Below are positions 1-42,455 of a DNA stretch of 42,455 nucleotides, piece after piece. Each line of letters opens with the position of its first letter. The first letter of the stretch is position 1. A program made the position numbers and the translations under genes. This stretch comes from a virus. A model generated the notes under the pieces. That model saw only the letters and a program-made list of their open reading frames with translations, made no database searches and was not told the origin of the DNA. Location of the stretch: the IMG/VR virus record IMGVR_UViG_3300045988_008427, positions 1 to 42,455 of that record. One strand, 5' to 3'.

Positions 1-141
1 AGAGACACGGCACCAATGTTGCATCGACCAACAGACACGTACTCGTTAGTCTCAGGGTCCTTCCAAGGAGTGAGGTACGCCCTGCAACCCATCGGATGGA
101 TTACACACTGCTTATTCGATGCTCTATAGGTTTCAGACACA
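1..141. repeat. 141-bp terminal overlap, identical to 42315..42455. The assembly is circular or circularly permuted, with a unique length of 42314 bp.
   Basis: Compared base by base, 1..141 equals 42315..42455 with no mismatch. The overlap lies inside the nrdD reading frame, so it is an assembly breakpoint and not a physical genome end. Confidence 0.95.
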
Positions 142-1268
142 GTGCCTTTAGGAGCGTTAATGGCCAGAAAATCAGGATACATACACTTACTGGAACATTC
201 AACAGCCTTCTCGAACACATAAGCGTGCTCATCACTGCCATGTTGTTCCCAATCATAGAGATACACGAGCTTAGGAAACACAACCTGTTTACCCCCGTGT
301 CCCTTCATGCGGGTATCAAGGATAGTCTCACAAATCATCTCAAGAAACGCCTTGTCATCCGCACGGAGATCGTTGCTCCACTCACCAAAGGTAAGCGTAG
401 TGAACGCAAAGTCACCTCTAGAACACGGAACAGTATTGAGCTTCAATTCAAGAGACTGGAAGCCCTGCACAAGTTCACGCTTGAGATCCTGAACGGCCAT
501 TTCACATGCTTCATCGAACTCCATATTACACTGGTCAAAGTATTTCTTAAACGCATGTTCATACGTCTTCTTAGCATACGGGAGGAGAGTCTTGTCAATC
601 TGAGGGATAGTGAAACCACCGAACTGCTGTGCCGTAGCTACAAGGGTAATGTCACCAATCACCTGAAGGGCACTAAGGACACTCGTAGGTTCCGTATAGG
701 TGACGTTGGACATACTAAAGCCACCCTTAAGAACAGTAGCCATGTCAAAGAGGCAACAGTTGATGGAACCAAAGATCATATCTCGAAGGTCATGGATGTA
801 ATACTTACCGACCTTAGTAGCCTCTTTCTCTTCCTTAGTGAGGTAGAACTGCTTGTACAGTTGCTTAGTCAGATAGCCCTTAATGAGGGAGCCTTTGGTA
901 GACACAAGGGAGCTATCGAAATTAGCGTTTTCCTTGTCTCCCAAAAGGAGAACAGTGTCAGCCTCATTCTTAACAGCTTCGAAAGCCTTAGCATACGTGT
1001 TCTTGTAGTCTCTGAACTCCTTATAAGACTCTCCGATCTTCGGTACGTACTTACAAAGAGCTTCAATGACAATAGAGTGGAGCTTATCAGTAGGAACCTC
1101 GTCATAGCTGCTGTAGACAAGGCTCTCGATATAACCCCTAATCTTACCAATGTCATACTCAGAGTACGTAGCGTTAGCCCTCTGTGCGGCCTTATGGATA
1201 GCTACTTCAATCTTATCCCAATCCCATCCTTCGTGGGTACCGTCTTTCTTAATTACTTCCAGTTCCAT
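1..1268 (-). CDS. nrdD: Anaerobic (class III) ribonucleoside-triphosphate reductase NrdD, N-terminal part, split by the window edge
   Basis: The minus-strand frame is open from the ATG at 1268 to position 1. It is absent from the ORF track because there is no stop inside the window. It translates as MELEVIKKDGTHEGWDWDKIEVAIHKAAQRANA... (ATP-cone-like) ...INCCLFDM...GGFTIPQIDK... It joins in frame to 41450..42454 through the overlap, giving 710 aa in total. Confidence 0.85.
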   Translation of the reverse strand, partial: MELEVIKKDGTHEGWDWDKIEVAIHKAAQRANATYSEYDIGKIRGYIESLVYSSYDEVPTDKLHSIVIEALCKYVPKIGESYKEFRDYKNTYAKAFEAVKNEADTVLLLGDKENANFDSSLVSTKGSLIKGYLTKQLYKQFYLTKEEKEATKVGKYYIHDLRDMIFGSINCCLFDMATVLKGGFSMSNVTYTEPTSVLSALQVIGDITLVATAQQFGGFTIPQIDKTLLPYAKKTYEHAFKKYFDQCNMEFDEACEMAVQDLKRELVQGFQSLELKLNTVPCSRGDFAFTTLTFGEWSNDLRADDKAFLEMICETILDTRMKGHGGKQVVFPKLVYLYDWEQHGSDEHAYVFEKAVECSSKCMYPDFLAINAPKGTVSETYRASNKQCVIHPMGCRAYLTPWKDPETNEYVSVGRCNIGAVS

Positions 1269-1283
1269 AGTGTATTTAGTTAT

Positions 1284-1526
1284 TTAATTAGTGTTACTCT
1301 TAACCGTGAACTGCGCATTAGCAAACTGCTTTACGGCAGTGACTTCCTCAGAAGTAAGTTCACTAGTAATATTGGCATAAATCTTCTTGGTTACGTTGTT
1401 GTCTTCGCTATACACGATGACATCAAAGGTAACCGTAGGAATGTTGGGTTTCGTTGTAAAGAATGCCTTACGGTTCTCATACTCACAGGCACCTACATTG
1501 CCATCCCAATAAACTTGTATATTCAT
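1284..1526 (-). CDS. Hypothetical protein (80 aa) immediately upstream of nrdD
   Basis: ATG-started ORF on the coding strand. No recognisable motif. Confidence 0.55.
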   Translation of the reverse strand: MNIQVYWDGNVGACEYENRKAFFTTKPNIPTVTFDVIVYSEDNNVTKKIYANITSELTSEEVTAVKQFANAQFTVKSNTN

Positions 1527-1547
1527 TTACTTATCCTGTTAGATAGG

Positions 1548-1598
1548 TTCAGTAGTCCTACGGTAATTACTGTACGTAAGTTCTTTAGGACTACTGAA
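1548..1598 (-). other. 13-bp perfect inverted repeat (TTCAGTAGTCCTA / TAGGACTACTGAA) with a 25-nt loop; candidate RNA processing hairpin
   Basis: Read directly in an intergenic position. There is no U-run downstream, so it is not an intrinsic terminator. Confidence 0.5.
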
Positions 1599-1607
1599 AC
1601 CCCCGAA

Positions 1608-1745
1608 TTACTTGCTCTTCTCAATGCTAATGAGGTAGTACAAAGCCTTTAGGGCATCCTTATAGGCTCGGATGTCTCCCTCAGTATGGTAAGACTCCTT
1701 GTTACGCTTCTCAATAGCTTCAAGAAGTTTATGCTTAGCCATCAT
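1608..1745 (-). CDS. Small hypothetical protein (45 aa)
   Basis: Hand translation gives ATGATGGCT... MMAKHKLLEAIEKRNKESYHTEGDIRAYKDALKALYYLISIEKSK. It is below the ORF-track size cutoff. Confidence 0.35.
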   Translation of the reverse strand: MMAKHKLLEAIEKRNKESYHTEGDIRAYKDALKALYYLISIEKSK

Positions 1746-1770
1746 AAAAACATTCTCTTCCCATTTAGCG

Positions 1771-1887
1771 TCAATCATCTTTGTATTTCTCCATAATATT
1801 AATTAGTGCTTCACCATCGGACTTATCGAACTTAAACCCGAGGTATTCAACAGCACCAGCAACACCCTTAGAAGCAAATTCTGCCAT
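1771..1887 (-). CDS. Small hypothetical protein (38 aa)
   Basis: Hand translation gives MAEFASKGVAGAVEYLGFKFDKSDGEALINIMEKYKDD. The SD-like AGAAAGGAAA lies 7 nt upstream of the ATG. Confidence 0.4.
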   Translation of the reverse strand: MAEFASKGVAGAVEYLGFKFDKSDGEALINIMEKYKDD

Positions 1888-1945
1888 GATTATTTTCCTT
1901 TCTAGCATATAGCTAGAGTTATAGATTAGTAGCTTAGGTTAAACT

Positions 1946-2013
1946 AGAATGCTCTAAGGCTATAGCTACTGAAAAGCCTAGCATTCTGAGAGGTAATTTA
2001 GAGTGCACCTCTC
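1946..2013 (-). other. Two adjacent hairpins downstream of the fibre cassette
   Basis: The first is AGAATGC-TCTA-AGGC ... GCCT-A-GCATTCT (1946..1987). The second is GAGAGGT ... ACCTCTC (1988..2013). Both were read directly. Confidence 0.45.
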
Positions 2014-2019
2014 GGGGCA

Positions 2020-2430
2020 CTATAGGTTGTTTAGGGGGGTCCCCACTTTATCAAGCCCTATAGGCCTGACCGTTTTACTGAGAGTAGTAGGCTTAGGGTA
2101 CTTCTCTTTGATTGCAGAGATTGTGTCATACCAAATTTCAGTACCATATTGTTTGTCCCAATACAGCATGTCTAGCTGTTCAGAGATGGGAGGGTAGGCC
2201 GCCCTACGTTGCTTCACATAGCTAGGCTCAAACTCTGGCGTGATCACGCCGTCCTTGAGAACGTAGCCTTTGAGTGTCATCCCACTCGGCGGATCACAAT
2301 CTTCAACTGGGTAGAACCCTTCAGCGAGCACCGCCTCCTCATCTTCGATCCAGTTCGACACGCCTGCGAAATCCCGCGGTGCAAAAAGAACTCCGCCGTC
2401 CTCTAGAATCTTTGCATATTTCTTAGTCAT
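2020..2430 (-). CDS. Tail-fibre-associated protein, possibly XkdW-like or a fibre assembly protein
   Basis: The start was moved to the ATG at 2430, which is preceded by AAGGAGGAAG. The motif RRAAYPPISEQLDMLYWD resembles XkdW-type proteins as I remember them. It sits at the end of the fibre cassette. Confidence 0.35.
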   Translation of the reverse strand: MTKKYAKILEDGGVLFAPRDFAGVSNWIEDEEAVLAEGFYPVEDCDPPSGMTLKGYVLKDGVITPEFEPSYVKQRRAAYPPISEQLDMLYWDKQYGTEIWYDTISAIKEKYPKPTTLSKTVRPIGLDKVGTPLNNL

Positions 2431-2815
2431 TACTTCCTCCTTCTTTGGCAATTAGCGACATATGTCGAAAATGGTGTTTCTTATTTTCGATTCTCTCAAT
2501 GTGAGTTAGCATAGATTTTCGTTTCATAACAAGAGCTGTTACGCCGTCTACGCATGTAGCTACACAGAATCGCCCGAAATCGGCCGCGTAAACAATCACA
2601 TCACCTTGATGAAATTCTGAGCCAAGAGGTAGCTCAATCATCCCGTTTGCCACAAGTCCTTCACAAATATACTGCTCTTCCATGCGAATGTCATAGTTGC
2701 GCGAAACCTCAACAAAGCGAGTATCTAAACCTACGACCTCCCGCAGATATTTGCTCGCAAGATGACAGCAATCAAATTGCTTTTCTCGCAAATAAATTCC
2801 CAAGAATTCATTCAT
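2423..2815 (-). CDS. Hypothetical protein (130 aa) with a weak NlpC/P60-like Cys motif (FDCCHLASKYL ... QGDVIVY)
   Basis: The ATG at 2815 follows the upstream TGA by 1 nt and has a GGAG SD. Functional assignment is weak because no clear catalytic His was found. Confidence 0.3.
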   Translation of the reverse strand: MNEFLGIYLREKQFDCCHLASKYLREVVGLDTRFVEVSRNYDIRMEEQYICEGLVANGMIELPLGSEFHQGDVIVYAADFGRFCVATCVDGVTALVMKRKSMLTHIERIENKKHHFRHMSLIAKEGGSND

Positions 2816-2816
2816 A

Positions 2817-3917
2817 TCACAGCTCCAGAATGCCTTTGCAAACACCTGCTAAATCAATGCTCTCACCAGGCTTTAAACTTAAAGGGATTTCACCAATGCT
2901 CGTAAAGGTCACACCATCTGATGACTCATATACTTTCCCCCCCGCATAGGGGATGGAGATTATTCGTTCACCACCGTCGATTGAAATAAAGACATGATCC
3001 ACATTAGTGTCGACGATAGAGTTGTAAGGCTCGCCGTCAAACGTTGGCGAGACAACTGAAAAGGAGTCAAGATCGGTTACTTTTACGAAGTTGCTTGTGT
3101 CGTTTTCATGTAAAAGAACGAAGTCCTTTCCTGCGATGGGGTAGGCCGCCATTGAAATCGGGAGGTTTCGGTCTACCCACTGTACGCCGTCGGAAGATAC
3201 TGAGCATCGAGTTGTGCTATCGTTTTCTGTGTAGGCTCCCGCCGTGATAATGAAAAACGAATCACAAGCGCCCAGATGCTTAGTGAAGCCAGCTTCTCTG
3301 TAACCGAGGACATTACTTTTACTCCACGAGATACCGTCATGCGACCTCATGACCACGCAATTACTGTCTCCTGTCCCACTAACTACGTAAAACACTCCAT
3401 CTTTATACAATGGGGTTGAAACTTGGTCGCTTGAATGCCCAGACAACAAGCTCCAGTTTATAAAATCCGACGAGCTATATGCTTTACCCCCAGTTCGGTA
3501 TCGCTCTGATCCGATACACAACTTGCCATTCGACGCAAAGCCAGACACATTGTTGTTTAAATCCGCTACAACAGAGTTTTCTTCCGCAATCCTTCCGCTC
3601 AAAACAGTTTCAAAGTTCAAGTCGTCATTAACTTTATAAATTACATCCTCGTATTCACTTTGACTCTGGTAATTGTTCGTGTAACTACCTTTGTAGGTAT
3701 GCATCCAAACCAACGTCTGCCCATTCAAAACGGTCGATGCTAAATACGAGGCATTACTCTCCAACTTGGTAACTTTATAGGATCGAAAATCTCTTGTGTA
3801 TAAAACGTAAGATTCCGTAGCGGCCAGCTTAGCTCCTGAATTATCCATAAAAATGAGATAACCATTTCCTGCCTTATCGTTTGACGTAATCAACCCTTTA
3901 CTCCAAAGTCCCAACAT
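2817..3917 (-). CDS. BNR/Asp-box repeat beta-propeller protein (sialidase-like fold); probable second receptor-binding or depolymerase protein
   Basis: Repeated S-x-D-G-x-x-W/F motifs are present: SHDGISW, SSDGVQW and SSDGVTF, plus SSSDFINW. The ATG at 3917 overlaps the fibre stop as TAATG. Confidence 0.55.
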   Translation of the reverse strand: MLGLWSKGLITSNDKAGNGYLIFMDNSGAKLAATESYVLYTRDFRSYKVTKLESNASYLASTVLNGQTLVWMHTYKGSYTNNYQSQSEYEDVIYKVNDDLNFETVLSGRIAEENSVVADLNNNVSGFASNGKLCIGSERYRTGGKAYSSSDFINWSLLSGHSSDQVSTPLYKDGVFYVVSGTGDSNCVVMRSHDGISWSKSNVLGYREAGFTKHLGACDSFFIITAGAYTENDSTTRCSVSSDGVQWVDRNLPISMAAYPIAGKDFVLLHENDTSNFVKVTDLDSFSVVSPTFDGEPYNSIVDTNVDHVFISIDGGERIISIPYAGGKVYESSDGVTFTSIGEIPLSLKPGESIDLAGVCKGILEL

Positions 3918-6283
3918 TACGCCACCCCCTTCGGTACTGCGCCAGCGACCCAAGCATTGGCCGTAGGATCATAGTCAAAATAAAAATCGTACTGACCTGC
4001 CTCAATACTTGGTACTTTTTTATTGAAAAATCTACTAGTTCCCCAATTGATCGACGGAGTTCCAGTAACATTAACCATCACTTTAATTTGAGTGAACACA
4101 CTAGTGTTACCCGCAGGAAGCGAGAACGTCGTATCGCCTGAAATATTCATTTTATGAATACGGTTGGCAGTCAAAGTTACTGTCCCTGACGTTTCCGAGA
4201 TATCCAAAATTGAATGCCCAACGCCACCAGTTATAGTCCCTCCTGTTAGTGGCAAGCATCCTGTCTGAGACGGGGAAATATTACCGTCATCATTGGGAGC
4301 CTGTCCATTCACACTAAGGACGACTTTAGGCATGTCCGTAATCTGAGACACCGTATGAGTGTGAGAGCTGTTAGCTTTACCCTCCAACGCAGTGTTTACA
4401 GCCTGAAGATCCTTAGTGACCTCCGCTTCAAGACTACTAAGATCTGTAATACTAGCCTTAGCATCCAAGGCAGTCTGAAGGTTAGTCACATTGGCAATAG
4501 TGTGAGTATGTCCCGTAGGAGACTTACCTGCCAGAGCGGTGTCAAGCCCAGTAATCTGAGCCGTAGTGTGCGTATGCGAGGCATTAGCCTTCTTAGCAAG
4601 CTCTTCAGTCAGAGTATCTGTAGTGACATACCCAGAGAGCGTGCTATTCAGGTCGGTAATCTGAGCTACAGTATGAGTATGCTTAGTGTTAGCCTTACCT
4701 GCAAGACCCGTCTGAAGCTCATTCTTAGTAGCAAGACCACTAAGATCTTGCTCAGGAGGAGTACCAGTGATCTCACTATAAGCAATACTGTCCTTAGATG
4801 CAAGGGCACCTAGCGTAGGCTTGTTCTTGATGAACGCCTTCGAAGTAGACACAGTCTCATTCCAGTCAGCATTCACTTGACCACTAGCGGCCTGATTTGC
4901 ATAGCCCTTAGCGAGATCAGCCTGCCTCTTAGCCTCAATCTCAGAAGCCTTAGCGTTCGTCTCAGAGGTACCTGCCGCAGTCTTAGAGAGAGCCGCATTG
5001 TCCTCAGAGAGCTTAGCCGCCTTGGCACTGTTACTTGCATTAGTAGCCTGAGTCGTAGCAGTACCCGCAGAAGCACTAGCATTCTTAGCACTGGCACCAG
5101 CCGCAGTAGCAGACTGGGAAGCACTAGTAGCACTATCTTCAGCCTCAGAAGCCTTAGTAGTAGCTAGAGTAGCCTGTTGAGTTGCTAGACTAACCTGCTC
5201 CTTAGCCTTAGTGACCTCTTGGACAGCCAAGGCAACCTGAGCCTTCGCTAGGTTAACCTGTTTAGTGCCCTCATTAGTAACTGCAGATACCTGCTGGTTA
5301 CCTGTAGTCGTAACTCTAGTAACCTGCTTTCCCCCTTCACTAGTGATTTTATTAATTTCAGAGGTTGCGGTATCAGTGATTGATTTTACTTGTTTGGCAC
5401 CTTCAGTCTTGACTTCTGCAAGAGTAGAAGCACTTGCATCAGCGCTATTCTTAGCTAAGGAAGCGCTCTCAGAGGCACTCACCTCAGAAGCCTTAGCGTT
5501 AGCCTCAGAGACCTTAGCGTTCCTCTCAGACACCTTAGCTTCATCAGCCTTTTGAGTAGCAATTACGGAATTCTCATAGACATTGCTCTCAGAGGTTTCA
5601 ATATCGGTTTGAAGCTGTCGAGCCTCTTCAAGGATTGTTTGGTTCTCCGTCTTGACGGCATCAGCATGCTTAGCCGCAGATACTGCAGTACCCGCAGAAG
5701 CCTTAGCGGTGACTTCAGACTCCTTAGCATTAACTTCAGAAGCCTTAGCGTTCGTCTCAGAGACCTTAGCGGCATCCCTAGCGGCCTCAGCATCTAGCTT
5801 AGCCTGATAGGCACCCATAGCGTCATCTTTGTAGAACTTAAGGCTAACCGCATCGTTGTCGTCAATAGGATCACCAACATTCACAATGCGGTGCCCCCTA
5901 GCGTCCCAATTGCCTTCCTTGTCTACAATGAGTGCATCATTGATGATGTCTCTACCTTCTTCAGCAATATGGATAGTCTGAATTGCAGACGCATCAAGGT
6001 CTTTAGCCTTTAGAACCGAAGCATCCTTAAAGGACACAATACGGTCAGTAGCAGACGTATATCTGCGAATAATGATTTCAGTACCACTAGCGGGAGCTGT
6101 ATTGAATCTAATGGTAGTCTTATCTACAAAGAAGTAGTCTTTAGTGGTGTCACCGTAGTCACCCCCAAGTTTCTCTCGGGAGTCTACGGTGACTTTCACA
6201 AACTTCTTTGCTAGATAATCAAAGGGCACATTGAAGTCTGTAGTAGACCCATTGCCCTGATAGTTAGCAATAGTAGAAGCCAT
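3917..6283 (-). CDS. Tail fibre with a T7 gp17-like N-terminal adaptor domain
   Basis: The N-terminus MASTIANYQGNGSTTDFNVPFDYLAKKFVKVTV...DARGHRIVNVGDPIDDNDAV parallels the T7 gp17 N-terminus. The central region has Ala/Ser/Glu-rich coiled-coil repeats (SETNAKASE). Four HTHT-x2-QIT fibre repeats follow. Confidence 0.85.
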   Translation of the reverse strand: MASTIANYQGNGSTTDFNVPFDYLAKKFVKVTVDSREKLGGDYGDTTKDYFFVDKTTIRFNTAPASGTEIIIRRYTSATDRIVSFKDASVLKAKDLDASAIQTIHIAEEGRDIINDALIVDKEGNWDARGHRIVNVGDPIDDNDAVSLKFYKDDAMGAYQAKLDAEAARDAAKVSETNAKASEVNAKESEVTAKASAGTAVSAAKHADAVKTENQTILEEARQLQTDIETSESNVYENSVIATQKADEAKVSERNAKVSEANAKASEVSASESASLAKNSADASASTLAEVKTEGAKQVKSITDTATSEINKITSEGGKQVTRVTTTGNQQVSAVTNEGTKQVNLAKAQVALAVQEVTKAKEQVSLATQQATLATTKASEAEDSATSASQSATAAGASAKNASASAGTATTQATNASNSAKAAKLSEDNAALSKTAAGTSETNAKASEIEAKRQADLAKGYANQAASGQVNADWNETVSTSKAFIKNKPTLGALASKDSIAYSEITGTPPEQDLSGLATKNELQTGLAGKANTKHTHTVAQITDLNSTLSGYVTTDTLTEELAKKANASHTHTTAQITGLDTALAGKSPTGHTHTIANVTNLQTALDAKASITDLSSLEAEVTKDLQAVNTALEGKANSSHTHTVSQITDMPKVVLSVNGQAPNDDGNISPSQTGCLPLTGGTITGGVGHSILDISETSGTVTLTANRIHKMNISGDTTFSLPAGNTSVFTQIKVMVNVTGTPSINWGTSRFFNKKVPSIEAGQYDFYFDYDPTANAWVAGAVPKGVA

Positions 6284-6291
6284 TGTTTTAG

Positions 6292-9200
6292 TTATTCATC
6301 CTTATCGGATAGAGTGTTATAAAGACCCCACTTAAGGAATGGGATGTTCGTGGAATTACGGATAGCTCTTACAGCTTTCTCTTTTTGATTCTCTAGTTGC
6401 TCATCGGTGAAATTTTCATCACCTGTCATACGAGCTACATTAGCAGAGTACCCTGCAATGTCCATGAAAGACTTGATGGTAGAGTATGCAGGAGCCAAGT
6501 CTCTAAACCACTTGTCAACGTCAAAGCCCCCATATAGCTCATCCCGTTCTTTCTGAGTGGAGAAGCCTTCAGTGGTGGTCTTAACGTCAGTGTTAATACC
6601 AAGGGTGTTTAGTGCCAAAGACGGGGCTGCAAAGACGCTAGACCGCATAACACCGTTAACACCAGCCTGAAAAACAGTGTCTAAAGTGAGTCCTTCTTCA
6701 GGGTCATACTTTAGAGTCTTCTTAAGGTACTCCTTTCGTTGTTCCTCGTTCATACCTGTGGTGTTAATAAGGGTGTTAGTCAGTGCACCCAAGGTACCCA
6801 GTGCGGTAGACAAGAAGATACTATAGGCTTGTCCAAGGGCATCGCCCTCAGCCATTCTACCTAGAATTTTCTTAAGTCTCTTATCGTAGGATCTAAGAGC
6901 GAACGTCTTAAACTGCAATAGCAACTGCATAAACGGATTCTTTTGGGCACCCTCCCAAAGGAAAGTGTCACCCAAGGTATTCTTCTGGATTACCTCATGA
7001 GCAACATAGTCGCCCATACGTCTAAGAGTTGCAAGAGCGACAGGATCCTTAGAGAGGATAGCATCAAGGTTATCAATAGTGATTTCCTTGTTCTTACCTA
7101 CGGTAGTGGATTCCTTAAGGATCTTCAGTAGATTATCAAAGTTCTCCTGAGAGATCCCGTTGCGTTGCATAAGCTCCTTATTAAGGAAGCCCTTCTTGGA
7201 GATAGACTTGTTATGAGCGTACTGAATAAGCTCACCCAAGAACATACCTTGAGAAGCCTCAACGATAGAGTTCTCGGTATTCTGAATGAACTTAGTAAAC
7301 GGAGAAGCCTGAGCAAGAGTATCGGTCGCCGCAACAAGAATAGACTTAGCCTTATCGCCATTGAACCTACGTAGTTGCTTCTCAAAAGACTCCGTAGCAA
7401 TGTCTCTAAGTAGACCAGTCTCTCTTACGGACATACCAAAGATAAGAGACTGAGCCTGTCTAAGCTCTTTGTTGGTCATGCCATTCTTAGCCCAATTATC
7501 AAAGAAATCTCTAACAAGAGGGACACCCTTAAAGAAATGCAGGGCACCATAGTGCTTGATTGCTTCACCCTGTTCAAAGAGGTTTGCCATACCCATCATA
7601 GCATTCTTAGAGAAGAACGTAAGGTTTCTGACAACATCCGCCATAGCCCCAAGCCAAGAGCTATTGACATCAGACATGCTATGGTGCTTATTGTAGATCA
7701 TGTTGATAAGTTGTTCCTGAGCTTGTGCAAACTTCTTAGCGTCAACCCTACCACCTACGGCAGAATTAACCTCCTCAGACCACATCTTACCCAGCATACT
7801 CTCAAAGTCGCCCAAGTTCTCACACCCGTAACTAAGGAGGATATTGTCACCAATAACCTTGTTATGGTGCATACGGACAGCCTCAAGAGGATCTCTACGC
7901 ATCTTGTCGATAGACAAACCGCTACGGGTAGTGACAGAGGTATCCCAAGGGATTCTAGTCACCTCGGGGTCGTACTTAATGTTTGCAATGTTACCATCAG
8001 TGATGATAGCCCTACCCATGGAAGTACCTTGGTCAATCCAACCAAGAGCATCCTCCCTAGCTTCTTTCTGCATCCATTCAAGCACATCTACCCAGTCAGG
8101 CTCATCAGGTAGAGGCTCAAGATTATCCTCAAACTTCTCCTGCCTAACCATGTCCTGAGCCTTGTGTTGCTGTCTCTGGACTTCGCTAACCTCTCGTTCC
8201 TTAGCCTTGATCTTATCTGCAGTTTCTTTCTCTACAGCTTCGATCTTCTCAATAATAGAGTCTCTATCCTTAACGAGTTTCTTCTCAAGTTCCTTAAGTC
8301 TCTCGGATTCTCTCTTCTGGATATTCTCTACTCTAGATTCGTAGGATGCCTTCTTGTTTTCTAAGGTATTCTTAAGTCTCTGCTCTTCTGCCTCTACGGC
8401 CTCAAGGAGAGCTTCCTTCTTAGCTTCTTTAGCCTTAAGGGCGTTCTCTTTGAGTTTCTTAGCTCTCTCTACAAGGGTAGTGCTTACGTACTTGTCATAC
8501 CTCTTCTGTGCGGCATTAGCTTGCCCTTCGGTCTCAGCCTTAGACTTAGCCAACTCTTTCTTTAGTTCAGCTTCTTTTCTAAGTCTCTCAATCTCTTTGT
8601 TGATTTCGGCATCAATGTCGGCATCAGAGGTTTTATCGAGTTTATTGTACTCTTTCTCTAGCTCTTTGGTTTTCTTCTCAGATTTAGCCTTAGCTTCCTT
8701 AACAGCATTATTGTAGTCAGCTTCAGCCTTCTCAAGGTCATTAGAGATATCCTCAGAGATCTTATTCTTAGCCTTGTTGTAAGCAGGTTCTAGCTCATTG
8801 TATTTATCAGCTAGATTGTCACCTCTAACATCACCTCTTTCTTGGATACGCTCAATACTTCTTGATGCTTGAGCGGCCTTGTCAGAAATAATCTTATTGG
8901 AAGCCTTAGCTACCTTTTGGTACTTGATGTCCTTTTTCTTGTCTTGCTCGGCAATCTGTGCTTCTCTTTCTGCCTTGAGCTTATCGTAGACATTCTTCTT
9001 GTAGTAGTCAAGGATTCTCTGTCTTACTTCGGGCTTAGCGAGTGCACCATCAACAAGAGCGTGCGAAAGCTCATCAACAAGTCTCTCTACCTGAGGCCCT
9101 CTAGGGAGATTAGGATCAAACAGGTCACCAACCTTTCTAGGATCACTTACTCTAGGGACATAACCACCCCTCTGGCCAGTCTTAGAGGTTTTCTGAAGGA

Positions 9201-10935
9201 AATCCTTAGTAGACTCTACGATCTTACTGAACTCTTCATTACCTACAAACTTGGGAGGGGTTACACCGTTCTCAATAGCCTGACAAATAGCTAGATTGAT
9301 TTCTGCATCATCATGCCCCAGCTTTCTGAGGTTATTGAAGCTATCTCTATAGCCAGACTCAAAGTTCTCAAAGTCAATCTGAGCGGCTCTTAGCTTCTCC
9401 TCTACAGTCTGCCCTTGGAATCTAGTTGCATAATGAACACCGTTCTCGTCAACATAACCAGAACCTCGGTCTACAAAGACAGACTCACAGAACTTTCTAA
9501 AGTTAGTAGACTCAAGAGCCTGAAAGACACCCTTAGTGGACACAAGGGGAACTCTTCGTTCGATGTTGTCAAGAAGGTTGTTCAAGGACGTAGCTACCTT
9601 AGTGGATCCTCCAATACCATCAAAGACCTCAGAGGGAAGATCCTTACCTGCCTCCTGATATTCCCTGATGATTTTGGCTCTACGAGCAGTATCGCCTACA
9701 TAGTGTCCACCCTTACCTAGACCCTTGAATGCAAACTCAATACCTGCACCAAACATGGCACCAACAAGCATGTCTTCCATGAGGTCATGTTCTGCACCAG
9801 ACACATAGGTATCAATCTGATTAGACACAGCGCCCAAAGCGGCACCTGTGAGCACCCTACCTGCCATACCATACGCACCAAGTGCGGGGACATAAGACAA
9901 AGGATCTACAACAGCGCTACCAATAGAAGAAGTAATCGAAGAGAACCAACCGGCTTTAGCTTCAGCCTGTCTATACTTGATTACTTCATCATTAATCTTA
10001 AGTCTTTCTTCGACATCCTCCATCGAAGTAGCACCATTGAGTACAGCATAGTACCTATCCATGTTGTACCCTACCTTGCCTAGGATTTCCCCCCTTTGTT
10101 CATCTGTAGGGGCAAACTGTTCACCAAAGATGCTCCCGTCAGCAAAGGACATCCTAAGGTATGTAGGGACATAACCGTGCTTCAAGCCACCCGTAAAACC
10201 GACCTGAGGCTCATCCGATGTATCCTGAGAAGGGTCATAGACATAACGATTGTCAGCCCAACGCTTTGAGCGAAAACTGATACCGAGAAGTCTACTCCTA
10301 GTAGTATTGACAAGAGCCGCCCTTACAGCATCCTCATCAATAGGATCCTTGATAAAGGGCTTGATCTCCTTAGATGCCTCAGGCAAATCAAGGTTGGTAA
10401 ATACAGGCTTCCTGTCAATCAAGGAATCCTCAGAAGGAGCCGAGGATTTCTCAATATTCGGATTAACTGTTGGGACATCTTCATCTACCTTCTGTTCCCC
10501 CCACCTGTCATCATCACCGATGGTGTCAATGTAATTCCAAGTTTCCTTAGGAAGCTTTTTATAGTTCCCCTTAAGGTAATTCTTCATTGCGGCAGTGCCA
10601 CCGTTGTACATAGCCAATGCCGCATATTGATTGCCCTTAGCGTACTTAAGGTTATCCTTCATAATACGGCCTGCAAGGTCGATGTTAAAGAAGGGATCCT
10701 TAAGGGTACTAAGGTCGGTCACACCATAAGCATTTGCAGTTTTAGGCATGATCTGACCAACACCCATAGCACCTGCACGAGACACAGCGTTAGGGTTAAA
10801 TCGTGATTCTTGATACAGCTGTCGCCTGAATAGGGTATGGTTCAAACCGTATCTCTCAGCAGTATCCTTAATGATACCATCATAGGGATGCTCCGTATTC
10901 TCGAAGTCACCCCAAGCACTACGTCTAGGATTCAT
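6292..10935 (-). CDS. Internal virion protein, T7 gp16-like, with an N-terminal lytic transglycosylase domain
   Basis: An SLT motif is present: QESRFNPNAVSRAGAMGVGQIMPKTA. The size (1547 aa) and the position after the gp15-like gene also fit. Confidence 0.8.
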   Translation of the reverse strand: MNPRRSAWGDFENTEHPYDGIIKDTAERYGLNHTLFRRQLYQESRFNPNAVSRAGAMGVGQIMPKTANAYGVTDLSTLKDPFFNIDLAGRIMKDNLKYAKGNQYAALAMYNGGTAAMKNYLKGNYKKLPKETWNYIDTIGDDDRWGEQKVDEDVPTVNPNIEKSSAPSEDSLIDRKPVFTNLDLPEASKEIKPFIKDPIDEDAVRAALVNTTRSRLLGISFRSKRWADNRYVYDPSQDTSDEPQVGFTGGLKHGYVPTYLRMSFADGSIFGEQFAPTDEQRGEILGKVGYNMDRYYAVLNGATSMEDVEERLKINDEVIKYRQAEAKAGWFSSITSSIGSAVVDPLSYVPALGAYGMAGRVLTGAALGAVSNQIDTYVSGAEHDLMEDMLVGAMFGAGIEFAFKGLGKGGHYVGDTARRAKIIREYQEAGKDLPSEVFDGIGGSTKVATSLNNLLDNIERRVPLVSTKGVFQALESTNFRKFCESVFVDRGSGYVDENGVHYATRFQGQTVEEKLRAAQIDFENFESGYRDSFNNLRKLGHDDAEINLAICQAIENGVTPPKFVGNEEFSKIVESTKDFLQKTSKTGQRGGYVPRVSDPRKVGDLFDPNLPRGPQVERLVDELSHALVDGALAKPEVRQRILDYYKKNVYDKLKAEREAQIAEQDKKKDIKYQKVAKASNKIISDKAAQASRSIERIQERGDVRGDNLADKYNELEPAYNKAKNKISEDISNDLEKAEADYNNAVKEAKAKSEKKTKELEKEYNKLDKTSDADIDAEINKEIERLRKEAELKKELAKSKAETEGQANAAQKRYDKYVSTTLVERAKKLKENALKAKEAKKEALLEAVEAEEQRLKNTLENKKASYESRVENIQKRESERLKELEKKLVKDRDSIIEKIEAVEKETADKIKAKEREVSEVQRQQHKAQDMVRQEKFEDNLEPLPDEPDWVDVLEWMQKEAREDALGWIDQGTSMGRAIITDGNIANIKYDPEVTRIPWDTSVTTRSGLSIDKMRRDPLEAVRMHHNKVIGDNILLSYGCENLGDFESMLGKMWSEEVNSAVGGRVDAKKFAQAQEQLINMIYNKHHSMSDVNSSWLGAMADVVRNLTFFSKNAMMGMANLFEQGEAIKHYGALHFFKGVPLVRDFFDNWAKNGMTNKELRQAQSLIFGMSVRETGLLRDIATESFEKQLRRFNGDKAKSILVAATDTLAQASPFTKFIQNTENSIVEASQGMFLGELIQYAHNKSISKKGFLNKELMQRNGISQENFDNLLKILKESTTVGKNKEITIDNLDAILSKDPVALATLRRMGDYVAHEVIQKNTLGDTFLWEGAQKNPFMQLLLQFKTFALRSYDKRLKKILGRMAEGDALGQAYSIFLSTALGTLGALTNTLINTTGMNEEQRKEYLKKTLKYDPEEGLTLDTVFQAGVNGVMRSSVFAAPSLALNTLGINTDVKTTTEGFSTQKERDELYGGFDVDKWFRDLAPAYSTIKSFMDIAGYSANVARMTGDENFTDEQLENQKEKAVRAIRNSTNIPFLKWGLYNTLSDKDE

Positions 10936-13085
10936 TAGTCAGTTCCACTATTTAGTTTAGAAAGTCTATCAAAGACAGTTGCGTTCATTTCCTTTTCAAG
11001 TTCCTTAGCCTTTCTTTCAGCGGCCTTGTCAAGGGTACGTTGGATGTCCTCAGTCGTATAAGACTTGACGTAGTTATACGTCCCCCTCTCATACACAACA
11101 AGTCTTCCAAGTTCTTCGTTATAGTCTACGGAGTATTTGGAGTCATCCCCATAGTCAAACTCCTCTCTAAAGAGCTCCTTAGCCATCTTAGGATCAGCAT
11201 TACCGTAAGCTCTAGAGGTGAACACTCTAGCAGGGACACTAGTGCCTAGGAGAGTCACGTACTGATTTCTATAGACATCCTTAGCCAACTCTATGGCTCT
11301 ACTAGGAGTCTCACCAGAGCCTACAAATCTGCAGGCCATGTTATATATGAAGTCTTTACCTGTTTGGTCAATCTCGGTACCAATAACCTTAGAGATCTCA
11401 GTTACACCAGTGTTAACCTTGATTCTAAGACCCTCAATCTTTGCTCTTCCCTTAGGGTCAGCCTTGAGTTTTTCAAAGCCTGCGGTTCTCTTTACTACAT
11501 CTTCCCAAGACCTACCACCTTCCATTAGAAGAATAGCGCCATGGATAGACTCAGTGAAACCCTTGGTACTACCAGTAGCATACAAGAAAGCCTGAGGATC
11601 AGTACGGTACAGCTCAATCATCTGAGTGATCTCCTCAGGAGGCTCCTTAGGAATAGTCTCAGGCTTCATCCCACTATTGAGATAGTCAGCTGTAATGCCA
11701 GTCAGCTTCTCACTAGCCGCTTCAGCCTTGTCCTTGAAATAACGTCTCGCAGGATTGTCCCTAAAGGGAACAGAAGAGTTCTTAGCAATCCCTAGAACAC
11801 CCTCAGTAGTAAGTTCACCGCTCTCAATCATATCGTCAAGGGCAACATTTAGATCGTCTGAAGAGATATCAGAAGAGTCACTACTCTTAAGCTCCTTTCC
11901 GAGTGACGCATCCTTTAGAAACTTCTTAGCGAGGTTTTTCTTGATAAGAGCCTTTTGTTCCTGTTGAGCCTTTACAGCAGTGGATCTCAAGGCACTTCTT
12001 TGGACTTCTCTAGCCCTGTCTACAGCCTTTTCGATGTCCTTTACTCTGTCCGTAAGGATGTTACCATTAGCTTCCAGTTCACTGTCTCTAATGGCCTCAA
12101 GCACAGAAAGCTCACCACTATCTGCTAGATTATCAAGACCATTCTGATAGTTAAGATATGCCTTCGTGTCTCTCTTATACTTATAGTTATAAGCCTTAAT
12201 AAGGGAAGTCTTATAACCGTCTTCGCCGAGGTATTCCCTAAGGGTTACGCCATTAGCAAACGGTAGATCCTTAGAGTCTGCAAGTTGCTGTAGAGTAAAG
12301 AAACCTTCAGGACTGTTCTCAAGAGAACTGATGACACTAGTCCACAGCTTATTTTGATGCTCGGGATCAAGGAACCTACCAACAGTAAGGTCCATCTCAC
12401 TAAGGGCACTGACAAGTGCTACAGCATCACCACCATTCTGGATGATTGCATGAACCTTAGCAGATTCGGTGATGAACATGTCCTGAACGTTAAACTTATG
12501 CTCAACTTCTTTCTGACGCGTCATCATCTTGATGCGTTCTGCAGGGGAGTTCGCAAAGACACCCCTGTTAAAGAACACATCCTCAGAGCTATAACCAAAC
12601 TGTTTGGCTACATCAGACACATTCTCACGCATGAACTTAAAGAACTCAGCGTCAACCTCTTCGGGAGCCTTTCCTTTAAATTCATTAGTGTCTACTCTTC
12701 GCTGGAAGTCCTCAGAGATATACTGAAACAGCATCTGACCATGAGACTCTTTAAGTCTAGCCATTGCAAGAGGGTCATCTTGGAACGGTACAAGACCCTT
12801 GGTCATCTCCTCACGGTACTGCTCAAGAGAATGTGACTTAAGGTAATCATCGGCTAACTTATATGACAACTCCTTCTTAGCTTCAAAACCACCTTTAACA
12901 GCCTTAGCAACGTCCTTAAAGCACTCAAGCCAATTGTCTGCTTCTGGGATAGTTACATTATTTTCGTTAATAGAAATTGTAGCAGGCTTAGCCGTACCTA
13001 GTTTATCCAAAGCAGAGTTGAAATATCTCCATTGTCCCCACTGATTGGCAATTGAAGAATTACCGTCTGAATTTTTATAAGCCAT
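10935..13085 (-). CDS. Internal virion protein, T7 gp15-position
   Basis: 716 aa. It is syntenic between the gp14-like and gp16-like genes and has TAATG start/stop coupling at both ends. Confidence 0.6.
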   Translation of the reverse strand: MAYKNSDGNSSIANQWGQWRYFNSALDKLGTAKPATISINENNVTIPEADNWLECFKDVAKAVKGGFEAKKELSYKLADDYLKSHSLEQYREEMTKGLVPFQDDPLAMARLKESHGQMLFQYISEDFQRRVDTNEFKGKAPEEVDAEFFKFMRENVSDVAKQFGYSSEDVFFNRGVFANSPAERIKMMTRQKEVEHKFNVQDMFITESAKVHAIIQNGGDAVALVSALSEMDLTVGRFLDPEHQNKLWTSVISSLENSPEGFFTLQQLADSKDLPFANGVTLREYLGEDGYKTSLIKAYNYKYKRDTKAYLNYQNGLDNLADSGELSVLEAIRDSELEANGNILTDRVKDIEKAVDRAREVQRSALRSTAVKAQQEQKALIKKNLAKKFLKDASLGKELKSSDSSDISSDDLNVALDDMIESGELTTEGVLGIAKNSSVPFRDNPARRYFKDKAEAASEKLTGITADYLNSGMKPETIPKEPPEEITQMIELYRTDPQAFLYATGSTKGFTESIHGAILLMEGGRSWEDVVKRTAGFEKLKADPKGRAKIEGLRIKVNTGVTEISKVIGTEIDQTGKDFIYNMACRFVGSGETPSRAIELAKDVYRNQYVTLLGTSVPARVFTSRAYGNADPKMAKELFREEFDYGDDSKYSVDYNEELGRLVVYERGTYNYVKSYTTEDIQRTLDKAAERKAKELEKEMNATVFDRLSKLNSGTD

Positions 13086-13981
13086 TAGTAAAAGTAACCT
13101 CCTCGTTCTCTAGGGGTAATGTTAGAGTTGTAATAGTTAGCCCATTGCTGTACAAAGTCAACATAGGGCTTATACTGTTGGTAATTAGCCATTACGTTAC
13201 CAAGTAAGCTACCACCAGTATTGGACGCAATAGACGCACTAGAGGATGCTCCGCTCATACCCGTAGATGCAAGCAGACCTCCTCCTCCAAGGGCCGCCAA
13301 CGATCCAGTAGATGCACCTGCGGCCCCTGCACCAGTAACCGTAGGAGCGGCACTACTGATAGCATCAACACCAATATTAGCCGCTAACATACCGCCCGTT
13401 TGACCACCTGCGGCACCCCCAAGAGCACCACCAACGGCACTACCAATACCTGCAGTAGCGGCACCCATAGCGGCACCAGTGATCGCACCGTTAAGGAACT
13501 GTTGGAAAGCCCTAGAGCCTCCAATAAGGTTATTGTTAAGGTTATCCCTAGCTTGCTCAACGGATGCCTTAGTCTGGATGTAAAGGGCGTCCTTCTGGAA
13601 CCTTACATTCCACACATCATTGAGGTAGGCTTCTTTAGTTGCCGTCTCTTGTCTCAGAGTCTGCCCTCTAACTGTCTGCTTAATCTTATCTTGAGATCTA
13701 CCGTCAAGACCTGTCTCAGCAATAGCCGCCTCAATCTGTGAGTTGTTCTGATAGGCATTAAGAGACAAAGAAAACAACTCCCCTAGGGCAGAGTCGTACA
13801 TGGACCTTTCTTGCCTGTCAAGTGATGCCTGATTGTAGTTATAGTTTAGTTGCAAGTAGTGCATCTGCTTCTTGAAGGCTTTCACCATACTACGGTTCTG
13901 CTTAGAGATACCGTGTAGAGAACTGCCACCACCAACTACTGCACCAACAGCGGCACCAACACCGATTACGACACCACTCAT
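13085..13981 (-). CDS. Internal virion protein, T7 gp14-position (Gly/Ala-rich, hydrophobic N-terminus)
   Basis: Called from synteny and composition only. Confidence 0.5.
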   Translation of the reverse strand: MSGVVIGVGAAVGAVVGGGSSLHGISKQNRSMVKAFKKQMHYLQLNYNYNQASLDRQERSMYDSALGELFSLSLNAYQNNSQIEAAIAETGLDGRSQDKIKQTVRGQTLRQETATKEAYLNDVWNVRFQKDALYIQTKASVEQARDNLNNNLIGGSRAFQQFLNGAITGAAMGAATAGIGSAVGGALGGAAGGQTGGMLAANIGVDAISSAAPTVTGAGAAGASTGSLAALGGGGLLASTGMSGASSSASIASNTGGSLLGNVMANYQQYKPYVDFVQQWANYYNSNITPRERGGYFY

Positions 13982-14406
13982 TCTTTAATCAATTCCTTTC
14001 TATTAGTTGTTAATAGCATCCACTCTGGAGTAAACTCTTTCTCACATTCCCTTAGGTCAACATTATCAGTTCTAAAGCACATCGTAATGTGCGTGTCTTC
14101 AAGTGCCCTAAAGGCTTGCCTACGACCACTCTCAGCCTTAATGACGTTGTAACCCTTAAGCCTCCCTACAGTATTCCCTAGGGTAACATAACAATCCCCA
14201 CTAACAATTACAGTAGTAGGGATCTGGATGAAAGCTCCAATAATAGCTACATCCTTAGGGATAAAACAGGTTCTGTAATACACCCCTTCATAAACAAAGT
14301 GGTCAATGGGGATCTCAACCTCATTACAGACACAACTCTCCATAGCATGGATTGCAATGTCGCAAAGCAAATTGTTCTGCTCAGGAGTTAAGGGTTTCAA
14401 CTTCAT
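13978..14406 (-). CDS. Hypothetical protein in the T7 gp13 position
   Basis: ATG-started ORF of 142 aa, overlap-coupled to both neighbours. Confidence 0.5.
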   Translation of the reverse strand: MKLKPLTPEQNNLLCDIAIHAMESCVCNEVEIPIDHFVYEGVYYRTCFIPKDVAIIGAFIQIPTTVIVSGDCYVTLGNTVGRLKGYNVIKAESGRRQAFRALEDTHITMCFRTDNVDLRECEKEFTPEWMLLTTNRKELIKE

Positions 14407-16895
14407 ACGCTACTATTCCTTCTAATGTAAAGACCTTCCCAACCACCAGAAATAAGGTTAACAGGTTGGACGTTATCGGAGCATACAGTAATGACTACTT
14501 CATCATTATTGTCTTGGATCGGGAACTTAAACTTACCCGTGTAAACCTTGTTAGCACCCAAGATAGTCGGGGATTCGCCAAGGTTCCTGCCAGTAAACCT
14601 ATACTTAAAGTGCTTATCCTTAAGGTCGTTATTGACCTTACATTCAAATACACCAGAGTTACTATAGTTAAACCAGAAGTACCTAAGCTGTAGTCTACCT
14701 TCAATCTCGGAGATAACACCGCCAGTATCCGTATTCCTCTTAATGGCCTGCTTAGAGAGAGTTACACAGAATTTGTAGGTAAGACCCACAAACACCTCAA
14801 CACCCCTCATGTCCCCTTGGAGTCTAAAGACACCATTGGAATCCCAGTCGGCAACCTCAGTAACGTAACCGTCTTTAGTGACAATGAAATACTTATGATC
14901 CTTAGTAGACGGGATAGCACCGTAGATGTCCTTAAGAGATACCTCAGTGTAATCCTCATAGTCACTGTACTTGTTTGACTGAGGAATCGTGTATTTCTTC
15001 TTACGGTCCATAAAGAGCCTAGTGGGCTCATCAGAGAAGTCAACGGCATTACCTGTCAGCAAGGCTTTCTCTAGATAAAGACCATTCGGAGAGTTGATGA
15101 GAAGATAAATCTCTGAGTCAACAAACTCCGCTAGGAGAACCTCAGAATTCTTGTTTGCAAATTCCCACTTGAACCAAGCCTGTTGCTCACTAGTGGCGTT
15201 AACAAGAATAAACTTATAACAATATACGGTATTGGGAGTAGTAGAAGAGATAGCCGTAACTACATTCTCCGTGGTGTTCCCAGAGAGTCTTGTGATGCCC
15301 TTAGGGATGTACGTAGGCACATGTGCGGCTACGTCTTCAGCATCCTTTAGGTCAGCTACGTCCTGCAAGGAGTAGTAGCGCATCAGGGAGCAGTAGTTTA
15401 CTCGATCATTTACAAAGAAGATCGAAGGACCAATAGAGATAGGTTGGACGTTCGTATCGTAGTCAAAGTTAGTGATTTGGTCACATTTGACACTCTTAGG
15501 AGTCATGACGCCATCACTAGACAAGACAAACTGACCTTCGCGGGAGAACAACATAAGCTCTCTAGCAAAGGGAACAGCATGAGTCAGGATGGCAACCTTA
15601 TTCGAGGAGACAGAAACGTCAATAGGGTCAGTGTCCGCAATAGCCGCAGAGGACTTAAACCAGAAATTAAAGAAGTCATTGGTTGCACTAAGGATAATGG
15701 ACTCATCCGAGATTACCCCTAGGCGATTACGGTAGAAGAAGATGTCATTGATCTTCCTACCAATAAACGAAGGATCAGGGTTAGTGTCTTCATTACCTGC
15801 ACCTCTATCAACCCACGGGAGCTTCTTAAGAAGAAAACTTCCATCCTCCTGCCTAACAATAGCATGAGGCATATTCTTAGGGTTAATCTTAGTGGGAATC
15901 TTAGGTGCTACAGTTTCCTTCCACACCTTATGTTTGTCATCCCACTTTACATAGAAGTCATCATCTTCGGAATTCTTTTCCCCAGACACCTGCATGATGT
16001 AACCATCAGGTGCAATCGGAGGGAGCTTATTAACAGCTGTAACCTTACCAATGTAGGCAATAGCGTTCTGGTTACCAAAGCCGTCCTTAACGAGGACATT
16101 GGGAGGATCCCAACCAGACTTAGACTGAATCGTAATAACAGAGTCACCTACTAGGCCTACGTTATAGGAGCTCATGCTTCCACTAGACCTAGAGTAACCC
16201 ATAGACGATCTACCACCCACCTGATTCAAAAGGTCATCATAGGTGCCGCCAACGTCAGGATCATCACCATCAGGTTTCTTACCGGTCTTAAGGAGGGAAT
16301 ACAATGCTCTTGCAATAAAGGCAGTAGTAGTCTGAACAGCTTGCTTAGCTTCACCACCATCAGGGGTAATAACGCCACACATATACTTACCTTCGACATA
16401 AATGGCGTAAGTCTTAGCATACTGAGCATTCTTGATGTACACTAGAGCAGTATCCTTTTTACCCGCTGGGGAGTCACCCTCTACAGCGTCTACCTCCTTC
16501 TCAGTGTTCAAGACAAAGGTGTAGTCAGCAACAGTAACTGCCTTTAGTTTGCCCCTAGGGTCACTAGTGGTGATGTACTTTTTGGACTCGTCATCTTCAA
16601 ACTTGCAAGTCTTAGGCACACCATTAAGATCAAAAATCTGGTATTCCCCAGACCCCATCTGGAGAATGTACTTTTCCTGTTCGTCTCTATTGATTACATG
16701 ATACTTCTTCTTTGTAGCATCAACACGGTCGGACAAGCGTTTGACTGCAAGAGTCGGAGGTCTCTTTTGGAGACCCTCAACTTCATTAGGGAACCCGTTG
16801 ATAAGCTCAGTTACCTGATCGGGGAATCTGATGATGTCAGGTTGTTGAGAGACACCACCTTTGAATGAATGGATGCTTTGAGATACTAGAGGCAT
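14403..16895 (-). CDS. Tail tubular protein B, T7 gp12-like
   Basis: The N-terminus MPLVSQSIHSFKGGVSQQPDIIRFPDQ...EGLQKRPP closely parallels T7 gp12 (MALISQSIKNLKGGISQQPDILRYPDQ...EGLQKRPP). Confidence 0.9.
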   Translation of the reverse strand: MPLVSQSIHSFKGGVSQQPDIIRFPDQVTELINGFPNEVEGLQKRPPTLAVKRLSDRVDATKKKYHVINRDEQEKYILQMGSGEYQIFDLNGVPKTCKFEDDESKKYITTSDPRGKLKAVTVADYTFVLNTEKEVDAVEGDSPAGKKDTALVYIKNAQYAKTYAIYVEGKYMCGVITPDGGEAKQAVQTTTAFIARALYSLLKTGKKPDGDDPDVGGTYDDLLNQVGGRSSMGYSRSSGSMSSYNVGLVGDSVITIQSKSGWDPPNVLVKDGFGNQNAIAYIGKVTAVNKLPPIAPDGYIMQVSGEKNSEDDDFYVKWDDKHKVWKETVAPKIPTKINPKNMPHAIVRQEDGSFLLKKLPWVDRGAGNEDTNPDPSFIGRKINDIFFYRNRLGVISDESIILSATNDFFNFWFKSSAAIADTDPIDVSVSSNKVAILTHAVPFARELMLFSREGQFVLSSDGVMTPKSVKCDQITNFDYDTNVQPISIGPSIFFVNDRVNYCSLMRYYSLQDVADLKDAEDVAAHVPTYIPKGITRLSGNTTENVVTAISSTTPNTVYCYKFILVNATSEQQAWFKWEFANKNSEVLLAEFVDSEIYLLINSPNGLYLEKALLTGNAVDFSDEPTRLFMDRKKKYTIPQSNKYSDYEDYTEVSLKDIYGAIPSTKDHKYFIVTKDGYVTEVADWDSNGVFRLQGDMRGVEVFVGLTYKFCVTLSKQAIKRNTDTGGVISEIEGRLQLRYFWFNYSNSGVFECKVNNDLKDKHFKYRFTGRNLGESPTILGANKVYTGKFKFPIQDNNDEVVITVCSDNVQPVNLISGGWEGLYIRRNSSV

Positions 16896-16897
16896 GT

Positions 16898-17473
16898 TTA
16901 GCTCCTCTGAATCTGTTGGCTAATGAACTGGTCACCATTGAGGATGTTGTAATTACCATCCGTAAGTTCATAGTCTACAATGTCTGCATAAGCCGCACTC
17001 TCTTCCAATTGAAGATGTGCATCAATATCAGCAGAGGTAAGGTACCTCATCTGAAATACTCTACTGGCTCTAACAGTAATATACTTTCTGAAGACCTGAG
17101 GAAGCTCCTCAAAAGGGAGCTCCCTGACAAGTTCATCCAGAGTAATGCCTTCAGGGAACTCTAGAGCCCCTGAATCAAGATCATAAAAATAGCCTTCTCT
17201 GCTTACGAACTTATAGCTAGTAGAGACAGCCCTAAGGAAGTCTCTACCGTAAGCAACTTTGTTAGTAAAAGAGTCAGGCTTCAAGGTAACACTGGTGAGA
17301 GTGTTAAAGCTGTAACCCCTAGACTGGATCTCTTGACTGACAGCCTTAAGGATTCTTACAGCATTCAGAACATCCACATTAGCATCATCCTCAAGAGAAT
17401 TAACAGGACTAGAGCCTACGGATGACAAAATTTCATTCACTGCATCAAGTTCAGTGCTAGGAGTGACAATCAT
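16898..17473 (-). CDS. Tail tubular protein A, T7 gp11-like
   Basis: ELDAVNEILSSVGSSPVNSLEDDANVDVLNAVRILKAVSQEIQSRGYSFN parallels the T7 gp11 N-terminal region. Confidence 0.9.
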   Translation of the reverse strand: MIVTPSTELDAVNEILSSVGSSPVNSLEDDANVDVLNAVRILKAVSQEIQSRGYSFNTLTSVTLKPDSFTNKVAYGRDFLRAVSTSYKFVSREGYFYDLDSGALEFPEGITLDELVRELPFEELPQVFRKYITVRASRVFQMRYLTSADIDAHLQLEESAAYADIVDYELTDGNYNILNGDQFISQQIQRS

Positions 17474-17646
17474 TATTCTTCCTTGTTGTTATTCTTTTCG
17501 ACGGTTCTTCGAGGCTTAACAGGCTTTGCAGTTGCACTAAGGAGACCCAGTTCCTGAGCCTCCTCGGGGGTAAGCTGGTACCCCCACTTGTGCACCTGAC
17601 AGAAGTAAGTAGTCTCGTAAGCCTTCTTTACTTCTTCAATGGTCAT
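17473..17646 (-). CDS. Small hypothetical protein (57 aa) between the capsid and tail tube A genes
   Basis: Hand translation gives MTIEEVKKAYETTYFCQVHKWGYQLTPEEAQELGLLSATAKPVKPRRTVEKNNNKEE. The ATG lies 3 nt after the capsid stop, and its own stop overlaps the next ATG. Confidence 0.45.
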   Translation of the reverse strand: MTIEEVKKAYETTYFCQVHKWGYQLTPEEAQELGLLSATAKPVKPRRTVEKNNNKEE

Positions 17647-17649
17647 CTA

Positions 17650-18498
17650 TTATTCTTCCTGAGCGGCCTTAACAAAGATACCAACGGCTTCAGGACGAAG
17701 ACCACCGTGTCCCATCGCGTACTTCGCAATGATCTGGTCAGCCTGATATTCAGCACGGCGAGCACGTTCCATAGCAAGATCCTTCAGCTTAACCGTACCA
17801 ACAGCGGAGCGGTGGAACACGATACCCTGAAGACCCGCAGTCTTGATCTTAGCGTTGAGAGCATGCTTGCCATCAATACCGTCATTCAGGAGGTGCGGAA
17901 CTTCAATGACTTCAAAGCCGCAAATCGTCTGGAGCTTACCCGTGTTCGGGTCAAAGAGAGCGTGGTAGTTAGCGGCATCGGGCATGAGAGCCTTCATCAC
18001 AGCAGAGTAACCTTCAGGCGTGAGAAGGCAATAGCGGTCACCCTGCGGGACATAGTTCTTCGTCATCTGAGCACGAGCCGCAAGGAGACCCTCAAGGATC
18101 TTATTGCCATACGTAGCTTCCTGCGTAACATCAAGACCCGTAACGAATTCAAAGGCCTTACCCGTACCGAGAACCTTGTCAGCGCCCGTACCATTGTCGG
18201 GAATATTACCATCCTTGAACGTAGCGTCCTTAGCGGCCTCATTGGCAAGCTCATTGATAATAGCACAGTCAGCGCCCATAGCGAGAGCTTCACCAAGCTG
18301 ACGGGAATACTCAACTCGAACGTCATAATGGTTCATCGCATCGTCGATATCCGTGATAAGGCAGTCAGCCGTAAGGAGACCGTCAATGGCGATGACACGT
18401 TCATTGTGTTCCATCTTCTTACGCTGGTCATCAAGGGAGTTACCCGGAGCAAGATACTTAGCACGGGTACGACCCATCACAGCGAACGAGGCACTCTT
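17650..18498 (-). CDS. Major capsid protein, T7 gp10-like, exon 2 (282 codons)
   Basis: KSASFAVMGRTRAKYLAPGNSLDDQRKKMEHNERVIAIDGLLTAD...DDAMNHYDVRVEYS...HRSAVGTVKLKDLAMERARRAEYQADQIIAKYAMGHGGLRPEA parallels T7 gp10A from about residue 56 to the C-terminus. The GTG start at 18516 given by the ORF track lies inside the intron. Confidence 0.85.
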   Translation of the reverse strand, partial: KSASFAVMGRTRAKYLAPGNSLDDQRKKMEHNERVIAIDGLLTADCLITDIDDAMNHYDVRVEYSRQLGEALAMGADCAIINELANEAAKDATFKDGNIPDNGTGADKVLGTGKAFEFVTGLDVTQEATYGNKILEGLLAARAQMTKNYVPQGDRYCLLTPEGYSAVMKALMPDAANYHALFDPNTGKLQTICGFEVIEVPHLLNDGIDGKHALNAKIKTAGLQGIVFHRSAVGTVKLKDLAMERARRAEYQADQIIAKYAMGHGGLRPEAVGIFVKAAQEE

Positions 18499-19176
18499 CA
18501 ATGCCTCACGTTTCACATAGACGTTACTCTATGCTCCAAATAGGATGCTGTGGAATCCTATTCAGCATACGGTTTCCCGTATGTTCAGACTATATCTTAA
18601 CAATTGTTCCCATGCCCTTCCAAATATCGGATAGCACTTTCTAATCTATAAGGAGAGTCCTTAAGAAGACCTATTGCAGTATTACACTGCATGCAAAGAA
18701 TTCCTCGTAGTTTACCTGTCTTGTGGTCGTGGTCTGCCGCAGGTTTTGTATAGCGTGAACTGCCAAGCTCACACCCACAAATAGCACATTTACCGCCTTG
18801 CAAGATCCAAGCCCTTTCGTAGGCTTCAGAAGACCATCCAGTAGCATTAAGACGGATCTTAGCTTTCACACATTCTTTACACGAGTTTCGAATACTAATG
18901 TATTCTTCACCATTCTTTTGCTTGTCCTTGCGAATATAGAAGTCATCTACGGGTTTCTTCTGTCCGCAAGTAGCACAAATCTTCCAGCCTCTTTCGAGAG
19001 CTTCTTTAATATTTTTACGCAATTGTTGTTCCCATTTCGAGTACCACTTGGTACCCTACGTTATAAAACTAGTCGTTGAACCTTCCCTTCTTTCGATAGG
19101 GCTTGGCTTCTGATTGGCGTAGGAATTACCCCTTAGCTTTCCAGAAGTTAAAGAACTTTAGGCACAGCAAGACTTA
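18499..19176 (-). mobile_element. Group I intron (678 nt) in the major capsid gene, carrying a homing endonuclease ORF
   Basis: The 5' exon ends in U and the intron ends in G. P1 pairs exon CACGGU with intron GCUGUG (19163..19168). P10 pairs UCUU with exon-2 AAGA. Core elements are P CUUCUGGAAAG (19137..19147), Q AAUCAGAAGC (19106..19115), R GUUCAACGACUAG (19069..19081) and S AAGAUAUAGUC (18588..18598). P/Q (CUUCUG/CAGAAG) and R/S (GACUA/UAGUC) are complementary. Confidence 0.8.
18597..19022 (-). CDS. Intron-encoded HNH / endonuclease VII family homing endonuclease (141 aa)
   Basis: CAICGCEL...ADHDHKTGKLRGILCMQCNTAIGLL is the Endonuclease_7-type signature, and an N-terminal CxxC...CxxC pair is present. 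There is no in-frame ATG, so the only candidate start is TTG at 19022. The stop codon overlaps intron element S. AAA and AAG Lys codons are about equal, unlike the capsid exons. Confidence 0.75.
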   Translation of the reverse strand: MRKNIKEALERGWKICATCGQKKPVDDFYIRKDKQKNGEEYISIRNSCKECVKAKIRLNATGWSSEAYERAWILQGGKCAICGCELGSSRYTKPAADHDHKTGKLRGILCMQCNTAIGLLKDSPYRLESAIRYLEGHGNNC

Positions 19177-19341
19177 ACCGTGCGAGATCGTTCGAACCTG
19201 ATGACGAGACATCATAACGGAGGTGCGGGAGAAAGCAGTCAGAACTTCACCCGTGAAGACCTTCATAAAGAGTGCATCACGATCGCCCGCAGATAGAGCC
19301 TGACCAGGATTAGAAATACCAGTAGCAGCAAGAGCAGCCAT
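19177..19341 (-). CDS. Major capsid protein, exon 1 (55 codons)
   Basis: Hand translation gives MAALAATGISNPGQALSAGDRDALFMKVFTGEVLTAFSRTSVMMSRHQVRTISHG, followed by an in-frame TAA inside the intron. It parallels T7 gp10 ...AAGDKLALFLKVFGGEVLTAFARTSVTTSRHMVRSISSG. It is below the ORF-track cutoff. Confidence 0.85.
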
Positions 19342-19393
19342 TTTTAATTATTTTCCTTTTGAAAAATTATAAGATTGTTGTTATTGAATAAAA

Positions 19394-20179
19394 TTAGACA
19401 CTAGTGGCCCACATTCTCTGTTCGACCTGTCGGGTGTATTCAGGATCCCTGCCATAGCGCTTATCGCTCATAGCCTCGATCACTTCAGATTTGTTTGCAA
19501 ACCCCTTAGGACGATTCACAGGAGTGGCCGTACCGCCATGAATAGACTTATTAGCAGTACCCATCTTGGAAGTCATCTTAGACTTCATGCCTTCAAGCAT
19601 GAGGGAAACAGCTTCCAGATTATTGTTGTCGATTGCTCTGTTAAAGGAGTCAATCGTCTTCTGAGGGAGATTCTTGGATGCCCAATCGACAATACGATTG
19701 TACTCCTTAGTACCCCCTACGGAATCATAAACAGCTTCAGTGAAGCGAGATTCAAGAGCCTTTCGACTCTCAATGAAACCCTCGATAACCTCAGAAGGAT
19801 AACCTGCCTTCTCAAGTTCAGCAACGGTTTCATCAGAGAGCTTACCGCTCTCCTGATATTCTCGGACAGCCTTATTGAAGTCAACACCCTTTTCCTTAAG
19901 GGAGGTCTTCACGGCATCAATAGCCTTTTCGTGCTTGTCTACTTCTTCCTGAAGATTCTCTTGATCTTCATTTCGATCATGAACAGCCACATCATCAGCG
20001 TGACCTTCAGTTCCATTAGCTTGTTCTTCATTATGTTCTTCCCCCGACTTTTCGTTCTGAAGAAGGGGGTCTCCAATATCAGGGTCAACCTCAACCTGAG
20101 TCGTAGAAGACTCAATGATCTCGATACCCTGTGCTTCAGCCTCCTCAGTGAGAGACTGAGGTTCATTAAAGTCAGTCAT
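19394..20179 (-). CDS. Scaffolding protein, T7 gp9-position (acidic)
   Basis: 261 aa, strongly acidic, located between the portal and capsid genes. Confidence 0.7.
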   Translation of the reverse strand: MTDFNEPQSLTEEAEAQGIEIIESSTTQVEVDPDIGDPLLQNEKSGEEHNEEQANGTEGHADDVAVHDRNEDQENLQEEVDKHEKAIDAVKTSLKEKGVDFNKAVREYQESGKLSDETVAELEKAGYPSEVIEGFIESRKALESRFTEAVYDSVGGTKEYNRIVDWASKNLPQKTIDSFNRAIDNNNLEAVSLMLEGMKSKMTSKMGTANKSIHGGTATPVNRPKGFANKSEVIEAMSDKRYGRDPEYTRQVEQRMWATSV

Positions 20180-20221
20180 TAGTTATCCTTTAGTTATTCA
20201 GGTGCCTGCTGTGCTAGTGTT

Positions 20222-21802
20222 CTAGCTTGCTAGCTGTGCTTCATTGACAGCCATCTGTGCACCTGCGTCAATACCCTGTTGCTGGGCATACTGTTCCATA
20301 GCGGCCTGCTGTTCTGCCTGAAGTTCTTCAGGAGTCTTAACTAGACCCGTAGCGTCAATATGAGCCGCCGCAAAGATCCTAGTAGCAAGATTGCCGACAT
20401 TAAGAGCCTGCATAAACTCAGGGAACTGTTGCATCAACTGCAAAGCCTGAGCTAGATTATTAAGATCCTGTCCTCGACCAAGGGCATCAATACCCGTGAT
20501 GATGGTAGGTTCAATCTCTGCAATACTCTCGTCAACCACAGGGAGCAAACCCTGAGATTGCATCTGATTGTAGATACAGGCAACAATAGGAAGCTGTAGC
20601 TCCTGAGACAGGAGAGAATAGACACCGCCTAGGGTATCCTCTAGCTCACCCGCAACGTACCTAATCTCTTCTGCGGTAACTCTGTCTCTACCCATAGCAC
20701 CACTCTGGACTGCAGAGTTCAAGAGGAACGCATAAGACAAACGAGACTCAATCTGTTGAGCAGTAGTGAGTACCGTCTGCATATCCATGCTCTTATTGAG
20801 TTGCATGGGAACAACGTCCTCCATACGACCCCTAACAAAAGCACCGTTCTCCGCCTTAGACAAAGCCCTGATGTTGGTCTGACAAGCAGGAGACACGAGG
20901 TAGAGAACCTTAGAGGCAATCATAGAGATATCCACAATGCTCTTAGAAAGGTTCTCAAGAGAGACAAGGTCACCTAGGTAATCCTCAACAAAGGATCTAC
21001 CGTAGTGCTCGCCGTCCTTCTTGTTGAATCTAAGAGGAATCCAAGGACTCTTGTTTGCAGGATAAGTCTGCTCACTACCTGCGACAGGCTCGCCTTCAAT
21101 CTCCTGATAGGATTCCCACTGATAGGTGTCGCCACTAGCTACTCGGTAAATGTGAGTATAGATGTCGACCTTTTCGTTGATAGTCGGTTCACCAGAATCT
21201 GGGAGAACAGACTGCATGGAATCAGGAAGACTACCGCGGGAAACAGTGTCCTTAGCAACAATCTGAAGGACATTGCCAATAGTGTCTCTCTGAACAGTGT
21301 ACTCACGAAGAGTGTAGCACCTCATACCACCTTCAGCAGGAGGTAGGAACAGAAGTGCATTGCCTGCAATGATAAGTTGCTTAATAGCTTCAAACAGAGT
21401 CGGTCTAAGAGACTGAGACTCCATATACTTAATCATCTGTTGTTCCATCATGGACAAACCGTATTCGATATTGTCCTTCATCTGGTCATCAGCAGACTCA
21501 TTAAGAGCTACCGTAGACTCCGAGTCCAACCCCAGTCTAAAGAAAGGTTGATTAGGAGGCAACAGAGAAAGAAGAAGTTTAGAGGCAAGATTATTAAGAC
21601 CCCTAGCACCCACAGAATTGTAAGGAGTGGAATAGTTAGTACCACCATCATCAGACTCCTTAGGAAAGAGCATAGGGATCGTGTAGGTCGCACACTTTTC
21701 TGCTCTCTGAGTGTATGGGTCTCTGTCTGTCGTGAGTTTGTCATAGGTCGTCTTAGCTCCTTCAAGAGGGATATTACCTGCCTGATGTTCAGCACTAGCC
21801 AT
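20222..21802 (-). CDS. Portal (head-tail connector), T7 gp8-like
   Basis: ARGLNNLASKLLLSLLP, TLFEAIKQLIIAGNALLFLP and VTAEEIRYVAGELEDTLGGVYSLLSQELQLPIV closely parallel T7 gp8. Confidence 0.92.
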   Translation of the reverse strand: MASAEHQAGNIPLEGAKTTYDKLTTDRDPYTQRAEKCATYTIPMLFPKESDDGGTNYSTPYNSVGARGLNNLASKLLLSLLPPNQPFFRLGLDSESTVALNESADDQMKDNIEYGLSMMEQQMIKYMESQSLRPTLFEAIKQLIIAGNALLFLPPAEGGMRCYTLREYTVQRDTIGNVLQIVAKDTVSRGSLPDSMQSVLPDSGEPTINEKVDIYTHIYRVASGDTYQWESYQEIEGEPVAGSEQTYPANKSPWIPLRFNKKDGEHYGRSFVEDYLGDLVSLENLSKSIVDISMIASKVLYLVSPACQTNIRALSKAENGAFVRGRMEDVVPMQLNKSMDMQTVLTTAQQIESRLSYAFLLNSAVQSGAMGRDRVTAEEIRYVAGELEDTLGGVYSLLSQELQLPIVACIYNQMQSQGLLPVVDESIAEIEPTIITGIDALGRGQDLNNLAQALQLMQQFPEFMQALNVGNLATRIFAAAHIDATGLVKTPEELQAEQQAAMEQYAQQQGIDAGAQMAVNEAQLAS

Positions 21803-21819
21803 ACCACATATCCCTCATG

Positions 21820-22083
21820 TTAGACAAGGTTACGGCCTGCACCTGCAGACACTTCAGCATTCCCCGCCTTCTTGATTCTAAGTCCCTTCTTGCCCTTACG
21901 GAGCTGGACCTTTTCGGTTTCTTTCTTCTTCTCAGCTTCACCCTCAGTGTTCGTAAGCTCAAGCTCAGGAGCAGGCGTAGGAGCCTCAGGGGCACCACCA
22001 CCACCACCACCACCTCGGTAAGCACCAAAAGATGCGACCTTTACAACCTTCTTAAAAGCCTTCTTAAGGGAACCAAATCCCAT
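21820..22083 (-). CDS. Small basic virion protein, T7 gp7.3-like
   Basis: The N-terminal SLKKAFKKVVKV and C-terminal KGKKGLRI resemble T7 gp7.3 (KKVKKAVKKVTK ... GGKKSLSV) as I remember it. It contains a Gly7 run encoded by (GGT)7. Confidence 0.5.
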   Translation of the reverse strand: MGFGSLKKAFKKVVKVASFGAYRGGGGGGGAPEAPTPAPELELTNTEGEAEKKKETEKVQLRKGKKGLRIKKAGNAEVSAGAGRNLV

Positions 22084-22085
22084 TA

Positions 22086-22604
22086 TTAAATTTCCTTGTA
22101 AAAAGTTTTGTATGAAGAGTAACCCAAGTGTTTCTCAAAAGTATTTTCCAACACCTTGTTGCTGAGCGTATTGGCATTAGAGAAGGCTAGGAGTTTTACG
22201 TCAATACCTGCTCTCTTTTCAAGCACATAAGCCATTGCTCTAGACAAACCCAAACCCTTTTGGAAAGCTACAGAACACTCTTCATTTAGAAAAGTTACTC
22301 CCTCAGGTGCATACCAAGGTCTCCCCCTAGACACTAGGGATGCACCCGAGAGAGCATTTTCTTTGTTATAGAAAACAAGGATGATGAAGTCTTCAAATTC
22401 ACCACTAATGACACCCTTAAGAAACCTACGTACTACACGTACATCAGCATATTTCTTAATGAAAGGGAGGGAGTCAGGGTCATCTTTGATTATCTTTGCA
22501 CCCTTGTCAATGATCTGTTCTAGGATGTCTCCATCACTGGGCTGTAAGACACCAATCCTAGATACGTTACTTAGGGATGTTAGTCCCTCTTCCAGAACCC
22601 ACAT
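22086..22604 (-). CDS. GNAT-like N-acetyltransferase candidate in the T7 gp7 position
   Basis: QKGLGLSRAMAYVLEKR resembles GNAT motif A (Q/R-x-x-G-x-G/A). The start was set to the ATG at 22604, which overlaps the upstream gene by 38 nt. Confidence 0.35.
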   Translation of the reverse strand: MWVLEEGLTSLSNVSRIGVLQPSDGDILEQIIDKGAKIIKDDPDSLPFIKKYADVRVVRRFLKGVISGEFEDFIILVFYNKENALSGASLVSRGRPWYAPEGVTFLNEECSVAFQKGLGLSRAMAYVLEKRAGIDVKLLAFSNANTLSNKVLENTFEKHLGYSSYKTFYKEI

Positions 22605-22761
22605 AGTCAATCCTCAGAGCCTTCTTGCCCTTGTTCTTCTTGTGTTCTGCAGTTTCTTCAGCACCCATTTCAGGAGCCTCAGGTTCGAGCACAGGTTGCT
22701 CAATGGCAGGAGCCTGAACCTTAACTTCGGGAACCTTAGGTTTACTAAAGAGTCCACCCAT
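22567..22761 (-). CDS. Small virion protein, T7 gp6.7-like
   Basis: MGGLFSKPKVPEVK ... KGKKALRI resembles T7 gp6.7 (MCFSPKIKTPK ... GRKGLKV) as I remember it. It also shares the KGKK-x-LRI motif with ORF 21820..22083. Confidence 0.45.
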   Translation of the reverse strand: MGGLFSKPKVPEVKVQAPAIEQPVLEPEAPEMGAEETAEHKKNKGKKALRIDYVGSGRGTNIPK

Positions 22762-22964
22762 TAATTATCTCCATTCTGTTTATCGTGTTTATGTCTAAGG
22801 TAGGTAACAACCTGCTGAATACCTAGAAGAGTCTCATTACTCTTTTCATACCAAATCATCTTTCGAATGTCAAAGACATCCTCAAGTTTCTCAATGAGAT
22901 CCTTAGGAACATAAGGAAACTCTTCTTCCTCAACAACGTTGTTTTCTTCTACTTCTTTGTTCAT
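22761..22964 (-). CDS. Hypothetical protein (67 aa), first gene after the promoter variant
   Basis: ATG-started ORF with an AGGAGG SD 5 nt upstream. Confidence 0.5.
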   Translation of the reverse strand: MNKEVEENNVVEEEEFPYVPKDLIEKLEDVFDIRKMIWYEKSNETLLGIQQVVTYLRHKHDKQNGDN

Positions 22965-22969
22965 GTCTT

Positions 22970-22998
22970 CCTCCTACCTAGGACTATTGATTTAATTA
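22970..22998 (-). promoter_or_regulatory. Variant phage RNAP promoter (equivalent to T7 phi6.5 by position)
   Basis: The minus strand reads AATTAAATCAATAGTCCTAGGTAGGAGG, with 3 mismatches to the family core. A more degenerate copy lies just upstream at 23003..23030. Confidence 0.5.
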
Positions 22999-23026
22999 AA
23001 AATAGCCCTAGGGGTATTAGTATTGA

Positions 23027-23791
23027 TTAAAAGGGGTTGTACTTCTTAGGTAGACCCTCAGATTCACTTAAAGGGTAATCTTCATAGTGCAAGATTCTAG
23101 CCATTGTTGCCTCTCTAATGGCATCCTCTTCAGTAAGACCCTGAGACTTGAAGGCTTTCAAAACCTCAGGCCACCATTCAGAATCAGGGTGCCCATTAAG
23201 GAGCTTATTGGCTTTCACAGGGCCATAAGTGGGACATCCCTTATAGCCGTCTGTAACGTCCCCTACTAGGGTCTGGTAGCACAGCCATTTCTTGGAGTCC
23301 TTCTCAGTGATGTTATGCAAGACATCATTACCGAAATCATAAAAGTAACCGGGGATTGTCTTGAAATCCTTGTCCATAGACACTGAGACACAAATATCTT
23401 TATAGACAGGACTAGTGCAGTAGATACCCACAACATCATCAGCTTCAAGATACTTGACTGTATAAGAAGTGTAGGTTTCTTTAATCTTGTCTACTAGACC
23501 TTTGTAACAACAAGGTTTACGACTAGATCTCCTATTGGACTTATAGTCAGGATTGTAGGATTTCCTAAAGTTATCCTCATCGGAGAAACAGAATACATAG
23601 GTAATCTCTTCACCAATAAAATGCTTAGCCAGTTTTTCATCAATAGCAATAAGCATGTCGGTAAAGTAATCCCATGCGTCATCCACTTCGGCATGGCAAG
23701 TCCAAAGACCATCACCCCAGTCGATGTCCTTCTGGACAGCAGAGGATGCCTTAAAGGCTAGAATGTCACCGTCTACAAAAGCATACCGCAT
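23027..23791 (-). CDS. 5'-3' exonuclease, T7 gp6-like (FEN/PIN-type)
   Basis: The N-terminal FVDGDILAFKA acidic site and LVGDVTDGYKGCPTYGPVKANKLL (an H3TH-like motif) are present. It lies downstream of the DNA polymerase. Confidence 0.8.
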   Translation of the reverse strand: MRYAFVDGDILAFKASSAVQKDIDWGDGLWTCHAEVDDAWDYFTDMLIAIDEKLAKHFIGEEITYVFCFSDEDNFRKSYNPDYKSNRRSSRKPCCYKGLVDKIKETYTSYTVKYLEADDVVGIYCTSPVYKDICVSVSMDKDFKTIPGYFYDFGNDVLHNITEKDSKKWLCYQTLVGDVTDGYKGCPTYGPVKANKLLNGHPDSEWWPEVLKAFKSQGLTEEDAIREATMARILHYEDYPLSESEGLPKKYNPF

Positions 23792-23991
23792 TATTCACAA
23801 GCCTTAAGAATAGCATATGCCTTACAAGTGAGCTTCCAATAATTAGTGACCTCACTATAGTAATTAAGGCAAGTAATGTGGCCCCTAGAGGCCGCCTCAG
23901 CAATCAGCTTTGCATTCTCACGACAGAAGTCCGCCTGAAATTTCGGATTATTCTGGTCAATATACTTAAGAAAGTTAAGATACTTATTCAT
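23791..23991 (-). CDS. Hypothetical protein (66 aa)
   Basis: The start was moved to the ATG at 23991, coupled to the upstream stop at 23984..23986. Confidence 0.45.
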   Translation of the reverse strand: MNKYLNFLKYIDQNNPKFQADFCRENAKLIAEAASRGHITCLNYYSEVTNYWKLTCKAYAILKACE

Positions 23992-24316
23992 TTTCTTTCT
24001 GGGATCCCTCATAGTAAACACTCTCTTCTTCCCAATCAACTTCATAACCAAGACGTTCAAGAATCTCATAAAAGATTTCTTTGTCAGTCCAGTCTTCATA
24101 GAGTTTACAAGGATTTGGAATGTGCTTAAAAAGCAGTTTACCGTTCAATCGAACTTCGGCACCGCCTGCAGTCCCAAAAACAGGATCCGTCTTGTAGAGC
24201 CACTTAATGTCAACAACACTCTTTTTGTTGGTCTTACACAATGCCATTACCTCCTTAGGTTCATGCTTCTTAAGAACCTTTTCAATCTCTTCTACGGTCA
24301 TAGGTCTACGAATCAT
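23984..24316 (-). CDS. Hypothetical protein (110 aa)
   Basis: The ATG at 24316 is preceded by TAAGGAGTGG. Confidence 0.5.
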   Translation of the reverse strand: MIRRPMTVEEIEKVLKKHEPKEVMALCKTNKKSVVDIKWLYKTDPVFGTAGGAEVRLNGKLLFKHIPNPCKLYEDWTDKEIFYEILERLGYEVDWEEESVYYEGSQKENE

Positions 24317-24325
24317 AACCACTCC

Positions 24326-26242
24326 TTAGTGACAAGAATACCAGTTGGTACCAATCTTACCTTCGGTGTCCAACTGACAGTTAAAATTAAAGAACTTCTG
24401 AGTCTGCCTCATGGATTCCTGTGCAATCCTTACACAGTCCTCTGCGATTTCCTTGGTTCTACAAGCTACCTGAACCTCATCATGCACCCATGCCATCATG
24501 GCAAAATCACCGTCCCAACCGTGCTTGTACCCAGCCTTACGCATGTTCTCCTCAACAAGGCATACCCATTTCTTGCAGATAAGGGCACCTGCAGATTGCA
24601 ACAGGGTATTCAGAGCCGAGTGAGGGCTTCGCACATAAACAACGCGACGATCAAGCCCAAGAATACTGTGAGTAATACTAAGATTACTGTTATCAGGGTG
24701 AGCACGTTTCCTCCAAGTTACCTTATTGACACCTCCGACCCATTCAGAGGATGTGATGAGAGTCCTTTCAATATCTGAACAGAGTTCCTTATAGGCAGGT
24801 ACTGCATTAAAGAACCTCTCCTTAAGAGCCTTACCGTCCTTTGCAGTGCCGTTGATGACTTCTCCGAGCTTACCGTCGCCACCACCGTACATCATACAGT
24901 AGATCATAGTCTTCGCTTGATCTCTTGTAGGCAACCCTGCCATCTTCTGGTTATGAGTATGAATGTCACCATTCAAGATCTCATTTACGTATTCCCCATG
25001 GTCATAAGGGTAGAGAAAATGAGCAAAGCACCTAAGCTCAAGACCTGAAGCGTCGATGCCCGCCTCATACCATCCAGTAGGGACTCTAAAAAGAGACCTG
25101 CATTCCTCCCCATAAGGAGATCTACCTGCAGGTACCTGTGCAACATTAGGATAAGCATGAGTTGCACGACCAGTGACAGCCCCATTAGGATTAACAGAAC
25201 CGTGAATGCGAGTGTAACCATCAGGATCCTCCTTCATCAACTTTAGCCACGCATTGTCACCCTCAGCAAGCTGTGCAATACGCTTGTTAATAAGCAAATA
25301 CTCCAAGATGTCCTCAGTAATGTCAATATCCTTAGCAGTCTTCAGAGTCTCTTCGTCAACCTTAGGGGCACCCGTAGGAGTCATTTCAGTAGGCTCCCAG
25401 CCTCGATCCATGAGAACCTTTGCAATGTGTTGGCGACTATTGGGGTTAAAGGTAACCTCTTCATACTGAGGGTAAGGGACACCTGCCTTAATGCCACGCT
25501 TAGCGTTATCTCGCTTATAGATCTTGTCTCCCTTATAGACAGTCCAAGATCCACCTTTTGAAACAAGGTTCTCATAAAGAACCTGTCGCTTACCTGACAA
25601 TTCGGAATATAGTTTGACTGCTTGATCTTTATCAAAGACAAACCCATTGCGTTCTTGCTTAGCCATCACCCAAGCAATGTCATGCTCAAGTTGGATAGCC
25701 TTCAAAGGGTAACCCTTAGCCATCAGCTTATTGAAGAGCTTATGGGTAACCACAACGTCCTGCTTGTTGTACTCATACATCTCATGAGTAAACTTGTCCC
25801 ATGCGTCCTCATGTTCGCCATAGGTGCCCTTCAGTTCACCCATACGGTAACCATAAGCCTTCAAGCTGTGGGAACCATAGAGAGCCTTAGGGAGCTTTCC
25901 AGAACGCATAAGACCAACGTCAGTGTCCTTGATGTTCGAGTAGATCAGACGGGCAAGAACAAGAGTGTCAATACATACATCTCGAACATCAAATGCAAAT
26001 CTCTCACCCTTAAGCTTCTTAAGAGCAGGGATGTCGAATTTGCAGATATTGTGGCCAACAATGTTGTATCCACTAGTCCCATACTTATTCAGCACATCAA
26101 AGAACTCATCAAGATCCGTGTAACCAGTGTACAAATCAGTATAAGAATCGTACAACCAACCACACCAGAACCTCTTAGTGGTGTCTAACAGTCCGTCTGT
26201 TTCAATGTCTGTAATAACGAATTTGTCTTTAATTGTCAGCAT
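24326..26242 (-). CDS. DNA polymerase, family A, T7 gp5-like
   Basis: Exo I is ITDIETDGL, motif A is DASGLELR, motif B is KTMIYCMMYGGG and motif C is VHDEVQ. At 638 aa it is shorter than T7 gp5. Confidence 0.92.
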   Translation of the reverse strand: MLTIKDKFVITDIETDGLLDTTKRFWCGWLYDSYTDLYTGYTDLDEFFDVLNKYGTSGYNIVGHNICKFDIPALKKLKGERFAFDVRDVCIDTLVLARLIYSNIKDTDVGLMRSGKLPKALYGSHSLKAYGYRMGELKGTYGEHEDAWDKFTHEMYEYNKQDVVVTHKLFNKLMAKGYPLKAIQLEHDIAWVMAKQERNGFVFDKDQAVKLYSELSGKRQVLYENLVSKGGSWTVYKGDKIYKRDNAKRGIKAGVPYPQYEEVTFNPNSRQHIAKVLMDRGWEPTEMTPTGAPKVDEETLKTAKDIDITEDILEYLLINKRIAQLAEGDNAWLKLMKEDPDGYTRIHGSVNPNGAVTGRATHAYPNVAQVPAGRSPYGEECRSLFRVPTGWYEAGIDASGLELRCFAHFLYPYDHGEYVNEILNGDIHTHNQKMAGLPTRDQAKTMIYCMMYGGGDGKLGEVINGTAKDGKALKERFFNAVPAYKELCSDIERTLITSSEWVGGVNKVTWRKRAHPDNSNLSITHSILGLDRRVVYVRSPHSALNTLLQSAGALICKKWVCLVEENMRKAGYKHGWDGDFAMMAWVHDEVQVACRTKEIAEDCVRIAQESMRQTQKFFNFNCQLDTEGKIGTNWYSCH

Positions 26243-26524
26243 TTTCTATTCCTTAAATAGCTTTGCTAAAAAGATCCTACAGGAATACCAAAAGGGAGAT
26301 TCCTGTAATGGTAATCAACCACATTGCAATCACGTAGATCACGAATACCCGAAAGCTCAGGTCTCTGTAATCAGCAGAATCCTGATGATCAGAGGCTAGA
26401 AGCACAGGAGCAATAGGAAGTAACAGGACCACCCAAAAGAATGAGATTACACGATACTTAAAAGGCGTGTCCTTGTCGTAATACTAGAAAGTAAGTGGGG
26501 AAATAAACTCTTTAAAACTCATTA

Positions 26525-28180
26525 TCAAAACTCCGATTCAAAGGGGCAATCTTCAGACCCCTGTGGGCAATCCTTGAGTCTACCTGTTTCAGGATCATAC
26601 TCAAGGTATCCACTGATACCAGTGTCCCCGCAAAAGCGATTCTTGAGGACTCTGAGAGTCAACACGTTAGGATTATCACCCTGTTGATTTCTCTCAAGGC
26701 CAATCACCATGTCAGAGAGCTGTGCAATAGCTCCAGACCCTCTAAGTTGACTAAGGGATACCTGTGCCCCCTCTTCGTGTCCCTTCTTCTCAGGACGCTT
26801 AAGGTGAGATACTACGAACATGGTAGCTCCAGTCTCTTCCACAAGGGAACGAAGGTTTGTCATGAGCTTGTCAATAGCTTTACGCTCACCACCATCCTCA
26901 TCGGCATCCATGCCAGAGACCACAATGGAGATATGGTCAAGGAAGATACGCTTGCATCCTAGGGACACAATCATGTACCTAAGTTTACTAAGCAGATTAC
27001 CTGAATCAAGTGAGCCAAAATGGTCGTATAGGAAAAATTTTCCATTCCCAATTGTTTCATTAAAAGCTCTGCCTCGTTCATCTTCATCTGCACCCTCAGG
27101 GTCGAGTATGAGTCGCTTATTGAGATGAATCGACATGAGTTCCAACCCAGTTTTTCGAGTAGATTCTTCAAGAGCAACAATTCCGCAAAGTTCTCCCCGC
27201 TGAACACCAAAGTAGTATTCGAGTTCTCTGAGGATTGTGGATTTACCCATTCCACTACCACTTGTGAAGACATACAGTTCACCATGTCTAGCTCCTTTAG
27301 TTTTGTTCTGAAGTGCAACCCAAGGGTACTCAACAGAGTCCTTGAGGTCGTCAATGTCAGTTACGCACTTCTCATACAAGTCTGTACCTGAAACAATTCC
27401 GTCGGGTCTGTACGGCTTGGCATTCCACACAGCTTGAAGAACCTCAGGACCCTTGCCTTCACTAAGGCATTCATTAGGATCCTTACAAGGAAGATTAGCA
27501 ATATATGCCTTACCTGCAGGCAGTATCTTTGCACACTCTTCACTTGCTTTTCTACCCGGATCATCCATGTCAAACATTAGGATGACTTCTTCGAAATTTC
27601 CTAAATACTCAAGGTTGGCCTCAATAGCCTTCTTTGCCCCTTGTGCCCCATTAGGGATACTCACAACAGGCCACTTGTTACCCTGAAGTTGGCTCACAGT
27701 AAGACAATCAATCTCACCTTCAGTGATGACAATCTTCTTACCACTAGCCCACAATTGGGAACCATAAAGCCTATTAGAGATACTCCCAAGGACAGCAAAG
27801 GACTTATCGGGGAACCTGAGCTTCTGCCCCACAAGGTTCCCCGAATCGTCGTAGTAGCACGCTACTTGGCAAGGCTTCCCTTTGTAAACAGTAGAAAAAT
27901 ACTTGAATTTAGAGCAAGTATCTTTACTAATACAGCGCTTAGTAAGGGAAACCTCTTCAAGATCTCCTAGAGGAATACAATCCTTAGACACTCTAACCAC
28001 CTCACTCTTTACAGACCCATCAGTCTTTACAGACCCATCAGTCTTTACAGACCCATCAGGTCTAAAATAAGTATTACAAGAATAACAAAACCTATGGCCA
28101 TCACTAAAGACGCCACAGGCGTCAGAGGAGCCACACTTAGGACAAGGTTCATGATAAAGGAATGTACTCTCTTTATTCAT
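26525..28180 (-). CDS. Primase-helicase, T7 gp4-like
   Basis: The zinc finger is CPKCGSSDACGVFSDGHRFCYSC. A TOPRIM region (ITEGEIDCLT...MFDMDDPG) and Walker A (TSGSGMGKST) are present. Confidence 0.92.
   Translation of the reverse strand: MNKESTFLYHEPCPKCGSSDACGVFSDGHRFCYSCNTYFRPDGSVKTDGSVKTDGSVKSEVVRVSKDCIPLGDLEEVSLTKRCISKDTCSKFKYFSTVYKGKPCQVACYYDDSGNLVGQKLRFPDKSFAVLGSISNRLYGSQLWASGKKIVITEGEIDCLTVSQLQGNKWPVVSIPNGAQGAKKAIEANLEYLGNFEEVILMFDMDDPGRKASEECAKILPAGKAYIANLPCKDPNECLSEGKGPEVLQAVWNAKPYRPDGIVSGTDLYEKCVTDIDDLKDSVEYPWVALQNKTKGARHGELYVFTSGSGMGKSTILRELEYYFGVQRGELCGIVALEESTRKTGLELMSIHLNKRLILDPEGADEDERGRAFNETIGNGKFFLYDHFGSLDSGNLLSKLRYMIVSLGCKRIFLDHISIVVSGMDADEDGGERKAIDKLMTNLRSLVEETGATMFVVSHLKRPEKKGHEEGAQVSLSQLRGSGAIAQLSDMVIGLERNQQGDNPNVLTLRVLKNRFCGDTGISGYLEYDPETGRLKDCPQGSEDCPFESEF
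28006..28059 (-). repeat. Perfect 18-bp x3 in-frame tandem repeat inside the primase-helicase gene
   Basis: TCTTTACAGACCCATCAG occurs 3 times on the plus strand. It encodes DGSVKT DGSVKT DGSVK between the zinc finger and the primase core. Confidence 0.95.
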
Positions 28181-28183
28181 CTT

Positions 28184-29026
28184 TTATCGACCGAGTTTAC
28201 AACGAAGGCTCTTCCAACCGTACAGGTTTTTATGGTACCGCATGTCTCCTGCCCAAATACAGGGGTGCTCCATGGGTGACATATGGCCTGCATCGAGGAG
28301 CCTTCGTGCCAGCTTCTTGTCCTTGTGTTCGTCAGGACAAGAGCCGTCATGGTTGTTATAAGACACTCTAGCACAGCGTGCAGAGGAGATCAGCATAAGA
28401 TCCTCAATGAGGACTTCAGAGGAACTAAACGAGTTCATGCAATGACTGTCGACTTCCTCTTGGGTGATAAAGGGAAGACTAACGTACTTCCCACAAATAC
28501 GGTAGACACTAATGATCTTATTGCCTACCTTGTCCATCTCACCCTTAATAGCCCTTGCAAGATCCTGCATCTCAGGCTGTGCATCACTGGCAAGCCTAAG
28601 ATTAAGGAAGTTATCCCAATCAGTAGCAGTTACAATCACGTTAATGTACTGGAAGGGCTCAAGGATTCGGTTAATGTGTTGCTTATGGATACCGAGCTTT
28701 TCCATACACTTGGCAGTTTCCACGGCGTTACGGGCCGCGTCAAGCCAAAGATTATAGAAGTCTGTAGCTACATCAATAGGGGCCTCTACATCCCCTACCA
28801 TACCCGCTTTATTCATGTAGACCTTAGTCGGAACTACAGGCTTGCTATCAACCTGTTCAATAACCTTATTCACAGGGATAGCACGAGAGCTACTAGCATT
28901 GCGTGAGAACATTCTGTGCGTCATGAATTCACTATGGATCATCCTAGGATACCTAAGGACGAACGTATAGAGATTATCCTGATGGCAGATGCAAAGGGCT
29001 TCGCTTTCCCCAACTTTAGTAGTCAT
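28184..29026 (-). CDS. thyX: Flavin-dependent thymidylate synthase ThyX
   Basis: The ThyX signature is present in EFMTHRMFSRNASSSRAIP (RHR-x7-S-type motif). The start was moved to the ATG at 29026, because the track ORF extends to 29221 and would overlap tRNA-Leu. Confidence 0.8.
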   Translation of the reverse strand: MTTKVGESEALCICHQDNLYTFVLRYPRMIHSEFMTHRMFSRNASSSRAIPVNKVIEQVDSKPVVPTKVYMNKAGMVGDVEAPIDVATDFYNLWLDAARNAVETAKCMEKLGIHKQHINRILEPFQYINVIVTATDWDNFLNLRLASDAQPEMQDLARAIKGEMDKVGNKIISVYRICGKYVSLPFITQEEVDSHCMNSFSSSEVLIEDLMLISSARCARVSYNNHDGSCPDEHKDKKLARRLLDAGHMSPMEHPCIWAGDMRYHKNLYGWKSLRCKLGR

Positions 29027-29162
29027 TATCTTCCTCATCATAGTCGTCATCTTCATCCTCATCGTCTTCATCATCAAGGGACTCAAGATATTCCTGATAC
29101 TCGTCTTCCCAACGAGCTTCCCAATCAGATTCCATTCGATCAAGTTCCTTCTGAGTCTGCAT
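29016..29162 (-). CDS. Small highly acidic protein (48 aa)
   Basis: Hand translation gives MQTQKELDRMESDWEARWEDEYQEYLESLDDEDDEDEDDDYDEEDNDY. A GAGAGG SD lies upstream, and the stop overlaps the thyX ATG (ATGACTACTAA). Confidence 0.5.
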   Translation of the reverse strand: MQTQKELDRMESDWEARWEDEYQEYLESLDDEDDEDEDDDYDEEDNDY

Positions 29163-29191
29163 AATAGCCTCTCTTTTAAAAAAATAAAATG

Positions 29192-29275
29192 TGGTGCCCT
29201 AGGGGAGACTCGAACTCCCACGCCTTTCGGCCCAGCATTCTAAGCGCCGTGCGTCTACCATTCCGCCACCAGGGC
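29192..29275 (-). tRNA. tRNA-Leu (anticodon TAG), type II with a long variable arm, CCA encoded
   Basis: The minus strand reads GCCCTGG TG GCGGAATGGTAGACGC A CGGCG CTTAGAA TGCTG GGCCGAAAGGCGT GGGAG TTCGAGT CTCCC CTAGGGC A CCA. The cloverleaf was folded by hand. The D-arm is nearly identical to E. coli tRNA-Leu. Confidence 0.9.
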
Positions 29276-29406
29276 CTGTGGGGTAACCGTTGCCCCTTCG
29301 GATCTATTTCGGTAGACATCCTAGTCGGGAGCTACCCGACCTACTAAGGGTCGTAGGACTTCCTCACTTCTCTTATGGTGAGAGGAGTACAATCAAACGA
29401 CGTATT

Positions 29407-29483
29407 TGGCCTCTCCTACAGGATTCGAACCTGTGACCATATGCTTAGAAGGCATATGCTCTATCCAACTGAGCTAAGGAGAG
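29407..29483 (-). tRNA. tRNA-Arg (anticodon TCT), CCA encoded
   Basis: The minus strand reads CTCTCCT TA GCTC AGTTGGATA GAGC A TATGC CTTCTAA GCATA TGGTC ACAGG TTCGAAT CCTGT AGGAGAG G CCA. The architecture is very close to E. coli argU. Confidence 0.9.
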
Positions 29484-29902
29484 TTTTGTTCTTTGTGAAT
29501 GTTAATTATTGCTTCAAGTCGTCTATTGGTGTCTCTGAGTATCTTAACACCTTCCCCGTGTAGTTCTGCACCTTCTGACAGTAGGTTTCTACACTGGATG
29601 ATTGACTCTGCATAAGCTCTATCGGTATGTTGCATGATGGCTTTGTTTCCTGCGTTGATGTTGTACTGCAGGCGGTTAACCCGCTTATCAATAGCAGATT
29701 GCACAGCATCAGCGGTAGCCATGTCTTTAAGAAGTAAGTTAATCGTCGCATCCTTTCTTTCCTGTAGGGTCTTTAGTTCCGTTAAGTGAGTCCGTTGCTC
29801 CTCTAGGAGAATCTCTTGATTTCTTTTTTCCTCAATAGATTCACCTAGAGCCAGTCCCAGAATGAACGCAAGGATAACCATAAGAGATTTCACATACTGC
29901 AT
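29474..29902 (-). CDS. i-spanin (Rz-like): N-terminal TM plus coiled coil
   Basis: MQYVKSLMVILAFILGLALG forms the TM, followed by a charged helical region. A lipoprotein ORF is embedded in another frame. The gene sits next to the amidase gene. Confidence 0.65.
   Translation of the reverse strand: MQYVKSLMVILAFILGLALGESIEEKRNQEILLEEQRTHLTELKTLQERKDATINLLLKDMATADAVQSAIDKRVNRLQYNINAGNKAIMQHTDRAYAESIIQCRNLLSEGAELHGEGVKILRDTNRRLEAIINIHKEQNSP
29506..29751 (-). CDS. o-spanin (Rz1-like) lipoprotein embedded in the Rz frame
   Basis: ATG start. The signal peptide ends in the lipobox LTAC (MRRLTYFLKTWLPLMLCNLLLISGLTAC). The ORF lies wholly inside 29474..29902 in a different frame. Confidence 0.6.
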   Translation of the reverse strand: MRRLTYFLKTWLPLMLCNLLLISGLTACSTTSTQETKPSCNIPIELMQSQSSSVETYCQKVQNYTGKVLRYSETPIDDLKQ

Positions 29903-29903
29903 A

Positions 29904-29933
29904 CTCTCTCCCTAGGAGTATTGATTTTATTCA
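29904..29933 (-). promoter_or_regulatory. Phage RNAP promoter
   Basis: The minus strand reads GAATAAAATCAATACTCCTAGGGAGAGAGT followed directly by the ATG of the Rz-like gene. The predicted +1 is at 12, giving a 10-nt leader. The upstream half overlaps the amidase stop. Confidence 0.8.
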
Positions 29934-30517
29934 ATGCGGACAACATCACCTTCTTCAGGGTCTCCATTAAAGTCCTTAAAGACACCCTTAGAGAAGACTA
30001 CCTTACTCCAGAACGCCTCAGTATCTTCATACCGAGCAAACTTAGCGCCCTTATACCATCCCTTAACATCAAAACAAGGACAGTCTTTGTTGACGCCTGC
30101 AAAATCTCTGTGGCCAAGTACATCGACTTCATCTTTATAGTAACCTCTGAGATAGTCCAGCAGACACTTAAGAGACTCCTTCTGCTCCTCTGTAAAGTTG
30201 TCTACGGACTTGCCCTTAGAATCCACACCACCAATGAGGCAGATACCAACGGAGCAGTTGTTGTAACCCTTTACGTGGGAACCGATGGCCTCTAGAGGTC
30301 TACCTCTCTGGATGGTGCCGTCAGTACGAATTACAAAGTGATAACCAATACCCAACCACCCCTGCTGTCTGTGCATCTGATCAATGGTTTTCCACGTAAA
30401 AGAAGGCACATTCTGAGTGGCAGAGCAGTGAACGACAAGATATTTAGTAGTCTCTCTATTCTTATAAGAGACAAAAGATTTATGCTCCTCAATCGTCGGA
30501 GCCTTGAAAGAAACCAT
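29927..30517 (-). CDS. N-acetylmuramoyl-L-alanine amidase, T7 gp3.5 lysozyme-like
   Basis: VVHCSAT...QGWLGIGYHFVIRTDGTIQRGRPLEAIGSHVKGYNNCSVGICLIGG parallels T7 gp3.5. Confidence 0.9.
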   Translation of the reverse strand: MVSFKAPTIEEHKSFVSYKNRETTKYLVVHCSATQNVPSFTWKTIDQMHRQQGWLGIGYHFVIRTDGTIQRGRPLEAIGSHVKGYNNCSVGICLIGGVDSKGKSVDNFTEEQKESLKCLLDYLRGYYKDEVDVLGHRDFAGVNKDCPCFDVKGWYKGAKFARYEDTEAFWSKVVFSKGVFKDFNGDPEEGDVVRIE

Positions 30518-30524
30518 ATTTTAA

Positions 30525-30977
30525 TTAACCTTTATTAATAAGAATCCCATCAGGGATTACCTTGGGATCCTCTTTAATCCATTCAAGGGGGATTGTTTTG
30601 TCTGAATACTTGATCCCATTCTTTTCACAAAAGGAAGCATAAGTTGTTTTACTTCCTTTGTAAATAGGAGTTTTGGATCTACTAAAGACAAAGCGAATGT
30701 CCAACTCGGGGTGTTGAGCCTTAATTAAAATATGTTTCTTCCTATCTTCAGAATCCCATACACCTTTAGTTTCTATGAGAATCCCGTTAGGCAAAACGAA
30801 GTCAGGAGTATATTTGTGCTTACTTGCGGGCACAATATACTCCAGATACTTCTCCTCATAATGAGGCTCAATGCCGAAGGCCCTGAGGGAGTCTGAGACT
30901 TTCTCCTCAAGGCCACTTCGGTAAGTTCCCCTGTTGTGCATCCTCTTTTTGCTATAGGCCGCACTACGGGTAGTCAT
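30525..30977 (-). CDS. Endonuclease I (Holliday junction resolvase), T7 gp3-like
   Basis: YRSGLEEKVS...YTPDFVLPNGILIETKGVWDSEDRKKHILIKAQHPELDIRFVFS is nearly colinear with T7 gp3. Confidence 0.92.
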   Translation of the reverse strand: MTTRSAAYSKKRMHNRGTYRSGLEEKVSDSLRAFGIEPHYEEKYLEYIVPASKHKYTPDFVLPNGILIETKGVWDSEDRKKHILIKAQHPELDIRFVFSRSKTPIYKGSKTTYASFCEKNGIKYSDKTIPLEWIKEDPKVIPDGILINKG

Positions 30978-31003
30978 TTATTCCTTTAAATGCTTCGCAT
31001 TTA

Positions 31004-31576
31004 TTACTCTTCATGCTCCTTAAGCAGGTTGCTACGAGAAGGGAGCATAACCTTACATGCTTCAGAAAACTCATTGCTATGGATGTCATATACACAACTA
31101 TGACCATTGACACGAATGAAGTAGTCATCATCCTGATGACTCAGAATCTGACCAACCATCAGGTCGGGACGACAGAAGCACTCTGAGGCTTCAAAATCAC
31201 CCTTAAACATGACAAGGACACAGGCACCCTCAACACCACTAAGATCCTTGCTAAAGAATTCCTCAATCCTGTAAGGCTTATCGTACTCGACACCTTCTTT
31301 GTCTTCAAAGATAAGATCCTCAACATTGACATCGAACGTAAACGAGTAGGGCATCACTTCATAAATGAATTTAGCGTCATAGTAGGAGGTGTTGCTCTTG
31401 AAGTACCGCTTGTCACCAGAGACGGAGCAATAGAAGCCACTTGGTGCCTTACCGTCCTTTGCAATGTACCAGTTGTAATGCTCAATTGCGGACTCAAGAG
31501 CCTTTTCAAGGCCTTCGTCAGTAAGGAGGAGGCCAAGCCCCTCACGCAGTTTATGGCCGAAAGTAAACTTAGTCAT
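31004..31576 (-). CDS. Hypothetical protein (190 aa)
   Basis: ATG-started ORF abutting the SSB stop. No motif recognised. Confidence 0.55.
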   Translation of the reverse strand: MTKFTFGHKLREGLGLLLTDEGLEKALESAIEHYNWYIAKDGKAPSGFYCSVSGDKRYFKSNTSYYDAKFIYEVMPYSFTFDVNVEDLIFEDKEGVEYDKPYRIEEFFSKDLSGVEGACVLVMFKGDFEASECFCRPDLMVGQILSHQDDDYFIRVNGHSCVYDIHSNEFSEACKVMLPSRSNLLKEHEE

Positions 31577-32194
31577 TTAGAAATCTCCGGGAACGTCGTC
31601 GTCAACATCTTCAAAGCTCTTATAGGAAGCCTCGTGCTCCTCGCCGGTATAGCCTTCTTCTTCTTCAAAGCCATAAGAGGACGCAGAGGAATCACCGAAC
31701 TCATTCAGAGAGATAACCTGAACTGCGAGAAGTCGCAGGGAAAGCCCACAGGTACGCGTAGAGGGCATGTAATACGGGTTGGCACTGAAGCACACCTTGA
31801 TAACACTGTCTCGACCGATGTTGACATCAAGGGGCTTCCCCTTAGAGTCAAACTGGCGGATCTTGACGGTAATCTTGGAACCGTCCTTCTTCGTAATGAC
31901 CGCCTTCTGCTTGAACTTCATCACAATGCGGCCTTCTTCATCCTTTTCATAGATGTCCTGAGTCACCACCTTGCGGCCCTTTGCAATGGCCTGCTTGACG
32001 TTGTCGTCATTCTCATAGAAGTCCTCAAGGATTGCTTCGAGCTTAGACACGAGGGCGTTAGTCTTCTCATCATCTTCCATGACAAGATTGACCTTGTAGT
32101 CACCCTCCGGATTGAACTTAGTATCCGGGGTCTTGAGAGCGGGATACTGTGCGAGACCCTTGGGGGTAGTGAAACGATTGTTGTTGATAGACAT
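31577..32194 (-). CDS. ssDNA-binding protein, T7 gp2.5-like
   Basis: It is the first gene after the RNAP gene and the tandem promoters. The acidic C-terminal tail ends in ...DDDVPGDF, as the T7 gp2.5 tail ends in ...DEDGDF. Confidence 0.75.
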   Translation of the reverse strand: MSINNNRFTTPKGLAQYPALKTPDTKFNPEGDYKVNLVMEDDEKTNALVSKLEAILEDFYENDDNVKQAIAKGRKVVTQDIYEKDEEGRIVMKFKQKAVITKKDGSKITVKIRQFDSKGKPLDVNIGRDSVIKVCFSANPYYMPSTRTCGLSLRLLAVQVISLNEFGDSSASSYGFEEEEGYTGEEHEASYKSFEDVDDDVPGDF

Positions 32195-32253
32195 TTAATT
32201 ACTTCCTTGTTTGTTGCTAGCGAGCTAGCTGTTTAACCTAGGGAGACTTGGTT

Positions 32254-32283
32254 ACTCTCCCTAGGAGTATTGATTTTATTAGT
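32254..32283 (-). promoter_or_regulatory. Phage RNAP promoter (proximal copy of the tandem pair)
   Basis: The minus strand reads CTAATAAAATCAATACTCCTAGGGAGAGTAAC, with predicted +1 at 32261. Confidence 0.8.
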
Positions 32284-32314
32284 TGGGGTTTGTTTGACCT
32301 AGGGAGGCTTTGTT

Positions 32315-32344
32315 ACTCTCCCTAGGAGTATTGATTTTATTAGC
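32315..32344 (-). promoter_or_regulatory. Phage RNAP promoter (distal copy of the tandem pair)
   Basis: The 32-nt sequence is the same as the proximal copy, 61 bp upstream of it. It starts 5 nt after the RNAP stop. Confidence 0.8.
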
Positions 32345-32348
32345 GGGG

Positions 32349-34985
32349 TTAGCTAAAGGCGTACATGGACTCCTTGACTCGCTCAAGATCAAGATTCCCC
32401 TTTGCGGGAATCTTAGGGAGCTTGTCGATCATCTTAGGAGACAAAAGGTTTTCAATGTGGTCATGAAGATCCTGCAGAACATCGTTGTTGCTGTAGGTGT
32501 CTACAAACACTTCTCTAACGGTAGTAAACATGATGTCACCATGCCCCGCAGGAGCACCATAGGAGTCATGAATCATCGCAAAGGACTTAACCCCCTTGTC
32601 GACACAAGAGCACACCGTAAGCATCAAGTGGGACGCATCCATGCTATGGACATAGTTGGGTGCAATGCCTTGCTTTTGCTTTCGGGTGTCAATCTCGGGA
32701 ATGCTTTCGTACACCACGGGGTTGATAGAGGCACCTTCCTCGATCTGACTGTCTTCCTTGAACGGCTCCTTGACTCGAATAGTCCCAGTAGTGAAAGTCC
32801 TGAGTTGCTTGAGCACAACCTTGTTGTACTTCTGTTTTACAGGGAATCCAGCAGGGGTAATCCAATAGGTAGGCAGGGATTGGCCGTTAATGTCCTTGTC
32901 CTGAGCGAGCAGGCCACTTGCAACCTGAAGCCAACCCATTGCCTCCACAGCTTTCACAACGACACCCTGCAGGGCTTCCCAAATCAGTCCAGCCATGTAC
33001 CTAGCGGACTGGCTAGGACGACTGAATGCCGTGGGATTCTTTGCGAGAGCAGGGTAAATAGTATCTTCCAAAACCTGTTCAGCAAAACCAAATTTACTAG
33101 AGCCATAGCAAAGGGTCATGGTGCTTCGCTTAGTCACCTTACGGGTAACGCCGTGCTTGAGCCATTCCGTGGCCATGCTACGGGTACCCTTCTTAAGGTA
33201 ATCGTCACCGTCCTCAGTTTTAGCCATAGTGTCATCGGTGCCGTTGTCATAGTCCTTTTTTAGGAGTTCAGTGACCTTGGTAGCAACGATGCCATAGATG
33301 TCGTGAACCTTATCATCAGGCAGAAGGTTGACGGCTTCCCCACCGACTTCGTCCCGAAGCATCGCAGAGAAATGCTGTAAGCCAGAGCAGGAGCCATCGA
33401 AGGCAATCGGGAGGTGAGACACATACGAGTCGCCCTTATCCAGATAATCCGCCCACTCAAAACAGAACGCAAGGAATTCCCAAGGGGAATCCGTCTCAGT
33501 CCATCGGAGATCCTGCAAGGGATCCTTGGCAATCGACAGGATCATTTCGGTGTTGCTATAGACCCATGCAATACGCTCTTCAAAGGGTTTCTTGTCAAGG
33601 CCGTAGCAGTTTGCACCCTGAAAGGCCAGCCACGTGTGACCATTCTCTCCCAGAGGCACCCCTTCGGCAAACTCAATGAGAGCTTTAGTAAAGTCATTGC
33701 CCTGCGGGCTCAACTGGGTCAAGGGGTAGACACGACCACGGAAGTCAAGGTTGTGGGGGAAATAGATTTCCATGTCGTCCTTGTAGGTGTTAGCCAGTGC
33801 GAGGACACCATTCACAAGGTAACGCTTGCTCTTACGCTTATTGTCGTCCTGATAGTAGTGCACCATAGCACTACGCCAATCACGTTGTACCTCCTCGTTA
33901 GTGTCTGCCTCTGCAGGCCTAATAGGCGGTTCTGCAGGGGTCGCAGAGGGCATCTCAAGGCCCTCAGGTACGTGTGCCCAAGAGCACACCTCATTGGCCA
34001 CGTCGAGCACCCTACGGTTGATTCGCCAAGCCGTAGACTGGATGGCATTTACAGCCTTGTACACGTTAGGCATATCAACCTCATCGTAGAGCTGTGCACA
34101 CTCCTTAGAGGGCATTCTGACGAGCTGGATAGGTTTCTTGAGGTTGATAAGGTAACCACCATCAAAAGGGGTAGTCCACGGCTTAGGCGGGATTACCATG
34201 GGCCTATTTTGGAACATGAGACTAGCAGTCTCCTTGTCCTCGTGCTCCAAATACGTCAACACGTCAGGGTCAAGACAAAAAGTGTAATGCACGTTTTTGT
34301 TGTCACCCATGGTTTTCTCAAGGGCACCTAAGCCAGTAGACACGATGAAAATGTCTACCAACTTAAGACCTACTTGCACTCTGTTAGCGTTACCCCACTT
34401 GTTCCATCTCTTGAGCCGCTTCTCATCTGCGAGGATCTTTTCTTTGTTTTCGACATAGCGCTTTTTGAACTGCATAGAAATACGCTTATCAAGCCCTGCA
34501 TTGAAGCGACTGAGCTCTTTCTTATCCATGGTTGCGACTACCATCTTGAATCGCAGTTCGTCCTCGATAGCCTCACCAATTGCAGAGGATACTTTGGTCA
34601 AAGACACGATTCCAAGGGAATTTTCAATGATGGTCCTAATTGCAATGAATGCAATTTCTTCGGTAGACAAAGACCTGATGAGGGATGCCATTACATGACG
34701 CTTACCGGGCTTACCCGTATCCACTTCCTTAAACCACTTGTCAAGGGCCTTAGTCATGACAGGGATGGCTTCGCTGATCAAGACACGACTTGCACCCATA
34801 TTGCCAAGGGTACCACTTTCAATGGCCTTGCTACGCTTAGACATGAAAGCATTGAACGCATTTTCTTTGCTTTCAAGTTCTAATTCTATTTCCCTGTCTA
34901 CACGGGCTTTGCCGTATTTAAGACAAAGATCATCATATTCATTTTCACCATCAATTCTAAAACTATTCAATTTATCATAAGACAT
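32349..34985 (-). CDS. Single-subunit DNA-directed RNA polymerase, T7 gp1-like
   Basis: 878 aa. RKVTKRSTMTLCYGSSKFGF and MIHDSYG parallel T7 RSVTKRSVMTLAYGSKEFGF and IHDSFG. The C-terminus is ...MYAFS. The start was moved to the ATG at 34985, which has a GAGGTG SD. Confidence 0.95.
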   Translation of the reverse strand: MSYDKLNSFRIDGENEYDDLCLKYGKARVDREIELELESKENAFNAFMSKRSKAIESGTLGNMGASRVLISEAIPVMTKALDKWFKEVDTGKPGKRHVMASLIRSLSTEEIAFIAIRTIIENSLGIVSLTKVSSAIGEAIEDELRFKMVVATMDKKELSRFNAGLDKRISMQFKKRYVENKEKILADEKRLKRWNKWGNANRVQVGLKLVDIFIVSTGLGALEKTMGDNKNVHYTFCLDPDVLTYLEHEDKETASLMFQNRPMVIPPKPWTTPFDGGYLINLKKPIQLVRMPSKECAQLYDEVDMPNVYKAVNAIQSTAWRINRRVLDVANEVCSWAHVPEGLEMPSATPAEPPIRPAEADTNEEVQRDWRSAMVHYYQDDNKRKSKRYLVNGVLALANTYKDDMEIYFPHNLDFRGRVYPLTQLSPQGNDFTKALIEFAEGVPLGENGHTWLAFQGANCYGLDKKPFEERIAWVYSNTEMILSIAKDPLQDLRWTETDSPWEFLAFCFEWADYLDKGDSYVSHLPIAFDGSCSGLQHFSAMLRDEVGGEAVNLLPDDKVHDIYGIVATKVTELLKKDYDNGTDDTMAKTEDGDDYLKKGTRSMATEWLKHGVTRKVTKRSTMTLCYGSSKFGFAEQVLEDTIYPALAKNPTAFSRPSQSARYMAGLIWEALQGVVVKAVEAMGWLQVASGLLAQDKDINGQSLPTYWITPAGFPVKQKYNKVVLKQLRTFTTGTIRVKEPFKEDSQIEEGASINPVVYESIPEIDTRKQKQGIAPNYVHSMDASHLMLTVCSCVDKGVKSFAMIHDSYGAPAGHGDIMFTTVREVFVDTYSNNDVLQDLHDHIENLLSPKMIDKLPKIPAKGNLDLERVKESMYAFS

Positions 34986-35086
34986 AGGGGTCACCTCTAG
35001 TTATATCTATAGATCTTTTATACTCTGTTATATTCTTTTATATAGGGTTATATAGGTGATGATGTAGGATATTACACATAGTTAAA

Positions 35087-35131
35087 CTATAGACTCCTGT
35101 GGTTTCCTTAGGTTTCCTTAGGAGTCTATAG
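35087..35131 (-). promoter_or_regulatory. Structured leader upstream of the RNAP gene: a 12-bp perfect inverted repeat whose loop contains a 10-bp direct repeat
   Basis: CTATAGACTCCT (35087..35098) pairs with AGGAGTCTATAG (35120..35131). The loop contains GGTTTCCTTA twice. Confidence 0.7.
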
Positions 35132-35140
35132 CCTCTTTCA

Positions 35141-35168
35141 CTCTCTCCCTAGGAGTATGGATTTTATT
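35141..35168 (-). promoter_or_regulatory. Phage RNAP promoter upstream of the RNAP gene
   Basis: The minus strand reads AATAAAATCCATACTCCTAGGGAGAGAG, with predicted +1 at 35149. Confidence 0.75.
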
Positions 35169-35185
35169 AAATCCTCGTGTCTCCT

Positions 35186-35470
35186 CTAATCATTGATTTT
35201 ACCTTTCTCGATGCAGTCACCGTTGACATAGATGTTACCGAACGCCTCGAAAGTACGCAACCATTCGGAATACGTCAGGTATTTGTTTCTGTCTTTCTCT
35301 GCGGATTCCCCAGCTTTACGTCCCGCACGGAACGCATATTTAATCATATTGCCCTTTAGGAATCCAATGAATTCCTCACGAGTTAACGCATTAAGCATCA
35401 ATTCAATAGGCTGGACAGCTCCCATATAATGGGTACTTGTTTCAGGATTTCCATCATTAATTTTTCCCAT
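35186..35470 (-). CDS. DUF3310 (SaV-like) early protein
   Basis: GAVQPIELM...FLKGNMIKYAFRAGRK matches the DUF3310 core as I remember it. A strong SD (AAGGAGATATAA) precedes the ATG. Confidence 0.55.
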   Translation of the reverse strand: MGKINDGNPETSTHYMGAVQPIELMLNALTREEFIGFLKGNMIKYAFRAGRKAGESAEKDRNKYLTYSEWLRTFEAFGNIYVNGDCIEKGKIND

Positions 35471-35481
35471 TTATATCTCCT

Positions 35482-35589
35482 TTAGTAATAGATTCCCATG
35501 AGTTTGCAAATAAGGACAAACAAGGGAAAGATTCCAAGAATGATTGCAATTCCAATGAATACAATCAGGTATTCTTTAAGATTAAGCAT
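35482..35589 (-). CDS. Small single-TM peptide (35 aa)
   Basis: Hand translation gives MLNLKEYLIVFIGIAIILGIFPLFVLICKLMGIYY. The ATG overlaps the upstream stop (ATGCTTAA). Confidence 0.35.
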   Translation of the reverse strand: MLNLKEYLIVFIGIAIILGIFPLFVLICKLMGIYY

Positions 35590-35953
35590 TCTTTTCAATC
35601 TCCTTAATGTGATTATTCCACATGGACAGAATTGCATTCATAACACTGCCGTGCATGGATGCCACACCGACAAGAATCATGGCTCCGCCTTTAGTGTACT
35701 TGCAGATCCTGCCTACGACTTCATCACTTCCTTGATACATACCCGAAAAAGTGTAGATCTGTTCGCAGTCGGTGCTAGTGTTACTAGCGGTGCTAGGGTT
35801 ACTAGCGATGAATGTCACTATATAAACACCATCTTTCCAACGATAAAAGAGAATAGAGGCTATGTCAGAGCGTTCGATGACGGTGGTGGTGCGAGTATAC
35901 ATGAGATATCCTCTGGACGCTCCTAGGGCGTTATATGGCTTTCCTAGGGGCAT
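35582..35953 (-). CDS. Hypothetical early protein (123 aa)
   Basis: ORF on the coding strand. An alternative start at M18 has a better SD (AGAGGA). Confidence 0.5.
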   Translation of the reverse strand: MPLGKPYNALGASRGYLMYTRTTTVIERSDIASILFYRWKDGVYIVTFIASNPSTASNTSTDCEQIYTFSGMYQGSDEVVGRICKYTKGGAMILVGVASMHGSVMNAILSMWNNHIKEIEKNA

Positions 35954-35957
35954 TCCT

Positions 35958-36725
35958 TTAGTTGTTTGTCGTGGTTGCTAGAGATCTAGCCCTATGAATC
36001 TGGATAGCCTTTCGAGCTTTGCCCTTGTGAGCACCATGGATACCAAAGATGATTACAACCTTGCGATTCTTAGCACAGAGTTGACAATGATTGCAGTCCA
36101 TGCCTTCCTTGACTTGAGCAGGACACTGTGCACCATACAAGCCCACAGCCTTAAGCTCCTTTTCGGTTTCCTTAGGATCAACAGAGGCAATGACTGCGTT
36201 TATACCTAAGGCTTTAGCATGCTTGACCTCCTCTACAGTCTCACACGAGGCATTGATAAGAAAGCCTTTATGGGCCGCATCATGGATGATGTTCGATGCG
36301 TTTAGGTCAATCATGCAGTGAGTAAATGTGTAACCCTTGATGATCTCTCCTACTACCTTGTTAGCCCCTTCAATGGCTCCTGCGATGGTGTCTACTCTGT
36401 TGGCATCAATTAGGCTTGTGCCCTCGATTGCAATGTCTCCTGCCACATTGTGACGGAACAGGATAGAGTCACGAGTCGGGTTCTTACGGAGCTTGTTAAA
36501 GGCACCTTCAAGGAGACCAATTTTCAGGTGCTCGCCATTAATAACATAGCGAGCATCGGTTTTGTCTTCACAGCGATCCCACACCATCTTCGTGTGACAG
36601 CCTTCGGCATAACACCCGTTGTTCTTAAAGACACAGGATTTGGGGCATGTGCTACGAGAGCTGTAAGACTGCATGATATCGCCCGTTTTCTTGTTGGAAC
36701 TTGTGGGCAGAAAGATCATTTTCAT
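35958..36725 (-). CDS. Cys-rich early protein (255 aa), possibly GP88-family; function unknown
   Basis: The start was moved to the ATG at 36725, which has an AAAGGAA SD. Motifs are STCPKSCVFKNNGCYAEGCH, FRHNVAGDI and the C-terminal CNHCQLC. It lacks a Cx3Cx2C radical-SAM motif. Confidence 0.4.
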   Translation of the reverse strand: MKMIFLPTSSNKKTGDIMQSYSSRSTCPKSCVFKNNGCYAEGCHTKMVWDRCEDKTDARYVINGEHLKIGLLEGAFNKLRKNPTRDSILFRHNVAGDIAIEGTSLIDANRVDTIAGAIEGANKVVGEIIKGYTFTHCMIDLNASNIIHDAAHKGFLINASCETVEEVKHAKALGINAVIASVDPKETEKELKAVGLYGAQCPAQVKEGMDCNHCQLCAKNRKVVIIFGIHGAHKGKARKAIQIHRARSLATTTNN

Positions 36726-36781
36726 GATGGGGATTCCTTTTGCTAGGTTACTGGGGCACCGATGGGCACCCCTTAGGGTTA

Positions 36782-37063
36782 CTAGGCGAGCCAGATACGG
36801 ACGCACTCAGCATAGGTGCCTGTGATTTCGTCTTTGCAGAAGATCGGGTTAATCGTCCCATCTTCCTCTTCGTCGACGATGATGGAGCGTCCTTGAACTA
36901 CATCCTCATCAAACTGGGCGACCATGGTGACCTCACCGCAACTCTCAGGGGCATCCATGGGAATGATCCCCGTGTAGTCACCATTGATGAGAGCAGGAAG
37001 GACCCACTCGGCGACCATGTAGGATGGACATGCGTCCAACAGCTTGCGAATCTTTTCATTCAT
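36782..37063 (-). CDS. Hypothetical early protein (93 aa)
   Basis: The ATG at 37063 is preceded by AAGGAG. The track start at 37069 is TTG. Confidence 0.5.
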   Translation of the reverse strand: MNEKIRKLLDACPSYMVAEWVLPALINGDYTGIIPMDAPESCGEVTMVAQFDEDVVQGRSIIVDEEEDGTINPIFCKDEITGTYAECVRIWLA

Positions 37064-37145
37064 CTTCAATACTCCTTGCTAGATTCAGTGGGATCACTCG
37101 GGAGAGGCCGAAGCCGATTGGCTTACGCCCCTCCCTTAGGACTCG

Positions 37146-37637
37146 TTAGAGATTGTACCACACAATCCCGAGGGTTACAAGGGTGATGATCATGTTAACC
37201 ATGACCATGCCTCCCACAGTCTTGAGGGTGTTCATCAGATCGGTGCTAGTGCTACTAGCGGTGTCATCCTCAACGATGTCCTGTTCGACAGTGTCAACAT
37301 TCTGTTCGACCGGGGTCTCGACCTTAGCGGGTTCATTGCGGGCCTCAACACCATTCACAACCTCGTTGAACTCGGCGAGCATCTCAAGGAGCTCATTGAT
37401 GATGCTAGAGGTCTTGAAGAATTCGACACGACCGCCATTGGCACTGCGGGCCTGAATGGTTTCGACCTTACCGTTCAGGAATTCCACCGTGAACTTGCGG
37501 GCAACCTGATGATTGCGACGACGGTCCGTGTAGTTGTACTGAACACGGACTCGACCGTATCCGAGAGACTCCCAGCGGAAATCACGGGCGAGATTGCCAG
37601 AGGGAAGAGTGATGATGTGAGAGGATCGAACAATCAT
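37146..37637 (-). CDS. First early protein (163 aa) with a C-terminal TM anchor
   Basis: The ATG is preceded by TAAAGGAG. The C-terminus GGMVMVNMIITLVTLGIVWYNL is hydrophobic. Confidence 0.55.
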   Translation of the reverse strand: MIVRSSHIITLPSGNLARDFRWESLGYGRVRVQYNYTDRRRNHQVARKFTVEFLNGKVETIQARSANGGRVEFFKTSSIINELLEMLAEFNEVVNGVEARNEPAKVETPVEQNVDTVEQDIVEDDTASSTSTDLMNTLKTVGGMVMVNMIITLVTLGIVWYNL

Positions 37638-37707
37638 GATGTACTCCTTTAAGTAGTGCTAGCTCCTGCTAGCTGTGGTGGTGAAGAACTCTCGTTCCAT
37701 GCCCTGA

Positions 37708-37736
37708 ACTTTAAAGCATCCAAAGACACCTGTCAA
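37708..37736 (-). promoter_or_regulatory. Host sigma70-type early promoter candidate
   Basis: The minus strand reads TTGACA (37736..37731), a 17-nt spacer, then TAAAGT (37713..37708). It lies about 70 nt upstream of the first early ORF. Confidence 0.5.
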
Positions 37737-37828
37737 GGCCCATCGTGAAAAATACCGCAAACATGGTATCCCATCCCCTAGTGTCTCCACTCTCTCTATA
37801 TAGAGGCTAGCTCGCTAGCAGAGGGGCC

Positions 37829-37888
37829 CTGTGGAGTCCTGTGGAGAGCTGTGGAGAGCTGTGGAGAGCTGTGGAGAGCTGTGGGCTA
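37829..37888. repeat. 10-bp tandem array CTGTGGAGAG x6 (4 perfect copies, 2 degenerate edge copies)
   Basis: Read directly in the non-coding end region. Confidence 0.95.
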
Positions 37889-37983
37889 CCTAAAGGAGTA
37901 CCAAAGGGTACAAAGCACAGATAATGCCACCCAAAGGTAAACAATTGATCCAGATCAAACCCCATATTGACCCAAATCAACCC

Positions 37984-38014
37984 TGTGGACAACCTGTGGA
38001 TAACCTGTGGATAA
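37984..38014 (-). repeat. DnaA-box array 1: three head-to-tail boxes at 11-bp spacing
   Basis: The plus strand has TGTGGACAA, TGTGGATAA and TGTGGATAA (reverse complement TTATCCACA). Two GATC sites lie at 37947 and 37953. Confidence 0.85.
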
Positions 38015-38096
38015 CTTGAAAAAACACTGATAAAACAACCACTTAGGTTACCCTTTAGTATCCTAAGGATGTCTAAGAAGAACCAAAGGACACAGC

Positions 38097-38138
38097 GGGC
38101 ACCTGAGGGCACCCACAGGCACCCCCACGGGGGGCACC
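38097..38138. repeat. Four spaced copies of GGGCACC (one is AGGCACC)
   Basis: Read directly. Two more copies lie at 36752..36772, and the related GGGAACC occurs 3 times at 38256..38285. Confidence 0.8.
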
Positions 38139-38205
38139 CACGCACGTGAACTCCTTAAGTGAGGGTTCACAAATTTGATCAATTTTTATGATCCCCTTGG
38201 TTACC

Positions 38206-38237
38206 TGTGGATAACTCTGTGGATAACCTGTGGATAA
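38206..38237 (-). repeat. DnaA-box array 2: three perfect boxes at 12- and 11-bp spacing
   Basis: TGTGGATAA occurs 3 times on the plus strand. Two GATC sites lie at 38177 and 38190. Confidence 0.85.
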
Positions 38238-38294
38238 CTTTAAATAAAACCCCTCAGGAACCCATTAAGGGAACCCAAGGGGAACTGGAAGTAA

Positions 38295-38438
38295 TTATAG
38301 ACTAGCCACAAGAGTACGTAGAAGAGCATCAACAGTAGTCGCATCCCCATTAAACAAAGACATTATAAAGAGGATGATGATAATGATGATTTTGATGGTG
38401 ATGAATACTTTATTTTTAGTGTTATTGGTATTGTTCAT
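38295..38438 (-). CDS. Small hydrophobic peptide (47 aa) in the end region
   Basis: Hand translation gives MNNTNNTKNKVFITIKIIIIIILFIMSLFNGDATTVDALLRTLVASL. The SD is weak and the sequence is AT-rich, so this may not be a real gene. Confidence 0.25.
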   Translation of the reverse strand: MNNTNNTKNKVFITIKIIIIIILFIMSLFNGDATTVDALLRTLVASL

Positions 38439-38449
38439 TAAGGTCATTC

Positions 38450-38535
38450 CCATAAGGGTCTATAGGCACCTAAAGATTCCCATAAGGGTCTATGGACTAC
38501 CATAAGGGTCTATAGATCCCCATAAGGGTCTATAG
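38450..38535. repeat. Four direct iteron-like repeats CCATAAGGGTCTATRG
   Basis: Copies start at 38450, 38480, 38500 and 38520. The core contains the inverted half-sites CCATA-N6-TATGG. The flanking 38340..38440 is AT-rich. Confidence 0.9.
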
Positions 38536-38605
38536 GTACCCTAAGAGTTTTTTTAAGACTCCATCATCACTGATACCTTTTACTTCTGATACTTTCATTT
38601 CTAAC

Positions 38606-38665
38606 AAAAAAGAGGGGCTAGAAAAGACCTATATGTATATCTATATATGTCTTTCCTAGCCCCCC
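38606..38665 (-). terminator. Intrinsic terminator-like hairpin: 17-bp stem, 20-nt loop, U6
   Basis: The minus-strand RNA is GGGGGGCUAGGAAAGAC-(20 nt)-GUCUUUUCUAGCCCCUC-UUUUUU. All 17 positions pair, two of them as G.U. In the plus-strand RNA those two positions would be A.C mismatches. Confidence 0.75.
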
Positions 38666-38686
38666 TAGGAGTATGGATTTTATTCT
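38659..38686 (-). promoter_or_regulatory. Phage RNAP promoter downstream of terL (equivalent to T7 phiOR by position)
   Basis: The minus strand reads AGAATAAAATCCATACTCCTAGGGGGGC. The predicted +1 (38665) is the first base of the terminator stem. Confidence 0.7.
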
Positions 38687-38787
38687 GAAATGCCCTGTTT
38701 TCTCTATTACATTGTCTTTATTATTTACTGAACAAGTGTTCAATACTAATAAAGCATATTTCAGTTATCACCGATTGCTGGCTAAGG

Positions 38788-40557
38788 CTAGCTCTTGAAT
38801 GTATACCCTTTATCCTTATATCTGTCTACACCCTTAGATGTACCTTTATGGCTATGCTTATCTTCAGTTACCATCACACCTCCGATATTGGACGTATAGA
38901 ATCCATACAGGGACTCCATAGACTCCTCTAGCCATTCTTCGGTTAGTTCTTTAATACCTTCATCAGCATCTACGCCCATGAAGTCCACAAGGTATTTAAC
39001 TCCGATTGCCAGAGCATCGAGACGGTCATCATGAATAAGGGCACCCCTATCAACAGTGATACGAGTGAGCTGATAGAAACAAGCATATTTGTAGTCAGAT
39101 TCAGGTACGGTAGAGTAGTCATTCCTGATACACTCAGGAGTGACACACATTTTATGATTAGAGATTACAGGTTCAAGAGTATCAATGATTCGGAGTTCTT
39201 TTTGTCCCGTAGATTTGACTTCAGTAACCCCACAGTTACTATAGGTTTTCTTAAGTACGGGTTCAAATAGCTTGATGTACATCCCGTCACCAAAATTACC
39301 CTCAATGACTACTTCATTGACTTTGTACTTCTTAGCTACCTTAGCGAGCTTATTAAGGACTACATCAGAATAACCTCCCAATAGACCCCCTACTTCCATG
39401 ACGTAGATATACCCGTTTAGGTAGTAGAGAACGGAATAGCCTGTTTCGTCTTTACCTCTGCCAGACGGGTCAATACATAGGATCTTATGGGTATACGAAA
39501 CTACCTCATTGGATGAGGCATGATAGTAGAAGTAAGAGTCTCCCTTAAGGCCCATCGTAGGACACTCATCAACTGGAACCCTCTTAGAAGGCTCAGGAAG
39601 CCACGTGAGCTTCATTGGAGCCTCGTCTAAGGGGAACATACCAACCAACAGGTCACGAAGCCGCAGAGGGTATTTATCAGCGTCTGAGAGGGTCGTATCA
39701 AGCATGAACTGCAGAGCGAAGCCTGCCTTACGATAAGATAGTTCGCGCTTCTGTAGATCTTCTTCAGAGAATCTAAGGGGGTCTGTAGGCTTACCTGCCC
39801 AACGCTTAGGATCCTTGTCGTACTTGTCAGCAATGATAGAGGCCAATCTATCGCCATAGGAGGCTCTATGAGAGTCATCATAGGGGTACCTAGCGGGATA
39901 GATTACAGCCGTGTAGCCGCGCTCCTGTAGCTCGTTATAGAGGCTCATCTCGTTCTGAGGGGTTCCCAGATACAGGATCTTCTTACCTGCACCAGGCTTT
40001 AGGACAGCGTCAAGCTCTTTGACGAGTTCGAACAGTTGGTCTCTAAGAACCTGAGTAAAGGAGTTACCCGGGGTCTCCACGTCGTCGGCGACGATGATGT
40101 CTGCACGGGAACCCGTTAGCTGGCCCTTAATACCAACAGACTTAACCGAAGGTGAATGATCGGGTTTGGCCGGCCCAATGTCGAAAAGGTTCTGAGTATC
40201 TCGTTGCCCATCTCTAGCCTTCATAAAGTTAAGGAAGGGAAGCTCGTTGATGATCTTCTTAATAAAGGTAGCGTTTGCATCAGCACGCTCCTTATTAGCA
40301 GACACCACCATGATCTTCAGCTGTGGGTCTCTCCAAAGACACCACACCACATATGCACAAGTAATGAACGACTTAGCTACACCGCGGAAACCCATAAGGA
40401 TCATACGGTCGTTCGGGGGATTCTGTAGGAGTTTTGCAATGTCTGTTTGAATAGGGGTCAACGAAGGAAGCCCAATAGATTTCCAAACAAGGTTACAAAA
40501 CAAAGGGAAATTCTCATAATAAGGGAGCAGAGCTTTAGCTTCTTTCTCAGTTAACAC
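38788..40557 (-). CDS. terL: Terminase large subunit, T7 gp19-like
   Basis: GFRGVAKSFITCAYVVWCLWRDPQLKIMVVSANKERADANATFIKKII...PDHSPSVKSVGIKGQLTGSRADIIVADDVE is nearly colinear with T7 gp19. The start is GTG at 40557, directly after an in-frame TGA, and it overlaps the terS stop. Confidence 0.93.
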   Translation of the reverse strand: MLTEKEAKALLPYYENFPLFCNLVWKSIGLPSLTPIQTDIAKLLQNPPNDRMILMGFRGVAKSFITCAYVVWCLWRDPQLKIMVVSANKERADANATFIKKIINELPFLNFMKARDGQRDTQNLFDIGPAKPDHSPSVKSVGIKGQLTGSRADIIVADDVETPGNSFTQVLRDQLFELVKELDAVLKPGAGKKILYLGTPQNEMSLYNELQERGYTAVIYPARYPYDDSHRASYGDRLASIIADKYDKDPKRWAGKPTDPLRFSEEDLQKRELSYRKAGFALQFMLDTTLSDADKYPLRLRDLLVGMFPLDEAPMKLTWLPEPSKRVPVDECPTMGLKGDSYFYYHASSNEVVSYTHKILCIDPSGRGKDETGYSVLYYLNGYIYVMEVGGLLGGYSDVVLNKLAKVAKKYKVNEVVIEGNFGDGMYIKLFEPVLKKTYSNCGVTEVKSTGQKELRIIDTLEPVISNHKMCVTPECIRNDYSTVPESDYKYACFYQLTRITVDRGALIHDDRLDALAIGVKYLVDFMGVDADEGIKELTEEWLEESMESLYGFYTSNIGGVMVTEDKHSHKGTSKGVDRYKDKGYTFKS

Positions 40558-40801
40558 TCATGTCTCCCCTATAGGAATTCTCGAAGTTCTCCCTAGTAGC
40601 CTTCAGGAGCTTACTAAGTGCATTCTCTTCACCCTCTCCAGCCTTAGGGACACAGTCAATGCCATTACGTTCAAGTTCCTTAATGATTGCATTATAGAGC
40701 TGTGGAGACCTCTTATCGGGGTTCCTGAGGTCATTAAGCATGTTCTGAAGCATCTCCTCATGGATGTTACCTAAGAGGCTCTCAAGTCCTTTATAGTCCA
40801 T
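40547..40801 (-). CDS. terS: Terminase small subunit, T7 gp18-like
   Basis: RSPQLYNAI is shared exactly with T7 gp18. At 84 aa it sits immediately upstream of terL. Confidence 0.8.
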   Translation of the reverse strand: MDYKGLESLLGNIHEEMLQNMLNDLRNPDKRSPQLYNAIIKELERNGIDCVPKAGEGEENALSKLLKATRENFENSYRGDMSVN

Positions 40802-41015
40802 TGTTCTTTTCCTTTCTTTTCTTTTCTAACCAAGGTTCTACCCAATGCTTTTTAATCATTGTGCAGATGCCTACAAAAGTATAGATAATTGTGATGACGT
40901 ACACCCAATCGCTAAGAGGTAACCCAAGAATCACAGCACTGGATACTGCCAATGAAGGAGCTACCTGTGCTATGTTCTCTGCTAGGTTACCTGACTCCTC
41001 ATCAAGGGTACTCAT
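40791..41015 (-). CDS. Holin candidate (74 aa, two TM segments, basic C-terminus), T7 gp17.5 position
   Basis: The TM segments are VAPSLAVSSAVILGLPL and WVYVITIIYTFVGICTMI. The C-terminus is KKRKEKNNGL. Confidence 0.5.
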   Translation of the reverse strand: MSTLDEESGNLAENIAQVAPSLAVSSAVILGLPLSDWVYVITIIYTFVGICTMIKKHWVEPWLEKKRKEKNNGL

Positions 41016-41431
41016 TCCTCAAAGAGCTGCTCAAAGTTAGCTTTCTTGAACCCAGTGCCCTTCAGGAGTTTACCGTCTTCTCTGAATTGGGGGTTGTAGT
41101 TGCCCTCACTGTCATAGAACTTACTGGAGTATTCCTTAAGCAGTTCATTCATACCTGCTTCAAGGTCGTAACCCCAAGCATTAGCGTACTGCACACACAC
41201 CCAGATAAGATCACACAGCTCCTTCATTTCGTTAGGGGTACCACTACGCTCCCCAAGAAATTCCTTGAACTCTTCAGCAATACACTTGCTATACAGGATT
41301 GTGCAATCCTTGTACAGTTGGGAGTCCTTCCCTTGGTCATTTCTACAGTGCGTCTTCAGAAACCAGTTCGAAAGTTCCTTCTGGAGATTTCCGATAAGCT
41401 CTTTGGGTTTAGCTTCCATAGTATTCTTCAT
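41012..41431 (-). CDS. MazG-like nucleotide pyrophosphohydrolase
   Basis: An E-x2-E ... E-x2-D type pattern is present (IAEEFKEFL ... EMKELCDLIWV). The protein is a small all-helical type. Confidence 0.5.
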   Translation of the reverse strand: MKNTMEAKPKELIGNLQKELSNWFLKTHCRNDQGKDSQLYKDCTILYSKCIAEEFKEFLGERSGTPNEMKELCDLIWVCVQYANAWGYDLEAGMNELLKEYSSKFYDSEGNYNPQFREDGKLLKGTGFKKANFEQLFEE

Positions 41432-41449
41432 TTTATTCTTTATCCTCTT

Positions 41450-42455
41450 TTACATACTCTTTCGTTCATTAATTTCAGCCATCTTGGCATCGTTCATTCG
41501 GGAGTTACCGTTGATGTTAGAGTACCCCAAATAACCACAGACACGGGAAATGACAGACAGGTTACTAGAGCCACAATAGGGGCACGTATTACCCACATTA
41601 AAGCTATGCTGGTGACAATCCTCACAGTAAGCCGCATCAAAGTTCACACCCTGATAGAACCCATGAGCCATACCTCGAAGGATCGTGCTCGTGAGAGCCA
41701 GCTTATTCTCAGGGTTGTCAATACGGACATACTGGATGTGCCCGCCCTCAATAAGGTGGAAAAGCTCAAACTCAAGATCCTGCTTTTCAAAGGGAGTAAT
41801 GTCGGCAGACACATGGATATGGAAGGAATTGGTGAAGTATTCCTTACCCTCAAATTCATCCTTAAGGTTATTCTTTGCACAATACTCATGGTACTGAGTC
41901 ATCTGAGTACCACAAAGGGACTCTGCAGGGGTACCATAGAGTGCATAGAGATAGCCGTCTTCCTTCTTAAACTCCTGCACTGCATCGTAGATGAACTTAA
42001 CGACATCCTTAGCCGCCTTCTGTCCCTCAGGAGTCTGAAGGTCCTTACCACCAGTAAAGAGAATAGCAAACTCATTCAAGGCAGAGATACCAAAAGATGC
42101 AGTCATGTACTTAGTAAGCTCACCAACTTCATCTTCAGGATTAAGGAAGCCCTTGTAGAAACCTCCCTGACAGAATGCCATAGGATTCGTACTAGCCTTG
42201 ACATGCTTGAGCATCTCATAACGACGCTTAAGGAACCCTCGAACTTGTTCAAGGTTCACCCTAAGTTCATTCCAGAAGTTACCCTTAGATGCCTTATAGA
42301 TCAACGGAAGGTTGAGAGACACGGCACCAATGTTGCATCGACCAACAGACACGTACTCGTTAGTCTCAGGGTCCTTCCAAGGAGTGAGGTACGCCCTGCA
42401 ACCCATCGGATGGATTACACACTGCTTATTCGATGCTCTATAGGTTTCAGACACA
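41450..42455 (-). CDS. nrdD: Anaerobic ribonucleotide reductase NrdD, C-terminal part
   Basis: The C-terminal CEDCHQHSFNVGNTCPYCGS cysteine cluster is followed by the glycyl-radical motif SRVCGYLGY. This part continues in frame from 1..1268 through the overlap. Confidence 0.88.
   Translation of the reverse strand, partial: VSETYRASNKQCVIHPMGCRAYLTPWKDPETNEYVSVGRCNIGAVSLNLPLIYKASKGNFWNELRVNLEQVRGFLKRRYEMLKHVKASTNPMAFCQGGFYKGFLNPEDEVGELTKYMTASFGISALNEFAILFTGGKDLQTPEGQKAAKDVVKFIYDAVQEFKKEDGYLYALYGTPAESLCGTQMTQYHEYCAKNNLKDEFEGKEYFTNSFHIHVSADITPFEKQDLEFELFHLIEGGHIQYVRIDNPENKLALTSTILRGMAHGFYQGVNFDAAYCEDCHQHSFNVGNTCPYCGSSNLSVISRVCGYLGYSNINGNSRMNDAKMAEINERKSM
42315..42455. repeat. Second copy of the 141-bp terminal overlap
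   Basis: Identical to 1..141. Confidence 0.95.

Follow-up and report, generated by a model that had tools for sequence, protein, structure and literature searches.

The major capsid gene of a T7-like gut phage, a homologue of T7 gene 10, is interrupted after codon 55, very probably by a mobile group I intron that carries an Endonuclease VII/HNH-type homing endonuclease and is predicted both to splice and to home. An intron with an Endo VII-type HNH open reading frame (ORF) had been proposed in an earlier note made from the letters of the DNA alone, and a covariance model, a natural intron-less allele, covariation among homologous introns and a patchy distribution together with an intact ORF all agree with it, independently of one another. 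The positions of the features within the window, by which the whole analysed stretch of 42,455 nt is meant, are collected in Table 1.

The capsid gene and the boundaries of the insertion

Both capsid pieces that the earlier note had pointed out are present: the capsid fragment ORF at 17650..18516 consists of 288 aa and the 55-codon ORF at 19341..19177 is directly followed by an in-frame TAA (19176..19174). Joining 19177 to 18498 gives, as claimed, a protein of 337 aa (...RTISHG|KSASF...) that matches the Pfam Gp10A-like family (1.1e-65) and T7 gp10A (5e-102), and its colinearity with T7 gp10A (2xvr, 345 aa) continues without a gap through the junction (RHQVRTISHGKSASFAVMGRT versus RHMVRSISSGKSAQFPVLGRT).

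A natural intron-less allele was found in MT838157.1 (L001), which is 94-95.5% identical to the window at the nucleotide level. When the two are aligned the blocks abut at 2455|2456 of L001, corresponding to 19177|18498 of the window, within the site GTGCGTACTATCTCTCATGGTAAGAGTGCTTCGTTCGCT, and a shift of the boundary by one base in either direction is impossible. The spliced protein was recovered by tblastn as a single, 97.9% identical piece in the same record. The intervening sequence is exactly 678 nt (19176..18499), with a 5' exon ending in U (U19177) and an intron ending in G (G18499), and its precise removal restores the capsid reading frame, MT838157.1 being contiguous at the junction and the product colinear with T7 gp10A.

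Table 1. Features of the interrupted capsid gene, with positions in the window
Feature	Position	Strand	Basis or remark
Group I intron	18499..19176	(-)	RF00028, exact absence in L001, covariation; 678 nt, opens with in-frame UAA, terminal G at 18499
Capsid exon 1	19177..19341	(-)	55 codons, MAALAATG...RTISHG
Capsid exon 2	17650..18498	(-)	282 codons and stop, KSASFAVMGRT...AAQEE; first 4 nt AAGA form the P10 exon strand
Internal guide sequence UCUUGCUGUGC	19162..19172	(-)	Compensatory changes between exon and guide in homologues
Catalytic core, 5' part	19028..19156	(-)	RF00028 and covariation
P3	19156..19151 with 19033..19028	(-)	
P4	19146..19141 with 19113..19108	(-)	
P5	19137..19131 with 19123..19117	(-)	
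P6	19107..19106 with 19081..19080	(-)	
P6a	19101..19095 with 19090..19085	(-)	GAAA loop
R element and P7 5' strand	19081..19069	(-)	
P7.1	19069..19060	(-)	Extra helix between P7 5' strand and P3 3' strand
P7.2	19054..19041	(-)	Extra helix between P7 5' strand and P3 3' strand
P8 5' strand AACAAUUG	19020..19027	(-)	Includes ORF start codon UUG; partner 18606..18599
Putative Endo VII-type HNH homing endonuclease ORF, 141 aa	18597..19022	(-)	P8 loop; TTG start 19022..19020, TAA 18599..18597
P8 3' strand CAAUUGUU	18599..18606	(-)	Last sense codons of the ORF and first base of its stop codon
S element AAGAUAUAGUC	18588..18598	(-)	J8/7 and P7 3' strand UAGUC (18592..18588); partner GACUA 19074..19070
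Peripheral 3' helices	18516..18583	(-)	P9 18583..18566 (GAAA loop), P9.1 18561..18540, P9.2 18533..18516
Hairpin across 3' splice site	18488..18507	(-)	Intron GAGGCA 18507..18502 with exon 2 UGCCUC 18493..18488

The endonuclease ORF and its probable mobility

The 141-aa ORF belongs to the endonuclease VII type, as had been suggested, with matches to PF02945 Endonuclease_7 (2.5e-20), Hpy99I (6.9e-9) and T4 Endo VII (4.8e-6), and the alignment with the last two covers the region CAICG...DHDH...CMQCN. Its product has an N-terminal Cys4 module. TTG is the only canonical start of the ORF. It has no in-frame ATG, its TAA stop (18599..18597) overlaps the S element (18598..18588), and its lysine codons are divided equally between AAA (8) and AAG (8) compared with 0 AAA and 20 AAG in the capsid gene, all in accordance with the earlier note. 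The GC3 is 0.35 against 0.51 in the capsid gene, and the codon usage is foreign to the capsid exons. The placement of the ORF can be defined more finely than before, to the P8 loop, with the last three sense codons forming the P8 3' strand. The phage harbours a T7 endonuclease I of its own at 30525..30977 (PF05367, 1.5e-67), hence the Endo VII-type ORF is not its resolvase, an argument also used for Endo VII-type intron ORFs elsewhere (PMC6083498). A 44% identical endonuclease of Synechococcus phage S-RIP1 was set aside, since its gene turned out to be free-standing, located between the RNA polymerase and SSB genes and not in the capsid gene.

A search of IMG/VR revealed 32 loci with a homologous endonuclease (47-95% identity), all in capsid genes split at residue 55|56 and with capsid identities from 98% down to about 30-45%; the same arrangement is found in more than 30 otherwise complete phage contigs of ~42 kb. 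The loci L037-L084, with endonuclease identities below ~42%, are not situated in capsid genes and were set aside. Among related capsid genes the intron is present in eight of 83 and missing in the other 75, and alleles with the intron always show CAC GGU|AAG AGU at the junction while those without it often have CAU/CAG at -4 and a TCN serine codon at +4..+6.

It is unlikely that the intron still splices but has lost its mobility, so that the ORF would be maturase-like, co-opted or weakly expressed and the patchiness a result of loss instead of gain. The AUG at 19035, part of a conserved GAAAUGG segment, shares the reading frame of the ORF in other clades but is out of frame in that of the window (MGTTIA-stop), and because only the weak UUG is then left, buried in P8, expression of the ORF may be low; patchy presence alone can moreover not tell gain from loss. 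However, the zinc cysteines and the catalytic DHDH..N residues, the latter including those of the CN motif, are invariant throughout 28 intact ORF variants, and a dN/dS of 0.145 (55 pairs, within-clade only as the between-clade dS is saturated) points to purifying selection and argues against decay of the ORF. Near-identical introns, with ~94-95% endonuclease identity, also occur in capsid genes only 74-78% identical to that of the window, e.g. in L005-L007, which indicates horizontal transfer between lineages. The switch of serine codon from AGU to TCN by the junction fits gene conversion, though the pattern could in part reflect the pairing constraint of P1 and P10 rather than co-conversion, and HNH/Endo VII intron ORFs are generally known as homing enzymes and not as maturases (PMC6083498).

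Ribozyme fold and guide sequence

When the whole window was run against the Rfam group I model RF00028, a check that the earlier note had proposed, a match of 72.3 bits was obtained (gathering score 50, E = 1.4e-16), spanning positions 1-253 of the 253 in the model and placing the ORF in the P8 loop, and five homologous introns scored 62.5-72.4 bits. The core elements P, Q, R and S recognised earlier are all there and correspond to P4 (UUCUGG/UCAGAA) and P7 (GACUA/UAGUC). Also the guide pairings hold as first described. In P1 (7 bp), GCUGUG(C) at 19168..19162 pairs with (G)CACGGU at 19183..19177, the terminal 7 nt of exon 1, with a U.G pair (U19177.G19168) at the 5' splice site, which follows U19177. 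In P10 (4 bp), UCUU at 19172..19169 pairs with AAGA of exon 2 at 18498..18495. Most helices were recovered independently by RNAfold from the intron with the ORF deleted. P2 is absent and both P7.1 and P7.2 are present, which makes the intron one of the phage IA type; a finer assignment, to IA2, is tentatively suggested by the similarity to the T4 nrdB intron.

Covariation among homologous introns

The fold was compared in 23 distinct homologous introns with the same codon boundary. The proposed base-pair cells were paired in 90.9% of cases against 36-44% when the partners were slid, and changes on both sides were found for 49 of 83 pairs (13-22 in the slid controls) and in 253 cells (29-55). 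As alignment and structure were derived by hand from the sequence of the window, the control is biased towards the unslid register, but the size of the effect and the both-side pair count far exceed this bias. None of 500 shuffles reached the observed values. Covariation is strong in P1, P10, P3, P4, P6a, P7.1, P7.2, P8, P9, P9.1 and P9.2, the P8 of divergent groups being curated by hand where automatic detection failed. P9 is paired throughout (100%) with six of its seven pairs compensatory, and compensatory changes occur in all pairs of P7.1 (3/3) and P7.2 (5/5); P5 is the weakest helix (74% paired), and P7 is uninformative because it is invariant. As a set, the core helices P3-P9 with the P3/P7 pseudoknot are supported by the covariation. 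The S element is likewise unchanged in 23/23 homologues.

At the splice sites the guide follows the exons. Three pairs of P1 and two of P10 show compensatory changes, whereas the U.G pair and the neighbouring G-C pairs are invariant in 23/23. P1 takes the forms CACGGU/GCUGUG, UACGGU/GCUGUA, CGAGUGGU/GCUGCUCG and CGUCUGGU/GCCUGACG, and P10 the forms UCUU/AAGA, GAUUU/AAAUC, CUUUU/AAAAG and UGCGCU/AGCGCA. The hairpin across the 3' splice site co-varies as well (GAAGCA/UGCUUC, GAUGC/GCAUC), and an in-frame stop 0-2 codons from the 5' splice site is retained in every homologue group.

These data bear on the possibility that we are dealing with a relic, decayed or inert, which splices poorly or not at all, in which case the capsid gene would be a pseudogene in a defective or mis-assembled genome or the phage dependent on a helper. 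The compensatory changes across 49 pairs imply that the fold is still under selection, the core is complete in all its elements with a full-length RF00028 match, and both exons are intact with a product almost identical to that of the uninterrupted allele; the recurrence of the arrangement in so many otherwise complete contigs is also difficult to reconcile with decay. The major capsid gene of T7-like phages is single and essential, and as no second copy turned up in the ORF list of the window, a functional gene would be expected here. The ORF without ATG, its ancestral AUG now out of frame, fits decay better, as does the relative L027, in which an A replaces the terminal G before exon 2 so that some copies of the intron may be degenerate. 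Taken together, we consider a relic very improbable.

Hardly any credence is left for a free-standing homing endonuclease gene between two capsid pieces translated separately without RNA splicing, even if the Ralstonia phages are annotated in GenBank with two 'major head protein' CDSs on either side of an 'endonuclease VII' (PMC8703784), since exon 2 has neither a start codon nor a ribosome-binding context at KSASF, the only start upstream, a GTG at 18516, falls within P9.2 and brings in unrelated residues, and ~250 nt of non-ORF sequence are conserved as a group I fold with guides that match both exons. To our knowledge there is also no precedent for a split within the N-terminal region of a capsid protein. 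The TAA directly after exon 1, and an ORF in a different arrangement with its own stop, leave no in-frame translation with the host protein, and an intein was rejected.

Comparison with known introns

When 50,697 phage records were searched with blastn no close relative was found among cultured phages, the only hits being short stretches of the core in T4 nrdB, phiKZ-like and other introns. Introns in the DNA polymerase gene are documented in T7-like phages (PMC6083498, PMC4925675), including those of Bonocora & Shub 2004 and 2009 as cited in PMC6083498, and splicing in vivo has been reported for the LUZ24 intron (PMC10914365); the earlier note was therefore right about such introns, and fair in its doubt about novelty. 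They share with the present intron a common phage lineage (with its own RNA polymerase), the ribozyme type, the embedded endonuclease family and inferred homing, but are situated in gene 5 instead of the capsid gene 10. A blastn search of the phage collection reported no nucleotide similarity to them, and Rfam detects no intron in the DNA polymerase region of the window (24326..26242). None of the literature searched describes an intron in the capsid gene of a T7-like phage.

The T4 nrdB intron is ~83% identical to the present one over 54 nt comprising the R region and its flanks. Together with those of td and nrdD (sunY), the phage IA2 group, it likewise has P7.1/P7.2 between P7 and the P3 3' strand, an endonuclease ORF and a stop codon in frame shortly beyond the 5' splice site, and I-TevIII of the nrdB intron is also of HNH type. 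The T4 introns, however, interrupt genes of nucleotide metabolism and not a capsid gene, and the present ORF differs in its location in P8 and its Endo VII/Hpy99I type with the N-terminal Cys4 module.

An intron with a putative homing endonuclease in the major capsid gene, the late gene with the highest expression, is also found in mycobacteriophage LittleE (gp13), where RT-PCR and N-terminal sequencing through the junction demonstrated splicing (PMC3706429), and in lactococcal phage Tuc2009. Both are siphoviruses in which phage family, capsid sequence and insertion position are unrelated to those of the present phage, and the LittleE intron, only tentatively of group I, has no sequence relationship to the present one.

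A parallel at a neighbouring position is seen in the Ralstonia phages DU_RP_I, RsoP1EGY and vRsoP-WF2/WM2/WR2 (Autographiviridae, Gyeongsanvirus), in which the capsid gene is split within a common motif (RTISSGKSAQFPV) but 9 nt further downstream (KSA|QFP compared with HG|KSA). Their Endo VII-type ORF, 41% identical to the present one, is also situated in P8, and the guides show matching of their own, P1 being GGCCGACU/AGUCGGCU and P10 GAACUG/CAGUUC. The intron is shorter, 515 nt, without P7.1/P7.2 or P9.1/P9.2. At the gathering score Rfam gave nothing for this locus, while a permissive local search with RF00028 gave 40 bits (E = 1.7e-8), and being below the gathering score it is regarded as related but sub-threshold and not Rfam-proven. 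In the annotation and in print the locus is divided into separate ORFs, 'capsid and scaffold protein / endonuclease VII / major capsid protein', and an intron is not mentioned (PMC8703784). From its sequence we judge that the DU_RP_I group carries a previously unrecognised, putative group I-like intron.

Proposed splicing and homing

We infer self-splicing, cleavage by the endonuclease and its specificity, homing and translational control from the comparisons above. In the late capsid transcript the guide UCUUGCUGUGC would form P1 with the end of exon 1 and P10 with the beginning of exon 2. An external guanosine would attack after U19177 and the freed exon 1 after G18499, and ligation of the exons would yield a message encoding the 337-aa capsid protein. 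Ribosomes would be halted by the in-frame UAA at the beginning of the intron before they enter and unfold the ribozyme core. The UUG start and the purine-rich stretch upstream of it would be buried in P8 and P3, and translation of the ORF, which for that reason is probably low, would compete with folding of the ribozyme. In a mixed infection the endonuclease may cleave capsid alleles that lack the intron, close to the 55|56 junction, and repair from an intron-carrying genome would then copy in the intron along with a short piece of the adjoining exon.

As 415 copies of the capsid protein go into each virion with a T = 7 capsid, splicing of this intron must be very efficient.

Implications

The element is of a familiar selfish kind, common in related gut phages, and involves no new kind of mechanism. 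With it, the range of mobile group I introns in T7-like phages widens beyond the DNA polymerase gene to include the late gene with the highest expression. Gene callers give only a truncated capsid ORF, and recognising the intron repairs the annotation across gut and soil T7-like phages. The intron also matters for marker-gene phylogenies, since the capsid gene is a common choice for these and the region around the junction bears signs of gene conversion. With more than 20 distinct covarying sequences, natural alleles with and without the intron and an intron at a neighbouring site, the set of homologues suits studies of homing-site choice, co-conversion and the coupling of translation and splicing. 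The endonuclease, as a relative of Hpy99I, is a candidate for use as a sequence-specific nuclease.

In the gut phages the intron is situated at HG|KS and in the Ralstonia phages a shorter one lies 9 nt downstream, each with a guide retuned to its junction. Tentatively, and with rather more doubt than confidence, the motif RTIS(H/S)GKSA(S/Q)F, conserved in the capsid genes of T7-like phages, may be regarded as a recurrent landing pad, where one lineage of Endo VII-type endonucleases would have been captured by, or moved between, different ribozyme scaffolds. Should both enzymes cut the same capsid target, the two would form a natural series of endonuclease-intron association and site shift, resembling the 'collaborative homing / invasion' pathway proposed from the DNA polymerase introns of T7-like phages, to which a co-varying intron-exon hairpin that constrains capsid codons would be added.

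In some of the relatives a second insertion was observed near capsid residue 317, in L008 at 3811..4703. No Rfam match to it was obtained even at E <= 1; it bears a LAGLIDADG sequence and could represent a further splicing element in the same capsid gene.

The split capsid gene and its boundaries

The proposal that the major capsid gene is split by a group I intron was confirmed throughout at the level of observation, and its interpretation is supported: judged from sequence, the element is a mobile group I intron with a putative HNH/Endo VII homing endonuclease in an essential phage gene, and is predicted to splice, cleave and home. Elements of this type are already well known; the insertion site appears new to the literature, yet is common in gut-phage metagenomes. 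The finding, of moderate interest, is solid and helps both annotation and comparative study, but its mechanism holds no surprise.

The capsid fragment in the ORF track is a mechanical call on the exon 2 frame, and the missing N-terminus was located, as the earlier note had it, in a short ORF meeting TAA at once (Table). Joining 19177 to 18498 restores a capsid protein of 337 aa (Pfam Gp10A-like, 1.1e-65), colinear with T7 gp10A (2xvr, 345 aa, 5e-102) and crossing the junction without a gap. Comparison with intron-less alleles, suggested in the same note, placed the junction exactly, since in the human-faecal phage contig MT838157.1 (L001), with 94–95.5% DNA identity on either side, the aligned blocks abut at 2455/2456, equal to 19177/18498 of the window. 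The intron and exon 2 begin with different bases, and the intron and exon 1 end with different bases, so the boundary placement cannot slide. The spliced product is 97.9% identical to the uninterrupted L001 protein, and the more distant contigs MT836074 and MT835557 are likewise without the intron.

Table. Positions of features in the window and in two compared loci
Feature	Position	Strand	Remarks
Terminase	38788..40557	-	
Single-subunit RNA polymerase	32349..34994	-	
T7 endonuclease I	30525..30977	-	
Amidase	29927..30517	-	
tRNA-Arg(UCU)	29407..29483	-	between amidase and ThyX-like gene
tRNA-Leu(UAG)	29192..29275	-	between amidase and ThyX-like gene
Primase-helicase	26525..28180	-	
DNA polymerase	24326..26242	-	
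Exonuclease	23027..23791	-	
Portal	20222..21802	-	
Scaffold	19394..20179	-	
Split capsid gene	17650..19341	-	
Exon 1 ORF	19341..19177	-	55 codons, MAALAATG...RTISHG; TAA 19176..19174
Intervening sequence	19176..18499	-	678 nt
Exon 2 open frame	from 18498	-	stop at 17650; mechanical ORF call begins GTG 18516
P1	19183..19177 with 19168..19162	-	splice-site U.G
P10	19172..19169 with 18498..18495	-	
P2			absent
P3, P4, P5, P6, P6a		-	present; P6a with GAAA loop and bulged A
P7	19074..19070 with 18592..18588	-	GACUA with UAGUC
P7.1, P7.2	between P7 and P3 3' strand	-	IA-type feature
P8	19027..19020 with 18606..18599	-	
Intron ORF	19022..18597	-	141 aa; Endonuclease_7 match, 2.5e-20
P9, P9.1, P9.2	18583..18516	-	GAAA loop on P9
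3' splice-site hairpin	18507..18502 with 18493..18488	-	GAGGCA with exon 2 UGCCUC; span 18488..18507
Tail tube	16898..17473	-	
Nozzle	14403..16895	-	
Internal protein, SLT domain	6292..10935	-	
Tail fibre	3917..6283	-	
Ralstonia intron, DU_RP_I (NC_047888)	L004 2872..3386		515 nt, group I-like, unannotated, Endo VII ORF
Second capsid-gene insertion	L008 3811..4703		also L009, L010, L012, L016, L025, L027

Ribozyme structure and covariation

The Rfam group I intron model RF00028, a check proposed earlier, matches 19204..18566 on the minus strand with 72.3 bits (gathering score 50, E = 1.4e-16), spanning the entire model with a long insertion placed in the P8 loop. A full secondary structure was derived from the Rfam alignment and the homologs and its coordinates verified; most helices were recovered independently by RNAfold when the ORF was deleted from the intron. 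The described P/Q and R/S complementarity corresponds to the strands of P4 and P7, and both P1, with U.G at the splice site, and P10 were found as described. The 3' splice site is enclosed by pairing of the intron 3' end with exon 2 +6..+11, and changes in the intron are matched at the third position of the Ala58 codon (GAAGCA/UGCUUC, GAUGC/GCAUC), so that one capsid codon appears to be under constraint from the intron.

Querying IMG/VR with the intron ORF gave 80 loci. All 32 loci with an endonuclease at 47–95% identity (L005-L036 except L027, which has an aberrant 3' end, plus L041) sit within a capsid gene split at residue 55/56, with capsid identity ranging from 98% down to about 30–45%, while more distant endonucleases are located outside capsid genes. 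Five representative homologs passed the Rfam threshold. In an alignment of 23 distinct introns, with the ORF loop swapped for GAAA and 12 nt of each exon retained, 90.9% of the proposed base-pair cells were paired against 36–44% with partners slid by 1–3 columns, a comparison biased towards the unslid register because the window and its relatives had served to build the structure. Changes on both sides, the measure least touched by this bias, were still far above the slid controls (49 of 83 pairs against 13–22; 253 cells against 29–55), and the observed values were reached by 0 of 500 shuffles. P9 was 100% paired with 6 of 7 pairs compensatory, and in P6a, P7.1 and P7.2 all pairs were compensatory. 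The guides track the exons among homologs, both in P1 (CACGGU/GCUGUG, UACGGU/GCUGUA, CGAGUGGU/GCUGCUCG, CGUCUGGU/GCCUGACG) and in P10 (UCUU/AAGA, GAUUU/AAAUC, CUUUU/AAAAG, UGCGCU/AGCGCA).

In L027, around 2980..3003, A instead of G directly precedes exon 2 (..TTAAAATCA/AAGAGT) and the final ~25 nt are divergent; this intron may be a degenerate copy or may use a shifted 3' splice site.

The endonuclease and its translation

The assignment of the intron ORF to the Endo VII-type HNH family was borne out by its Endonuclease_7 match and by invariant DHDH and C..CN residues; across 28 distinct variants, none of them interrupted, two N-terminal CxxC pairs, KCAICG, DHDHKTGK and C..CNT are invariant. 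The best solved relatives are the restriction enzyme Hpy99I (residues 14–136, 6.9e-9) and T4 endonuclease VII (residues 67–123, 4.8e-6). Within the window's clade dN/dS is 0.145 (55 pairs). The suspected difference in lysine codons held on counting (AAA/AAG 8/8 in the ORF, 0/20 in the capsid exons), and GC3 is 0.35 against 0.51. No second copy of the ORF was found within the window. It has been argued that in a T7-like phage with its own T7 endonuclease I an Endo VII-type protein is not a resolvase (PMC6083498), and because this phage encodes T7 endonuclease I the product is, by the same argument, a putative homing enzyme and not the resolvase.

The frame opens after TAG 19058..19056 and has no in-frame ATG, in agreement with the earlier note, TTG 19022 being the only canonical start. 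This TTG takes up the final three positions of the P8 5' strand, the 3' strand of P8 is made up of the final sense codons, and the TAA does overlap element S. Other clades have ATG at the TTG position (AACAAUGA) or just past P8. A conserved GAAAUGG segment carries an AUG in frame with the endonuclease in other clades, whereas in the window's clade AUG 19035 lies in another frame, where it starts a mini-ORF of six codons (MGTTIA-stop, 19017..19035) overlapping the TTG start; this clade thus differs from the others by a frame shift right where the ORF begins. We infer that endonuclease translation would be weak, occluded by the predicted RNA structure. In T4 introns ribosomes must be kept out of the ribozyme core, and the in-frame stop 0–2 codons from the 5' splice site, kept by every homolog group, fits such exclusion.

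Distribution and mobility

The site is uninterrupted in 75 of 83 related capsid genes (80 from IMG/VR, 3 from GenBank) and holds the intron in the other 8. In some relatives, e.g. L005-L007, a near-identical intron sits in a capsid background just 74–78% identical to that of the window. The intron-plus genes among the closest alleles always read CAC GGT/AAG AGT, while most intron-minus alleles have CAT or CAG at -4 and a TCN serine codon, not AGT, at +4..+6; the window and L001 differ by five synonymous changes within the last 19 nt of exon 1. These differences fit co-conversion or target-site variation, and could alternatively stem from the P1/P10 pairing constraint.

Some relatives contain a second capsid-gene insertion of ~890 nt, absent from the window, after residue ~317 (..QIIAKYA/MGHGGLRPE..), and further loci, e.g. 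L111, L115, L116 and L119, match residues 1–317 alone. In L008 two LAGLIDADG-like motifs (VAGFVDADG, LAGYIDGDG) occur in its ORF of 257 aa, the frame of the exons shifts across the insertion and the non-ORF part is just ~90 nt 5' and ~30 nt 3'. Rfam gave no family match to this insertion even at E <= 1; it may be a divergent intron with an ORF overlapping the core, or something else.

Capsid introns in Ralstonia phages

Capsid-gene introns are on record for mycobacteriophage LittleE, with splicing shown, and for Tuc2009 (PMC3706429); a literature search found no paper on one in a T7-like phage. In GenBank the cultured Ralstonia phages of the DU_RP_I group are annotated 'major head protein (55 aa) / endonuclease VII / major head protein', pieces published as separate genes with no intron mentioned (PMC8703784). 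From its sequence the insert is a group I-like intron (40 bits against RF00028 in a local search, gathering score 50), and the same intron is present in RsoP1EGY, vRsoP-WF2/WM2/WR2, PY04L1 and PY065YO380. Its site, KSA/QFP, lies 9 nt downstream of that in the window, it has its own P1 (GGCCGACU/AGUCGGCU) and P10 (GAACUG/CAGUUC), and the Ralstonia and window endonucleases share 41% identity. The predicted spliced protein, 314 aa, is colinear.

Genome setting

The window holds the complete genome, read on the minus strand, of a T7-like phage that is one of a large and varied population of ~42-kb relatives in human gut samples (the window, L001-L003 and L005-L175, mostly IMG sample 3300045988 plus Mexican faecal contigs). 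Among cultured phages, those with the closest capsid proteins (about 60% identity) infect Delftia and Ralstonia; a gut member of Burkholderiales as host is only a guess. A 518-aa ORF at 96..1652, on the plus strand and thus opposite to every recognised phage gene, gave no Pfam match; it may be a false call, or else an unusual gene read from the other strand where the permuted genome has its edge. The mechanical ORF 28184..29221 (Pfam Thy1, 2.6e-16) runs into tRNA-Leu, so the real start of this ThyX-like gene must lie further downstream.
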